Source: Cyanophora paradoxa CCMP329 (Eukaryota > Plantae > Glaucophyta). From it: a stretch of DNA of 64,000 bases. The stretch is taken from contig QPMI01000428.1 of the NCBI GenBank assembly GCA_004431415.1, forward strand, positions 440,514 through 504,513, given 5' to 3'. The notes under the pieces were generated by a model, which saw only the letters and a list, made by a program, of their open reading frames with translations, searched no databases and had not been told where the DNA came from. Made by a program: the position numbers and the translations under genes. Shown piece by piece: positions 1 to 64,000 of the stretch; position 1 is the first letter of the stretch; each line of letters opens with the position of its first letter.

Positions 1-2256
1 CCGGCGCTCAGCCGTCGGCGGCGGCGGCGGCGGCGGCGGGGCTAGGTAGAGGCAAAGGGGGCTAGGTGTGGGTACAGCGCCGGCTGAGGGTACGGCAGGG
101 CGCGTGCCGGGACCTAGGCGTCGGCGGCGGAGGGGGGCGGGGGGGGCTCGGCGGGGGTACGGCGCTGCCCGGGGGTACAGGGGGGGGAGGCCCCGCGGGG
201 GAGGGGCCGACGGCGACGGAGGAGGAGGGGGGGGGGAGGAGGGGGCGCGGGCGAGGCCTAGCTGGATGGGAGGGCGGGCGGGCGGGCGGGAGGGCGGGCG
301 CGCGCACCCCCTTGGGGATCTTGTAGTCCCCGAGCGTGTCCTCGCTCGCAGTCTCGCGCATCACCGCCGGAACCACCGAGTAGTAGCGGACTGCGGAAGA
401 CCATAAGGCGGTGGGACAGGGCGGGGCGGGCGGCAGAAGAAGAAGAAGAGACGCGAGGGGTACGCACGGGTCTCCTTCAGGACGTTGCCGGTGTACTTCA
501 TGGCCTGCGTACCCCCCCCCCGGGTCAGAGGGGGGTACCCCGGGGATCCGTTTGAATCGATGGGGGTACCTGGAGGTCCTCGAAGGTGGGGATGTCACGG
601 TCGCCCATCACGCGCTCGACCTCCTCCAGGAGCTGCGGGGGGTACGCCGCGCTCGGAGGGGTACGGGGAAAGCAGCGCGGGGGAGGGGGGTACGGGCGCG
701 GGCACCTTGGCGAGGACCTTGGGGTGCTGGGTGAGGGCGTGGACGGTCCAGGTCAGGAGCAGGCCAGAGGACTCGTGGCCGGCGAGAATCATCGTCTTGG
801 CCTGCCGGCGCATGACGGATCAGATCAGATCAGATCAGATCAGATGGGAAAGGATCAGATGTGATCTGACCTCGTCGGCGATCTGGTGATCGGGCATCTT
901 GCCCCCGGCGACCCAGTCGCTGAGCAGATCGTAGCGCGGCTTCTGCGGGGGCGCTCAGCTGAGCGGAGTAGGAGAAAGAGGGGGGTACGACGCACGTCTG
1001 GGTGCTCCTGAATGTCCTTGCGGCGGTCCTCGATGAGCTTTCGGACGATGCGGTTCAGCTCCGCCTCGTTCTTCTTGAACTGGAACGTTGCCGGAATCGG
1101 AAGGTACTGCGGGGCGGGCGGGCGGGCGGGCGGGCGGGCGGGCCGGGGCCGTCAGGACAGGTCGAAGCGGAGGGGCGGGAGCTGGGGTGCGGCGCACGGG
1201 GCGGAAGGGGTAGAAGATGCGGGTGTTCATCTCGTGCATCATGGAGAGGTAGAGGCGGGGGATCGCGCTGTCGTCCTCGAAGGACATGCCGAACGAGGCC
1301 TGCGGGCGGGCGTGAGGGGCGGCCGCGCCGGGCGCGCGGGGCGGGGCGGGGCGGGGCGGGAGGGCGCGGGGGGCGCGCACGCGGCAGATGACGTCGAGAG
1401 TCAGCATGCGGAAGTCGCGGGACACGTCGAACTTCGACGTGGCGCCAGGCGCGGGGCGCCAGCGGTTGAGCAGCGTCACGGCGGTCTGCGGCGCGGGCGC
1501 GTCAGGCGGCGGCGTCGGCTGCAGCGCGACGCCCGCTGCGCGGCGCGCACGTCGGAGAAGATGGTCAGCATGCTCTTGAGGTGGGCGGGGTCGAAGGAGC
1601 GCGCGATGATCTGCCGCTGCCGCTTCCACAGCTCGTCCTCGGCCGAGACGAGGCCGTGCCCGAGAACGGGTGCGAAGACGCTGTAGCTCCATGTGTCTTT
1701 CAGGTAGTTCTGCGCGGGGCGCGCGGCTCGGCACTCATGCAGGCGCGTGGCACGCGGCGCGGCGGCTGGAGGCGGGCGTCGGGCGGACCTTGACGTTCGT
1801 GACGAAGATGCGGTTGCAGGAGGCGGTGTCGCACACGACGACGATGGGCTCCCACCACACGAAGAGCTTGTAGACGTTGCCGTACTTCGCCGACCAGCGG
1901 GCGAATGTCTTCCACGGTTCGCTGATCATGCTGAAGATGTTGCCGAAGACAGGCAGCCGCGCGGGTCCCGGCATCCGCCACATGCTCAGCGTCTTCCCGT
2001 GGAGATGGTACCGCTGCGACGCAGGCGCGCGACGCGTGAGCACGCAATCACGTCCCGGCGCGCTCGGCGCGTCCGACGACGCCGCGCCGCCCTCCTAAGG
2101 CCAAGAACGAACAGGACAGGTCGCCTAGACACGCGGCGGGAGGGCGGCGGGTTCCCGCCAGGCGGCGCGGCGCACCAGGAAGACGGTAACGGCGACGGCG
2201 GCGAGGCCCGCCGCCGCCGTTAGCGGCGTGAGACCGGACGCCAGGAGAGCGTCCAT
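1..2256 (-). CDS. Cytochrome P450, multi-exon, 3' end outside the window
   Basis: Manual splicing gives a hydrophobic N-terminal anchor (MDALLASGLTPLTAAAGLAAVAVTVFL), Pro hinge PGPARLPVFGN, I-helix AGHESSG (~770-800) and K-helix ExxR (LKETLRYYSVVP, split by an intron at ~390-470). The heme-Cys motif is not seen and should lie before position 1. Confidence 0.9.
818..845. repeat. (GATCA)n microsatellite in a P450 intron
   Basis: gatcagatcagatcagatcagatcagat is read directly. Confidence 0.85.
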
Positions 2257-2750
2257 TTCGTCCAGCACCGTCCGACGGGCCGGCGAGCCGAGGTTCTGTC
2301 CGGCGGTTGTACCCTGCCTCGGGAGCCCTTGACGCGGTGTGGCGCTCGCTTCGGCGCGGGCGCGCGCTTCCCGTCGGACCTGCCACGCTTGCTCGAGACC
2401 GAAGACGCGCGCCGCCCGTAACCGCTGGACTCGCCGCGCCGCGCCTGCATGCGCAGTCGAGCGCCCACTTTCCGGCTAGCTATAGCGACCTGCAATCGCC
2501 GTGGTAGTGCGAGCAACGCTCAATCTATGTTTTAGATTGCGGCCTGCACGCGCGCGCCATCAGCGCTCGGCGCCGCCCTCGAAACGCGAATTTGATCCAG
2601 CGCCGCCCTTAGGCGTGCACTGCACTGCGGCAGCAGATGAGCGCCCCGCTGCTATTAGCCATAGCACCGATGAGACAGCAAAGCTCAATCTCATTGATGA
2701 CACGGCTCGCACGCAGGCGCGAGCGCCGCCGCGCGGGCGGCGACACTAGG

Positions 2751-3790
2751 CTACGCGGGGTTCGCGAGGAGGTAGGTCCGGAGCTTGTCCAGCGCGCGGT
2801 ACCGGTGTGAGATCGTGTTCTTGATGTTCTTGTCCATCTCCGCGTACCTGCGGCGATGAGGGGCCCGTCAGGGGGACGCCGGCGGGCGGCGGGCGATGGG
2901 GCGGGGCCGGGGCCGGGGCGCGCGTCTCGTTGTAGCCGTCGGGCTGGAACACGGGATCCCACCCAAAGTCAGGCGGGCCGCGCGCGGGCACGATCTTCCC
3001 CTGCTCGATCGCAGGGCGTCAGCGCGCCGCCGGGCGTGAGGGGAGCGGTGGGGCGGGCGCACGTCCGTCCGGCCGGCGAAGGTGTGGATTTCCTTCCCCG
3101 GGCCCGTGGTGTAGCTAAAGACGCACAGCGCGTACGCGCTCTTGTCATCAAAGCCCGCCAGCATGCGGTTCAGGCCTGCGCGGGCGCGCGCGGGCGGAGG
3201 CGGTCGATCACGCGCCGCGGGCGAGCGGCTGCGGCGGCGGCGGCGGCGGGGCGGTTCGGCTTTGGCTCTCACCGTCGTGTCCGAGCTTCTCGAGGAACCA
3301 CTTGCTGCGTTGCGAGAGCGGCTTCAGCGTGTGCGGGCGTGCGGGCCGGGCGGCGCACATGTAGGGGCCGGGGAGGCCCTTGAGCGCGTTGAAGCAGAGG
3401 CAAGTGTCCTCCACGCACACCGGTCCGTTGACCTGCTCCAATGGCTCGCGTGGAGCCGCTGCGCGGTGCGCGGGGCGCGCTGGCGCACCTCCGCGGCGGC
3501 TATCCTGCACTTCTCTCGGCTGATGTCCTCCGGCTCGCCCTGAAGCTCCGGAACTGGTGCGGACGTGAAAGCTAAGCACGCGGATCATTTCGCGGGCCGC
3601 GGGCGCTCCGTACGCACGGTCGATCTTCTTGCTGACCATCGGGATGCTGTCGCCAATGATGGCGCAGACCTCCTCGAGCTTCTTCTTGTTGCCTGCGAGC
3701 GGATCCTTCTCGGGACGCGCGACAGTCGCTCGCGCGGCTGGTGGAGGCACCTGTGACGAACACGACGGGCGCGCGGCTCGCGGACGCCAT
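2751..3790 (-). CDS. ITPA: Inosine triphosphate pyrophosphatase (HAM1/ITPase), multi-exon
   Basis: Spliced product contains [53 protein letters not shown] and [11 protein letters not shown], which are the ITPase motifs. ATG at 3790, TAG at 2751. Confidence 0.95.
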
Positions 3791-4311
3791 CGCGTGAAAC
3801 CTGGAAGCCGCTGGCTTCACTGGCGAGGGCTTCACAGCGGCGCAAATGCGGCTTGACTTGCTCCGGACGCCGTTTGCAGGAGCGCGGAGCACAAGACCAC
3901 CCCCGCAGCTCGCGAACATTGTACCCTAGCTATGGGCCAGACCTCGAGGCCTGGCCGGGCTCCCCAGCTGCAGCCAACGCGTCCCTAGGCTCAAGCTATG
4001 ACAAGGCGAACCGATCTGCTAGAGCGCGTTAGCCTGCAGGCGGCGGAGCAGCCGCGGCAGCGGCAGATCGAATTTCGACTCTGGTGCCCGAATCGCGGCG
4101 AGCGCTGCGAATGGCACCGCTTACGAGCACGCAGCGGCGCGTCGGCAATTCGTGCACGAGATGAAGTGCTGCCTCCGTCCCGAATGTTGAAGCTTGCAAC
4201 GGCGCGCAGCCCGAACCTGTCCCTGTCACGGCGACGAGCGCGTGCTGCCGTGCACTCTTCGGGCGTTTGAACGCGCTTCCGTGGCTCAGCGCCGCAAGTG
4301 TGGGCTCCTCG

Positions 4312-5929
4312 CATGCTCGAGTCGGGCTGCCGGAGGTTTCGGACGTGAGCAGCTCGGTCAGCCAACGGCGCAGCTGGAGGCGCGCATCTCTTCGGCGGCA
4401 TCCCACCGACTTTAAATCTCAACTGGCCTGCCCGCCCCGCCCGGCGGACCCGTCTCGGCCGTTCGGGTCGCTGCGGCTCGTGCTGCCGGACGACGGCGTC
4501 ATCGCCCGCCCCGGCAGCTTCCTGCAGATCCGCTGGACCACCCGCGGCATGCAGAACCAGGATCGGTCCGCCCGCCCCGCCCCGCGCCCGCCGCCGCCGC
4601 CGCCGCCGCCTCCGCCGCCGCCCACGCGTCGGCTCCGCGGGCAGCTTCTTCTTCGCGCTGGTGCGGGACAGCGCGATCCCCGAGACGCTCGCCGCCGGCC
4701 CGCCCGACGGCCTCCTCCTCGCCCGGCCCCTCGTCGCCCGCATCGGCGTCGAGTGGAACTACGGTCCGTCGCCCCCGCCGCCCCGGCCCCGCCCCCGCCC
4801 TGCGCCAGCCCGGCGCCCGCCCTCACCGCCCCCCAGGGAAGCTGAACTGGTGGATCCCGGCCTCGATCCTCCCCGGCAGCTACCGCGTCTGGGGTACCCC
4901 TTCCTCATTCAATTCCGCCGCCGCCTCCGGTTCGGCCCGATCTTCCCGCCCTGCCGCGCCCCTCGAGCGTCCCGGGCTGCGGCTCCTTCGCCCTGCCCCC
5001 GGCCTGCGAGGCGCGCGCGCGCGCCGGCCCCGCCCCTCCCCGCCCCCGGACGCCCGCCCGACGCCCCTCCGCTGCGCTGCGCTCAGGCGGCGTCGGACGG
5101 CTGCGGGGCCGGGGGCGGCGGGGCCGGACGGGGAAGGGGCGGGAGGCGAGGACGTGTGCGTCGCGCGGGGCGGCGCCGGCGGCGAGGAGGCGGAGCTCGC
5201 AGAGGCGTCCCCTGCGCCGCCTCAGCTGCGGCGGCGGGGCCGGGGGCGGGGCGGGAGGAGCGGGAGGCGGCGGGGCCAGACGGCGGTCTCGCGGAGAGCG
5301 GCGGCGGCCGCCCCCTTCACCGCCCGCGCCAGCAGCGGCAGGTCCGTCAGCCTGCACGCCCGTCCATCGTCGGGGGCGGGGCGGGAGGGGGCGGGCGGGA
5401 GGGCGGGGCGGTCTCGAGAGAGAGGGGCGCCTGGCAGGCGCCTGGTGGTCCGGAGACGCCGTCAGCGCCGAGAGGGCGCGCGCGAGCCCCCGCCCGCCCG
5501 CCCGCCCCCCCGCCCGCCCGCCGCCTCGCCGCTGACCGCCCGCCCCACGCAGGTCTCGTCGCTATCGGAGTCTCGGAGCCAATCGTGATCGCCGGCGACG
5601 GGCCGGCCGCCGCGGCCGGCTCCCCCGGCTGCGTGGCGTGCGCCGCTTCGGACGGCGGGCCGCTCGTACATATACCCCTCAACGCCTCCGGCCTCCTCCT
5701 CACGTGCACCTCTTTCTCCCTTGCGCGCGGCCGCCAAATCGTCCTCGCTCGCAAACCCCGTGGTCGTACCCGCCGCCACCGTTCCCGCCGGGCTGGTCCA
5801 TACTTACGTATACCCCCTTCTGAAGTCGACCCGTACGCGTTTATAATGAACTTTGGGCGCAGCTGCTGCTATAAAAGGTCCAGTTTGCGGACCCTGCGCA
5901 TATGCATGCGCGCGGCGCCGTCGGCGTAG
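4312..5929 (+). CDS. Hypothetical multi-exon protein with a possible Ig-like (Kre9/Ser-Thr-rich GPI family-like) domain
   Basis: Exon-like blocks read LQIRWTTRG / FFFALVRD..ARIGVEWNYG / KLNWWIPASILPGSYRVWG and are separated by C-rich introns. Start, end and downstream exons are uncertain. Confidence 0.35.
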
Positions 5930-7079
5930 CCTAAAGCTAGCCTAGTAGGCCTAGGCCTAGGCATCGCGATCGCGCGCGCCGTTTACATACGAACGTAAAT
6001 TTTAACGTTGAGTGTTTAAAGGCATCGCCGAGCCTCGGAGTCGGCCGCGGATTATCGATATCGGATCGAGCGCGCCTAGCTACAGGCCTTATTAAGCGAG
6101 CGTTTAGCTACCGTTCCGTAGTACTAGTACGTATATACCAGCTAAAGTACCGTGACAAGTATACGTACCACGTGTAATAGTACTAGTACCCCTGTGCCTC
6201 TCGATCTAGATCTGACTCTGACCCACCGTAACGTTTTTGACTCCGTCTGCCAGGACCTTGTACCCAGCTTGAATTCCTCTTACGTCGACGACTTCATGAG
6301 CTGTCATGGCCCTTGAAAGCTCAAGGCGGACCCTACATGAAAGCTCACGGTGAGCCGTGACGCTTTCGCCACAGCCGTTTTTGAACGAGTACTTTCGAGA
6401 CAAAAAACCTCGACTCTCGGTCTGAGGCCGAGTTCTCGGAGATATAGATGAAAATGTCGTTTTTAATAATTATAATTAAGTGACTTTAAGTCAACGTTAA
6501 ATCATAAACATAATCTCAATTATTATAATTATACATCAAAGTAACCTCATTTATTGACATAATTATATTGAAGCAATCTCAGATTTTTGAGCGATCATTG
6601 CACTTTCCGTCATTGCCGTCATTGCCGACTCAAAGTCAATCGCCGTCAACGGCGTCAAGTCGTCCACTCGTCGACGTCGTCGTCGACTCGTCGACCAACT
6701 CCGACCGGTACAGTCTCGTCCGGGAGTCCGGGACTCCCCACGGTGGACCGTCGGTGCCACGGTGGTCCGCTTCTTCTTGCTATTAAGTATTGCTGCCAAG
6801 TCATGATCATCGATATCATGGCAATCATATCGATGGCATGATCAACGTTAACCTGCAATTATATAATTTTATATTGCAATGCCAACTTGCAAGTTGCAAC
6901 TTGGCAATGCCAACTTGCAAGTTGCAACTTGGCAAGCAGCGATCGCGAGATCCTAGCCGCTGAGCAATTGATGCAATTGGTGCAAGTTAGCCTAGCAAAT
7001 TATAAATTAGTGGCGAGATCGCGGCTATAGCTAGCTACAGCCGGCTATACCAAATTACTGCGTTCCATCGGCCTCGAAA

Positions 7080-7520
7080 ATGTAAAAGTTTTGCGAAATT
7101 TTTAGAAAAGTTTTGCCCCGAAAGAATCGAAATCATCGTCTAAAGTGCTTCAAATCGCATTCAAACACGTCTTTAACATTGGTGTACTCATGTTTATCGA
7201 TCGCCGGCTTGTGAGAGCTGCTATCTGCACATGAAACCCGCCTGCCCGTGTTTCAAGGCCAAGTATCCCCCCACCCAACAGGAGCCAGAAGCCCAAAAAC
7301 TCGCCTAGCTATAGGCCTTCCACGCTCAGAATAGCCTCAGATTGCCTTCTTCGTCGTTTATATCTTCATTAAACATCGCCTGAGCTGCCGCAAACGATAC
7401 ATTTCGGAGGATGAGGGGGGGTGGGGTGCAAAAAATTTCCAAACATTTTGGAGGCCCGAAACGGGGACCAAAACTTTTCTAAAAAGTTTTGCAAAAAGTT
7501 TTGCATTCTTTTTCCAAAAA
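7080..7520. mobile_element. Probable non-autonomous DNA-transposon remnant
   Basis: AT-rich island with an imperfect ~33-bp inverted repeat (7089-7120 vs 7462-7496; exact core TTTTTAGAAAAGTTTTG / CAAAACTTTTCTAAAAA). The right end reads ...GGCGAACCCTG, resembling a hAT-type CAGGG terminus. No matching left terminus or target-site duplication was seen. Confidence 0.4.
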
Positions 7521-10300
7521 TTTTGGGCGGCGAACCCTGGTCGCCATCAGGTTACGGTCCACTGACGCGGATCGCGAGTAAAATCGGAGTCATGCCTTCA
7601 TGATTTCAAGGGCCTTGCAAATTGCAATTGGAATCAAGCCTTATCCGCTTATCCGATGATCCGATGATCCTGACTGAACTTATCCAGTCGACGCGTACCG
7701 TCGCGTACGTCCGTGGCGGGCCGACGGTCCGCCACGACGGTCACGCGTCCGATTGACGGTATAGATCTCCCATGAACTTTCATCCATATCCGACGTTGCC
7801 CCCCACCCGCTGGTTCCTGCAGCTGATGCCAGCGCCGCCGGCTCAGGTGGTCCGCTCAGTCGGCTGAGTCGACTCAGAGTCCGAGTCTGTTGTTCCGAAT
7901 GGTTTCCCAAATTCCTATTCATCAAAAACCGACCTTAATAGAGGATTCTGGCAGATTGCGTCAACTTGAGCTTGAGATTCGAGTGCGCGAAAGCGTATCC
8001 TTTTTGGATTCGACCAATGGGCGTTCGTCCCTCTTCGGAGCCCCCAGGCAGGCCGGCAGGCTGCACGCTTGTATGCATAGCAGTCTGACTTGACGGTTCA
8101 GATAACGATCCGCGACCTCCACAGGCTCGCTCTCAATCAGTGCGTCTGGGCCCTGGGACTGGCGCGGCTGGGATGCGCAGGCCTGAATTTATAATGCGCG
8201 CATTGCACTTGATTCATGCGCCCCCAATTTCATGCTTTTTCTGCTGCATGTGGGCCATTAATTATAATTAGTGAGTCATAGTAACTAGCCTAAGAAATAT
8301 GCGCGCAGATAATTATTATGCGCCCGCTATTTAGGTCCGGTAGCCATATTATAGCCACGCATTAATTTCAGGCGCATCAATTATAAGTGCTACAGAGTTG
8401 CACGGTCTATAATTACACCGTTTTACACGGTATGGAATCATTATGATCGATCCCAAAGTCACTGCGGGCTGACACGGACTCAATCGGTCCGACCGAGTCC
8501 GACCGTCTCCGACGTCGACGTCGACGCGTACCGCCGCGTACGGTCGTCGGTCGGCGTCGAGTCGCCGTCGACTCAGAGAGTCGATCGGATCGCGATTCGC
8601 GAGTCGATCGCGATTGGCGACGTCGACTCGCCGAACGCCGGCCTTGTCGGCCCAGGCCGGCGCCTACGCGGGCCCGGCCGCCGGGCCCAGTACTAGTTAG
8701 CCGGGCCCACTGGGCCAGGGCGGCAGGGCCCGGATCCTGAACTTCGGAACTCGGAAGAGTCGGAACTTCGGATCTTGGACCGCCTCGATCAACCGTGGCA
8801 ACATCAGGTCCTCCTGGCATGCGCATGCGCACCCCGGCCGCGGGCCCTCACGGACATATACACTGACACTATATCATATTATATATATATATGATATATG
8901 CATCTACAGTACCAGGGCGCCGGGCGGAAACCAGCCTGCCGGCCCGGCGGCGGGCCCGGGGCAGGCCCCGGCCAACTTGGCAACTTGCAAGTTGGCAAGC
9001 GCCGCCGCTGCGCCGGCGCCGGCCGGGCGCCCCGCCGGGCCCGCCCGCCCGGGCCGCCGCCGCCGGCGGCCGGCGGCCAGCGCCGGCCGCCCATCGGCCT
9101 TCCCCCGCGGCCCGGGCCCAGGCTCAGGGGCCCGCGCGCCAACCCGGCCGGGGCGCCGGCCAGGGCCCGCCTGCCAGGCTGCAGGCTGCCGCTGGGCCAC
9201 CTGCAGCCTGCAGCTGCTGTCAGGCTGAGGCAGCCCGGCCCAGTGAGGCAGCCCGGCCCAGGCTAGCGCTGCTGCCTGGCAGGCCGCCCCCAGGCCGGCC
9301 TCCCGCCCCGGGCCCCTGACTCAGTGAATTCAAAGGCCGCGGCCCGCGGGCAGCTGCAGGCTGCAGCCAGCCTGTAGGCTGCAGTTAAGCAGGCCTGAAT
9401 TTTCGAATTCGAAGCGGCCGCGCATGCGCAGGCCTGCCGGCGCCGCCGCGAGCTGTCTGCAGCCTGGCAGCCGCTGAGCTTTCTTAATTCTGCAGGCCCT
9501 GGCAGCCGCCCTGCAGCTGAGGCCAACATCAGCTAGCTGCAGCCTGCAGTGCAGGCCGCTGTATGCGCAGTGTTACGCACGCGTGCGTCGGCGCGTTCGA
9601 CGGTCTGGCTTTGCACCAGGCCAAGGAGCTGCTGCTGCGGCTGTCCTCAGTTCGCATCATATAGACAGCCTAGTTTCGTCGGTAAGCGCTCAACGTTGAA
9701 GGGGCGCGCGTCTGCAGCTTCTTCCTGAGCTGGTACGCTTTTCGACCTCGCCGCTCCCAACGAGTCCGTTAAGAAGCTGGGCCCCTGGCCATGCATGGTC
9801 TCTAGATCTGGACTGACGCAGGCCGGCCGCAGTTGCGCATGCCAGCGGACTCGCGCCAGCTCTCGCTGTGAGGGCTCACATGATCATGAGGCGCGCGCAC
9901 AGGTGCGCCGGATTCGTGCTCGCCGAGTCAAACTTTCATTTCGTCATCCATATATATATATATATATATATATATTCTGTCATTTCGTCATCCATATATA
10001 TTCTGTGACTGCTTCTTCGTGCTGCTTCTGCGCCTGAAAGCGGCTCGCATGCGCAGAACGGGGGTTCTTCCCTGCACAGATACGGCACCCATGGCCATGT
10101 GCGTAATCATACGTATACATATACATATACACGCTCACTGCATAGTACGCTTGCAATCGGAGCTTTAGATCTGCGCCTGTTTACATCTATATGCTCTCAA
10201 TCTTCGTTAACGTTCGGCCGCGCCTGGGCTTACTTTATATATATGTGTGTGGTGTGCTCGCAGAAGTTCCGAACCGAACAGGCGCGGAGCGGCCGTGTAC

Positions 10301-13300
10301 ATGGCCCAGAGTGGCCGATGCAAACGCTTGCTTCTTCCAGTGCAAAAGCAAACGACGATCCTGCACTGTTTCGTGATACTCTCGGTGCTCGCAGCAGCAA
10401 TGACAGCTGCAGCACCGCTATGTGCCCCCCCTCAAGCACTGGACGGAGCCTGCACCAACCATGCTTGCAAGAACGAGGGCTTTTACGTACGACTTCCACC
10501 TGTTACAGCTTTGACTTCATTCAACCTCGCATCATTATGATCTTCGCAGGTGGACACTGTGAAGGGTGTTGTCAAGTGCGTCAAGACGTGTGAGACGCCG
10601 GGGACGACGCGCGTGGTGCGCGCGACTGATTATTCGGCGACTTATTGATCTGATACATATCAATGGTGTGACGCTGCGCATGCTTAGATCGCCACGGGCA
10701 TTTGCGAGGTGGCCGCTTGCAGACCCGGAGATGCCATCGCAGCCGGCACCGCGTGCGACTCCGACGCCACCTGCGCCAGCACGGACGGACTCTACGTGAG
10801 CACTTAACTATGCAGTACTATTCAGTGTCACTAGGAGAGACCCCCCCTTAAAGCTTACTACATACATGTTAGCTTCAGAGTTACACTGTTATCAATATTA
10901 GATCTCTATTAAGCTCTATCTCGATTAAGATCTCTCTCTATGTGTAAGTATACGTAGAGGCGAAACGTCTTCGAACGCAGTTGGATGGAACCGGACGCTG
11001 TGCAAGAACGGACTCGGGCATAGTCCAGAGGCTGCAGCGCTATTGGCGGCGATGGACTGGACAAGAGCACTTGTCACCGGCAGAGGTGCTGCGCGAACAC
11101 TTCCACCGCCCGCTTCGAATCAATCAAAACTAATACTACGAGCGTCTCGCCTAGCAGGCCCCAACCCCGGCAGTGCGTACGGGCGCCGAAGCGTCTCATT
11201 CAGAAGCCGAGGTGCCGCTCGCCGTCCCCGGCCGGCCCCGCTCGAATTTTTGAGCCGCCGCACCTGAGATTTCGTGCGCCACCCAAAGAAGGTGCCGACC
11301 GCCAACACACGGAATGGACGCCGGAACTTGTTACAGGAAACCACGGTGCTGCCGCCCACTCAAATGTTCACGCCACAGGAGCTGATCACCAGACCTCGTG
11401 CGCAGCCAACGCCAACAGAGACGCCGACGGAAACCCCGACGGAGACTCCCACGGAGACGCCGACGGAAACCCCGACGGAGACTCCCACGGAGACGCCGAC
11501 GGAAACCCCGACGGAGACTCCCACAGAGACGCCGACGGAAACCCCGACGGAGACTCCCACGGAGACGCCGACGGAAACCCCGACGGAGACTCCCACGGAG
11601 ACGCCGACGGAAACCCCGACGGAGACTCCCACGGAGACGCCGACGGAAACCCCGACGGAGACTCCCACGGAGACGCCGACGGAAACCCCGACGGAGACTC
11701 CCACGGAGACGCCGACGGAAACCCCGACGGAGACTCCCACGGAGACGCCGACGGAAACCCCGACGGAGACTCCCACGGAGACGCCGACGGAAACCCGACG
11801 GAGACTCCACGGAGACGCGACGGAAACCCGACGGAGACTCCACGGAGACGCCGACGGAAACCCGACGGAGACTCCCACGGAGACGCCGACGGAAACCCCG
11901 ACGGAGACTCCCACGGAGACGCCGACGGAAACCCGACGGAGACTCCCACGGAGACGCCGACGGAAACCCCGACGGAGACTCCCACGGAGACGCCGACGGA
12001 AACCCCGACGGAGACTCCCACGGAGACGCCGACGGAAACCCCGACGGAGACTCCCACGGAGACGCCGACGGAAACCCGACGGAGACTCCCACGGAGACGC
12101 CGACGGAAACCCCGACGGAGACTCCCACGGAGACGCCGACGGAAACCCCGACGGAGACTCCCACGGAGACGCCGACGGAAACCCCGACGGAGACTCCCAC
12201 GGAGACGCCGACGGAAACCCGACGGAGACTCCCACGGAGACGCCGACGGAAACCCCGACGGAGACTCCCACGGAGACGCCGACGGAAACCCCGACGGAGA
12301 CTCCCACGGAGACGCCGACGGAAACCCCGACGGAGACTCCCACGGAGACGCCGACGGAAACCCGACGGAGACTCCACGGAGACGCCGACGGAAACCCGAC
12401 GGAGACTCCCACGGAGACGCCGACGGAAACCCCGACGGAGACTCCCACGGAGACGCCGACGGAAACCCCGACGGAGACTCCCACGGAGACGCCGACGGAA
12501 ACCCCGACGGAGACTCCCACGGAGACGCCGACGGAAACCCGACGGAGACTCCACGGAGACGCCGACGGAAACCCCGACGGAGACTCCCACGGAGACCCGA
12601 CGAACCCCGACGGAGACTCCCACGGAGACGCCGACGGAACCCCGACGGAGACTCCCACGGAGACGCCGACGGAAACCCCGACGGAGACTCCCACGGAGAC
12701 GCCGACGGAAACCCCGACGGAGACTCCCACGGAGACGCCGACGGAAACCCGACGGAGACTCCCACGGAGACGCCGACGGAAACCCCGACGGAGACTCCCA
12801 CGGAGACGCCGACGGAAACCCCGACGGAGACTCCCACGGAGACGCCGACGGAAACCCCGACGGAGACTCCACGGAGACGCCGACGGAAACCCCGACGGAG
12901 ACTCCCACGGAGACGCCGACGGGAACCCCGACGGAGACTCCCACGGAGACGCCGACGGAAACCCCGACGGAGACTCCCACGGAGACGCCGACGGAAACCC
13001 CGACGGAGACTCCCACGGAGACGCCGACGGAAACCCCGACGGAGACTCCCACGGAGACGCCGACGGAAACCCCGACGGAGACTCCCACGGAGACGCCGAC
13101 GGAAACCCCGACGGAGACTCCCACGGAGACGCCGACGGAAACCCGACGGAGACTCCCACGGAGACGCCGACGGAAACCCCGACGGAGACTCCCACGGAGA
13201 CGCCGACGGAAACCCCGACGGAGACTCCCACGGAGACGCCGACGGAAACCCCGACGGAGACTCCCACGGAGACGCCGACGGAAACCCGACGGAGACTCCA

Positions 13301-16300
13301 CGGAGACGCCGACGGAAACCCCGACGGAGACTCCCACGGAGACGCCGACGGAAACCCCGACGGAGACTCCCACGGAGACGCCGACGGAAACCCCGACGGA
13401 GACTCCCACGGAGACGCCGACGGAAACCCCGACGGAGACTCCCACGGAGACGCCGACGGAAACCCCGACGGAGACTCCCACGGAGACGCCGACGGAAACC
13501 CCGACGGAGACTCCCACGGAGACGCCGACGGAAACCCCGACGGAGACTCCCACGGAGACGCCGACGGAAACCCCGACGGAGACTCCCACGGAGACGCCGA
13601 CGGAAACCCCGACGGAGACTCCCACGGAGACGCCGACGGAAACCCCGACGGAGACTCCCACGGAGACGCCGACGGAAACCCGACGGAGACTCCCACGGAG
13701 ACGCCGACGGAAACCCCGACGGAGACTCCCACGGAGACGCCGACGGAAACCCCGACGGAGACTCCCACGGAGACGCCGACGGAAACCCCGACGGAGACTC
13801 CCACGGAGACGCCGACGGAAACCCCGACGGAGACTCCCACGGAGACGCCGACGGAAACCCCGACGGAGACTCCCACGGAGACGCCGACGGAAACCCCGAC
13901 GGAGACTCCCACGGAGACGCCGACGGAAACCCCGACGGAAACCCCGACGGAGACTCCCACGGAGACGCCGACGGAAACCCCGACGGAGACTCCCACGGAG
14001 ACGCCGACGGAAACCCCGACGGAGACTCCCACGGAGACGCCGACGGAAACCCCGACGGAGACTCCCACGGAGACGCCGACGGAAACCCCGACGGAGACTC
14101 CCACGGAGACGCCGACGGAAACCCGACGGAGACTCCCACGGAGACGCCGACGGAAACCCCGACGGAGACTCCCACGGAGACGCCGACGGAAACCCCGACG
14201 GAGACTCCCACGGAGACGCCGACGGAAACCCCGACGGAGACTCCCACGGAGACGCCGACGGAAACCCCGACGGAGACTCCCACGGAGACGCCGACGGAAA
14301 CCCCGACGGAGACTCCCACGGAGACGCCGACGGAAACCCCGACGGAGACTCCCACGGAGACGCGGACGGAAACCCCGACGGAGACTCCCACGGAGACGCC
14401 GACGGAAACCCCGACGGAGACTCCCACGGAGACGCCGACGGAAACCCCGACGGAGACTCCCACGGAGACGCCGACGGAAACCCGACGGAGACTCCCACGG
14501 AGACGCCGACGGAACGAGACAACCCGACGGAGACTCCCACGGAGACGCCGACGGAAACCCGACGGAGACTCCCACGGAGACGCCGACGGAAACCCCGACG
14601 GAGACTCCCACGGAGACGCCGACGGAAACCCCGACGGAGACTCCCACGGAGACGCCGACGGAAACCCCGACGGAGACTCCCACGGAGACGCCGACGGAAA
14701 CCCCGACGGAGACTCCCACGGAGACGCCGACGGAAACCCCGACGGAGACTCCACGGAGACGCCGACGGAAACCCGACGGAGACTCCCACGGAGACGCCGA
14801 CGGAAACCCCGACGGAGACTCCCACGGAGACGCCGACGGAAACCCCGACGGAGACTCCCACGGAGACGCCGACGGAAACCCCGACGGAGACTCCCACGGA
14901 GACGCCGACGGAAACCCCGACGGAGACTCCCACGGAGACGCCGACGGAAACCCCGACGGAGACTCCCACGGAGACGCCGACGGAAACCCCGACGGAGACT
15001 CCCACGGAGACGCCGACGGAAACCCGACGGAGACTCCCACGGAGACGCCGACGGAAACCCGACGGAGACTCCCACGGAGACGCCGACGGAAACCCCGACG
15101 GAGACTCCCACGGAGACGCCGACGGAAACCCCGACGGAGACTCCCACGGAGACGCCGACGGAAACCCCGACGGAGACTCCCACGGAGACGCCGACGGAAA
15201 CCCCGACGGAGACTCCAACGGAGACGCCGACGGAAACCCCGACGGAGACACCCACGGAGACGCCGACGGAAACCCCGACGGAGACTCCACGGAGACGCCG
15301 ACGGAAACCCGACGGAGACTCCACGGAGACGCCGACGGAACCCGACGGAGACTCCCACGGAGACGCCGACGGAAACCCCGACGGAGACTCCCACGGAGAC
15401 GCCGACGGAAACCCCGACGGAGACTCCCACGGAGACGCCGACGGAAACCCCGACGGAGACTCCCACGGAGACGCCGACGGAAACCCGACGGAGACTCCCA
15501 CGGAGACGCCGACGGAAACCCCGACGGAGACTCCCACGGAGACGCCGACGGAAACCCCGACGGAGACTCCCACGGAGACGCCGACGGAAACCCCGACGGA
15601 GACTCCACGGAGACGCCGACGGAAACCCGACGGAGACTCCCACGGAGACGCCGACGGAAACCCCGACGGAGACTCCCACGGAGACGCCGACGGAAACCCG
15701 ACGGAGACTCCCACGGAGACGCCGACGGAAACCCCGACGGAGACTCCCACGGAGACGCCGACGGAAACCCCGACGGAGACTCCCACGGAGACGCCGACGG
15801 AAACCCGACGGAGACTCCACGGAGACGCCGACGGAAACCCCGACGGAGACTCCCACGGAGACGCCGACGGAAACCCCGACGGAGACTCCCACGGAGACGC
15901 CGACGGAAACCCCGACGGAGACTCCCACGGAGACGCCGACGGAAACCCGACGGAGACTCCCACGGAGACGCCGACGGAAACCCCGACGGAGACTCCCACG
16001 GAGACGCCGACGGAAACCCCGACGGAGACTCCCACGGAGACGCCGACGGAAACCCCGACGGAGACTCCCACGGAGACGCCGACGGAGACTCCGACGGAGA
16101 CGCCGAGCCCAAGCCCCTCCTCGGAGATCCCGACGGAGACGCCGACTCCGAGTCCGTCGCCGAGTCAGACGCCGAGCCCAAGCCCCTTGCCCAGCCCCTC
16201 GCCCAGTCCTTCGCCTAGCCCGAGTCCGTCGCCAAGCCCGAGCCCCTCGCCCACACCGTCTCCCATTCCTCGACCGGCTCCTCCAGTCTTCATTACTCCG

Positions 16301-19300
16301 TCCACGGACGGCCTCGCCAACATCCCGCGCCTCTCCTCGGGAAGAGTCGCTCTCACCCTCAACACGACTGCAGCGGATGCCGTCAAGACTGTCACCGTTA
16401 CTTGCCAGGGGGGAGGGACCACGGCCTCCGGATCTGCCGATCTTACGTCGACTTCGGCTGTGGTCGAGGTCGCACTTGCTGCGGGGACTACGTACGACTG
16501 CAGTGCCCAGAGCACCAACATCGATATCCTCGGCATCTCCCGCATCTCCGACTTCGCCACGCGGCGATTCACGACTGCCCCAGGACCTGCCGTCCCCATC
16601 ATCACTTCACCCGCAACAGACGGCGTGATGGGAGTGACTCGTGTTAATGCTGAAGGACAGGCCTCGCTCAAGATTGGAGTGCTTGCTTCTGACGGAGTCA
16701 CTGGCGGAACTCTGACTTGCAGGGCGGCCAATGGAGCTTCCACCTCGGTCACCCTGACAGCGCCTCCTCCTGACAGTCCAACATCAATCACCGCTCTGGT
16801 GCGCTCGCTGAATTCGTTTTATCAAAGACTTTGTGTTGAATTTCAATTACAGGTTACACTTAACCCAGGCCTGGAGTACACGTGCGATGTCTCAACAACG
16901 AACTCGCGTGGATCATCGCCCAGTGCGACTAGGAGATTCACCACCGGGGCCCAGCCGGCCCCTCCGCTGATCATGACCCCAACAAACAACGCTGTCGACG
17001 TGGAGCGGACGAACGAGGGTGTGGTCTCGATCGTGCTCTCCGTGCTTTCTATCGACACTGTCACCAATGCGACGGTTTCCTGCGCCACGACCGCCACACT
17101 GGCTGCTGTTGCATCCGTCACGGTCTCTGTGCCCGCTGCTCAGACGTCTGTCACCGTCCCAGTGACGCTTGATGCCCTCACTGGATACCAGTGCACTGCC
17201 ACGACAGCGAACGCAGGCGGCTCGTCGGTCGCCACCATGAGCACGTTCGTCACCAAGAAGGGCCCTGCGCCGGTCGTCGCGTCGCGCAGCATTGCGAGCG
17301 GGCCTGCCGTTTGCGATCCTACGAGTCCTGCAAATTATTACCAGATTGTTGGCTGGTCCACCAGCGTTGTCGTCCAGGCATTCGACTCGGATGGTCTACT
17401 TGTTTCCGGGCGCAACGCTGGCACTCTTTCTGCCCAGGTGCGAATCGACCATCTAGTGTGATAATGGACCTCTTTTGCTAATTCTATTGACCGCAGCTCG
17501 TCTCTCTGACTGCATCCGACCCGACGGACCCTTCGTTCAGCTTTTACGGGGTGTCGCCCGCCTCCGACACCAGCTCGGCCCCCACGATCACGAACTTCTT
17601 GAACGGTCAGCTTTAATTTCGCACAACCGTTTCTCGTCCAAATCGAAGATGCGACATCCATTTCTGAACGCGATTGCAGGGACCTTCGAGGTGGCATTCC
17701 AAGTGCCGCTTCGCCGAGGCACGTACGAGCTGCGGCTGAGCCTCGATACCGGGGACGCCGCAGCCTCCGGCGCCATCTCCAACTCGCCGATTCGCTTCTT
17801 TGCCCTCCCGTCGACCCAGACGAAGGTCTCCTTTGAGGGCGTCCCCGCTACCGTCAGGGCGTTCAAGGGCTTCCCCATCTCGTTCTCTGGCATCTACCGG
17901 GACAGGTTTGCAGTGCGCTCTTTTCGCTCTGGCTCTCTTACCCACATTTCGTCTCGGCAGCAACGACAACTTCATGGGCCGCATCCCAGCTGGCGTCGCA
18001 ACATCGACGTGCCCCGCCGCCTTCGCGTACCGCTCGTCGGCAGGCACGGCAGCCGATGCACCGGTCGCTGCGAGCATATCCGCCTCGCCGGCTACCCCCG
18101 TGGATGTTGTCACCACCAAGGGCACCTACGGCACTGGCGGCACCTGGGTAGACAAATTCGTGCTGACCGGCAAGACCTCCGTGGATGGAAGCGCGACGGT
18201 GACCGTCACTGGCACCGTCGGCGCGTCGTCGTCGACGGTCACGACTATTTCGCTTACGGCCGGCAACATCGCCATTTCCAAGTCGGGCGTTGTCAGCGAC
18301 GTCTGCAAGACGTACACGGCAGGCAAACCCTTCACGCTCCGCATCGAGCTCAAAGACGATGCGGGAGCCAAAGTGGACGGGTTCAGCACGGTTACGGTCA
18401 CCCCGACCTACCTCGGCCCGACCTCGTCCGCCGCCGCTCCAGGGTGCGCATATGCTTCCGATGTCTTTTTCGGCTTGATTCGAATTCGTGGTCATTGACA
18501 AGAACCGCAGGGAAATTGTATTCACGCTGCCGGACTCGTTCGTGGCCCTGATTAATCCGAACAGCTTCCCGTCCGCGGCCACCGCAACGGTCTCGGCGGG
18601 CACCGACGGGTCCTACACAGCCTCTGTGACGGCATTCAAGGCCGGATACTACAGGCTGTCGGTCTCGATCAACGGGCAGCCGGCCGGTGTCGGCGCGAGC
18701 CTTGCCGTGTTCGTCGCCCCCGGAGAGGCGGCGACGGCGCCGGATGCGGCCTTCCCGACCTACAACGCGTCGCGCCTCGAGTGGCTTGCCAGCCCCAACG
18801 CACTTGCCGGCCAGAACACCACCGCGTACCTCGCTGTCCGCGACGCGTTCGGAAATCTCGTGGAGCCCTCCGCTTACGAGTCGATTGCCTCGGTTACCAA
18901 CCTCCAGCTGGGCCTCAGCACCACTAGTACTGTTACTGGTTGCCCCTCGAGCTCCTCTTCAATTCCTCTCCCGTGGGCCGCGTCGGCGGTTACGTTGGCA
19001 GCTCCTGCGAATGTTGTCAAGGTGCTGCCTGTTGTCGCACCAACAGGGCTCAGTACAACGTGGGGTGTCGCTGAACAACCCTCAACACTTGCGGGAGTCT
19101 ACCAGATCACGTTCTCAGTGTGCCCCGCCGGCCTTCAGCAGATCCAGGCCTCATATGGCGGGAAGGCCTTCGGCAACAGTTTCCCTCTGACAGTGAACCC
19201 CAACATTCTGGCGGGCATCCAGGGCGCATCTACACTCACGGAAAGCACCGCGGGTCCGCTTGCCGCGGAGGCCGTCAACTGGATTCGCGTCACAGGCGTC

Positions 19301-22300
19301 GACGCGTGCGGCAACGTCGTCAACTTTGACCAGTGCGCTCCCGCTCAAGAGCTCGAGTGCGAGATCTAGTGCTCACGCGAGGGTTTGACCCGTTCCGTTC
19401 AGGGCGCCGAACAACGCGTACGAGTTTGCGTTCTCCGGAGGTTTCGCCAAGCTGCCGTTCTTCGCGGACTTCACGACCGCGGCGGGCGCAACCCCGCTCT
19501 GCTCGTACGTGCGCTACCAAGGCGTCATCGGGTGCTTCCGCGAACTTAAGGTGCGACATCCACATCCGTTGCAATGTTTGTGGTGTTGACTGCGTCGACG
19601 TCCGTCCGACGTGCAGATTTCCCGCGTCGTCGGCACAACTGGCGTCGTCACCATCTGTGCGCTCCTAATGTTTTGTTTTCCATTTGCGTCTGGAGAACGG
19701 GGGCCTGGCCTTACTGAGCGAATCTGCGCAGCCTACAAGCTCTTCGCAACCGGGGATGGAAAACTGAACCTCTTTGTTAACACGAGGCAGACCACCTTCA
19801 TCGAGGGATCGCGCATCGCGTCCACCGACGAGCCGGTTGCAAAGGTATCCGTGTCCCGCATCCCGAAGGATCCGATCGAAATCGTCTCCGCAAGGTTCTC
19901 CGATGCGGTACGCCTGAACTCGGAATAGCTGTGCGCGACTGATCACGACTGACTCTGTTCCTGCGTTCACGTATACGTAGGGCAACACTGTACTGTTCGA
20001 GCTGAGCGACAACTCGGACATGCTTCAGGTGCGGCTGTCCGGATATATTCACGGATAATGATCTGTAGTGCTAAGCGTTCGAATTCTTTGGCAGAGTTAT
20101 ATGGGCACTTCAGGCGCCTTGTTGGACTCGGCGAGAAATGTGCGCGCGAGCGCCATCTTTGAGAATGCCGAGACCCTGTTCGGTCCTGGTGCTCTTGCTC
20201 CTTCGTGATACTTTCCTATTGCTCCTTCGTGACACTTTGCTCGCAGCCTCCTACTGCTCGTTTGTCAGCCCAAGGGTAATGGAAGTCACGATCGCCGGAG
20301 TGACCGAGCAGAACATCGGAAGCCTCGCCGGGCCTTCGACCAACGTGAGGATCGCGAGCGCTGGCGCCCCGATCTACAACGCGTGCGTTCTGTCGCCAAT
20401 GCAAATCCGCGCCCCCGCCACTAAAATTCCTGCAGCATCGGCAACTCTGCGCGGATCCCGTCTTCGGCGCCCGCCAAACCCATTCTCGCTCCGAACAACC
20501 CGCCGACCCCCGTTGTCCAGCTCACGGGTGACACGTCGGTTGGAAAATGCGACCCCGCCGAGTACATTGCCAAGGTCGAAAGCGGCGGCTGCGGTCGGCC
20601 ACTCGGCCTGACGTGGACTGTTACCAAAGATGGGACCGCTATGACCCCAGGTTCGTGCACATAATATACTCGAGTGGAATCTCGTGTGGGATTCTGCATT
20701 TCTAGCCGCCTCTTACCTGGCCTATTGAGCAGGCGCTAGTTCATACCAAGAATCGGGAACGGCTCTCCGCATTCTTGCGAGCAATGCGGGCACGTACACG
20801 GTGGCCGTGACTGGTAAGAATTTCCTGCAGGAGGCCAGCACGCAGCAGACGATTACGGTGAGCCCGCATTTGCTTGCAATGTCATTCCAAAGAGTGCATG
20901 CGTGCGCCTCTAATTCTTGCCTTCAGCTTGTAAAAACCGAAACGGCGATTCCGAGGGTCGTGATCGCGGAAGGCGCGAGGCTGGAGTCTGCGAAGACCAC
21001 AGACACGACCCTCACCGCCCGTGCCACGTTCAGCTCTTGCCCCACTGGCTCGAGCTCGAGTGCGCGCCCTCCCCGGTCCCGTCCCACGGCCTTTTTTACT
21101 GGGGGATTCTCACGCCTTCTCCCAGGCGAACCCGCGATGGAGTTCAAGTGGTTCGTTGGAGGGGAACAGACCGCGGTGACCTCTTCGTCCTTCACGATCG
21201 GGCCGACTGGAGTATCGCTGGCGGTACGCTTGTCGAATAACAGCTTGCAATCGATTCCATCCGCTCATATTAGCCCGCCCCGCAGCCTCGCGACGCGCCG
21301 TACGAAATCAAGGTGGAGGGCACCGTCAAGGGGACGGATCTCAAGAACTCGTTCACCACGATGCTCACCGTGAAGGCAGCAAGGCTTGTGGCGGACGTCA
21401 AGGCGTTTGCCGAGTCGGGCGGCGTCCTGCAGCAGACGAGCACCATCGGCATCGACACCAACATCGAGCTCAACGCGACGGCGTCCTTCGACCCCGATAA
21501 CTTTGATCCCAAGAATCCAAACCCCGCTTTCGACACGATGCTCTCGTGCAAGTGGACGATCGCGGCGAGCTCCCCGGCGAACGGTCTTGCGAAGGACGCC
21601 AACGGCTTCATTGCCGCCGGCTCGGGCGTATCCATTCCCAGCGACAAGAATGGATGCGTCCTGAAGATCGCAGCTGAAACCCTGAAGCCGGACAAGACGT
21701 CTCCACGAATGCCGTAAGCGAATTGGTACAAATAAAGAGTCTGGTTTCTCATTTCTCACTCCATTGAGCAGGTTTGTCTTCACGGTTCAAGTCACTCGCA
21801 GCGACACCCTCAACCGCGCCGCGGCTACGGCCTCCATCCCGGTCGTCGTTTCAGAGTTCGCCCCGCCTGCAGTCTCCATTGTGGTACGAGGCGCCCGCTT
21901 TCGTAACCCCGCTCACGCCATTGACGCGTTACCGCCATCGCGAACCAACAGATTGACGGCTCGCGCACCGTGAACGCGTTCCGCGAGCTGAAGCTGACCG
22001 GCGCCATCGAGGCCCCCAGGGACATCGACGCGGACGACTTCAAGAGAAATGGAGAGACAAAGTACAAGCTGCAGTACCTGTGGACCGTGCAGAGCGCGAG
22101 CACGCTGGACCTTCAGGACAAGAACATCACGGAGAGCAGCACGGGACCGTCCCTCGTCCTGAAAAGGAATGTCCTCCGCCCGGGGCAGACCTACACGTTC
22201 GCCCTCTCGGTCACGCTCGAGAAGGACGGAAAGATCCGCACCGCATCAGCGGAAACCACGCTGGAAGTTAACCGGGTGCGCTGCGTTGCCGACGTCAACG

Positions 22301-25300
22301 TGCATGCACATGCGCCGAGACGTCTCTGATCACAGTCGCGCAGCCACCCGCGTCGGGCAGCTGCAAGCTGCTGCAGCTTGTCGGTGGCAGCCTGCAGAGC
22401 GTCACGTCCGCCAAGGCCCTCACGGAGGAGTACCGCCTCTCGTGCAGCGACTGGGTCACGAACAGCCCGCCCCTTCAGTACGCCTTCGAGGTCGAGGATG
22501 ATACCGGAAAGAAGAGCACCCTCCGCGGCTACTCGTCTGACAGTACCCTTCCGAAGGTCAAGGCCTTCCCTGTGAGGGGTGCGCCCGGCCCGTCCCTTTA
22601 AATTTACAACCGCATACGTATTCTATGGCGCGCGTCCGCTCACGCGAGCGCCTCTCTCGCGGGCCGCAGGTTCCCTGAAATTCCGCGGGTACATCCGCGA
22701 CGCGACGGGCGCCTTCACCGTCTTCAACGACCTTGCGCCCGTGCCGGTCGAGGACCCGACAATCGGCAAGTCGGCGTCGCAGGTGGCACAGCTGATCAAG
22801 GACAACACGGACGCCGCGACGAGCACGTGCATCCGCGCCCAAGATTACGTCTGCGCGTTTGGCAGCATTCTTACGGCCACCAACTCGGCCCAGCAGCAGG
22901 CAGCCATCAACGCGCGGAGGCGCAAGGCTCTTGAGACCTTCACGAGCGTTCCTGCGCGCCGCCGCCTCAGCGCCGTGGACCCTGCGCTTCTCCAGATCCA
23001 GATCGACGCGCTCCGCAGCGCGACGCAGGCCGTCGAGGGCGCGGCGTACAGCCGCACGACCGTCAGCGCCGCCGCGTCTCAGTACGCGACGGTCCTTGGC
23101 GCCGGCTTCGCTGCTGAGTACAGCGCATCCATCATCCACGACGCCCTCGCCCTCGCAGGCAACCTGACTTCCCGCTACGTGCGAGACTGCAGCTCGTACA
23201 CGCCGGACACGGATGCCGTCATCGAGAACCTCGTCCGGGGCTCGCTCAACGTGTTCAGCAACGATGCCGGCGTCAACCGCACCCTCGCCTCGTCGCTCTC
23301 GCTCCGGCACCTCCTCGCGCAGCTTGGCCGCCGCAGCCTCGAGTGCGGCACCTGCGCGTCAACGCTCAGTAACTCGCCCTCGCCCGTCGCGGCGTACGCC
23401 GCGCCTACTGCCTCCCGCAAGGACGCCGAGCTCCTCCCGCTGCAGCTCTGCGTCTCCCGCACCGTTGCCTACCCGCCGCAGACGGTCGCCTTTGCCGGCT
23501 TCGACTCCCGCGTCGTCCTCCCGTCCAGCTTCGCGCTCAGCGTCCTCGGCAACGCGACGACCGACCGGACCCTGGACCTCGTTGCCCTGCGCCTCCCCGC
23601 CGCCCTGTACAGCGCCAGCGAGCGCTTCGCATCCGACGTCGTCCAGATCTCCGTGTTCAAGGCCGGCTGCGGCGCCAGCTGCGAGAGCCTTCCGATCGCC
23701 GGCCTCCCGGAGCCCGTCACCTTTGCCGGGCTCGTACCGGCCTCGGCCGCCTTCGACTTCATGTCCGAGCGAAGTGAGTGGCCGAGGGGGCGCCGGCGCC
23801 CTCGCTTTTCGCGCTCCGTTGTTAACGATATGTGTCTCGCAGTTTCGCTTTCGCGCTTCAACGTGTCGGCTTCCACGTGGACGGAGACCACCCCTGGCGC
23901 CATTGCCGTTCGCGGCGTGGACATGCGCTACGCGTCGGCCGAGGCGAACGTGGTCCCGGCGAGTGCGACCGCCGTTCTCCACGACATCGCCCACGTCGTC
24001 CGCTCGCGGCCCGAGTCGCGCAACGTCACCTCGCGCGCGACGCTCGGAATCGCGTTCGTTTTCTACCCCGGCCAGGGCAACACGACGGCCGCGTCCATCT
24101 TCGCGAACAGCTCGGCGTCGGACCCGGCCGGCCTCGTCGCGGCCATCGCGGCCCGCATCCGGGCCCGCGCGGCCGCCCTTGGCTCGGCGGCCTCCCAGGT
24201 CGCCGGCTTCGACCAGGACATGCAGCTCGCCGTGGAGACGGGGGCCATCTCCCCTTCGGCCGCCGGGGCGGTCGAGGGCCTCCAGATCACCTTCTCGTGC
24301 GCAACGGTTCTTCCTTCGAAGCTTCCGGCTTGGTGAGGCTGACGACCCGATTTCGCGTCTCAGGTTCTTCGGGGTGGCGAATCCGGCCGCCGGGACGAGC
24401 CGGCCGTCGTCCGTTCCGCTCCGCGACTTTGTCTACGCTGACGCGCTCATCAACGGCCTCGACCTCTCTGCCATTGACCCGCTTCTCGTGGGCGGCGTCC
24501 CGCGCGCCCTCAACGGCCAGCGCATCACCTCGGTGCGCGACGCGTGATGCGTGATGCGTGATGCCGGTGAAGTGGCGACCCGTACTCACCACCCACTTTC
24601 GCAGCCGGGCGTGCCCGGCATCGGCGGCTTCCGCAACACCGCCGGCAGCGCGCTCTCCGTTGTTCTCTCGTTCCCGGCGCAGGCGGTCACGCTCGCGACG
24701 TTCCGGACTCTGTATCCCGTGTCGGCCTCCGTGTTCGGCAACCCGCGGCTTGTCCGCTCGGTGCTCGGCGCGCTCCGGGGCGCAGTGAACGGCACCTCGT
24801 TCTCTGCCGATCTCGCCAAAGTCATCGACATTCAGGTGCTTTATCTTCCTGCAAATTTAATGTAAGACGTCGACGGCCCGTAACGCTCGATATATCGATC
24901 TCAGATGGCCTACGTCGGCGCCGAGGCGGGCTCCGTCGTTCTGTCCTTCAACGCCTTCGGCGCGCTGCTGGCCAGCCCCGCCGCCAACGGCGGCTTCGAA
25001 GTTGCGGCGACGGCGACCGGGCCGGAAGCGATCGCCCGGGCGCTCGTCTACGCTTCTTTGACGGGCGGCCTCACCCTCCCGCTCGCCGACGGCTCTCGCC
25101 TCACGGGAGGCACCGTCCGCTCCATCGGCGGCAGCTTCGCCGGCGTCGCGCCGTACGTTGCGGCGGTCGCGGCGGAGCTGAGGCGCGCGGCGCCGGCCGT
25201 CTCTGCCAACGCCTCGCGCCTGAACTTCACGATCCGCGTGGAGAACGGCGCCGGCTCGTTCGCGGCGTGGCTCACTGACAACTACGACGCGCTGGACGCC

Positions 25301-25975
25301 GCCACTCGGGACGACTACTGGGCGCTGTCCCTCTTCAACTTCCTGCGCCAGATCGACCCGTCCGTCAACGTCAACGGCGTCCTCTTCCCCGGCCGCGCGG
25401 CCTTCGCCGACGGCGTCAGCAACGGCACGCGCCGGCACGCCCTGCAGCTCACGGTCAGCCCGTCCGTCGACATCACGGGCATCTATCTTGGCTCCTCGCC
25501 CATCCTCGGCTCTGGCTCGGGCTTTTCGCGCAACAGTCCGTGTCCTTGCTTCGTTCCCCGTCCGCGCTGCTGCGATCTCCTGACAAGCCCTCGCGCAGGC
25601 ACGTTCTGCGGGACGGCGTACACCGTCTCGCTCCCGAGCGGCACTGCGACCGCCAGGCCGCAGTGCACGCAAACGGACGTCAAGGCACAGGTGCCAGGCA
25701 CCGGCGGCCCGATCAGCCAAGGGCAGACCTCGTCGCCCGCGTCGTCGGGCCTCTCGGGCGGGCAGATCGCCGGCATCGCCGTGGGCATCATTGTTGGTGT
25801 CGTCGCGGTCATCGCCATCGCAGCGTTCGTGTTCATGCGCAAGAACCGCGGAGATGCCATGGATCTCCCGCGGCCTGTGCAGTCCGCCGCCTACGTCGTG
25901 GACGCCAACGGCGTCGCGGAACCGGTCCGCGCTGCGGAGCCGGCCGCGCCTCACACCCAATTCATTCTGGTGTAA
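10301..25975 (+). CDS. Giant single-pass surface protein: Cys-rich N-terminus, TETP mucin stalk, 3 FN3-like repeats, filamin/Ig-like repeats, PKD/REJ-like module, C-terminal TM helix
   Basis: Signal-like segment [19 protein letters not shown]; (TETP)n then (SP)n; three ~105-aa repeats ending Y.C...TN...S......F.T (16270-17260); filamin-like motifs ([40 protein letters not shown]); REJ-like motifs ([37 protein letters not shown]); [30 protein letters not shown]; stop at 25975. Start codon and continuity of all exons are inferred. Confidence 0.75.
11410..16105 (+). repeat. Coding minisatellite, 36-bp unit ACGGAAACCCCGACGGAGACTCCCACGGAGACGCCG (3 x TETP), about 130 copies
   Basis: The unit is read directly, with no spacers. 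Almost all deviations are single-base losses in CCC/CCCC runs. Copy number is estimated from length divided by 36. Confidence 0.97.
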
Positions 25976-27465
25976 AATAATGATGAGACAGTCGTATTTG
26001 ATTCGTTCCAACACTCCTATTTTCCGCTATTTTTCACTTTATTGCAGCAGTATAACATAGCAGAGTTCTTTTTGTAAGTAGCAAGTCAGAGCTTTTCATC
26101 GATCGATATCATGAGTTAACGTTTGACGTGGCCATATACTGTATTGTCGCAAAAGTTTCGCGGTACCGGTTTATTTATATCACAGCATTTCGGAAGTCCT
26201 CATCAACGTATTCGTGAAATGAATATTGCGTAGGCGTCTGGTAGCCTCTGCTCCTCTGCAGAGCGTGTTGCAGGCGCTCGCACCCAAGTAGATTCGCTTT
26301 CAATAGCGTTTTCCGATTTCGACCGACAGCGGACGATTTCGAGTGAATAAATTATAACCTTAGACCTTTCGGATTTCGACACGCAAAAGTATATTCACCT
26401 GTTGCCAGCAAGTTGCCTCGAGCTCGTTAGGACGCTTTGCCGGAGAAGTTATAGAGAAAGAAGGAGCGGTAGAAGAATAAATGAAGAGGCCGCGGGCGGC
26501 CATGTTGTTGTTGCAATTGCAATATGGTATTATCAAGAAGAATATCCGGATCCGGATCCCCCGGGCCCCGTACATAAACGTGCACGCGCATACACCTGCT
26601 CCTAATAATAATATATATATAGTAAATTCGTGCCGCAGCGCGCGGGCTGGGCCTCGCCCCCGGCCAGCCACTGTCTAGATTTGGGGCCCGGGGCGAGCCT
26701 CGGAGCTGACGCCTCGGCCCTGCGCCGGCTATGCGGAGGGCCCGGCGCTATTTGCTGCGCTGCCCGTACGCGTGTCCCCTCCCGCCGCCGCCCTCGCCGA
26801 GCCTCGGAGTCGCCTGCCCGCGCGCCAGTCTGGTGCGCCGGTGCGCACTGCGGCATGCCGCCGCCCGCCTCGCCATCCCGCCCGCCTCGCCCGGCCGCCT
26901 GACTCGCCTCTCTGCCCTCCGCCCCCCCCTAGTACCCTGCAACGTGGCCTAGTAACCAATTTTATTTATGCCCGTAGGCCTTAAATCAATCAATGCGTGC
27001 GCTTTAATTCGACCGCGGCCGGGCGCCGCGCGCGCTGCACTGCGGCAGCTACTAGGCTAGCGCTGCAGCTGGCCTGGATATCGATCGCGCGCGAGCATGC
27101 CGCGCAAGCCGCCGCGCAAGCGCCGCGCCCGATATCGGCTCCGCGGCTAGCGCTAGCTATATAGCGCTCCAGATGCAGCGGCGCCCGGCGCGCGCCGCGG
27201 CGCGCGCGCGCGCGAGCTCGAGCAGCTACAGCCGCGCCCGCTGGTTCTAGATCTGCGAGGCGGGCCGGGGCGCCGCGCCGGCACTCTAGATCTAGATTTA
27301 ATTTCGCCGAGTCGGATCGATGTTGGTTCTCCGCGGGTAAACCGGTACCCCGCGACTTTTGCGATTCATCAGTGCGGACTGAGGCAGCAGCGGCAGCTGA
27401 ACTTCGGAATCAGCATCCGCATGAGGTTTTAGCTCTAGTTAGGAACGGCCAGCCGTGCGCTGGGA

Positions 27466-29839
27466 ATGAGCGACAAGTACCGCGATGGCGCTGGCCAAAT
27501 GCATGGCCCCGCGAAGGCCGCGGGTTGCGGGCTTCTGTTCGAAGCAGCCGGCTACGTTGCGATCGGCGTCTGCATGTTCCTGCTGGTCTGGGGCGCCACG
27601 CACGCGACGAGGCCACGCTGCTGCCCCGAGGGCGCCATCGCCTCCAACGCGTGGCTCAAGGTACGCACCCGCGACGCGCAGGCGAACGGCCCCGCTTTGC
27701 TGCGTGCACATGAAGATTTCGGACTCGCCCGACGCGTCCCCCGCGCGCAGACCTTCCGGAGGCCAGCGAACGTGACGGGCGCCATCACGCGGCAGTTCTC
27801 CGCCCTCTCGAACTGGACGGCGCTGAGCGCGCCGCTGCGGCGCGCGCGCTGCGGGCGGCCGCGGGAGCCGCCGTGCTCGCGGCCGAATCCCGTGCCGAGC
27901 ATGCGGCAGCTCCCGGCGCCGGCGTTCGACGAGTCTGATCCGCTCCTTTGGAACAAGACCCTCGCGCAGGCGCGCAGACTCCCCCGCCTCGCACGTGCAC
28001 GGCCCCGACAACTTTGGCCTCACAGCCCCCGACCCGCCAGGTGAAGCCGGGGACCTTCTGCCCCGGGGCGGACCTGCAGCAGCTGCCCGACGTGAAGGAC
28101 CTGCGGCAGTGCGTCGAGGCCTGCGTCCGCAACAACTTATGCGCCCTCGCCGCCCTTCGCAAGAAGGCTCGCGCCCCCCGCCCCCCCGGCCCGCGCCGCA
28201 TCCCCGCCCCCGGCTTAAGCTTGAACCCCCTTTCGCAGGGCGGGTGCCACCTGAAGCGGCTCGGGGTACACTGCATGGACGCCCCTTGGGACGAGGCCTG
28301 GTACAAGCCGGGGGTACAGGAGTTCCAGGCGACTCTGCCCAAGCGGGATCCGTTCAAGGGCGCGCGCCGCCCGGTCGGGCGTACCCCCCTTGCCGCTCTT
28401 AAGCTCACGGCCCCGCAGCGCGCGTGGGCGGCAAGATGGCCGTCGTCGTACCCCTCCGAGACAGGAAGGTGCTTCGAATTCAATTCGAATTCGGGGATCC
28501 CGGCCCGCTCCCGGGTCGTGATCGTTCCCGTGCAGCTGCAGGAGGTGCCGTTCGTGCAAATGGTCCCGGAGCTCCTTAGGGCGCAGTACCCCTCCCCCGA
28601 TTCCTTCACGGTCTTCTTCGTCGAGGCTCGTTCAACCCCCCCACCCACCCCTCCCCCCCCTCACCCCCACCCCACCCGCAGCAAGAGGAGGGGTACCGCT
28701 TTAACCGGGGGGCCCTGATCGACGCGGGGGCGGCCCTCGTCCTCGCCTCCGACTTTGACTGGATCTGCGTCCACGCGCGCCCTGCCCCACCCCGCCCCGC
28801 CCCGCCCGCCTGCCGCCGCCCGCCCTGACAGACTGACGCGTCTGGCCTGGCAGGACGTGGACACGCTCCCGAAGACAAAGAAATGGCTCTACGACCAGTA
28901 CGACGACAGAGTGACGCACGTCACCCCCAGCGCGTCCCCCCACGCCCTCCCCCGCCCCGCCCCGCCCCGCCCCGCCTCGGCCCCTGACGCCCCACGGCAG
29001 ATTGGGCGCACCCAGTGTACTCAGTGTTCCCGATCTACTTCGGGGGTAACGTAATCTTCCCGGCGAACGTTCTCCGCGAGATCGACGGCTTCCCCGTCGA
29101 CCTCTGGGGCTGGGGCCAAGAGGACGACGGTGAGTGAGAGAACTTTTCGCCGCCCTTCTTCACACCCCCCCCCCCCCCCCCCCCCTCCCCCATCCCCCAT
29201 CCCGTTTTCTCTTCTTACCCGAGCAGCGGCGAGGTGGCGCCTCGTCCAGCGGGGCCTGTGGCCCGCCGAGGAGCCCTACTTGGAATCCCTGGACGGTTTC
29301 GACACCAAGAGGCTCCACAAAGAGTTGTTTACCCACTCCAACGACGGTGTGTTTCATGAATGTAAACCGCGGCCATGTACCCCACTGACCATACACGCGC
29401 AGGGCACGGGGCGCGGCTGAAGCGGCCCTTCTGGGCGAGGCCTCCGTACCCCTACGGCGGCTTCCAAGAGCTCTCCTACTGGACCCTGGCCGCCGCCGCC
29501 GAGCACAACGGCACCGTCCTGCGCTTCACGACGCACGTCTTCTGCGACCCGCGCCGCGTGCCGTGGTGCCTCCAGCCCCCGCCCCCTCCCACCCCGGCCC
29601 CCACTCCCACCCCCACTACTACCCCGACCCCGCCCGCGGCCGCGGCCGCCAAGACCGCCGCCGCTACTTCCCCTCACTCCCCCTCCGCGCCCGCCTCCGC
29701 CGCCCTCCGCGCCCCGGCCCCCACTCCCCCTCCTGCCACCCCAGCCACCCAGGCCCCCACCACTCCCACCCCGACCCCCGCGCCCGCCTCCGCCTCCGCC
29801 TCCGGCTCCGCCGTCGCCCGTCCGAAGGCCCAAAGATAG
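27466..29839 (+). CDS. GT7-family glycosyltransferase (beta-1,4-galactosyltransferase-like), type II membrane protein, multi-exon
   Basis: N-terminal TM (YVAIGVCMFLLVWGA), RVVIVP, YRFNRGALI, CVHDVD (DxD), YFGGNV and IDGFPVDLWGWGQEDD matching the GT7 WGWGxEDD signature, then a Pro/Thr/Ala-rich tail. Confidence 0.85.
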
Positions 29840-30741
29840 AGGCCGCCCCTTACGCTCCCGCGCCGGCTCTGCTGCCCCCCTTCCCCCCCCCCCCCCCCCC
29901 CACCCCCCCCCCGCCTCCAACCCTCCCACCGCGGCCCCGCTGCCCCCCACTCCCACCCCGACCCCGCCCGCGGCCGCGGCCGCGGCCGCCAAGACCGCCG
30001 CCGGCGCCGCTACTTTGTCTGCGCACACTTGACGCCGGATTATTGCGTTATTTCTTTTTCGGCTTTTAAGTTGATTCAATGTTATTTATAGTGTTAGTGG
30101 TCCTGCACGTGCAGTTGAGCTGTCGAGTTGCGCCACCTGCTTTTTTTCTTTTCAATCGAAATCGTCCGACGGTCGACGTCCGTGAACCTGTACATGCACG
30201 TTCTGTATGCCGTGATTCGTATACGTAGCTATAACTGCAGCCTCGCAGCTCCATGGCTGTTAACTTATAATTACACTAAACTGCGTTCTCATATGCATGC
30301 GCATGCCGTGTTTCTCATCCCGTGTTTTCTCATGACTTCGTACTCTGCAGAACAAGCATATATATAAGGCGTATTCTTATCATAGTATCATTCTGAATCC
30401 TGTATTCTGCATTCTGCATTCGAATCTGCATTCTGAATAATCTGTAGCAGTCTAACTTTTGTCATAACTTCGTATTTGAAAGACAAGGCGGCAAAACTCG
30501 CCGCCGTGCAAAAAAGAATCATCTGGTCTCGCAAGACAGGCGGAAGGCTAGACGGGAATATCGATCCACAAAAATAGACGGGAATATCGATCCACGAGAG
30601 GGGGGGAAAGAACTTTCATTGACTGGGAAAACCGACGGATAGCTCTTGTGTTACAATAATCGATGTTCGAATAGCTCCGATTCTGTACGAATAGCTATAG
30701 CTAGAGTCATAAATGAAACGAAACATAAATGTTTAGGCAAG

Positions 30742-33057
30742 TCAGCGCCAGCCTTTGAGCCAGACGCGGGCCTCATACTGGGCCTTGGTGAGGGGCAGGG
30801 CGTAGACGAAGGGCGCCCAGTACACGTAGGCGGCGACGACGAGGGCGAGGAGGGCGGCGGCGACGGCCGCGAGGAGGCGGGGGCGGCCCCCGAAGAGCCG
30901 CTCGAGCAGCACCGCGCTCATGTACACGGCGCAGAGGAGCGCCGGGAAGTAGTGATAGAGGAACGTGCACCGCTTGATCGGCACGTAGCTGCAGGCGCGC
31001 GTCAGCTTCGGCGAGGGCGCGCGCGGGGCGCGCGTGCGGGGCGGGGCGGGCGGACGGGAGGAGGTTGAGGAGCCACTCCATTAAGAGGAAGGCGGTGAGG
31101 GAGAGGTAGCGCTGCGAGGCCGCCGAGAAGGGCACCTCGAAAAGCAGCATCGCCCCGCCCACCACCAGCGAGATCGCTGACTTTTGGCCTCAGCGCCGGG
31201 CCCCGCGGCGGGGCGGAGCGGGGGCGGTAGATCTAGAGCGGAGCGGACGCACCGACGAGGATTGAGGTGCCCCACCAGACGGCGGGGTTGCCGAGGAGGT
31301 AGATGCGAGCGAAGAGCTCTTCGCCCGTCTTCGGGTGCTTCCGGGGCGGGCTCGACTGCTCCTGCCAGTAGTAGATGCCACGCTTGTTCAGCGGCCACGA
31401 CCACCACTCGGACTGCCACGTGTGCGGCGTCTTGTTGCCCGAGCTCGTCGCGTACATCGTCCGCGTCATCTCCCACGCCTTCTGCAGGAAGGTGATCGGC
31501 TTCGCGGCCGCCCGCTCTTCCGGCGTAAGGCTCCCCTGCCGCCGCGCGCCCCGCCCCGTCAGGGGACAGGAAGGCCGCGGCCTGGCGGGGCGGGGCGAGG
31601 CGGGGCGGGACGGGCCTCGAGGGTGGCGCGGAAGGCAGGAGTCATGAACTTGTCCCCGGGGCCCGAGAGCGGCAGCATGCGGAAGTGGAGCCACTGCGCC
31701 GGCGTCAGGCAGCGGCGACGCGGGGCGGGCGGCGGGGCGGCCGGGCGGGGCGCGCCTGGAAGTAGACGTAGACGAGGACGGGAACGGCGGCGAGGAAGAG
31801 AGCGCGCGTGAGGAGGTCCCCGAAAAGTCGCAGGAGGGAGCCCCGTCCGCGCTTGGCCCGCAGGTTGTACAGCGTCTGCACGGCGGCGGCTAGGCATTGG
31901 AACCGCACTCGGACTCTATCTGGGCCGGCACTAGCTAGCCAGCTAGCTTTAGGCATCTGAAGCTCACCGCGACGACGTGGTGGACCCCGATGGCGCCCAC
32001 GGCGGCGAGGGCGGTCCACTTGACGCTCGCCGCGAGGCCTGCCGAGACGCCCGTCGCGACCAGCCAGAAGTAGTAGCCCCGCGAGAAGAGGCGCCTGTCG
32101 TCCTGCGTGTAGCTGTGCAGGCTGCGCCGGCGGGCGCCTCAGCGGCCAGCGAGGGCGGGGCGCGCGGGGCGCACCAGAACGAGCAGAGCATGGCGAGCGT
32201 GATGAAGAAGAACAGGAAGCTGTCGATGAGGATGAGGCGGGACTGGACGAGCAGCGCCGTGTCGAACACGATCATGCACGCCGCCAGGAACGACGCCGTC
32301 AGGGACGCGCCCAGCTGCCTCGCCGTGAAGAACACCAGCGGGCACGTCAGCGCGCTCGCGCTGCCGCGCGGGAGGCGGGTCAGGCTTTCAAGCAGGCCTA
32401 GGGGAGAGCCGCGACCGCATGCGCACAATGCGGGCGCCCCGCGGAGGAGCATGTACGGGACGTGTTGCCCGTCCGCGTACTTGCCTCTGATGCTCTTGAA
32501 CTCGAAGTCCCCCCGGTACTCCTTGCTGAAGCCCGCGGCCCACGCCAGAATCATCTTTCCCAGCGGCTGCGGGCGTGCGTTCGACGGCGCGGACCTCGCT
32601 CGGCCCGACCTCCCTCGCGCACCGGATGGATGTCGAAGAAGAACTTGCCCGTGAGATAGCCGTTCGCGAACTTGCCGAAGTGCACCTGCAGGCCCCGCGC
32701 GCGGCGTGAGATGCCGAATGCGGCCGGAAGCGGCGCGCCGACGGCGTGACGGGCCTCGTCGAAGACGACCTCCGGCGGGTTCGAGAGCATCCAGAAGCGG
32801 GTCGCGAACGCGAGGATGCAGATGATGAGGACGAGTCCGAGCGAGTTGTCCTTCGAGCTCGCCCACGTCTGGTCCCACGTCGCGACCAGCAGCGGGCCCG
32901 CCTGCTTCTTCGTGTCCTCCGCGTCCTCTAGCTCCGCGTCGATAGCGCGGGAAGCCGCGTCCGACGGCCTCGACACCACCGGCTCCTGCTTCCGCCGGCG
33001 AACCTCGGAAGTCGCGATATGCGAGCAACGCGGGCACGCCGCTGCATGCCCTGCCAT
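30742..33057 (-). CDS. Dolichyl-phosphate-mannose:protein O-mannosyltransferase (PMT/POMT, GT39), copy 1, no MIR domain
   Basis: [69 protein letters not shown] and FLYHYFPAL. Confidence 0.92.
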
Positions 33058-33689
33058 ATCCGCTAACCAGACGAACACTCTTGGCTAGCAACGTGCATAT
33101 GCGGTATGCGCGCTCGCTCGCTCTTGAATGCTCAAGCCCAAGCGGGCCAAGCCCCGCTCAAGCTTGGCCGGCTCAAGCTTGGCCGACTAGGGCTCGAAGG
33201 GGGGGTATTCAAGTCCAAGCGATCAGCGATGCCCCGCCGGCGCCATCCAATGATCGCGGTCCGCGGCCGCCTACCCAGCTAGCTAACAGCTAACAGCTAA
33301 CAGCTAACATCAGAACCCATGCCATGATGCATGCTAGCTAACAGCTGGCGAACCCGCGCGGCACGCCATGGCCAGTATGCGATCGAGCCTGCCATATGCA
33401 TCGCGGGGCGGCTTCTAGCACCGACTCGGCGAGTCAACCCGCGGGCCGGCCGGCCGCTGCCGCGCGCTACGGCAGCTGCGCATGCAGCCGCGCGCGCGCG
33501 CGCGCTAGACCGGCAGCGAGCTCGAGGCAGGCGCTGGCGCGCGGCATGCGATCTAGATCTAGATCTAGCGATAGCGAGGGCGCTATGTAGATGGCAACAA
33601 GCTCAGCTGCATGCGCAGCGCGGGACGTCGACGGACGCGCGGCGGCCGCGGCCGCGCGCGACCGCACGGGACTGAGCCTCGGAGGCGTG

Positions 33690-34520
33690 GCGGCCCTGGC
33701 GGGCGGCGGCGCGGCTCGCCGGGCGGGGCGGAGGCGCGCGGGGCGGAGGCGCGACTCGCCGGGCGGGGCGGAGGCGCGGCGGGCGGCGGCGCGGCTTAAC
33801 GGGCGGGGCGGAGGCGCGCGGGGCGGCGGATCGGCTCTCCAGGCGTGGTAAAGGCGCGACCGGCGGCGGCGCGGCTCACCGGGCGGGCGGAGGCGCGCGG
33901 GGCGGCGGATCGGCTCTCCAGGCGTGGTGAAGGCGCGACCGGCGGCGGCGCGGCTCACCGGGCGGGGCGGAGGCGCGCGGGGCGGCGGATCGGCACTCCA
34001 GGCGTGGCGAAGGCGCGGCGGGCGGCGGCGCGGCTCACCGGGCGGGGCGAAGGCGCGGCGAGCCGCGGCGCGGCTCCCCGGGCGGGGCGGAGGCGCGGCG
34101 GGCGGCGGCGCGGCTCGCCGGGCGGGGCGGCGGGGCGGGGCGGCGGGGCGGCGGAGTGGGGCGGCGGGGCGGCGGAGCGGGGCGGCGGCGCCGCGGCGCG
34201 GCTCGACGGGCGGGGCGGACGCGCGGCGGGTGGCGGCGCGGCTCGCCGGGCGGGGCGGCGGGGCGGCGGAGCAGGGCGGCGGGGCTGCGGGGCGGGGCGG
34301 CGGGGCGGAGGCGCGGCGGGCGGCGGCGCGGCTCGCCTGGCGGGGCGGCGGGGCTGGGCGGCGGGGCGGCGGCACGGCTCGCCAGACGGGGCGGCGGGGC
34401 GGCGGGGCGGAGGCGCGCCGGGCGGCAGCGCGGCTCGCTGGGCGCCGGCGGGGCCGCCCGGGGCCAAGCCGCGGCGGCGGAGCGGGGCGGCGGGGCGGCG
34501 GTGCGGCTCGATGGGCGGGG
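33690..34520. repeat. G-rich degenerate tandem repeat between the two PMT copies
   Basis: Recurrent ~40-bp unit GGGCGGGGCGGAGGCGCGGCGGGCGGCGGCGCGGCTC[A/G]CC, plus about 3 copies of an ~80-bp higher-order unit containing GGATCGGC[T/A]CTCCAGGCGTGG (33820-34070). Confidence 0.85.
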
Positions 34521-35139
34521 CGGACGCACGGCTTAAGTTTCTTCTGCCATTTAGATTTCGCTGCTGCGATAGCGAGCTAATGATCATGCATATGATCATG
34601 ATCGAAGTCTGGCCGACCCAGGCCAACGCCGAGAGAGCGCTAGCTGCAACCTGCAAATGCTGGGTTTGTTGATTTAGCCCCCGGCCACCTTGCACATCCT
34701 GATCGTGAGACGAGCAGGGGGCGGGGGCGGGAATTCACGCATTGAATTCGAATATCTACATCATGACATGGAAAATTAATCTGTACGTGGGCCCAAGTAT
34801 TCGCATGACAGCCTGCAGGCGGATCCCGGAAGTTGAGCTGCTGATCATGAAGGGCCTACAAGTATACGTAGGCTACAACTGGCCGCTTTCAATGGCTCTC
34901 TCGGTAGCGTGGAAAAACGGACTCGGAAACTTGAAAAACGGACTTCCGATCGAGGGAGAGAACGGACGGGAAACTCTTGTGTTAGAATGATTAGTGCTGG
35001 AATAATAGTCCTTGTTGTAATAATAATGAGAAAATTCTTGTGTTACAGTAAATGATGTTCGAATAGCTCCGATTGTGTACGAATAGCTATAGCTAGAGTC
35101 ATAAATGAAATGACGTATGCACGCTTAGGCAAGTCATGA

Positions 35140-37475
35140 TCAGCGCCAGCCGCTGAGCCAGATGCGGGCCTCGTACTGGGCCTTGGTGAGGGGCAGGGCG
35201 TAGACGAAGGGCGCCCAGTACACGTAGGCGGCGAAAATGACGGCGAGGAGGGCGGCCGCGACGGCCTTCAGGAGGCGGGGGCGGCCCCCGAAGACGCGCT
35301 CCAGCAGCACGGCGCTCATGTAGATCGCGCAGAGCAGCGCCGGGAAGTAGTGGTAGAGAAATTTCGATCGCGAGATCGATACGTAGCTGCGCGGGAGGGT
35401 GGGCTGGGGTCAGAGAGGGCGAGTGCCGGGGAAAGCAGGGCGGGGCGGGGCGGGCGGACGGGAGGAGGTTGAGTAGCCACTCCATAAAGAGGAAGGCGGT
35501 GAGGGAGAGGTAGCGCTGCGAGGCCGCCGAGAAGGGGACCTCGAAGAGCAGCATCGCCCCGCCCACCACCAGCGAGATCGCTGGCTTTCGCTCTAAGCGG
35601 ACGCCGGCGGGGCGGAGCGGGGCGGGAGTGGGGGCACCGACGAGGATTGAGGTGCCCCACCAGACGGCGGGGTTGCCGAGGAGGTAGATGCGCGGGAAGA
35701 ACTCCTCGCGGGTCTTCGGGTGCTTCCGGGGCGGGTTCGACTGCTCCTGCCAGTAGAGGATACCGCGCTTGTTCAGCGGCCACGACCACCACTCGGACTG
35801 CCACGTGTGCGGGTTCTTGATGCCCGAGTTCGTCGCGTACATCGTCCGCGTCATCTCCCACGTCTTCTGCAGGAAGGTGATCGGCTTCGCGGCCGCCCGC
35901 TCTTCCGGCGTAAGGCTCCCCTGCCGCCGCGCGCCCCGCCCCGTCAGGGGACAGGAAGGCCGCGGCCTGGCGGGGCGGGGCGGGGCGAGCCTCGAGGGTG
36001 GCGCGGAAGGCAGGAGTCATGAACTTGTCCCCGGGGCCCGAGAGCGGCAGCATGCGGAAGTGGAGCCACTGCGCCGGCGTCAGGCGGCGGCGGCGCGGGG
36101 CGCGGGGCGCGGGGCGGCCGGGCGGGGCGCGCCTGGAAGTAGACGTAGACGAGGACGGGAACGGCGGCGAGGAAGAGAGCGCGCGTGAGGAGGTCCCCGA
36201 AAAGTCGCGGGAGGGAGCCCCGTCCGCGCTTGGCCCGCAGGTTGTACAGCGTCTGCGCGGCGGCGGCGGCGGCGGCGGTTCACGATCAGACTCGGCGCTA
36301 GACGTCTCGCAGCCAAGTGGGCGCGAGGGCTCCGCGTGGGCCGCCCCGCAAGCAGACACGGCGCGCGCGGGGGGGCTCACCGCGACGACGTGGTGGACCC
36401 CGATGGCGCCCACGGCGGCGAGGGCGGTCCACTTGACGCTCGCCGCGAGGCCTGCCGAGACGCCCGTCGCGACCAGCCAGAAGTAGTAGCCCCGCGAGAA
36501 GAGGCGCCTGTCGTCCTGCGTGTAGCTGTGCAGGCTGCGCCGGCGGGCGCCTCAGCGGCCAGCGAGGGCGGGGCGCGCGGGGCGCACCAGAACGAGCAGA
36601 GCATGGCGAGCGTGATGAAGAAGAACAGGAAGCTGTCGATGAGGATGAGGCGGGACTGGACGAGCAGCGCCGTGTCGAACACGATCATGCACGCCGCCAG
36701 GAACGACGCCGTCAGGGACGCGCCCAGCTGCCGCGCCGTGAAGAACACCAGCGGGCACGTCAGCGCGCTCGCGCTGCCGCGCGGGAAGCGGGTCAGGCTT
36801 TCAAGCAGGGGTCGAGGGAGAGGGAGCCGCCGCCGCATGCGCACAACGCTGGCGCCCCGCGGAGGAGCATGTACGGGACGTGTTGCCCGTCCGCGTACTT
36901 GTCTCTGATGCTCTTGAACTCGAAGTCCCCCCGGTACTCCTTGCTGAAGCCCGCGGCCCACGCCAGAATCATCTTTCCCAGCGGCTGCGGGCGTGCGTTC
37001 GTCGGCGCGGACCTCGCTCGGCCCGACCTCCCTCGCTCACCGGATGGATGTCGAAGAAGAACTTGCCCGTGAGATAGCCGTTCGCGAACTTGCCGAAGTG
37101 CACCTGCAGGTCCCGCGCGCGGCATGAGATGTCGTATGTGGCGGGAAGCGGCGCGCCGGCGGCGTGACGGGCCTCGTCGAAGACGACCTCCGGCGGGTTC
37201 GAGAGCATCCAGAAGCGGGTCGCGAACGCGAGAATGCAGATGATGAGGACGAGTCCGAGCGAGTTGTCCTTCGAGCTCGCCCACGTCTGGTCCCACGTCG
37301 CGACCAGCAGCGGGCCCGCCTGCTTCTTCGTGTCCTCCGCGTCCTCTAGCTCCGCGTCGATAGCGCGGGAAGCTGCGCCCGACGGCCTCGACGCCGCCGG
37401 CTCCTGCTTCCGCCGGCGAACCTCGGAAGTCGCGATATGCGAGCAACGCGGGCACGCCGCTGCATGCCCTGCCAT
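35140..37475 (-). CDS. Protein O-mannosyltransferase (PMT/POMT, GT39), copy 2, no MIR domain
   Basis: Near-identical tandem paralog of 30742-33057 with the same motifs and intron positions. The 3' flank is also duplicated (30660-30720 vs 35050-35110). Confidence 0.92.
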
Positions 37476-37892
37476 TTCCGCTAAGCAGCGGGACACTCCT
37501 GGGCCGTCCTGGCTGACCCCGCTCACCAGCCGCACACCGCTACCCCCCGTACCCGCTGCACATGCAAGCTCGCACGAGCCTCGAGCTCGGGGCTCTTGAC
37601 CGCCGAATTCGAACAGCTCAAACTTGAGCTCGAGCTCAAGCCGCCGCTGGCTATCTGTTGGGCTTGAGGGTGGAGGGGTACGAAAGACCAGGCGGGCGGG
37701 CGGCGGGCGCGGCAGCTAGCGCTCGCGCGGCGGCTCACGGCGGCTCGCGCGGCATGCTCTCGCGCGCCGGGCTGGAGCCGATCCAAGGCCAGGGCCAGCA
37801 GGTCGGCGCCCGGCGAATTAAAGCGCAGAATTCAAATTAAAGCTTATAATTAAGGCGGCCGGCAGACAGAGAGGAGGGCGCGCGGCCGGACT

Positions 37893-39967
37893 CTAGAACT
37901 CGAGGGCGCCCCGCAGGACGGGCCGCAGGGCCGCCGCCACTCGCTCCACGACGCCCTCCCCCAGCGCCGCCGCCGCCCGCCCCGCCGCCCGGCCCCGCCT
38001 GAGGGGGCCGCCCTCAGAAAAGGGGAGCGAGAGGCGGGCGCGGGCGGGCGCCGGCGCCGGCGCGCCTCTGTGCCTCGGCGGGGTCCGACAGGAGAGAGGC
38101 GAGCGCCGTCTGGAGTTCCCCCTCGCTCGCGACCTGCGCGCGGGCGCCGGCGCCGCCCGCTGGAAGCTTGAGAGAGGGGTACGAGAGGGGAGTGGCGAGA
38201 GGCGCAGGCCGCACGGTCCAAAGGGCGTCGGGTTCGATTCCGGCCAGGTCCGAAGCAACGCCCGCGAAGTTCTCCGTGTGAGGGCCCTGCGCGAAGCGGC
38301 GAGGTCGGGGGTACTACGTGGATCCGTGCACGGCGAGGCGGGGGTACAGACCTGCAGGACGGCGCAGGAGGCGGCGGCGGGCTCGAGGAAATTGTGGCCC
38401 CCGATCCCTGGGTACAGCGATCCGCCCACGAAGCAGGCGGGCACGCAAGCGTAGAACGCGGGGAGCTCGCCTGTACCCCCCACCGCCGGCCTCGGCGGAG
38501 GGCTGAAAGAAGAAAGCGGGCAGGAGGGGTACCGAGCGTGTCGACGATGTAGACGGCTGTACCCGGGAGGAGGGGCTCGCCGAGGGATCGCCGGGCGGAG
38601 CGGAGGCCCCGGGTGGCGGCGAGGGCGGCGGCGGCGGCCCCCCGCTCCGGGTGCCGGGGGGCGAGGATCGTAAGGAGGCCGGGGTACGTCGAAGCCAGCG
38701 CCGCGTGCGCCCCCAGCGCCGCTGTTTGCGCGCTCGCGTCGGGGGTACAGCGAAATATGCGGGCGGGGGGGGGGGGGGGGGGGGAGGCAAGGCGGGGGCA
38801 CGCACCCTCCTCCTCGCCCTCGTGCGTGCTGGCCGCGAGCCAGGCGGGCCTACCCCCGATCGCCTCCCGCAGCGCGGTGCACTCTAGAGAGTTCGGGTCG
38901 GTCCGGCGCGACGCTGCCGTGGGTCAGAGGCGAGCGACGGGGGGTGGGAGGGCAGCAGGAAGGGGGTACCCGATTTTAGGTTGCCGAGGAAGGCGGGGGA
39001 GGGGGCGCCGAGGGCGGAGAAGCGAGCCCGGTCGGCGTCGGACTGGCAGAGGACGAGGCGGAAGCAGCGGGCGAGGAGGTATCGGGCGACGCCGCGCGCC
39101 GGCGCCGCGCGCGCCCAGCGGCCCTCCGACCGCCGCGACATGCGCGCGTTCACAAGCGCCAGCGGCACCTGATGCCGGCTGAGCTCGGACGGGGAAGGAG
39201 AGGGGTACGCGAATGCGCACGCCGCGGAGGTCCGCGGCGCGGCGGACGAGGTTGGGCCACAGCTCGGATTCGAAGAAGAGCCCCACTGTGGGCCGCCAGC
39301 GATCCAGGAACCGATCGATGGAAGGCGGGTGATCCAGCGGAGCCATCTGAGCGACGGTTGCTGAGGCGGGGCGCGGGCCGGGGAGCGGAGAGCGGGCCGG
39401 GGCTGACCTGGCAGCGGAATCGGGGGCCGTCGCGGCGCCGCATGAGAGCGTAGGCGCCGGCCGTGCCGACTGTTAGGAGAAAGAACGCCTCCGGATACTC
39501 GCCCTCCAGACGCGAGAGCAGCGGCAGCGTCGAGAGCGCCTCGCCTGGCGCGCGCAAGTGCCGGCTCAATGCGAGCGGCCGGTCGGCCGTGCGAGCCGGC
39601 TAGCTTACCGACGGAGACCGCGTGCAGCCACACCGTCCTGCGCGAGCCGTCGGTCCCGGCGGACGAGCCGCGGCCCCACTTCTGCGCCTCGGCCTCCGCC
39701 GCGTCCGCATCGCCGAGCCCGTGCTCCCGCAGCTGCCTCCGGAGCCGCTGCAGGAACAAGGCCGAGTAGAGAGACGGCAGCAGGTGCGTGGTCGCGCGCT
39801 CGTACGCCTGCAGGGCCCAGGGCGCTGCCGGCGGGCCTGGCAACCGGACATCGGCCGCCTGGAGCGCGCGGGCCGCGAGGGCGCGTACCGACGTGTGAGG
39901 AGGTGGTCAGCAACCTGCGAGAGAGCAGCAGCGCTGCCGCGCCGCCGGCGACGACCGTCCACCGCAT
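37893..39967 (-). CDS. kdtA: 3-deoxy-D-manno-octulosonic-acid (KDO) transferase, GT30, multi-exon
   Basis: VWLHAVSVGE, APLD, FFESELWPNL, LVNARMS, LCQS, GNLK, WLAASTHEGEE, GEL..FY, FVGGSL..GGHNFLEPA and GPHTENF form the WaaA/KdtA motif series. The N-terminus MRWTVVAGGAAALLLSRRLLTTSSH resembles a targeting presequence. Confidence 0.93.
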
Positions 39968-40466
39968 GTTTTGGGGTACGCGGTCAATTAACGCGGGCGC
40001 TCCAACGACAAGGCAACGGCTCAGCGGGATGTCGGCTGGGCTCAGTAGGGCGAGTTCATCGACTCAGGTGGGCCCCAGGCCCTCCTCCCGACAGGCCAGC
40101 AAGGTCCGGCTCCAAACGTCTCCCCGCGGCCCTGCCACGCTCTCACACCCAAGCACCGTGCAGCTCTCGGTGAACACGAGCTTGAACCGCACAAAGAGCG
40201 CCGCCAGCGTCCGAACGCTGAACCTTTCTGGTCTGCGGCGCTGCTTCCCCGTGCCGATCTGGCGGCCCGCGCTGAGCGCCCCCGCGCGCAGGCTCGGTTT
40301 TGAACCTTAACTCTAGCTGTGCGCACGCTCCCTGCCGCGCCGGCTGGGGCATGCTAATTCCTGCGCAGTCATCACTTCGGTGGCCGCCACGACGCCCAAA
40401 ACGCCGCAGGACCGCCAGAGCGATAGCAGGCAGAACGAAAGCCGCCAGCTGCGCAGCTCTAGCAGC

Positions 40467-42633
40467 ATGGGTGCGTGCCGCCGCGCCGGCGCCCGGGCGG
40501 CGCCCCGCCCCGCTCGATCGACCCCTGCTGAGCGCCCGCCCGGGCCCCGCAGCAGCGGCGTCCTCGAGCAGCAAGCACCCATTCGATCACAGGCTCTACA
40601 AAGAGGTGCGCCGCGCGCCGATCTTCCGCGCTTTAGAGGCGACGCCCTCCGCTAGCCCTCTCCCTCTCCCTATCCCCGACCCCCCGGGCCCTGACGGCGC
40701 CGCAGGTGATGGAGGTAAGGCAGACGGCCCCCTGCGCTCACACCGAGAGAGCCGACTCGCCTCGAGCTAACGCGCGCCTCGCCCGCCCGCCCGCCCCCCG
40801 GCGCAGCTGAAGAGGATATTCGACCAGTATATGTGCGCCGCGGGCCCAGACGTACCGATACAGACGCAGTGCCTCCCGCCGCTTCCGCCCCCGCACCGGA
40901 CCGCCCAATCCAGACCAATCCAGCCCATCCTTCTTTGAGCTAAGCTAGCTGAGGGAACAGCCGCCCCGATCTGCGCCGTCCCACCCATACGTCCCGCCAC
41001 ACCCCGCCCCGCCCCGCCCCGCCCCGATCCGCGCCGCCCCGCCCCGCCAAGCCTTCTCCCTGCCTAAGCTAACCCGCCGTACCCCGCCGACATGCCCCGC
41101 CCACGCGCCCACGCCCACGCCCCGCCTTGCCTTGACGCCACGCGCCGCTGCGCGCCCACCGCCGCTCCAAGTTTTCGCCCCCACCTCACCTCCTCCTCCC
41201 CCCCCCCTCCCCATACGCCCCGCACCGCCCCGCACCACCGCCGCTCCACGCTTTCGCCCTCCCACGTCCCGCCCACGCCCACGCCCGCGCCCCGCCCCGC
41301 CCTGACGCCGCGCGCCGCCGCGCGCCTCACCCCCCTCACCCCCCCCTCCTCACCCCCTCACCCTGACACCTCCCTCCTCCTCACCCCCCTCCCCATACGC
41401 CCGGCCCCGCCCTGACGCCGCGCCCCTCGCCTCGCCCCTCGCCGCAGCCACGGGAAGACGGGCCTGCTGACACCCGAGTCCTTCGCCCAGTCCCTCGCCC
41501 GCTGGGCCCCCCACCTCGCACCCCAGGCACGCCCCGCCCCGCCCCGCCCCGCCCGGCCTTGGATCTATACTTCATACCCCTCCGAGACCCCTCGCCTGAT
41601 TCTGGGGCCCTCGCCCTGCCGCCGCCCCGCAGGCCGTCACCATGTTCGACGCCCTTGGTCCGTACCACCGCCCGCCCGCCCGCCGCCGCACCCCCAGATC
41701 TGAACTCGGCACCCCATCTCCTCCCCCACCAGACCACTACGGGGACGGGTACGTCACGTTTCGCGAGTTCCTTGCGGAGATGCATCCCACGGCGACGGAC
41801 CGCGAGCTCGACCGTATGCTCGACTACATCGTGCGATTGATTGGATTCAGTCCGATTGAGTTTGATTTCGACTTGATGCGATCCGTCGCGCAGTACCCCC
41901 CTCCGGCGCCGCCGCCCAAACCGCAGCCGAGCGAGGTGCACGCGTACCCTCCCCCCTCACCCCTTCCCGGGGTACGCCCGCGTTCGAGCCCTACCCCAGG
42001 AGCAAATGGACGAGGTGCGGGCGATCTTCGACGTGTACAACAAGAGCAAGACGGGGTGCGGACCGCGTACCCCCTTTCCCCTCCCATCCCCGGCGACGTC
42101 TAAGATCCCGTACCCCGCGCAGCTACATTACATTCCAAGAATTTAGGGAGGCGGCGGGTGACCTGATGAGCGACGAGGAGGTGCGTGGGGGTACCGTTGC
42201 CTCCAATCGCGTATCCACCTTGACCGTCCCGGGGGGGGGGTACAGGCGAGGGAGGCTTTCCTGAAGCACGCGCGGCCGAGCCCGCCGAACCCAGTCTCTG
42301 CGCGGGGGCCCCTCACCGACCGGCGCGAGCGGTACTGTGCGCGCGCGCCGGCCACGTTCCGGGCGGGGTACGCAATTCCCGGTTCTTATGGGGGGTACAG
42401 CGCTGGATTTCCAGGGGGATATCCCGGCGCGGGACGTGGAGGCGGCGAAGAAGAGTAACCCCCCGGGGGGCGAATCCGGGCTCGACAACCTCCGGATGGA
42501 CTTCGACGACTTCTTCGCTTTCTTTGAGGTGAATTCTCTTTCATTTTATGAGTTTCAGGCGTCTTATACCTTACGGGGGGTACAGGATTCGTACTTCTTG
42601 AGACTCAGCCTCTGGGGCGGCAAGGTACTCTAG
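40467..42633 (+). CDS. EF-hand calcium-binding protein, multi-exon
   Basis: Spliced EF-hand loops MFDALDHYGDGYVTFREFL and IFDVYNKSKTGYITFQEF, plus two degenerate hands. TAG at 42633. Start uncertain. Confidence 0.75.
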
Positions 42634-43198
42634 ATCTAGCGTCGGGGGGGCGGCCCCGCGCGTCCGCCTCATTATCGATTAATTATTGTAACAAACAAGC
42701 AAGCACTGATTCGTAGCTATATAGCGCTGTGTCGAGCCTGCATTCTCGCTAGAATGCGCCTGGTTAGCTTCGCTGCAATTAGACCCGACCGCGCCGCCTT
42801 CCGAAGTTCCCCTCCAAGCCTGGAAGCTTAGAGCTCAGCATCGCAATTGATGCGTACGAGAACAAAAGTCGCTATCCTGATTACTAGCTATAGTTAATAG
42901 CTAACAACGCCATGCATATGGCCATGGCCGCCAGAGCTAGTTGACCCAGGCGCCGGCCTAGCTATAGGGGCAGCTGCGGGATCTTCCAATTGCAAGCGCT
43001 AGCGGCCCCGGTCCCCGGCCCCGCCCGCCGCCTACCGGCACCCGGTGACCGCGGGCCGCGCGCGGCGCGCCCCGGGCCCGGCCGATATCGATCAAAAGAA
43101 TTTCATATAGGATTCCGAATATTCGAATATTGAATTTTTCGATCGGAGTCTGTACCCCAGAGATCGCCCATCGATCGGACCTCGACGCAGCGACGCGC

Positions 43199-46100
43199 AT
43201 GACAACGTTAACGCCTACGGGAGACGGGACCGCTTCCGGCCGATCCTCGCGCGAGCTCCAGCGGGAGCGCACCCTGAGCACAGCGAGCGAGGGCGGCTCG
43301 AGCGAGCGCCTCAGCTCCGCCCTGCGGATCTGCTTGTGCTGCCTATGCGAGAAGTCGAATCTATTCACGTTCGGTGCGCGGTCCGCGTGGGCACCAACCG
43401 GCGATCGCTTTCGCTCCGACCAACAATGCCGCGCAGGCGAGGCCTGGATCCCGAGCGGATTCGACTCCCTCAAGCTCAGCGATGCATTCCACGTACATTC
43501 CCACAGCGATAAGGACTTCAAGAAGTGGCGAGAAGTCTCCAAGGCCATCAAGTTCCGCGTCGGTGGGCCGCGGCCTCGCCCGAGCGCGCATCGTGCGCCA
43601 TTCTTCCCGACTGACGGCGTATGCGGCGGCCGGGCTCCGCCGCGCACAGACAAGGGCCTGCCCGGCCGGTGTTTGACCCGGGATGGCGGTGCGGCCCGCT
43701 TCGCCGGCCCCCGCCTCGGAGCCTCACCCCTCTGCTCGCGGCAGGTCCGGAATGGATTCGGGACGTGCGAACGGAGCCCCCCGACGTGCGCCGCTCCGCC
43801 CGGCCCGGCGCGGTTGCCCCCTCGGCGCTCGCTGACCGCGGCCGCCGCCGCGCCGCGCCCGCAGCGCTTCCTTCGCGGGGACGCCGCGCGCGAGATCGGG
43901 CTCGGAGCGGCGGTCTCCATTCCGATCTTCTCCGACACGTTCAACCGCTCTGGGACCATCGTCGCGATCCTGTGCCTCTTCGCGGAGCGCGCCGCGGATC
44001 CCGACACGGAGCTGCAGGACGATCTTCTCTCTCTCGTGACCGCGATGCTCGCCACGGAATGGTTCAGGTCGACCTTCGTCGACGTACCCGGCATGTTCCC
44101 CCTCTCGACCCCCATGCAGGCGCGCCCCGTCTCTCCCTTTCTTCTCGTTTCTCTTGTACCCGGCCTCGCTCACGCCCCCCTTCGTCGCTCAGCAACTGAG
44201 CCTGCAGGGGGCGTCCCACGGCCCGCCCGACAGCCGCCCGGCCCCGTCCAACTTCCCCCTGGAAGGCCCAGGCCCCGCCCACCCGCCCACGACCACCCCA
44301 GACAAACCGCGCGTCCTCATCGTCAGCCGCCGTCTCTTCCGGAAAGGGAAGTGGGTCGACTTCGTGGTTCGCGTACCCCCATTCGTCCCCCCCCCCCGCA
44401 TCCTTCCTCGTCCTTACCCGCCACAGGGTGAGTACCACCTGGATTTGATCTTCCGCTTCGGCGCTGTACCCGTCGTGGTTCCCCGCGTGGCGGGTACGCT
44501 CGACAACATCGACCGGTACGAGCCGATGCACGGGCTCCTCATGTGCGCAGTAGCCCTCTCTCTCCCCTTTTCCTTCCTTTTCCTTCCTTTTCGTTTCTTG
44601 CTCCTACTCCTACGCCCCCTCCCCCTACCCCCCCTCACTTCTTCCCCCCCCCCCCGCCAGGATCGAGGGGGAGGACATCGATCCGAAGTTCTTCGCGTCG
44701 ACGTCGTATGACACCCTTTCGCCGCACGCCAAGGCCAAGATGGGCGAGGTGCGCCCTTCCCCCCCCCCCCCCCCCCCCCCCCCCCCCGTTTCCTAAGCCT
44801 AAACCTGTACTGCGCCCCTCTGACCCTTGTCCTCTCCTCTCCTCTCCTTTCCTTTCCTTTTCAGATCCACAAGGCGGACATGGAGACGGACAGCATCAAG
44901 GACGAGATCGAGATGGAGCTCTCCCGCCGCTGCCTCATGCGCGGCGTGCGCCCCGCCCCCGCCTTTGCCCCCGCCCCCGCCCTCCCGCTCCGCTCCGCTC
45001 CACCCATCCCGCTAGGACCCCTTCCGCCCCAGCTGCGGCGCCTCGGAGCCCCAGCCCGGCTCCGAGCGGGCGGCGTCGGGCCCCCGCCCCGCCCCCGCCC
45101 TCCCGCCCATCCGCTAGGTCCCGTTCCGCCCCCGCTCTAGGCATTGTTTCCCCAGCAGCGGGCCCCGCCGCCCCGCTCCTGCTCCCCCGCCCAGCTCCGA
45201 CCCCAAGCCTCCCAAGCTCTAGACCCCGCTTGCGCCCCGGCGCTGCCTCGTGCGGCGCCCCTCCGCCCGCCGCCCGCCGCCCGCCGCCCGCCGCCCGCCG
45301 CCGCCCCGCCCCGCCCGCCCGCCCCTTGCTCGCCTTAGAACACGGCCGCACACGCCGCGGCGCCGCCGGCCCCAGCAGCCCCCTCCTGCCCGCCTCCCCC
45401 CCCCCCCCCCCCCCCCCTTCCCTCGGCTCACGGGGAGCCCGGCAGGCGCCGATCTTCGGGATCTGCCGGGGGTGCCAGCTCCTCAACCACATCTGCGGCG
45501 GCTCCCTCTACCAGGTCCGAGCCTCCGCCCGCCCCTAGGGCTTAGGAGGACGTAAAGATTTATCATGGGGGGCTTGTCTTGGGGGGCTTTGCGCCCAGGA
45601 GGACGTCCTCCCCCCGGGCTCTAGTTCTCTCGTTCTAGTTATATTCCTCTAGTTATATTAGAGCCTCCACTCCTAGGGCTCAGGAGGGCGTAAAGATTTA
45701 TCTATCCCGGCTTCCCGCCCGCTTCGAGAGCTGGGGGCGCCACCGCTTCTAGAACGGAAGCCCGCCTAGCGCCTCCGCCACGCCCCGCTCCTAGCTGGGC
45801 TTAGCGCGTCGCGTACCCGTCGCGAGCGCCGCAGCTTGGCCCGCTTGGCCCCCTCCCCTGACGCCGCCTTCCCCCCCCCCCCCCCCCTTTTTTCCTTCCG
45901 CAGGACGTGATGCTCCAGAAGGGCTCCACTCTCTCCCACATCGATTGCGCGTACCCCGCCCCCCCCCACCCCCTTCGCCCGCCTTCTCGTTCGTACCCCT
46001 CTGATCCTTCCTCACCCCGCTCCCCACGCCCCCGCAGACGCGAACTACGACGGGTACCGGCACCCGATCCGCATCGAGCGGAACACCCCCCTCTTCGACT

Positions 46101-47179
46101 GGTTCGGTGCGCCCTCTCCGTCCCCTTCCTCCCTCCCCCTCCCACTCCTACTCCCTCTCCCCCCCCCCAACCCCAACCCCAACCCCAACCCACCGGCTCC
46201 TCCTCTCCTCCTCCTCCTCGGTCCCCAGGCCCTCGCCCTCGGGGGAATGATGGCGCTGCCTTGGCTTGACGGCACGCGGCCCGGCCCCCGCCCCCGCCCC
46301 CGCAGGTCAGGAGCACCTGATGGTCAACTCGTACCACCACCAGGTACTCCTCCCCGCCCCGCCCCGCCCCGTGCCCTTTCCCTCCGGCGCCCCGGCGCAC
46401 AACCCTCGGCTATAGCGCCAGCCAGCACCCCGCCCCTAGCGCGGAGCCTCGTTCTGAGCGCGCACCCCGGACCTGACCTCGTACCCCCCAGGGCGTCAAG
46501 CGCCTCGCGCCGAGCTTCAAGCCCATGGCCTTCGCCCCCGATGGTGCCCCATTCCCCCTCTCCCCCCCCCCCCCCCTCTTCCTTCCCACTCTCCCCCCCT
46601 TCCTCCCGTCGCCCCTCACGTCCGTTCCCCCCCCCCCTCCATTCCCCCCCGCAGGGCTCATCGAGGGCTTCTACGACCCCAACCACCCCTTCCGCATCGG
46701 CCTCCAGTTCCACCCGGGTACGTACCCCTCCCGTCCTCCTCCCCTATCCCCCCCCTCATCACCCCCCCCCCGCAGAGCGTATGATGAGCGAGCACCCGGG
46801 CTGCGCGCGGCCCTTCCAGGCCTTCGTCAACGCCACCAAGAGCTACATGGTCAAGGTGCGCCTAGCTAGGCTCATAATATATAACACGATGAATAGATAA
46901 TCTTGATCTAGACAAGCTATAGCTCCGCTCCCGAGCACCGTGTCCAGCATCGATTGCATTTGATAAAGAGCTGGAAGCATGCTAGCCCAGATCCTGCCGT
47001 CCTTTCGCCCCGCTCCCAATCCTCGAAGATATAGCGCAGCTGAGCGCCCTGCCGCCCTCGTTCTTCGCTCGCAGGTGGCGTCCGTGGGCGTGCACACGAC
47101 GCACTTCCGCCCCGCGGCGAGGCTCGGGCCGGTCGGGGACCGCCTCATAGGCTCCGAGTCCTTGTCGCCCAAGCAGTGA
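43199..47179 (+). CDS. GAF domain (NLP-like) fused to a class I glutamine amidotransferase / peptidase C26 domain (GAT1_2.1/PuuD-like)
   Basis: N-part: EAWIP...[10 protein letters not shown]...GLPGR...PEWIRDV...[22 protein letters not shown]-part: [43 protein letters not shown] (catalytic Cys), VNSYHHQG, DGLIEG, GLQFHPE (His/Glu). The last exon is tentative. Confidence 0.85.
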
Positions 47180-48149
47180 ATGTGAGTCACTGAACTCGGT
47201 CAGTTAGTGGGCCAGTGGCTCGCGCCGCGTTGTTTCAGCCGTTTTCGGCTTCTTTTTGGCAGCCCCGTTGTACCCTATCCGTATCAGTATTATTCGTAGT
47301 TTCTACAATGCAGACAGACAGCTTTTGGAGATCCCCGTTTTACAGGCGCAGGATGTCGCCAGACCAGTTTTGTTGCTACTACGTATACTCCTAAAGACCG
47401 ATCCCGGAGTCTGCACCTCCCAAGTTGTAAACAACGGAAGTTTTGGCCTCGGAGCGCGGCCTTCCCTGTTAGATTTAATTAGGCCCTGCCGCGTGCCACA
47501 GTGGCCCTGTAGTTCCTCAGAGTCTGGGTGGTTTTGACCTGTAACGTTAGCTATAGCTATAGGTCCTAATTCTTCTGAATGCCCGGTCGTCGATTCTCTG
47601 GGGTCTCCTCATGTCTTTTAGCTCTCGCTGAATGTACACTTGTACTCGCTAGAAGCAGGCGCGCGTGTTATTCGTTCACCACGAAATTTGGAGAATTGAG
47701 GCTTATCATTCGATCGAGAGGCCCGGCCCTGACTTGCAAACCCCCCCCTCCCTGCCTGGCCGGACCTATCCGAGCAACTTTTTTTTGTAAACCCCCCCCC
47801 CCCCCCCCCCCCCGAGCTCTGGGCTAGAGAAGGGGGAGAAGCAACTCGAATTTGAAGACTCGAGCTCGCGCGATCGATCGAGCTAGTGTCGAGAACTAAG
47901 GGGGATCCGGACGTACGTACGTATACGTACTGGAATCGGAATTCGATCGAAGGGGATCGGGCCAAGGCCGGATTACGTACGCGCAATGATCGAAATCGAA
48001 AGCTAGGGGAATGTTTTAAAGAAGGAGACGGATCGAAGGTGACATATTTTTTTGCAATCGCGGGAGCCTTTCAAGTTTTCTCCTCTAGATCTCGCGATCG
48101 GGACTCCACAAGCAGTTCTCAGTCACAGGGCCTGCGGTCGAGATAAATC

Positions 48150-49466
48150 ATGCCGGGGGGCGACACAGGTGACGCCAGCGACACGAGCCGCGACCTAGGT
48201 AAGAAATACACGCGAAATTTCGTGAGCTCGAGGATTTCGCGCACTCATTCTTCGCCAGACTTCGTCGACGCTACCTCGGGGGCCCGCGAAAGTGCGCATC
48301 AGGATGTCGGCGCACTCCCCTCCACGCTTCGAATTCTGGGCTCTCGCGGCGGTGGCCAAGGTGTGCAATTGCAAGAAGGCGCTCTCGCCCAAGAACTAAT
48401 TCGCGCCCTCGCCCTCGCCCTCGCCCATGGCCAGCGCTGTTCGCGATGGTGCTGTCCATCGCCATCGTGTACTTGGCCACGGGCTATCAGGCGGCGATCC
48501 AGGCCAAGTCGGTCAGCCGACGGACGTCGACTGATGTCGACGTCGTTTCTTCGATCTTGCTAGCTGCAGCTGATCTTCGAGGCTTCACGCACAGATAGAG
48601 CAGGCCGCTGATTTCAAGGAGCTGGCCCGGGCGGTGCACATGCTCATGCACGATAACGAGTAACGTTAACGATTGAGGCGAGGGGCTTGCAGATTACGAC
48701 CGTCGCGGAGCGTGCAGCTGCCTCCGAAAGCAAATTAGTCGAGGAGCGCGCAGCTGCCTCCGCCACCGCGGAGCGCGCAGCTGCCTCCGAGGCCAAAAAT
48801 CGCGCGCTAAACGTGAGTACGCTAATATTTCCTTCTATACATCTATTTCCGCGCGATAAATATACATCTATTTCCTTTCGCCGCATATGCATACCCGATT
48901 TGCAAGCTCGAATAGGAATCGATATGATTTTCCCCTACATTAAATTTGCCTTCGCGCGCGCGCAGGAAAGCCTCCACACTGCCAAGCAGGAAATAGAGGC
49001 GCAGAAGAAGCGTGCGGAGAACGCAGAGGCAGATCTTGCGGTGCGGTAAAATATCGAATTCGCATCCCTTCTAATTTCTTGAAGTCTTTGTTCTAATTAT
49101 ATATATAATCGTGAGCTTTGTCCCATGATCAGGCTGCCAGTCGGGAGATTCAAGTCGGTCCTGGCCCCGGGGCGAAGATCATAGACGCCGTGCGACGTGC
49201 CGTGCCGGGCCAAACCATCCGGCTCGCCCCAGGCCGGTGCGTCATGATTAGATACATATGCGCTTGCAGTTCGTGCAGATATCGATGCGCAGCACGCGCA
49301 GGTATTATTTGAAAGAAACCTTGATTTTGGACAAGGATGTCCGCATCGTTGGGACGCGGGAAGCCGTGCTGGAGTGGGATAAGGACGCATCTATTCAGAC
49401 CTATGGCGCCATTCTCTGCACAGGCCCTGCATCGCCACGCCTGGAAGGACTCACCGCTCGCATGGG
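48150..49466 (+). CDS. Host coiled-coil plus right-handed beta-helix protein, interrupted by the viral element
   Basis: Coiled-coil exons (ERAAAS repeats, AKQEIEAQKKRAENAE) are followed by IIDAVRRAVPGQTIRLAPGRYYLKETLILDKDVRIVG, a typical beta-helix cap. Coding-like sequence stops at the compositional switch. Confidence 0.6.
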
Positions 49467-49791
49467 GGTGAGCCCCACCAATTGTGCGACCTTCCCGCGA
49501 CCATTTTCAATAAGCACATTTTCAGCATCACGAATCTCAGTCACAAAATCACAAATTCGCACTGAGCCACACTGTATTTTTCAAACATCTAACCCCTCCT
49601 TACTGAAACCAATCACAAAAACCTACATATAATCTTTTCTCTAATTCCTTACCATTCCCAGTAAGCCCTTAAACCCTCCCTCGATTTCTCAGTAAGGACA
49701 GTAAGACCCCTATTTTTACGAAATGTTCCCGATCGTTTCCGGACTGTTTTCAGTTAGCCAAATTGAAAAATCAAGGTGAGCCCCACCAATT
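49467..49791 (+). repeat. 17-bp direct repeat GGTGAGCCCCACCAATT bracketing the non-coding element end
   Basis: Exact copies at 49467-49483 and 49775-49791. Confidence 0.9.
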
Positions 49792-49838
49792 AAACAAGTG
49801 ATCCCCACTTAAAGACTTCCCGATAATATACTGTAACA

Positions 49839-50162
49839 ATGGCAAGCGATCAAGTAACTCTACCTGAGAGTAAGCAATGCAATGTATGCAACAAGGTAAA
49901 ACCGGCATCGAGTTATACATTGCAAAAGGGTAGCTCAGGAAGTATACTTTTGAATTGGAGATGCAAAGTCTGCGAACGTGACTATCGCAATTACCTTTAT
50001 CATTTCGTGTTAAAAACGCGTCCGAAGATCGAAGTACAATCGAAGATATGCTCGCACTGCAAGATTGAGAAGCCTGCAAGCGAGTATAATAAAAAACAAA
50101 GCACAAAGGATGGTCTCTACTATCAATGCCGAGAATGTTATAGTAAAACTCGTAAGAGTTAA
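49839..50162 (+). CDS. Small viral Zn-finger protein (two K.C..C...KP..Y...C..C modules)
   Basis: Four CxxC pairs in two similar modules, resembling Zn-binding modules at the N-terminus of phage HNH/EndoVII proteins. No nuclease domain is present. Confidence 0.7.
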   Translation: MASDQVTLPESKQCNVCNKVKPASSYTLQKGSSGSILLNWRCKVCERDYRNYLYHFVLKTRPKIEVQSKICSHCKIEKPASEYNKKQSTKDGLYYQCRECYSKTRKS

Positions 50163-50379
50163 AACCGAATTTCATTTTATATTTTTTAAAGCGAGTTTGT
50201 GCATGAGCAAGCATGCCGAAAATGCCCACCTGCACAAACTTGCGCACCCCATCGACAAAGTACGATGATCGACGAAGTACGACGATAGACCACGTTAAAA
50301 TAAACTCGCGCCCCGCCCACTATGCAAGATACATGCCTTTCTTATGCATGATCTATGTAAAAACAATTATTTCAATGCC

Positions 50380-50643
50380 TCATTCCTCAGCAACTGTATT
50401 ATACTCGATGCCTTTCTTTACGGTTCCCCTTTGGAATGCCTGTAATACAATGGCTTCCTTTGAGGTTGGTATTTGAACTCCTGATGAGATGCAAGATTGA
50501 ATTTCTTTTTGAACAATATCATCGATTGCGATTCTTGCCCTATTGTGAACCACATTATCAATCCAATCCTGAACGGATAAAGCGCAATACTCCATTCCCA
50601 ACTTCTCAATATCAGATAGAACTACTTGGTATATATTTGACAT
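50380..50643 (-). CDS. 87-aa phage-like protein downstream of the C1q fibre (possible fibre partner or chaperone)
   Basis: Motif SVQDWIDNVVHNRARIAIDDIV...IPTSKEAIV recalls small proteins that follow C1q-domain fibre genes in aquatic phages. This is recognition from memory, not a search result. Confidence 0.55.
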   Translation of the reverse strand: MSNIYQVVLSDIEKLGMEYCALSVQDWIDNVVHNRARIAIDDIVQKEIQSCISSGVQIPTSKEAIVLQAFQRGTVKKGIEYNTVAEE

Positions 50644-50664
50644 CTCTACTTAATAGAGAGAAAA

Positions 50665-51684
50665 TTATGTGATACTTAGAAGTTCACCTGTGAAAAGTGT
50701 TCTACTTGAATAACTACCTGTGGAACCTGTGACAAGTGTTACATACTCACCAGCAGGAACATTGATAATTGCACTGAGAGTAAGAGGTTTTGTTGTGATA
50801 GTGGAATTAGCTTCTACTGAAATGTTAACTCCATTGGGTAAAAGATTATTTTTCAGAAAACTAAGACTTATTGCAGCACTTGTTGTTGAATTGGTATATG
50901 CTGTAAATCTATAATCACCTGCAACAGGAGCTGTAAACCTTCCATTAGTAACATCGAATGACCCTGTATTATTTATCAAAACGGTTGTCCAATTGATCAG
51001 AGCGGCTGCACTTGTAGCAACATGAGTATATCCAAGTTGAACAGAAAATCGTGGCTGAGAAACATATTTTAAATAGCTTGAATTCAGAGTCAAACGATTG
51101 GCTTCCAGTGTTGCAAAAAGATCACTGTTACGTTTTAACAGCAGATTAACATCTGCTCCTGTATCTATTTCAGGAGTGACCACCTTGGTTGATGCTGTTA
51201 TTATTGATTCTGTGGAATTGGGAATACTAATTCCAGCATTTGCTGTTACCAATCCTGTAAATGTGCTTGTTCCTGTTATGCTTACTTGATTGGCTGTAAG
51301 GGTTCCATCAATCCTTGCCCCATCTCCAATATAAGCGCCTCCACTTCTTACTACAAGAGCTGAGTTATTGATGGTGTTGTCAAAGGTAACAATCTTTGGT
51401 GTGGTGAACCCTCCCACATCATCATAAATTGCTGAATCTGATACAATCTGACCTGATTGAACTTGGTTCTTGTTTGAGACTATTAGACCTGTGGTTCTCA
51501 CCTTGCCTGCATTTCGATCACATCGAATTTCTTTGCATCTGATCACAGAATGTTGAGAGAATGAATCGGCTCCTGTGGTCTCTGTGCAAATGAAACCTGG
51601 GGTAGCATCTGTTACTGTATGGTTGAGTTGATGCAATTTCGGCGCTGCATAACAGAAAACAGGAACAGCTATTTGTGTAGACAT
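50665..51684 (-). CDS. Viral fibre protein with C-terminal C1q/TNF-like head (paralog A)
   Basis: Intact 339-aa ORF with a beta-rich shaft and C1q signatures PRFSV, NNTGSFDVTNGRFTAPVAGDYRF, GEYVTL and FTGELL. Confidence 0.8.
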   Translation of the reverse strand: MSTQIAVPVFCYAAPKLHQLNHTVTDATPGFICTETTGADSFSQHSVIRCKEIRCDRNAGKVRTTGLIVSNKNQVQSGQIVSDSAIYDDVGGFTTPKIVTFDNTINNSALVVRSGGAYIGDGARIDGTLTANQVSITGTSTFTGLVTANAGISIPNSTESIITASTKVVTPEIDTGADVNLLLKRNSDLFATLEANRLTLNSSYLKYVSQPRFSVQLGYTHVATSAAALINWTTVLINNTGSFDVTNGRFTAPVAGDYRFTAYTNSTTSAAISLSFLKNNLLPNGVNISVEANSTITTKPLTLSAIINVPAGEYVTLVTGSTGSYSSRTLFTGELLSIT

Positions 51685-51706
51685 TCTTTATATTATACAA
51701 ACAATA

Positions 51707-52770
51707 TTATGTAGCACTTACCAGGTAAACCAACAAGATGTGATTGCTTGGAAAGTCAATACTACCTAACATACAGTAAATTTGAAGACTGTCTCCCATG
51801 GTGAGGGTAATAAGAGCTTCGTAGCACATCTGATTCCTGCTTGATTGACTTGCATATGAAAGAATCTGATTTGTATTGTTTCCGTTTATTCTTAGTCCAA
51901 TCTGGGTCAAGGAGGCAGTTGCAGTATTGTCTTCCGTAATTGTAAAATAGACCCTATAAACTCCTGAAACAGGGCTGTAAATGTTGCTGGATACAGTTTG
52001 TCAAAATGACCCTCATTATTCACAAGATATGTTCCAACTGGAAAAGGAAGTGTTGGGGTGCCGGAACTAACACTTGTTCCAAAAATCTGAGCGTTTGCTT
52101 GTTGTCCTGAAATACACATTCTTGGGCAATAGCTGCGTTTAAGACCACTGTTTGTTGGAAATGTGATTGCTTTCAGATCTGTTATTGTCTTTTCGAGAGT
52201 GAAAATGATATCTCCGTTTCGTTTATAATTCACATTTGCATCTGTCCCATTATCCATCTCAGGTGCATTAACTCTTGTAGTAGCTATTCGAGTAACATAG
52301 TTAACATCTCCTGAGAGACCACCATTAAAGGTCATCAATCCTGTGAATACACTTGTCCCACTCACATTTAATTGGTTTGCTGTAACAGTTCCTGCTACAT
52401 TTGCTCCATCTCCAATGTAGGCTCCTCCACTCTTGACTACAACAGCAGAATTATTACTTGTGTTACCAAAAGTAACTATCTGAGCTGTGGTAAATCCACC
52501 CACATTATCATATATTGCCGAGTCTGAAACCACTTGACCTGCTTGAACTTGATTTTTATTCGAGATTATAATTCCTGTGGTTCTTATCTTGCCTCCATTG
52601 CGATCACATCGAATCTCTTTGACTCTGAGTATATTATTCTCTGTGAAAGAGGTATTACTTGAAGTTTCAGTGCAAATAAACCCGGGTGTAGAATCAACTA
52701 CTTCATGAGAGGTGCTGTGTAGTGATTTTGCTGCAAGTTCATAGTTTGGGATTTCTAATAGAGAGGTCAT
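51707..52770 (-). CDS. Viral fibre protein with C1q-like head (paralog B), one apparent frameshift
   Basis: N-terminal ~140 aa closely match paralog A (TPGFICTET, KEIRCDRN, SDSAIYD.VGGFTT, SGGAYIGDGA). Adding one base in the GGG run at ~51973 restores FTAPVSGVYRVYF and joins ORF 51707-51910. Confidence 0.75.
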
Positions 52771-52789
52771 CTTTATATTAATCAAATAG

Positions 52790-54355
52790 TTAAATTGCGA
52801 CAGCAGTGTAATGAATTGTAACTGGAAATCCTGGTCTGTCAAAAGAACTTAATGGAACTATGTCAAGCTCACAAGTGAAATAGCTACTGTAAACTTGTTT
52901 AAGCCTTACATACATGCGGTAGTAGTAGGCTGTCTCATTGTGTTGTATACCGGTTGTTACAATAGGAGGGTTAGCAAAGCTGCTGTTGAAATTAATAGTG
53001 AGGTTAAACCTATGGTCAGGGTTTGCCCAAAGATAAGGAGTAGTGTAAACATACGTTCCTGCTTGAATTTTCCCATTAAAATATGCATTGAGTTGACTGG
53101 AAAGATCTGCTTCTGTAATGCATCTACTGATAGTCTGATTATTTGAAGGGTTCATAGCATAGAAATTCCTTGCATAGGCATTCCCTCTCACAAGTAAGGT
53201 TTTATCAAAGTAATTCTGCGAATTGTGGAAGAACCATGTTTCTTCAAACATAGGTCCTGCTGGTTCTACAATCTGACCTGATCCTACATACATTGTGTTG
53301 TTGGCTCTTATAGTGGTAGCTGTGAATGGATCCAGAGTAGGTCGATCTGTAATATCTCCCCAAAGGTGGGTGTGTGCGAAATCTGTAATTTGGGATTTTG
53401 TATGAGTATGAGCAAAGTCTGTAATTTCACCTTTGGTGTGAGTGTGAGCAAAATCTGTAATCTCACTCTTGACATGAGTGTGTGCAAAATCTGTTATCTC
53501 ACTCTTGACATGAGTGTGTGCAAAATCTGTAATCTGTGATTTTGTGTGAGTGTGCGCGAAATCTGTGATTTCCGATTTAAAATGAGTGTGAGCGAAATTA
53601 GTAATATCTGCTCGGGTATGGGTGTGTGCAAAATCTGTTATTTGGGATCTGGTGTGAGTGTGTGCAAAATCTGTGATTTCTGCCTTTGTGTGGGTGTGTG
53701 ATCTATTATTAAGGTCGAGGAAACTCCCCGAAAATGCAACAGGGTGTAGATTAGCTGCGGTGGGTTTGTTTATGAGATCATTATAGTCTCCTGAGAACGA
53801 AACCGTTTTCAGTTCACCCCTTCCTACATAATCAGAAGGGAGGTCAATTTTTATGGGCATTATAGCTGGATCATCTGGGATCACATACTCTCCACCTGTG
53901 TGAACCACAGGGTATCTTCGAATATACATATTGGATGCACCCATGAGAGGTGCTACAATGGGCACATCCGAATTAACGAGATTGCAAGTGATGGAGAAAA
54001 TGGTTTTGGGGGCATACAGATTGCAATCAAAGGTCACAGTGGCGGGATCAATAGTAGGATCTACATTTGAACAGATCTGAAACATCCACCCACCCACACA
54101 GTTGCAATTTAAATTGCGAAAGGCTGTGCCTGCCATTGCATCCACATAGCCTATTCCACTTGCAATGTCATAGATGTGCCCAAACTCATAACCAAAAATG
54201 TCATTCCACAGGTTGGAAGCCATAGCTCCCATCACATACCCTTTCAAATTTACAAGTAGGTCATTGGATTCACTGGGTATATTGCTATGGGTTATGTAAA
54301 ATTGATTATTCAACACAGCATTCCTAATTGTCGTCTCTACTATGGGCTCCGTCAT
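52790..54355 (-). CDS. Phage-type tail-fibre protein with HxH repeats and a C-terminal H-type-lectin/gp53-like domain
   Basis: Intact 521-aa ORF with SGDYNDLINKP and SGSFLDLNNR fibre motifs, ten AHTHxKxxITDF-type repeats, and C-terminus INFNSSFANPPIV...YFT...IHYTAVA. Confidence 0.8.
   Translation of the reverse strand: MTEPIVETTIRNAVLNNQFYITHSNIPSESNDLLVNLKGYVMGAMASNLWNDIFGYEFGHIYDIASGIGYVDAMAGTAFRNLNCNCVGGWMFQICSNVDPTIDPATVTFDCNLYAPKTIFSITCNLVNSDVPIVAPLMGASNMYIRRYPVVHTGGEYVIPDDPAIMPIKIDLPSDYVGRGELKTVSFSGDYNDLINKPTAANLHPVAFSGSFLDLNNRSHTHTKAEITDFAHTHTRSQITDFAHTHTRADITNFAHTHFKSEITDFAHTHTKSQITDFAHTHVKSEITDFAHTHVKSEITDFAHTHTKGEITDFAHTHTKSQITDFAHTHLWGDITDRPTLDPFTATTIRANNTMYVGSGQIVEPAGPMFEETWFFHNSQNYFDKTLLVRGNAYARNFYAMNPSNNQTISRCITEADLSSQLNAYFNGKIQAGTYVYTTPYLWANPDHRFNLTINFNSSFANPPIVTTGIQHNETAYYYRMYVRLKQVYSSYFTCELDIVPLSSFDRPGFPVTIHYTAVAI
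53345..53702 (-). repeat. Ten degenerate 36-bp coding repeats (12-aa AHTHTKSQITDF)
   Basis: Visible in the translation and as recurring GTGTG[T/A/C]GC[A/G]AAATCTGT on the + strand. Confidence 0.92.
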
Positions 54356-54393
54356 TATATATCTATTATTGCATACTACAAAAATTAAGGTTG

Positions 54394-57300
54394 TTACATA
54401 ACGTTTGGAACATGTTCATATATTCTTCCTTCTCGCTGTGCCATTTCCGCCATAAAGTCTGCATTATCTTTTATTATTGATTCAGCCATTCGTTGTGCTC
54501 GTGATTTTTTGGGTGCTGCCCTACTTGCTGGTGGTTGATCAGTTCTCACAACACTTAGACCATGCCCCTCGGCTGACCTCACCTCTAAGCCCACATCTCC
54601 TTCGGCTGTTTGGGTCACATTCAGCTCAGGTGTGGAGTATTTATTACCTGCTCCTGCAATGGTTCTGTCTATGCAAGCACAACATAAAGCTCGGAATTTG
54701 TATGCAAGCACAAGCCCAAGAGCACCGAGAATCGGTAAGAGAATCATAAGCACTAACGTTCCTGGATCAGTTCCCGGTGCTCCGACTGGATTAGTAGGAT
54801 TTGTGGGATTATTAGGTGTTGTAGGATCAGTGGTAGGTGGGGTCTGTGGGTCTGACTCATCAGGAGGCAAGTTAGGATCTGAATCTGGGGCGGTTCCGTC
54901 GACCCTGCTAATGAGGTCGGCGCTGTGTATGCATTTGCAAACACGATGGGAGCCGTCGCTGGATTTCCTGTGGAGGATCCTGAGATTGCACCATAGGTAT
55001 CTGACAGATATTTATACAATTCCTGTGTCACAGGCGGATTACTCACAGATCGACACACCCAAATATTGCATGTGGTATCATAGACTGTGTCCCTGATAAA
55101 GGGCGGTAGAGCCGTCCCACTGAATGACTCAAAGAGTCCATTTCGCGATAGCAACCTATGTCCTGTATCACAATTCCCACCCTCAAAGTACTTCGAAGCC
55201 GAAATCGCACCTTGCACATAAATATTGCATGTCGAATGCAATCCAATGTTATTTAGGTTAGGAGTGTATCTGTCATCAAGCCGGACAGTGCACACCCATG
55301 GGGAAGCGGTTTTTATATATTTCTTATCGCCTGCTGTGATCACATCAGTGTTTGGGTGGCTGTCAATTTGGGTAGCAATAGACTCATATTTGTAAGAGTA
55401 ATAAACTAAGAGACCATCTGTGGAGGATGTAAAATAAAAGAAGTCTCTCATGAAGTCTGTGGATCCAAAGAAGTCAGCATTGGTCGATGTTAGGGTGACT
55501 CTGGGATAGCTCATGTTGACAGTCTCAGAAGGATATGGAATATAAGAGGTGTAATAGCGATTTAACAGATAATAGTAAAATCCATCTGAGACATTCGAGT
55601 GAGTGGGCAAGGTCACTGTTAAGGTCTTACTGCGATCCTCAAACGTTTTATGTATGACAATATTGCAAGTATTAATGTATCGAGAATCGAAAAAGTAATT
55701 ATTCGTCACTCGATTATCGATCAGAGTCGCATTGGTTCCATTAAACACGAAATTCTGCCCATTAATTCTCGTAGTATGAATGTCGGTCACATCGAGAGGA
55801 TACCTTATTTTTAATCGATCTTCGGAGTCAAACCGAGGTATAGTTCCTGTTGCCTTCCAACTAATAGTAAAGGGAGGAGAAAGGGACACTGCTGGGATAA
55901 CGGAAAGATTGAATTTCGCGAAGTACAATCCAACAGGATACCCTGACAGAGCATATGTGACAGTGGCATTTCCAACAAGTGTAAAGCCGGTTGTTGTAAT
56001 GTTAGTTGCAAGAAATGGGGAGTAGCCTGCGGGTGCATTTTGAAGTGAGGTAGATGACCCATCATTGACGACATACAAGTTGGTGTCTGTTATTTCAATT
56101 GTAGGAGGGGAGACAAATGGAGACTCAAATGTGAAATTAAAACTCGCTGGAACCCCTGCAAGATATCTATATGAGACCGATCCTATTTCAGATGCCTGGA
56201 ATACTTTGCTTCCACTCCGCACTACATTACTTGTGTCTTTCACATTGTGGTATGATATGCTGGGAGTCGGGGAGAGCACCAACGAAATAGCATCTGGTAA
56301 ATCAGACTTTGTTATATACAGCTCTTTAAGATACTCCTTTCTAAAAGGCGCGGTCAGATCTCCAATAGTAGCCGATGAACCTGCGACTACAATATTACAG
56401 GTGTTTGCACTCAAAGAATAAACTGTGTTCCACCTTAAAGAGTTCGCGCCAAGATCGAAATTCTGTGAGAAGGGCACGATATTGCTACCTTGTAAATCTC
56501 GGTAAACCTTTACTCTGGGTTCGCTATCGAATTCAGGGGTGATATAATTGATGGTAAGAGTGAAACTTATAGTAGCTTCGGAAGTCAATAAGTTGTTTCG
56601 GATGATAAGTAAATTGTATGTCTCGTTAATGACAAACGAAATCTGAAACCCTGTGGAGGTGACATTTTGAATAAATGCTTTATTCGATTCATTATTGTTA
56701 GTGATAGGATTATAATAAGTAGTGTGATCCACCAATGAAACAGTGGGTATAGTCGTCTCGAAACCTGTGACACCCAACTGATCCCAAGTGAATGTAAATG
56801 TAGGTTTGCCTACATAAGCGACAAAGACCCCATTTGCAATCTGCTGAGGGTATCCTTCGACAGTGTAGGTCTCAGTTTGCGAAACTGAGCGGGAAAGGTT
56901 GCTATTAAAGTCAGTGTAGCTGATCAGTGCATTATCATTGGTGAGAATCTGATTGGGTCGGAGTGAGTGATTAAATGGAAGGATTAAATTGGAGGCAAAC
57001 ATGGAAACTCCATGCAACTCTGACCATCTCAGATTCGAGAGACCAATTCGGTATGTGTTGTCAGTCGCGGGGTAAATGTTCCTTTTCGATAAAATATGGG
57101 CTAAGGTAATTGCAAGCGCTCCATCTGCTGCAAACAGAGCATTAATTTCGGATTGCAAAGCCGCGATTTCAGTAGTGTGGGTCGTGAGGGTTCCATCCTG
57201 ACTTGAATCTTTGGTGTTCTTGCTCCTCTCGAACTCCAAAAACGCCTTTACGATGTCCTTGCCTAAAAGATCGTTTATATTGTCTCTGGTAATGTAAACA

Positions 57301-58105
57301 TGATCTGTTCTCAGTGCTGTTTCTCTGTGGTAAAAGCCGGAATCTCCTCTGCAAATGATATAGTCGTTTTATCAAGTGCTAAGGATCTCACATTCGGAGC
57401 ATTGGCGCCAATTATATCCACAACGTTCCCATTTTCGACAATTTCTAAGGTCGGTTTCGCGGGGTCTAATGTGAAAACACCCTCTGTTATCTGGGGAACC
57501 GATTCGCTCTTCTGAATCACAAAGGATTCGATGTTTAGGTTACAGGTTGCGACATTGGTGGCGAAAAACGACTCGGAGTTAAGCGAGTTTACGTTAAGAG
57601 TATTTGTAGATATGTTACTTGCTGTAATATTACTCGTCGTTAGATTACCTGCTGAGAGATCATGAACGACCTCTACCTTTGTTTTCCGTGTGGATACTCC
57701 CGCTATAAGTGTGCTATTATCCACGATTCGCATAGCTGCATTTTGGAAACCGCTCTCATCTTGAATGAAGAAGTTTAAGCGACCTCTATCGAATGCTTTT
57801 GGGATGTTCCTACGATTATATCGCACCGTTTTCGGTAGCTGGCGGGTTGCCTGAATGCTGGCGACTCTGTTTCGTTCGTTATCATCAAGTAAAAAGTCGA
57901 TTCCAAGTTTATGATCCCCTTTCTCGACGTTCATTAACTGCAAAGCTGCGGGTCTGCTCGGTGTTCCACTGACTGGATCTTCGCGGTCTGCATTGTAATT
58001 TATTCTCAGAGACCCGCGAATTTCAGTGTTTACCTGATCAGTGTCCTCTATCTGAGTGGTCGAATTAATAACTCGTGCGTCTGGTCGCGGATTCAGGAAC
58101 GACAT
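54394..58105 (-). CDS. Large (~1,240 aa) fibre-like viral protein with a C-terminal transmembrane helix, two apparent frameshifts
   Basis: Three ORF-track pieces join if one base is added at ~57321 (GAGAAA[A]CA gives EKTALRTDHVY...LEFERSK) and at ~54888 (gives EPPPDSDPNLPPDE). Contains fibre motifs YPATDNTYRIGLSNLRW and PFSQNFDLGANSLRW, lectin/gp53-like segments, a P/T/N/D linker and TM LVLMILLPILGALGLVLAY followed by KFR and CCAC. Confidence 0.65.
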
Positions 58106-58148
58106 CCTCTTTATAAACAAAGAAGATATATAAGAAGTATATAAGATA

Positions 58149-59641
58149 ATGAAGACCGTCCTCGCTTTGAGTGGTGGAGGGTCGCGTGGAATAATCGAGG
58201 CTGCTATACTGGCACAGATTGAAGCCCAAACCGGTAAACGAATCCAACAGCTATTCGACTGCTTTGCGGGAACATCCACAGGTGGATTAATCGCGCTCCT
58301 ATTGAATATCAAGGGAACCGATGGCGCCCCTAAATATACTGCCACTGATATTCTGGCGCTCTACAAAGCGAAGCTGCCGCTGATTTTCGCGAATCCACGA
58401 GTGCTTACATCGATTGTACAGCGCCCAAAGTACGAAGCAACTAACTTAGAAGCTGTGGCTCTGGAACTCTGCGGCTCAGCGACTATGGCGGATCTCTATA
58501 AACCCACCATCGTGACTGCGTTCGACACGGTCTTAATGTCCCCCGTTTTTATTTCAAGCAACGATGAAGATATTAATGGGATGCTTGTGCGCGATGCTGC
58601 AAGGGCTACCTCAGCTGCGCCCACCTATTTCGAGCCGAAACAAGTCACAGTCGCCGGAAGAACATACTGTTTAATTGATGGTTGCATGAGTGGAAATAAT
58701 TCGCCCGGGGTTTGCGGCTACACATTCGCCCGCACTTTATTCGGAAACTCTTGCGAGGAGGAGCTTATAGTGGTCTCGATTACGGCGGGTCACGTCCAAG
58801 ACTCTGATAAGGCGACATCTGGATATTCGTACGACGCTATTAAGAATTGGGGGATCGTGCAATGGATGCTAAGCGCCACAGGATCGCCAATTCTCAGCAT
58901 GTTCTTAGAGTCGAGTGATCTAAACGCCCACGTAAAGCTGCTGGAACTTTTACCAAGAAACGATGATCAGAATTACGATCGCTACTATAAGCTGAGTGTG
59001 CCTTTACCGAAAGATAAAATGACCCTCGATACTATCACAACGAGTCACCTGCAATATTTGGAAACGGAAGCGCTCGCGTTTGTTTCCGCACAGCAAACGT
59101 ATTTTAATGCGATGTATTCAGTGCTGACGATGAATATATCAGAGGGAGACGTTCCCATTATTAATCTGTCCGGGTGCACAGATGTAAGCGCACCCCCGGA
59201 GTCTAACTGGGTGCCGCTCGATAATAGCGCCTTTATTGCGGAATTTGGCACAGCTTCTGATGCCCGCTGGTCAAATGCTACGGGGTGGGTGGGATTTACC
59301 AACCGCCGCAAGGTAGTAGGTCGGGAGGCAATTATTTACGCATTGATTTTCCGCGTCTGTTTATGCTTTCCTCTATAAAAATGAAGCCGGCTGCGAATGG
59401 AAACTACATTAAAACGTTTGAAATCGATTACCAATTAACTCCGGGAGTTTCGGCGCTTGTCACATACACAGAAGCCGGCGCGACGAGAGTGTTTACCAAT
59501 GCAAATCAAATAGCCGGAAGTGTAGAGCCCGACGAACATTTCTTAGCGAACCCGAGATCTGTGAGAACCCTCGTAATCTGGGTGCTCACGACGAACGTAG
59601 CTTCGGCATGCCGAATTGATTTCGAGGGCTACTACGTGTGA
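58149..59641 (+). CDS. Patatin-like phospholipase fused to an F5/8 type C (discoidin) domain, one apparent frameshift
   Basis: LSGGGSRG, FAGTSTGG (GxSxG), ATSAAPTYF and IDGC (DGG variant). Adding one C at ~59303 continues into NYLRIDF...YIKTFEIDY...RVF...RIDFEG, a discoidin pattern. Confidence 0.82.
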
Positions 59642-59676
59642 CTTCCTTCGGTCGTTGCGCGCTGACGAGACAGCGC

Positions 59677-60520
59677 TTAATCCGTGATCACTTCGAGCTG
59701 GAACGAGAATGAGAGACCGTTTATATCCGCAACAGAGCCCGCCATTTTCGAAGCGATATTGTGAGACGATCTAAATCGAGTTGCGATGTGACATTTACGA
59801 AAGGGATGCTTGCGCTCGGTTCGTGGTAAAAGGAATATCTACCAAAGTCCGAGTTCATCTGAATTCGCAATAGATAGGAGTCGTCGACATTGTTCTGTCT
59901 ACCTGTAACCGCTGCGAATTTGGTAAACGGGCGGAGCTCTTCGATATCAAGGTAAATATATGGAATTGCATTAAAGTCGACCATTTTCGGGCATATAATC
60001 GCGTAGCGACTGGGGTAATCTCTGAGTGGAACCGGCACTGGTTCTGGTGTGCTGGCGTAAACCACTCCGGGTTCTATGCCGAGACAGTCACAGAACTCCT
60101 GGTCTGATGACTCTAATGTAAAAGGGCTATTCGGAGATGAGAAAACGAAGCGGTTTGTGGACAGAGCGAGAGAATAGGAAACCGGGAAGAGACCGAGAGG
60201 ATTAAAAGAACCGCCTGAAAAACCGAGTAAAGCATCACTGTTTAAAGCTCTCTCTTTCGGATATCGTTCGTTATCAGCATCGACGTAATAATAATCGTTT
60301 ACGCTGGGAATCGGCGCCATCACTTGGATGCTGGTATGACTGAGGGCGTCTCATTCAGAAGCTTTATAGTGATTGTCTGATTGGGTGGAACAACGTAAGA
60401 GCTATTGGGAATCTCAGCGGATAGCACACGAAATCGTCGTACATTATTAAGGCGCGTTTTCAAGTGCAGCACGCCGTTTTCAAGGTCTCTACTGTCGCAA
60501 TTTATTGTTATTCTTTTCAT
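59677..60520 (-). CDS. Minor capsid (penton)-like protein 1, apparent frameshifts
   Basis: INCDSRD, LNNVRRFRVLSAEIPNS, YIYLDIEEL, LDRLTISLR and, after a frameshift, G..ADINGLSFSFQLE, which follow the single-jelly-roll penton pattern of PLVs and NCLDVs. Confidence 0.7.
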
Positions 60521-60536
60521 AATCTATTATAGTAAG

Positions 60537-61460
60537 ATGAAAGAATACCTGAGCTTTTCGAGCGATGATCGCGATGAGGAGTTTACTCAGCCAAACCAGT
60601 ATGTAGTGACATTACCCCGTCGCTATGACAACGTAAAATCGGTGCGCCTGGTGCAGGCAACGGTTCCAATGTTCTTTCGACCGTGACAAACGATATAGAC
60701 GCGACTGGTGCAACCATCGAGCGCATGGAACTCTATTTCTCGTCACAGCTTCGGATTCCGGATTCGTGACCATCACAATCCCCAAAGGATTTTACACCAA
60801 AGACGACCTTGCCGCAAAAGTCACAGAAAGACTCGAAGCAGCTCGCCTTTCAGATTTCGGTGGAAAATATATTAAATGCCGCTATAATACTACTTCAAAG
60901 ATCTATGAGTTTTTCAGTGATAGTAACTTTTGGTTCAAGTTCTCCAAAGCTTCCCCTGAAACACTCAGAAAATCCAGTAATCGCAAAGCAATCGCTAAGA
61001 AACTCGCAATATTCGGTTTCAAAGATATTCAGCTATATGTTTACGAGACATTTACCCCTTTTGCAAGCGATACATTCCTTGTGTTTAATCCTGGGACGGG
61101 AACTGTGACACTCAATCGACGCATTCGCGGCTATACTCGTGGAGATGAGACCCCGGCGGCGATGATCTGGCTATATATTGATGAATTTGCGCCGTTTATT
61201 CGCTCAGTCAACAAGCACGTCGATGGTTATTTCATGCGCATTCCAATCCCACAGGAACTCGAACATGGTGATATCTACCACTTCGACACGTCCACTACGG
61301 TGCCTCTCATTCGTGAATTCGCGAATTAAAATCTTTCGACCGCCTCACGATTAAACTCATCGACCATGATGGCGCTCTCTTAGATTTCGGGGTTTGGGCG
61401 CATTATTTCACTTTTGAAATCGAAACCTACGACGCACCGCCCGAAATGAATTTCTATTGA
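60537..61460 (+). CDS. Minor capsid (penton)-like protein 2, apparent frameshifts
   Basis: FSSDDRD...PNQYVVTLPRRYDNVKSVRLVQATVP, ITIPKGFYT, IWLYIDEF and FDRLTIKLIDHDGALLDF...YFTFEIE. TGA at 61460. Confidence 0.72.
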
Positions 61461-61506
61461 GCCCTGTAAATTATTTTCTGATCCAAAGATAAGAGAAGAA
61501 ACGCTC

Positions 61507-62815
61507 ATGGAGACTAACAGCCAATTCCAGCGCCCAACGCTGAAATCTATGCTCACCACCGATGACTACAAGGATTATTTCCTAAACAAGTCGCTGGTCA
61601 TTGGAACGTCCTCTGGCACTAAGCCACTTCGAGTTCTGGTCGCCCCGACACTGAGCCACCCAGCGCTCTCGGCAACCGAGTTGTCTTCAAAATCCCCCGC
61701 TACCATTTCCTGAATGGTCTCGCGCTGCAACTCGATCTTAACCGATCACCCTCACTGATCTCACGAATGGTGTCGCTGGAACTACTGGCTACCTTCGCGT
61801 TATTGGATCGCTAATTAAGCGCATTGAAATCTCTCACGCTTCATTCCGCTATGTTGTCCCAGAGGATTTCGTCACCCAGTATTTTCTACTGATGACCGAA
61901 CAGGGCGAACTCGATAAGAAACTTCGCTATGTGGGTGGTCTTGTCGGAACCGCTGGTAACACTGTCGGTGGAACCTACGAAATCGATTTACCTCTCCTTT
62001 CGAGAAGGCGATGTTCCCACTTTGCGCTCTGAACTCTGAGATCGTGGTCGAAATCGAATTCAAGGCGATTGGTGATGGTATCATTGAGGATGTAAACAAT
62101 GTTGGCAATATTTCGGTCGTAAACAGTGGTGCTTCCTTCAAGTGCTGAAACCCCGCATTATCTGCAAGGTCGTAAATGCCGATGAGGCGGTTGTATCTGA
62201 GACCATTGCCCGTGTTAAATCGACTGGTATCGCGATCCCCTACAACGAAATCGGTTTCCTACACACAGATTTCCAGCCGACCGCCTCCGGTTCGCGAGTC
62301 AATCTCTCGCAACTCACAGGTGCGGGTCTCATCCACACTCTCGTATTCTCTGTGCGCCAAAACGCGAAGACGAAGGTGAACAACGGAACTCTCTCGGTTC
62401 TGGCTCCTCGTGCACTCCGAACCAACGCTGTGAACTTCTATGTGGAACTCAACAATAACCGCCTTTACTCGAATACTTCGCTTCCTCTCATGATTGCCGC
62501 GACCGAACTTCAAGATAAATATAATTCGGCGATCTTTACCGAGAGCACAAGCTACCCGCTCTCACTGGCATTTACTTCGGTGCTGGAAACGGAAAGGCGT
62601 CGCTTCTCAACCAAGAGAACACGGGCTACATCGATGCCACAGGCACATCGGCGTTCGATCTGGTCTTCGAATTCAATGGTGTCACAGCCGGTGGAGTCGG
62701 TAATGAGGAGTGGTATGCGGGCTCCGCGTATCAGAAGATGCAAATTCAGTGCATTGCCCTCGCTCATAACATAATGATAATTTCCGCCGACGGAATCCGA
62801 AGAGTATCAGCATGA
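61507..62815 (+). CDS. Major capsid protein (double jelly-roll, PLV-type), ~435 aa, several apparent frameshifts
   Basis: Reconstructed reading includes VVFKIPRYHFLNGLAL, SLIKRIEI, MFPLCALNSEIVVEIEF, GIAIPY, IHTLVFSVR and HNIMIISADG. Size and position between penton and ATPase fit a capsid gene. Confidence 0.7.
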
Positions 62816-62872
62816 GGAATTCGTGCGATTACCACATTCAGTCTTATTTTTCTATTGTTTTATAGTGAAAGA

Positions 62873-63694
62873 ATGCAAAAAGGGACGACGCCCATGGATC
62901 TCGAAGAATGGAACCGAAACAAAGGGTGAAACTTCCCGCACGATTTCTCCTATTGGCGAAAACCAATTGTGGTAAATCGGTATTCTTAAAGTGGCTGATC
63001 AAAGAACTCGAAGACCAGATCTCGTATGTCTGGTTTTCTGTCCTACGAGTTTTAACGGTTTCTGGGTCAAATAACAGACGAAGTGCATGATACTGGAAAC
63101 CGGAATATGTAGAGTCGATCATAGAAGCCCGCAAGAAAGCTATCATCGCTGGAAAGAACCAAAGAATATTCTCATCGTACTCGACGATTGTTTGAGTCCG
63201 GAACTATCGATCTTTCGCGCGATCATTTGCTAAATAAATTGATGGCGCAAGGTCGTCATACGTTTTGTTCCGTCGCTTTAATATCGCAGAAACTAACAAA
63301 GCTTCAACGATCATTCGCAGCAATGCGGAGTATATCATATTCCTAAGCTGGTCAAACATGCGAGAGTTTGAAGCATATCACGAAGATTCGGGAACATGGA
63401 TAAAGAGAGTTTAAGCGCATGTTCCAAGAATTCTGTCATAGCTACCAAGCGATCATTCACGATAATACCGGGTATTCTGTGCGATGGTGGGTCGAAAAAG
63501 CCGATATGATCGATGACCATCCGTTTACTAAATTCCACAAGCGGGCGGCTTTTGAAGAAAAGAAGCGCAAACAACAAGAGGAGCAAGCGACAAAACCGCC
63601 GCCTGTCAAAGATTCGACAACTGTCTGTAAAACTTTATCCAAATTTGAGCGTGAGCTTGAAGGTATCCCCAAACTTTCCGCAAATTTCGCCTAA
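62873..63694 (+). CDS. A32-like (FtsK/HerA) genome-packaging ATPase, many apparent frameshifts
   Basis: Walker A AKTNCGKS (62956-62979), Walker B NILIVLDDC, then MAQGRH, ISQ and IRSN, in the order typical of viral packaging ATPases. Confidence 0.88.
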
Positions 63695-63732
63695 GAAAAA
63701 GAAAATGTTAATCAATGTAAGAGAAGATAATC

Positions 63733-64000
63733 ATGGTCTACCGAAAGAAGCCTCAAACCATTCAAACGGTCGCTTCTGGTAATCCTAATCGCGGACTTGA
63801 AGAGTCTGGATTAACGTCGGGCGGCGGTCTCGAAATGCCCGAATATCTTATAGACACTTCGCCAGAGAGGTCGCCAAGCAAGAGGCGATTATTGCGAGTG
63901 CCACCGCGGACAAGGGAAACCAAGATAGCGGTAAACGCCAAATGGAGGATTTAGCTACTGTAAAACCACAGATTGGAGGCGGCTCTGATGAAGCAACCGA
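63733..64000 (+). CDS. Viral hypothetical protein, probably continuing past the window end
   Basis: ATG with the same A-rich AAGA context as the other viral genes. No recognisable domain. Confidence 0.45.

Follow-up and report, generated by a model that had tools for sequence, protein, structure and literature searches.

Endogenous Polinton-like viruses (PLVs) are common in protists. PLVs in the broad sense have genomes of 15–40 kb bounded by terminal inverted repeats and encode an integrase (YR or rve) and a replication gene. In Tetraselmis, a giant virus induces PLVs whose module combines MCP, mCP, ATPase, tail fibre and FA58C (10.1101/2025.10.09.676808), and for the glaucophyte Cyanophora paradoxa itself the accessible tables of Bellas et al. 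2023 (PMC10120064, Tables S2 and S4) give 366 MCP hits (272 + 94) in the genome. Rows 100 and 102 of Table S2 are C. paradoxa MCPs, and by column count the hits belong to clusters 21 and 29, both marked 'iterative HMM searches / new' and unnamed in these tables. The accessible part of Bulzu et al. 2025 (PMC12220804) describes a C. paradoxa PLV with a PTR-PTR-H-lectin fibre as well as discoidin, alone or fused to patatin, in PLVs of Rhizaria and glaucophytes. A paper devoted to these C. paradoxa elements was not found in our literature search.

We analyzed a stretch of 64,000 nucleotides of C. paradoxa DNA (the window), of which the last 14.5 kb very probably represent the left part of a PLV-type provirus whose right end lies beyond 64000. 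The original prediction for this DNA was an endogenous PLV with a capsid module inserted in a host gene, and this is supported by the junction, the MCP and penton 1, with a likely host exon as the site of insertion. Both the drop in GC content at the insertion (0.659 in 1–49455 and 0.559 in 47000–49455, then 0.435 in 49456–64000) and the intronless character, seen as long unspliced ORFs downstream of the junction, agree with it. Found were a double-jelly-roll (DJR) MCP, a penton or minor capsid protein and an integrated multi-copy state with a sharp terminus, which are the features of a PLV in the broad sense. The claim that the lineage had not yet been described in this host is not supported as stated, as the MCP pieces of the window differ by eye in few residues from rows 100 and 102 of Table S2 in PMC10120064. 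As a kind the element is therefore ordinary and of modest significance, its capsid family being already in a public table; new are the corrected left end, the copy-variable fibre cassette and the TATA near start codons. The features are as follows.

49133–49236 and 49302–49455, plus strand: likely host gene, two exons (GT-AG dinucleotides, open frames, single-copy depth)
49456–64000, no strand: left part of the very probable endogenous Polinton-like virus, running off the window (GC, junction, gene content)
49456–49791, no strand: non-coding left terminus, common to many copies (repeat search, copy contigs)
49839–50162, plus strand: double zinc-ribbon protein, 107 aa (PHROG 5558, E = 2e-13)
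50380–50643, minus strand: 87-aa ORF, no family matched (ORF scan, family and PDB sequence searches)
50665–51684, minus strand: fibre-like protein 1, 339 aa, C-terminal C1q (Pfam C1q, E = 1.7e-8)
51907–52770, minus strand: fibre-like protein 2, likely frame break near 52000 (paralogue of protein 1)
52790–54355, minus strand: fibre-like protein 3, 521 aa, PTR repeats and C-terminal H-type lectin (Pfam)
54394–54747, minus strand: 117-aa ORF, hydrophobic N-terminus, no family matched (ORF scan, Pfam)
54753–58105, minus strand: long fibre-like gene (H_lectin, E = 3.6e-4, weak; PHROG tail protein, E = 0.005)
58149–59641, plus strand: patatin-like phospholipase (Pfam Patatin, E = 7e-22; PDB patatin, E = 5e-17)
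59721–60520, minus strand: second penton-like gene, weak, in pieces (BLASTP to penton 1)
60537–61460, plus strand: penton / minor capsid protein (penton 1), in pieces (Atlas features)
61507–62815, plus strand: DJR MCP, about 435 aa, six frame pieces (features, fold, relatives)
62873–63694, plus strand: A32-type packaging ATPase at motif level, in pieces (motif order)
63733–64000, plus strand: ORF without known family, running off the window (ORF scan, family and PDB sequence searches)

The six frame pieces of the MCP span residues 1–431 of the intact relative P0001 with 47–69% identity. As a set of 1.84 billion cluster representatives yields just two relatives, P0001 and P0002 from C. paradoxa (65% and 41% identity), the MCP lineage is unplaced; a search for sequence homologs of P0001 returned P0001 alone, and related loci were not found in the viral-contig or metagenome-contig collections. 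P0003 was dropped as a relative, being a repeat protein of another kind. MCP and pentons had no match in Pfam, PHROGs, NCBIfam or PDB sequence searches. The proposed DJR fold of 61507–62815 is nevertheless borne out by Atlas features of an MCP piece (0.96–0.97 to DJR capsid sets) and by a low-confidence model of the relative P0001 (mean pLDDT 45, TM about 0.25), for which the top Foldseek rows were all DJR MCPs (best E = 2.7e-8). VIA gave Z 10.2–11.3 for six DJR proteins and lower values for mavirus (Z 8.5) and Sputnik (Z 7.2), with only residues 21–224 aligned, so that the first jelly roll is best resolved and the second is not shown by this model. For a near-identical protein, HHpred gave 97% to an iridovirus MCP in the accessible part of Bellas et al. 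2023 (PMC10120064). From the two pentons originally proposed, the first stands by its Atlas features (0.97 to a DUF5901 cluster, in which 12% of the members carry DUF5901, 0.94 to adenovirus penton base and 0.94 to V18-19) and the second is a weak candidate, with a BLASTP match to penton 1 (E = 0.002, 27% over 55 aa) and an unusable predicted model (pLDDT 32). The packaging ATPase is likewise weakly borne out: Walker A, Walker B and GRH/Q motifs, which we take to be those of the A32 family, follow each other in the expected order but are spread over three frames, one 34-aa piece matches Pox_A32 below the cut-off (E = 0.095), and a weak homolog search with an ATPase piece found nothing.

The patatin and an 8-kb stretch of fibre genes, both absent from the earlier description, lie upstream of the capsid genes. 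Fibre-like proteins 1 and 2 are 51% identical over 258 aa, and the contigs over 51667–52191 have one gap. Protein 3 (Pfam PTR, E = 4.4e-7; H_lectin, E = 1.6e-4, below cut-off) contains 12-residue phage-tail repeats, encoded by a 36-bp tandem repeat present 9.2 times. The long fibre-like gene is likely a single ORF of about 1,100 codons with one break near 57316, its frame 57368–54753 being open throughout. Glycine loop, GxSxG and DG motifs are all present in the patatin. Its tail, beyond a frame break near 59302, by eye resembles a discoidin (F5/8C) domain, and this tail had no database match, discoidin included. The product of 49839–50162 also matches the zinc-ribbon stretch of endonuclease VII/HNH families.

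How these genes might be expressed is suggested by TATA, which begins 4–13 nt before nine of the 13 element start codons, compared with 24 of 479 other ATGs and 3 of 43 AT-matched ATGs (P = 0.010 after best-4-mer correction; motif and window were chosen after looking, and a 25-nt window is not significant, P = 0.19). The implied 5' UTRs of the TATA-bearing genes are 5–12 nt long and the spacing resembles that of asfarvirus late initiators, the TA(+1)TA initiators of ASFV having a median 5' UTR of 9 nt (PMC7163114). A one-mismatch match to the Mimivirus early motif at 49759 is one of 37 in the window, a sigma-70 scan of the window stayed at chance level and Rfam gave no match in it. The TATA spacing, together with the giant-virus induction of Tetraselmis PLVs carrying the same module, suggests a virophage-like life, and we regard the chances of such a helper-dependent life as evenly balanced; a giant virus of glaucophytes was not found in the literature search. 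Less probable, and still a serious alternative, is that the same provirus is autonomous, transcribed by host RNA polymerase II and replicated in the nucleus like TsV-N1, with TATA serving as a host-type initiator or arising as a by-product of AT-rich spacers. TATA is indeed missing before the MCP start and three other starts, TSV is described in the literature as a nuclear lytic PLV, and the full set of fibres and lipase fits independent entry (PMC12220804, accessible part). Nevertheless, TATA is enriched over composition-matched controls and lies closer to the ATG than a polymerase II TATA box would. At that spacing it precedes just 35 of 845 host-side ATGs, though most of these ATGs are not starts.

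The element is one of roughly thirty close copies, as single capsid-block contigs have 27–36 times the depth of the flank contig in 4/4 runs (contig depth ratios are rough). The cassette 50659–52191 has 5–9 times the flank-contig depth, and the fibre cassette varies from copy to copy, which is a new observation. The assembly itself likely introduced most of the frame breaks: among 12 of the 57 indels, those listed, the runs always have one base more, in 4/4 runs every time, and in all 12 this base doubles the neighbouring letter (chance 0.44 each). The same kind of indel artefact is described in the accessible part of PMC10120064. Since the contigs show the family majority and not this copy, this copy may hold true breaks. 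That it is a decayed fossil with real frame breaks is rather unlikely, even if the MCP is split into six pieces and the ATPase into five or more, the contigs cannot single out this copy and the C. paradoxa MCP rows in the published tables are likewise truncated. Against decay, each of the 12 listed indels comes down to one base lost next to an identical letter, the MCP pieces are explained without any in-frame stop, flank contigs match with 0 other letters, and the transitions are balanced without heavy deamination (run X1: A>G 95, T>C 90, C>T 87, G>A 110). The family probably includes intact copies, and interrupted viral genes in this assembly should not be taken as evidence of decay.

The best fold matches of the MCP are those of iridovirus, chlorovirus, EhV, faustovirus and ASFV, penton 1 is nearest to a DUF5901 cluster, and PLV-sized NCLDV-like groups exist (10.64898/2026.06.19.733378, accessible part), all of which could point to a larger insertion related to Nucleocytoviricota, with only its edge in view (a giant virus, a mriyavirus or a member of an NCLDV-like PLV group). 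We consider this distinctly unlikely, as the fold matches have 8–17% identity and NCLDV capsids dominate structure libraries, P0001 and P0002 have no Pfam NCLDV capsid match, and family and PDB sequence searches revealed no VLTF, HUH, Mriya48 or RNA polymerase gene in the 14.5 kb. Moreover, a copy number of about 30, a single sharp terminus and the compact grouping of MCP, penton and ATPase all resemble a PLV.

Polinton ends generally begin with AG, and Polintons make target duplications of 5–6 bp. The left end of the present element begins with GC, which argues against a genuine member of the Polintoviricetes (Maverick/Polinton) whose pPolB, rve integrase and protease would lie outside the window. 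Insertion at unrelated sites would fit an rve integrase and adinto-like proteins have been noted in C. paradoxa contigs (PMC8502044), but there is no protease near the capsid block and both C. paradoxa MCP clusters are marked 'new' by column count, making a Polinton highly improbable. The family and PDB sequence searches detected no integrase, replication gene or polymerase and no protease in the 14.5 kb scanned, and the window shows neither a right end nor a target-site duplication. As the window takes in only part of the element, the missing protease says little for or against a PLV, contrary to the original argument, and equally little about the reduced, protease-free morphogenetic module of the Aquintoviricetes (Gezel/TSV-like PLVs). 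Descent from virophages (Virophaviricetes) was rejected: the MCP has about 435 aa compared to about 500–600 aa, the virophage columns of the accessible tables in PMC10120064 have 0 hits for C. paradoxa, and mavirus and Sputnik rank below other DJRs. This concerns descent and not a virophage-like life.

The left end of the PLV is located at 49454–49456, because unrelated flanks in contigs of the sequencing runs all join the identical terminus there; the boundary originally given at 49467 was wrong by 11–13 bases. A 17-mer with a small hairpin has two exact copies at 49467–49483 and 49775–49791 (0.14 expected). It was rejected as a target duplication or att core, since the repeat is internal and the end lies 11–13 bases further left. 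Doubled depth at the terminus was looked for as a possible sign of a terminal inverted repeat; single-contig depth in run X1 is 1075 there, not twice the 1217 of the core (summed depths are unusable). The host-flank contig enters the element at flank depth in all four DNA runs compared, out of 20 runs that contain the sequence, a single junction contig covering 47748/47824–49483 with 0 other letters in each; it reaches 28 letters into the element, whereas the bridging rule demands 31 letters on each side. That a host contig was wrongly joined to a free virus, a concern raised earlier, therefore has a negligible chance: although none of the listed contigs has 31 letters on both sides, flank and terminus share one contig at flank depth in 4/4 runs, the junction contigs stop where a 31-letter graph must branch, and four other flanks attach to the same terminus.

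On the host side a 65-nt GT-AG intron separates the two exons between 49236 and 49302, and the second exon is open right up to the insertion. The provirus thus likely interrupts an open exon of a likely host gene, as was predicted, and has likely knocked out this gene in the sequenced line. By eye the exons read like what we take to be the start of a right-handed beta-helix; family and sequence database searches with 49133–49455 (weak homolog searches) gave no family match, beta-helix included. Two presumed RNA runs contain contigs of the termini of other copies (3–21 differences) and none over the host exons.

Taken as a whole, the locus is probably an integrated PLV with about 30 copies, which if active would form fibre-bearing particles, likely helped by a giant virus. 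Of this explanation, direct observation covers the junction and left end, the presence of many copies, the fold family of the capsid and the patatin. An integrase encoded beyond the window would insert the genome at unrelated sites, as expected from five different flanks which share at most 4 letters, and the host may keep the provirus mostly silent, likely by CpG methylation. Once active, and likely assisted by a giant virus infecting the same cell, the element would form icosahedral particles from MCP trimers and one or two pentons, the ATPase would pack the DNA, lectin- or C1q-tipped fibres would bind the cell surface and the patatin might aid membrane crossing. Receptor-binding genes often differ between copies. 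A more far-reaching reading, an unnamed glaucophyte-specific PLV lineage with a virophage life, about 30 largely intact proviruses, asfarvirus-type late TATA initiators and swapped lectin/C1q tips, is tentative and rather doubtful. If its virophage part were true, it would predict that glaucophyte algae have a giant virus still to be discovered, and that the earliest-branching primary-plastid algal line carries an inducible antiviral reservoir. If TATA is a late initiator, the provirus would record the promoters of an unseen giant virus and offer a way to look for that virus.

Compared to known systems, the element shares with Maverick/Polintons the DJR MCP, the penton, the A32-type ATPase (here a candidate at motif level) and the dispersed multi-copy insertion, whereas pPolB, rve integrase and protease were not seen in its 14.5 kb and its capsid is not in a named Polinton cluster. 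The C. paradoxa entries of Bellas et al. are capsid genes only, in unnamed clusters and, in the accessible parts of that work, without mention of Cyanophora in the main text; no end, gene map or promoter is given there, unlike for the present element. Fibre-like protein 3 has the PTR and H-lectin architecture of the C. paradoxa PLV in the accessible part of PMC12220804, to which the C1q-tipped fibre, the fibre variation between copies and the start-proximal TATA are additions. Tetraselmis PLVs also occur as endogenous copies, and the structural arm of Tsv-S2/S3b and TsV-N1/S1 joins an FA58C-like protein and a tail fibre to MCP, mCP and ATPase (10.1101/2025.10.09.676808), a set that the present element seems to share. 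The capsids of Tetraselmis PLVs and Gezel-14T have no close sequence match to the present MCP, a TsV-S1 protein reaching only rank 23 by fold, and in contrast to these viruses the C. paradoxa element combines two penton-like genes with four fibre genes.

The GC content falls from 0.659 over 1–49455 to 0.435 over 49456–64000 of the window, and as the 2.5 kb preceding the step are already down to 0.559, the step is sharp but less deep than the averages over the window imply. Long unspliced ORFs follow on its right, and many short frame pieces occur within 59.3–64 kb. Of 24 listed sequencing runs, 20 contain 0.58–0.65 of the words of 47500–57400, all under a single organism label, and for the junction we compared the contigs of four of these 20. 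In all four a single contig spans 47748/47824–49483 with no other letters, matching the host contig next to it in depth and showing no gaps in runs X1, X3 and X20 and two in X2. Among the contigs listed, three further ones from X3, each with at least 255 unrelated letters, meet the window sequence (at 49452, 49454 and 49456), and one of 1512 bases from run X22 does so at 49455. As unrelated flanks join the window sequence there, the element starts at 49454–49456. The five flanks have at most four letters in common beside the element end, and thus a strict attachment site is not in evidence. The sharp edge of the original prediction was confirmed, but not its position, as a 17-mer that recurs at 49775 inside the terminus begins at 49467. 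The host-side flank contig reaches 28 letters beyond 49455, fewer than the 31 that the bridging rule demands; it presumably stops 30 letters past 49454 because a 31-letter graph must branch there on entering a repeat. A chimeric join at the junction is very unlikely. Since this contig is unbroken across 49455, a common empty allele seems to be absent in these runs, contigs dropping rare variants. Two presumed RNA runs also contain contigs of other copies' left termini (49456–49900), in one case with a 1.3-kb stretch of different flank; these could be read-through transcripts or DNA.

The insertion interrupts a likely host gene, including two putative exons before it:
49133–49236, host exon, open frame, preceded by AG
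49302–49455, host exon, open frame, preceded by AG, after a 65-nt GT-AG intron

The second exon is open right up to the insertion. By eye the encoded protein resembles the start of a right-handed beta-helix, and searches with the host exon protein gave nothing supporting a beta-helix. The upstream part of the gene (47600–49100) shows lower GC and AT-rich introns compared to its neighbours and carries coiled-coil-like repeats at 48704–48797; by depth, this part of the gene is single-copy. Farther left on the minus strand, 30700–33200 and 34900–37500 are two tandem near-duplicate genes that resemble protein O-mannosyltransferases on visual inspection, with a GC-rich 40/80-bp repeat between them (33680–34507).

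Using the 228-aa major capsid protein (MCP) piece as query, three proteins were matched among 1.84 billion representatives, of which one was dropped as an unrelated repeat protein. The others are P0001 (431 aa, 65% identity) and P0002 (456 aa, 41%), and six frame pieces in 61540–62812 together span residues 1–431 of P0001. The language-model features of the piece are closest to double jelly-roll (DJR) capsid clusters (0.96–0.97), with recognition below the tool's mark. Although the structure model of P0001 is poor (pLDDT 45), every listed Foldseek match in the PDB is a DJR capsid (best E = 2.7e-8, TM about 0.25), nearly all named matches in BFVD are as well, and VIA places seven DJR proteins on top (Z 8.5–11.3, residues 21–224 only). 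The capsid is of the DJR type, with the poor model and the restricted VIA alignment as its limits. Penton 1 is closest to the DUF5901, adenovirus penton base and V18-19 sets in language-model features, and penton 2 was tentatively assigned by its match to penton 1 (E = 0.002). Walker A (62956), FCPT (63036), Walker B (63180), GRH (63251) and SQK (63284) follow one another in the expected sequence, spread over three frames, and Pox_A32 is matched by one piece with E = 0.095, suggesting a likely A32-type packaging ATPase. The viral genes point to Cyanophora paradoxa as the host: P0002 is a protein of this species in EukProt, and published C. paradoxa MCPs agree with the window pieces near letter for letter when compared by eye.

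From the left end to the pentons the genes are:
zinc-ribbon protein
fibre-like gene 1, C1q tip
fibre-like gene 2, 51% paralogue of gene 1
fibre-like gene 3, tail repeats and H-lectin
fibre-like gene 4, long, about 1,100 codons
patatin, catalytic motifs intact

The tail behind the patatin appears discoidin-like by eye, and a sequence search with it gave no discoidin match. The fibre block (50650–57000) has a GC content of 0.41 and a CpG o/e of 0.52, compared to 0.465 and 1.3 in the capsid block (57001–64000) and a CpG o/e of 1.18 on the host side; the differences between the two blocks fit modules of different history.

Roughly estimated, single contigs of the capsid block show 27–36 times the depth of the flank contig in four of four runs, and contigs closely matching 50659–52191 show 5–9 times. 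Of 15 joints, at least seven fall within fibres 1 and 2 with a depth near single copy, and therefore other copies differ there, even if cross-mapping between the two paralogues may be behind some of them. From 57 indels, the 12 listed are all one extra base in the runs, each found in four of four runs and each doubling a neighbouring letter (chance 0.44 each). Unpolished long-read consensus leaves this pattern in repeats, as Bellas et al. 2023 (PMC10120064) also describe; what it shows is open frames at those places in the family, which the window copy need not share. On the host side, a 4.7-kb array at 11418–16146 (131 copies of a 36-bp unit with 97% matches, encoding Glu-Thr-Pro-Thr repeats) contains abundant frame slips of a single base, which again indicates that long reads lost bases in repeats. 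It heads a surface protein gene of very large size (about 11.3–26 kb) and with hardly any introns, which has weak Ig-like matches and a C-terminal hydrophobic stretch.

A capsid-carrying element of the PLV type is thus real, as originally predicted, and its kind is already known in this host. That the lineage might be undescribed there has to be given up, as Bellas et al. 2023 catalogue 366 C. paradoxa MCP hits (272 + 94, two clusters marked 'new'), and its Table S2 contains MCPs near-identical to those of the window. Cyanophora is not named in the accessible main text of this paper, nor are glaucophytes mentioned in that of Bellas and Sommaruga 2026 (10.64898/2026.06.19.733378); a term search of 10.64898/2026.10.13.758929 gave no hits. 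Our literature search, with most subscription papers outside its scope, brought up no publication dealing specifically with PLVs of glaucophytes or with the ends or promoters of these. What the present analysis adds is a corrected end, the signature of the assembly errors, a fibre cassette that varies and a lead on promoters.

This lead is a TATA beginning 4–13 nt upstream of nine of the 13 likely start codons, compared to 24 of 479 other ATGs of the element, three of 43 AT-matched ATGs and, for two windows farther upstream, two of 13 each (composition shuffles, P = 3.5e-4; with one of each divergent pair removed, seven of 11, P = 0.003). The internal ATG 59381, also with TATA, was left out as not being a start. 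The motif was picked after looking at the data, and correction for any 4-mer gives P = 0.010 (0.004–0.018 for 12–20-nt windows, 0.19 for 25 nt). The starts of MCP, 50643, 54747 and 63733 lack TATA; an identical 10-mer precedes the ATGs of MCP and 63733 (61490–61499 and 63718–63727), a count at chance level, and has no further occurrence in the window even when one mismatch is allowed.

Starting from an element that is integrated with its terminus, multi-copy and equipped with a patatin, we propose that an integrase encoded beyond the window would insert it at unrelated sites. The provirus is probably silent, since C. paradoxa repeats are described as CpG-methylated and silent (PMC12344493). 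Particles would bear fibres at the penton vertices and might enter via lectin tips and the lipase, and the late machinery of a giant virus could drive expression, for which we see about even odds. An autonomous nuclear virus, also compatible with starts lacking TATA, is less probable. A decayed copy, as the short frame pieces might suggest, is unlikely, and an NCLDV-related insert slightly more so. A true Polinton is improbable, and a chimera very unlikely. For giant-virus-driven expression, the start-proximal TATA is a lead to a possible helper dependence and should be taken as nothing beyond that. The implied 5' UTRs of the nine TATA-preceded genes are 5–12 nt long; in ASFV, transcription of late genes begins on TA(+1)TA and their 5' UTRs have a median length of 9 nt (PMC7163114), a pacmanvirus paper gives TATATA as late motif for its transpoviron (PMC11788076), and for Tetraselmis PLVs, whose structural arm is the same, giant-virus-driven expression has been shown (10.1101/2025.10.09.676808).

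Follow-up and report, generated by a model that had tools for sequence, protein, structure and literature searches.

Large, modular fibre proteins of phage-like appearance are an established feature of polinton-like viruses (PLVs). Those described from protist PLVs exceed 1,000 aa and carry lectin modules, and the glaucophyte representatives include a fusion of phage-tail repeats (PTR) with H_lectin, reported once, in Cyanophora paradoxa, as well as a patatin fused to discoidin (PMC12220804). In the same account, these fibres dock on pentons with neither covalent nor membrane links, and the text and supplements of that study contain no match to the word 'transmembrane' (PMC12220804). Similarly, the small algal PLV Gezel-14T combines a phage-like fibre, Ltf, with a lipase; Ltf was found in the particles, which are presented as proteinaceous shells, and its description in that report mentions no membrane anchor (10.1101/2022.07.28.501842).

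Membrane proteins have been described separately. The small capsid-forming parasite Zamilon vitis encodes the transmembrane protein za3_7, which is reported to be missing from the Zamilon particles, themselves free of membranes, but to abound in those of giant viruses, indicating that a parasite of this kind can produce a membrane protein destined for a giant virus's particle rather than for its own (PMC11464507). A fusogen of nematode Polintons suggests envelopment, and the envelopment of Polinton-like elements outside nematodes is stated as an open question in the same preprint (10.1101/2023.08.22.554363). Vaccinia H3, a glycan-binding attachment protein with a C-terminal helix, is anchored post-translationally outside the secretory route and exposes its N-terminal domain on the virion (PMC6336343), and the signal-peptide-free membrane protein MYRF carries tail-spike-related trimer parts before a single helix (PMC3742443). 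Fibres of PLVs, membrane proteins of virophages and a proposed envelope of Polintons have all been published individually. By contrast, we found no published report of a PLV protein that fuses a fibre to a membrane anchor, the 2024 review of the polinton-like supergroup and bioRxiv supplements lying outside the scope of this search. Here, we describe a gene of C. paradoxa whose sequence points to such a fusion.

The fibre-anchor reading frame and its variation among copies

The gene is contained in a stretch of 64,000 nucleotides (contig QPMI01000428.1 of C. paradoxa CCMP329), referred to as the window, and comprises the following features:

54394..58105, minus strand: complete gene for fibre and anchor, 1,237 aa, interrupted by two single-base frameshifts in the window
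57320..58105, minus strand: first 262 aa, lacking a signal peptide, a shaft of beta repeats that weakly matches phage tails
57316..57319, minus strand: break 1, one more base in the short-read contigs of four of four runs
57132..57191, minus strand: aa 306-325, coiled coil predicted to be trimeric, modelled contacts at heptad spacing
57012..57080, minus strand: tail-spike stalk motif 1, PxxDNxYxLGxxxxRW type, aa 343-365, from homologue search and trimer model
56502..56894, minus strand: H-lectin-like domain D1, aa 405-535, most of which lies outside the confident trimer interface
56382..56489, minus strand: aa 540-575, second tail-spike stalk motif, which includes TCNI and makes up the core of the predicted trimer
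55791..56213, minus strand: H-lectin-like domain D2, aa 632-772, which repeats D1
54924..55790, minus strand: further fibre-like region, three TCNI motifs, without family match
54763..54923, minus strand: Pro/Thr-rich stalk, contains break 2 (behind 54886), varies among copies
54700..54759, minus strand: single predicted transmembrane helix, aa 1117-1136, from hydropathy
54673..54699, minus strand: KFR and CCAC directly after the helix, from the sequence
54397..54699, minus strand: hydrophilic 101-aa tail, from the sequence and its variants

In the window, this region is divided among three minus-strand frames (58105-57314, 57368-54756 and 55011-54397). The first-pass annotation had read them as a single gene after two single-base corrections and had singled out the junctions around 57321 and 54888 for verification. 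Logan contigs of four of the 24 listed runs (X1, X3, X4 and X5) aligned to the window, and all four runs carry one extra base behind 57316, representing 85, 77, 100 and 100% of the depth, and another behind 54886, representing all of the local depth. Among the listed records, the first site is spanned with at least 31 letters on either side by X4 record 21 and the second by X1 record 2 and X3 record 11. When an X is placed at each break, a frame of 1,237 aa without a single stop results. Both junctions therefore close, in line with the earlier claim, and the data support the view that fibre and anchor form one open reading frame. The outcome named beforehand as refuting that claim, a separate ORF at 54394-54870 with the fibre ending at 54753, did not arise.

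An in-frame join is demonstrated for about a third of the copies only. The contig that connects fibre and anchor reaches 32-40% of the depth of the fibre-body contigs (contig depth not being a copy number), and loose contig ends concentrate in the linker. Tail and fibre-body contigs have similar depths (2658 vs 2862 in X3; 3679 vs 3791 in X5), and the remaining copies have a different linker, whose reading frame was not seen. The patatin, capsid and ATPase genes nearby are also frameshifted, as expected for the noisy assembly of a repeat, and false frameshifts have been reported for endogenous PLVs (PMC10120064). The insertion in the window itself may be a decayed copy.

The fibre-anchor frame is under selection across copies. 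From a total of 254 differences among copies, the 40 best-supported ones were listed, and two of them were dropped because they lie in the next gene. Among the 38 counted, a non-random subset of the 254, 24 are silent and 14 are replacements, with no stops; the expected silent fraction is 23.6% (p 2e-7). In the tail, two of the three variants listed are silent; an insertion close by is offset by a deletion, which keeps the frame. None of the 40 listed differences falls within the helix.

Architecture of the predicted protein

The earlier claim of tail-fibre motifs was borne out by homology. The N-terminal part, whose fibre nature is supported, weakly matches PHROG 1330 (E 0.005) and PHROG 4815 (E 0.019). 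The middle piece, compared with 1.84 billion representatives, gave 12 matches (E 8e-10 to 5e-4), all of them repeat-bearing fibre-like proteins that align mainly at the PxxDNxYxLGxxxxRW-type stalk motif, and nine of them also match End_tail_spike (PF12219), in its C-terminal stalk part. Moreover, the TCN[IL] motif, whose repetition had been pointed out before, occurs five times, far beyond chance (TCN[ILV] in 5000 shuffles: mean 0.019, maximum 2).

Structure prediction suggests how these segments may be arranged. Three copies of aa 305-600 obtained a score of 0.80, compared with 0.00 for the best of three controls, with a pLDDT of at least 61 (about 62) and a contact agreement between runs of at least 78%; the corresponding mark was passed by 21 of 30 solved pairs and none of 23 single chains, in a calibration on two copies only. 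The confident contacts are formed by the coiled coil and the two stalk segments and leave most of D1 outside. The product is thus predicted to be a three-stranded, homotrimeric phage-type fibre, although the pass may stem from resemblance to solved tail spikes. AlphaFold models of the protein had low confidence (pLDDT 30.7 and 39.9), and a fold comparison based on the weak model, which returned no match, carries no information.

The lectin-like domains proposed previously are present as two related repeats, D1 and D2 sharing 26% identity at a score that none of 500 shuffles equalled, but their assignment to H_lectin is weak: the match (E 3.7e-4, 21 bits) falls under the Pfam cut-off of 24, and the separate domains reach E 0.008 and 0.16. 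A candidate third repeat at aa 816-945 scored no better than shuffles and was rejected.

Relatives of the complete protein were sought with its individual pieces. None of 7,989 candidates for the middle piece and none of 2,472 for the N-terminal piece proved to be a full-length relative. For the anchor piece, searches of viral, metagenome and prokaryote contigs confirmed no relative, and for the trimer region viral contigs gave none. Likewise, the fibre protein had no sequence match in the PDB and none in GenBank phages, and no related loci were recovered with the capsid gene as query. A homologue with the same fibre-anchor fusion was not found in these searches.

At its C-terminal end, the protein departs from the PLV fibres described so far. 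Where an S74 chaperone is reported for these proteins (PMC12220804), it terminates in a stalk, a helix and a tail containing cysteines, and Peptidase_S74 (PF13884) is not matched by any of its pieces. The first-pass annotation had noted each element of this region, and all are evident from composition and hydropathy. The linker (aa 1060-1112) consists of 28% P and 19% T, and the helix at aa 1117-1136 is the sole strong hydrophobic stretch, with a Kyte-Doolittle 19-mer value of 2.64 (next best in the protein, 1.63), which supports its role as a membrane anchor of the fibre. KFR, CCAC and 101 hydrophilic residues follow. The flanking charges, -1 before and +2 after the helix, point to a cytosolic tail.

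The N-terminus is not hydrophobic. The best 11-mer in the first 60 aa reaches only 0.31, as judged by hydropathy, in agreement with the lack of an obvious signal peptide noted earlier, and inspection of internal Met residues revealed no apparent signal peptide there either. A stretch at aa 321-339 was considered as a second, internal signal anchor and rejected, given that it overlaps the coiled coil and makes a poor membrane helix on the Hessa scale. N-glycosylation sequons are not enriched (19 vs 18.6 in shuffles), a count at chance that we discarded as evidence. We also rejected a fresh capture of the tail from the host, whose GC content is 70%, because the GC3 of the anchor piece (0.30-0.32) lies within the range of the element (0.24-0.45). 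Type I viral envelope glycoproteins share the single C-proximal helix followed by basic and Cys residues but differ from this protein, which lacks an N-terminal signal peptide and sequon enrichment. The real oddity of the sequence is that its charges imply a cytosolic tail, whereas no signal peptide is apparent that could export the 1,116 residues before the helix.

The surrounding element

The first ~47 kb of the window are eukaryotic and GC-rich (mostly 0.6-0.74) and include protein O-mannosyltransferase and Kdo-transferase genes. From ~49.5 kb to the window end, the GC content drops from about 0.70 to 0.39-0.48 and genes are densely packed, and the many variant contigs per run indicate that this element is multi-copy. 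Low GC content, dense genes and multiple inserted copies in the genome of a protist are expected of a polinton-like element, and the gene likely resides in a multi-copy integrated PLV. PLVs are 14-40 kb long, with terminal inverted repeats and a replication or integration gene; here there is no long inverted repeat in 46-64 kb, and the element extends beyond the window. Its visible part (about 15 kb) contains four fibre-like genes, a patatin-like phospholipase gene, candidate capsid genes and an ATPase gene, which, apart from the gene described above, are arranged as follows:

50665..51684, minus strand: paralogous fibre with C1q tip, no helix
51707..52770, minus strand: fibre with C1q-like tip, frameshifted, no helix
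52790..54355, minus strand: fibre with phage-tail repeats (PTR) and H-lectin tip, no helix
58149..59641, plus strand: patatin-like phospholipase; its C-terminal domain is frameshifted, looks discoidin-like by eye and has no Pfam match
59721..61460, no single strand: two divergent frameshifted genes, candidate minor capsid (penton) proteins, from motifs
61507..62815, plus strand: frameshifted candidate major capsid gene, pieces 48-69% identical to an intact 431-aa protein (P0013)
62860..63694, plus strand: frameshifted ATPase, with Walker A (KTNCGKS), Walker B (LDD), GRH and IRSN across frames

Typical PLV genes include those for a double jelly-roll major capsid protein, a single jelly-roll minor capsid protein and an A32-like packaging ATPase. 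The names given to the capsid and ATPase genes here are our assumption, based on motifs and gene order. We take the two divergent genes to encode minor capsid (penton) proteins, their only match being DUF5901 at E 0.14, and the ATPase is presumably A32-like, judging from family motifs; the 60-aa piece of it that was scanned had no family match. The candidate major capsid protein has no sequence match in Pfam, NCBIfam or the PDB. Both the PTR and H-lectin fibre and the patatin with its discoidin-like domain match the published account of glaucophyte PLVs (PMC12220804). Only 43 nt separate the start of the fibre-anchor gene from the divergent patatin gene.

In 49.5-64 kb, three stretches among 13,006 windows of 19 residues have a Kyte-Doolittle value of at least 2.3, the two besides the anchor lying antisense to genes, and none of the other protein-coding frames contains a comparable helix. 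This region also contains no fusogen candidate, and no viral protease was found in the window. Membrane genes or a fusogen may be located beyond 64 kb, where the element continues.

Possible modes of membrane association

From the helix and the Cys cluster, the first-pass annotation had inferred that the virion has a lipid membrane or that the protein is displayed on a host membrane. The anchor itself stands. However, a lipid-containing virion does not follow from it, considering the helix-free fibres, the missing second helix and the precedent of za3_7. We favour, at slightly less than even chances, the idea that the protein is an adhesin that is synthesised in the cytosol and held in a membrane borrowed from the host or a helper virus, rather than in one built by the virus. 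We place this explanation first because no other comparable helix or fusogen was seen, because the element encodes helix-free fibres and a lipase, and because za3_7 provides a precedent, even though the latter is not described as a fibre and the parallel with our protein is one of description (PMC11464507).

In such a scenario, the fibre would fold in the cytosol, since no signal sends it into the ER, and its C-terminal helix would then insert outside the classical secretory route, as in vaccinia H3. The Pro/Thr stalk would raise the fibre off the bilayer, the putatively acylated CCAC motif would follow the helix, and the lectin-like side domains could bind glycans. The spike might stud virus-assembly membranes derived from the ER, or else hold capsids to these membranes, with the three helix-free fibres and the lipase serving a naked capsid and with the host cell or a putative helper giant virus as the membrane lender. 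Giant-virus factories have open ER-derived sheets, both faces of which meet the cytosol. Sheets of this kind could square the charges around the helix with the missing signal peptide. Against this explanation, the charges, the CCAC motif and the Pro/Thr stalk resemble those of an ordinary type I protein, in which the fibre would be extracellular. The tail, moreover, would be long for insertion in the manner of H3, a protein of 324 aa with its helix at 283-305 and a tail of about 19 aa, compared with 101 here; H3 also resides in a poxvirus membrane, is not a trimeric phage fibre and shows no homology to our protein (PMC6336343).

It appears rather unlikely, but worth considering, that the virus's own particle contains an internal or outer lipid membrane in which the protein forms an anchored spike. 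The anatomy behind the fibre is indeed that of an envelope spike. Membrane-containing tectiviruses are not known to encode a maturation protease. A lack of this enzyme is recorded for glaucophyte PLVs (PMC12220804 Table S6), most varidnavirians possess a lipid membrane (PMC13598248), and nematode Polintons have been proposed to be enveloped, with other elements called open in this respect (10.1101/2023.08.22.554363). However, the nematode protein is a fusogen rather than a fibre (10.1101/2023.08.22.554363), and neither a fusogen candidate nor a second comparable helix is seen in 49.5-64 kb of this element. Three helix-free fibres and a lipase would also suit a naked capsid, and both Gezel-14T (10.1101/2022.07.28.501842) and Zamilon (PMC11464507) are described without membranes. 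We regard with similar reserve the broader notion of an algal PLV lineage, outside the nematode Polintons, that forms lipid-containing virions with a trimeric phage-type fibre spike inserted into the membrane without a signal peptide.

We consider it improbable that the anchor is temporary, keeping the chains at the ER during trimerisation until cleavage in or near the Pro/Thr linker frees the fibre for docking on the penton. MYRF, a membrane protein of type II, provides the model for such a process: its tail-spike chaperone sets a trimer free (PMC3742443). The linker lies exposed and differs between copies, and the tail occupies the place that the removable S74 chaperone has in other PLV fibres (PMC12220804). 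However, MYRF has a self-cleaving S74 domain and a DNA-binding domain (PMC3742443), neither of which was detected here; the lack of an S74 match in every piece and of a viral protease in the window speaks against cleavage, and a 101-aa tail with a cysteine cluster exceeds the needs of a disposable tether.

It is quite improbable that the protein reaches the host cell surface as a type I glycoprotein, where it could, for instance, prevent superinfection or capture viruses or cells. Positive-inside charges, the CCAC motif and a mucin-like stalk would fit this role, and the host encodes protein O-mannosyltransferases. However, ordinary surface display is hard to square with 1,116 residues preceding the sole hydrophobic segment, given that no signal peptide is found at the start or apparent at internal Met residues, that aa 321-339 would make a poor membrane helix and overlap the coiled coil, that sequons occur at chance frequency and that just 43 nt lie between the start and the divergent patatin gene. 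Finally, the junction contig leaves about 60-68% of the depth unexplained, but there is hardly any chance that the helix-bearing piece (54394-54870) is a separate small gene and the fusion an artefact or confined to few copies, since all contigs across the site have the extra base in four of four runs, the piece lacks an ATG before the helix, the fibre would without that base finish in an out-of-frame reading of the linker, and other long genes to the right are likewise frameshifted.

In the assembly, the fusion is obscured by the two frameshifts, and annotation would overlook it. A fibre held in a membrane would stand out, given that the particles of related viruses studied so far are described as bare protein shells. 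The fusion indicates either a membrane-bearing PLV or the use of host or giant-virus membranes by the element, and the fibre-anchor frame, under selection across copies, provides a concrete, testable marker.

Repeats within the fibre genes

Both lectin-like repeats of the fibre-anchor gene, a minus-strand gene of the putative viral element, close with the motif S-E-x-R-[LV]-K (56502-56530 and 55805-55830, minus strand), whose spacing resembles that of S-D-x-R-L-K, the cleavage motif of the self-cleaving S74 chaperones. A family scan of the fibre pieces detected no S74 domain downstream of the motif in either repeat. The neighbouring fibre genes include the following features:

53345-53736, array of a 36-nt unit, coding for the FAHTH-type PTR repeats of the PTR/H-lectin fibre
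50665-52770, two paralogous fibres with C1q-like tips (51% identity over 258 aa)

Putative left end of the element and a relative of the candidate capsid protein

Between 46900 and 49500, the GC content is intermediate, and open reading frames are short and frameshifted; a search for long inverted repeats across 46-64 kb revealed no terminal repeat at this putative left end of the element. Nearby lies:

49839-50162, plus strand, Cys-rich protein matching the zinc-binding part of the endonuclease VII and HNH families

P0013, an intact protein of 431 aa found as a single member and from Logan only, is related to the candidate capsid protein; a family search with it returned no match.

Host genes in the window

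11000-26000, plus strand, very large gene region whose TETP repeats, numbering in the hundreds, are read in shifting frames
31200-39900, minus strand, two almost identical copies of a protein O-mannosyltransferase gene and a Kdo transferase gene

A giant surface protein is the likely product of the first region, which also codes for domains resembling filamin or invasin and, at the C-terminus, for a membrane helix.

A possible shared promoter

In several genes of the element, TATAAAG or TATAAG lies a few bases 5' of the start codon (58106-58148, 52771-52790 and 51685-51705), and it is conceivable that these genes have a promoter in common.
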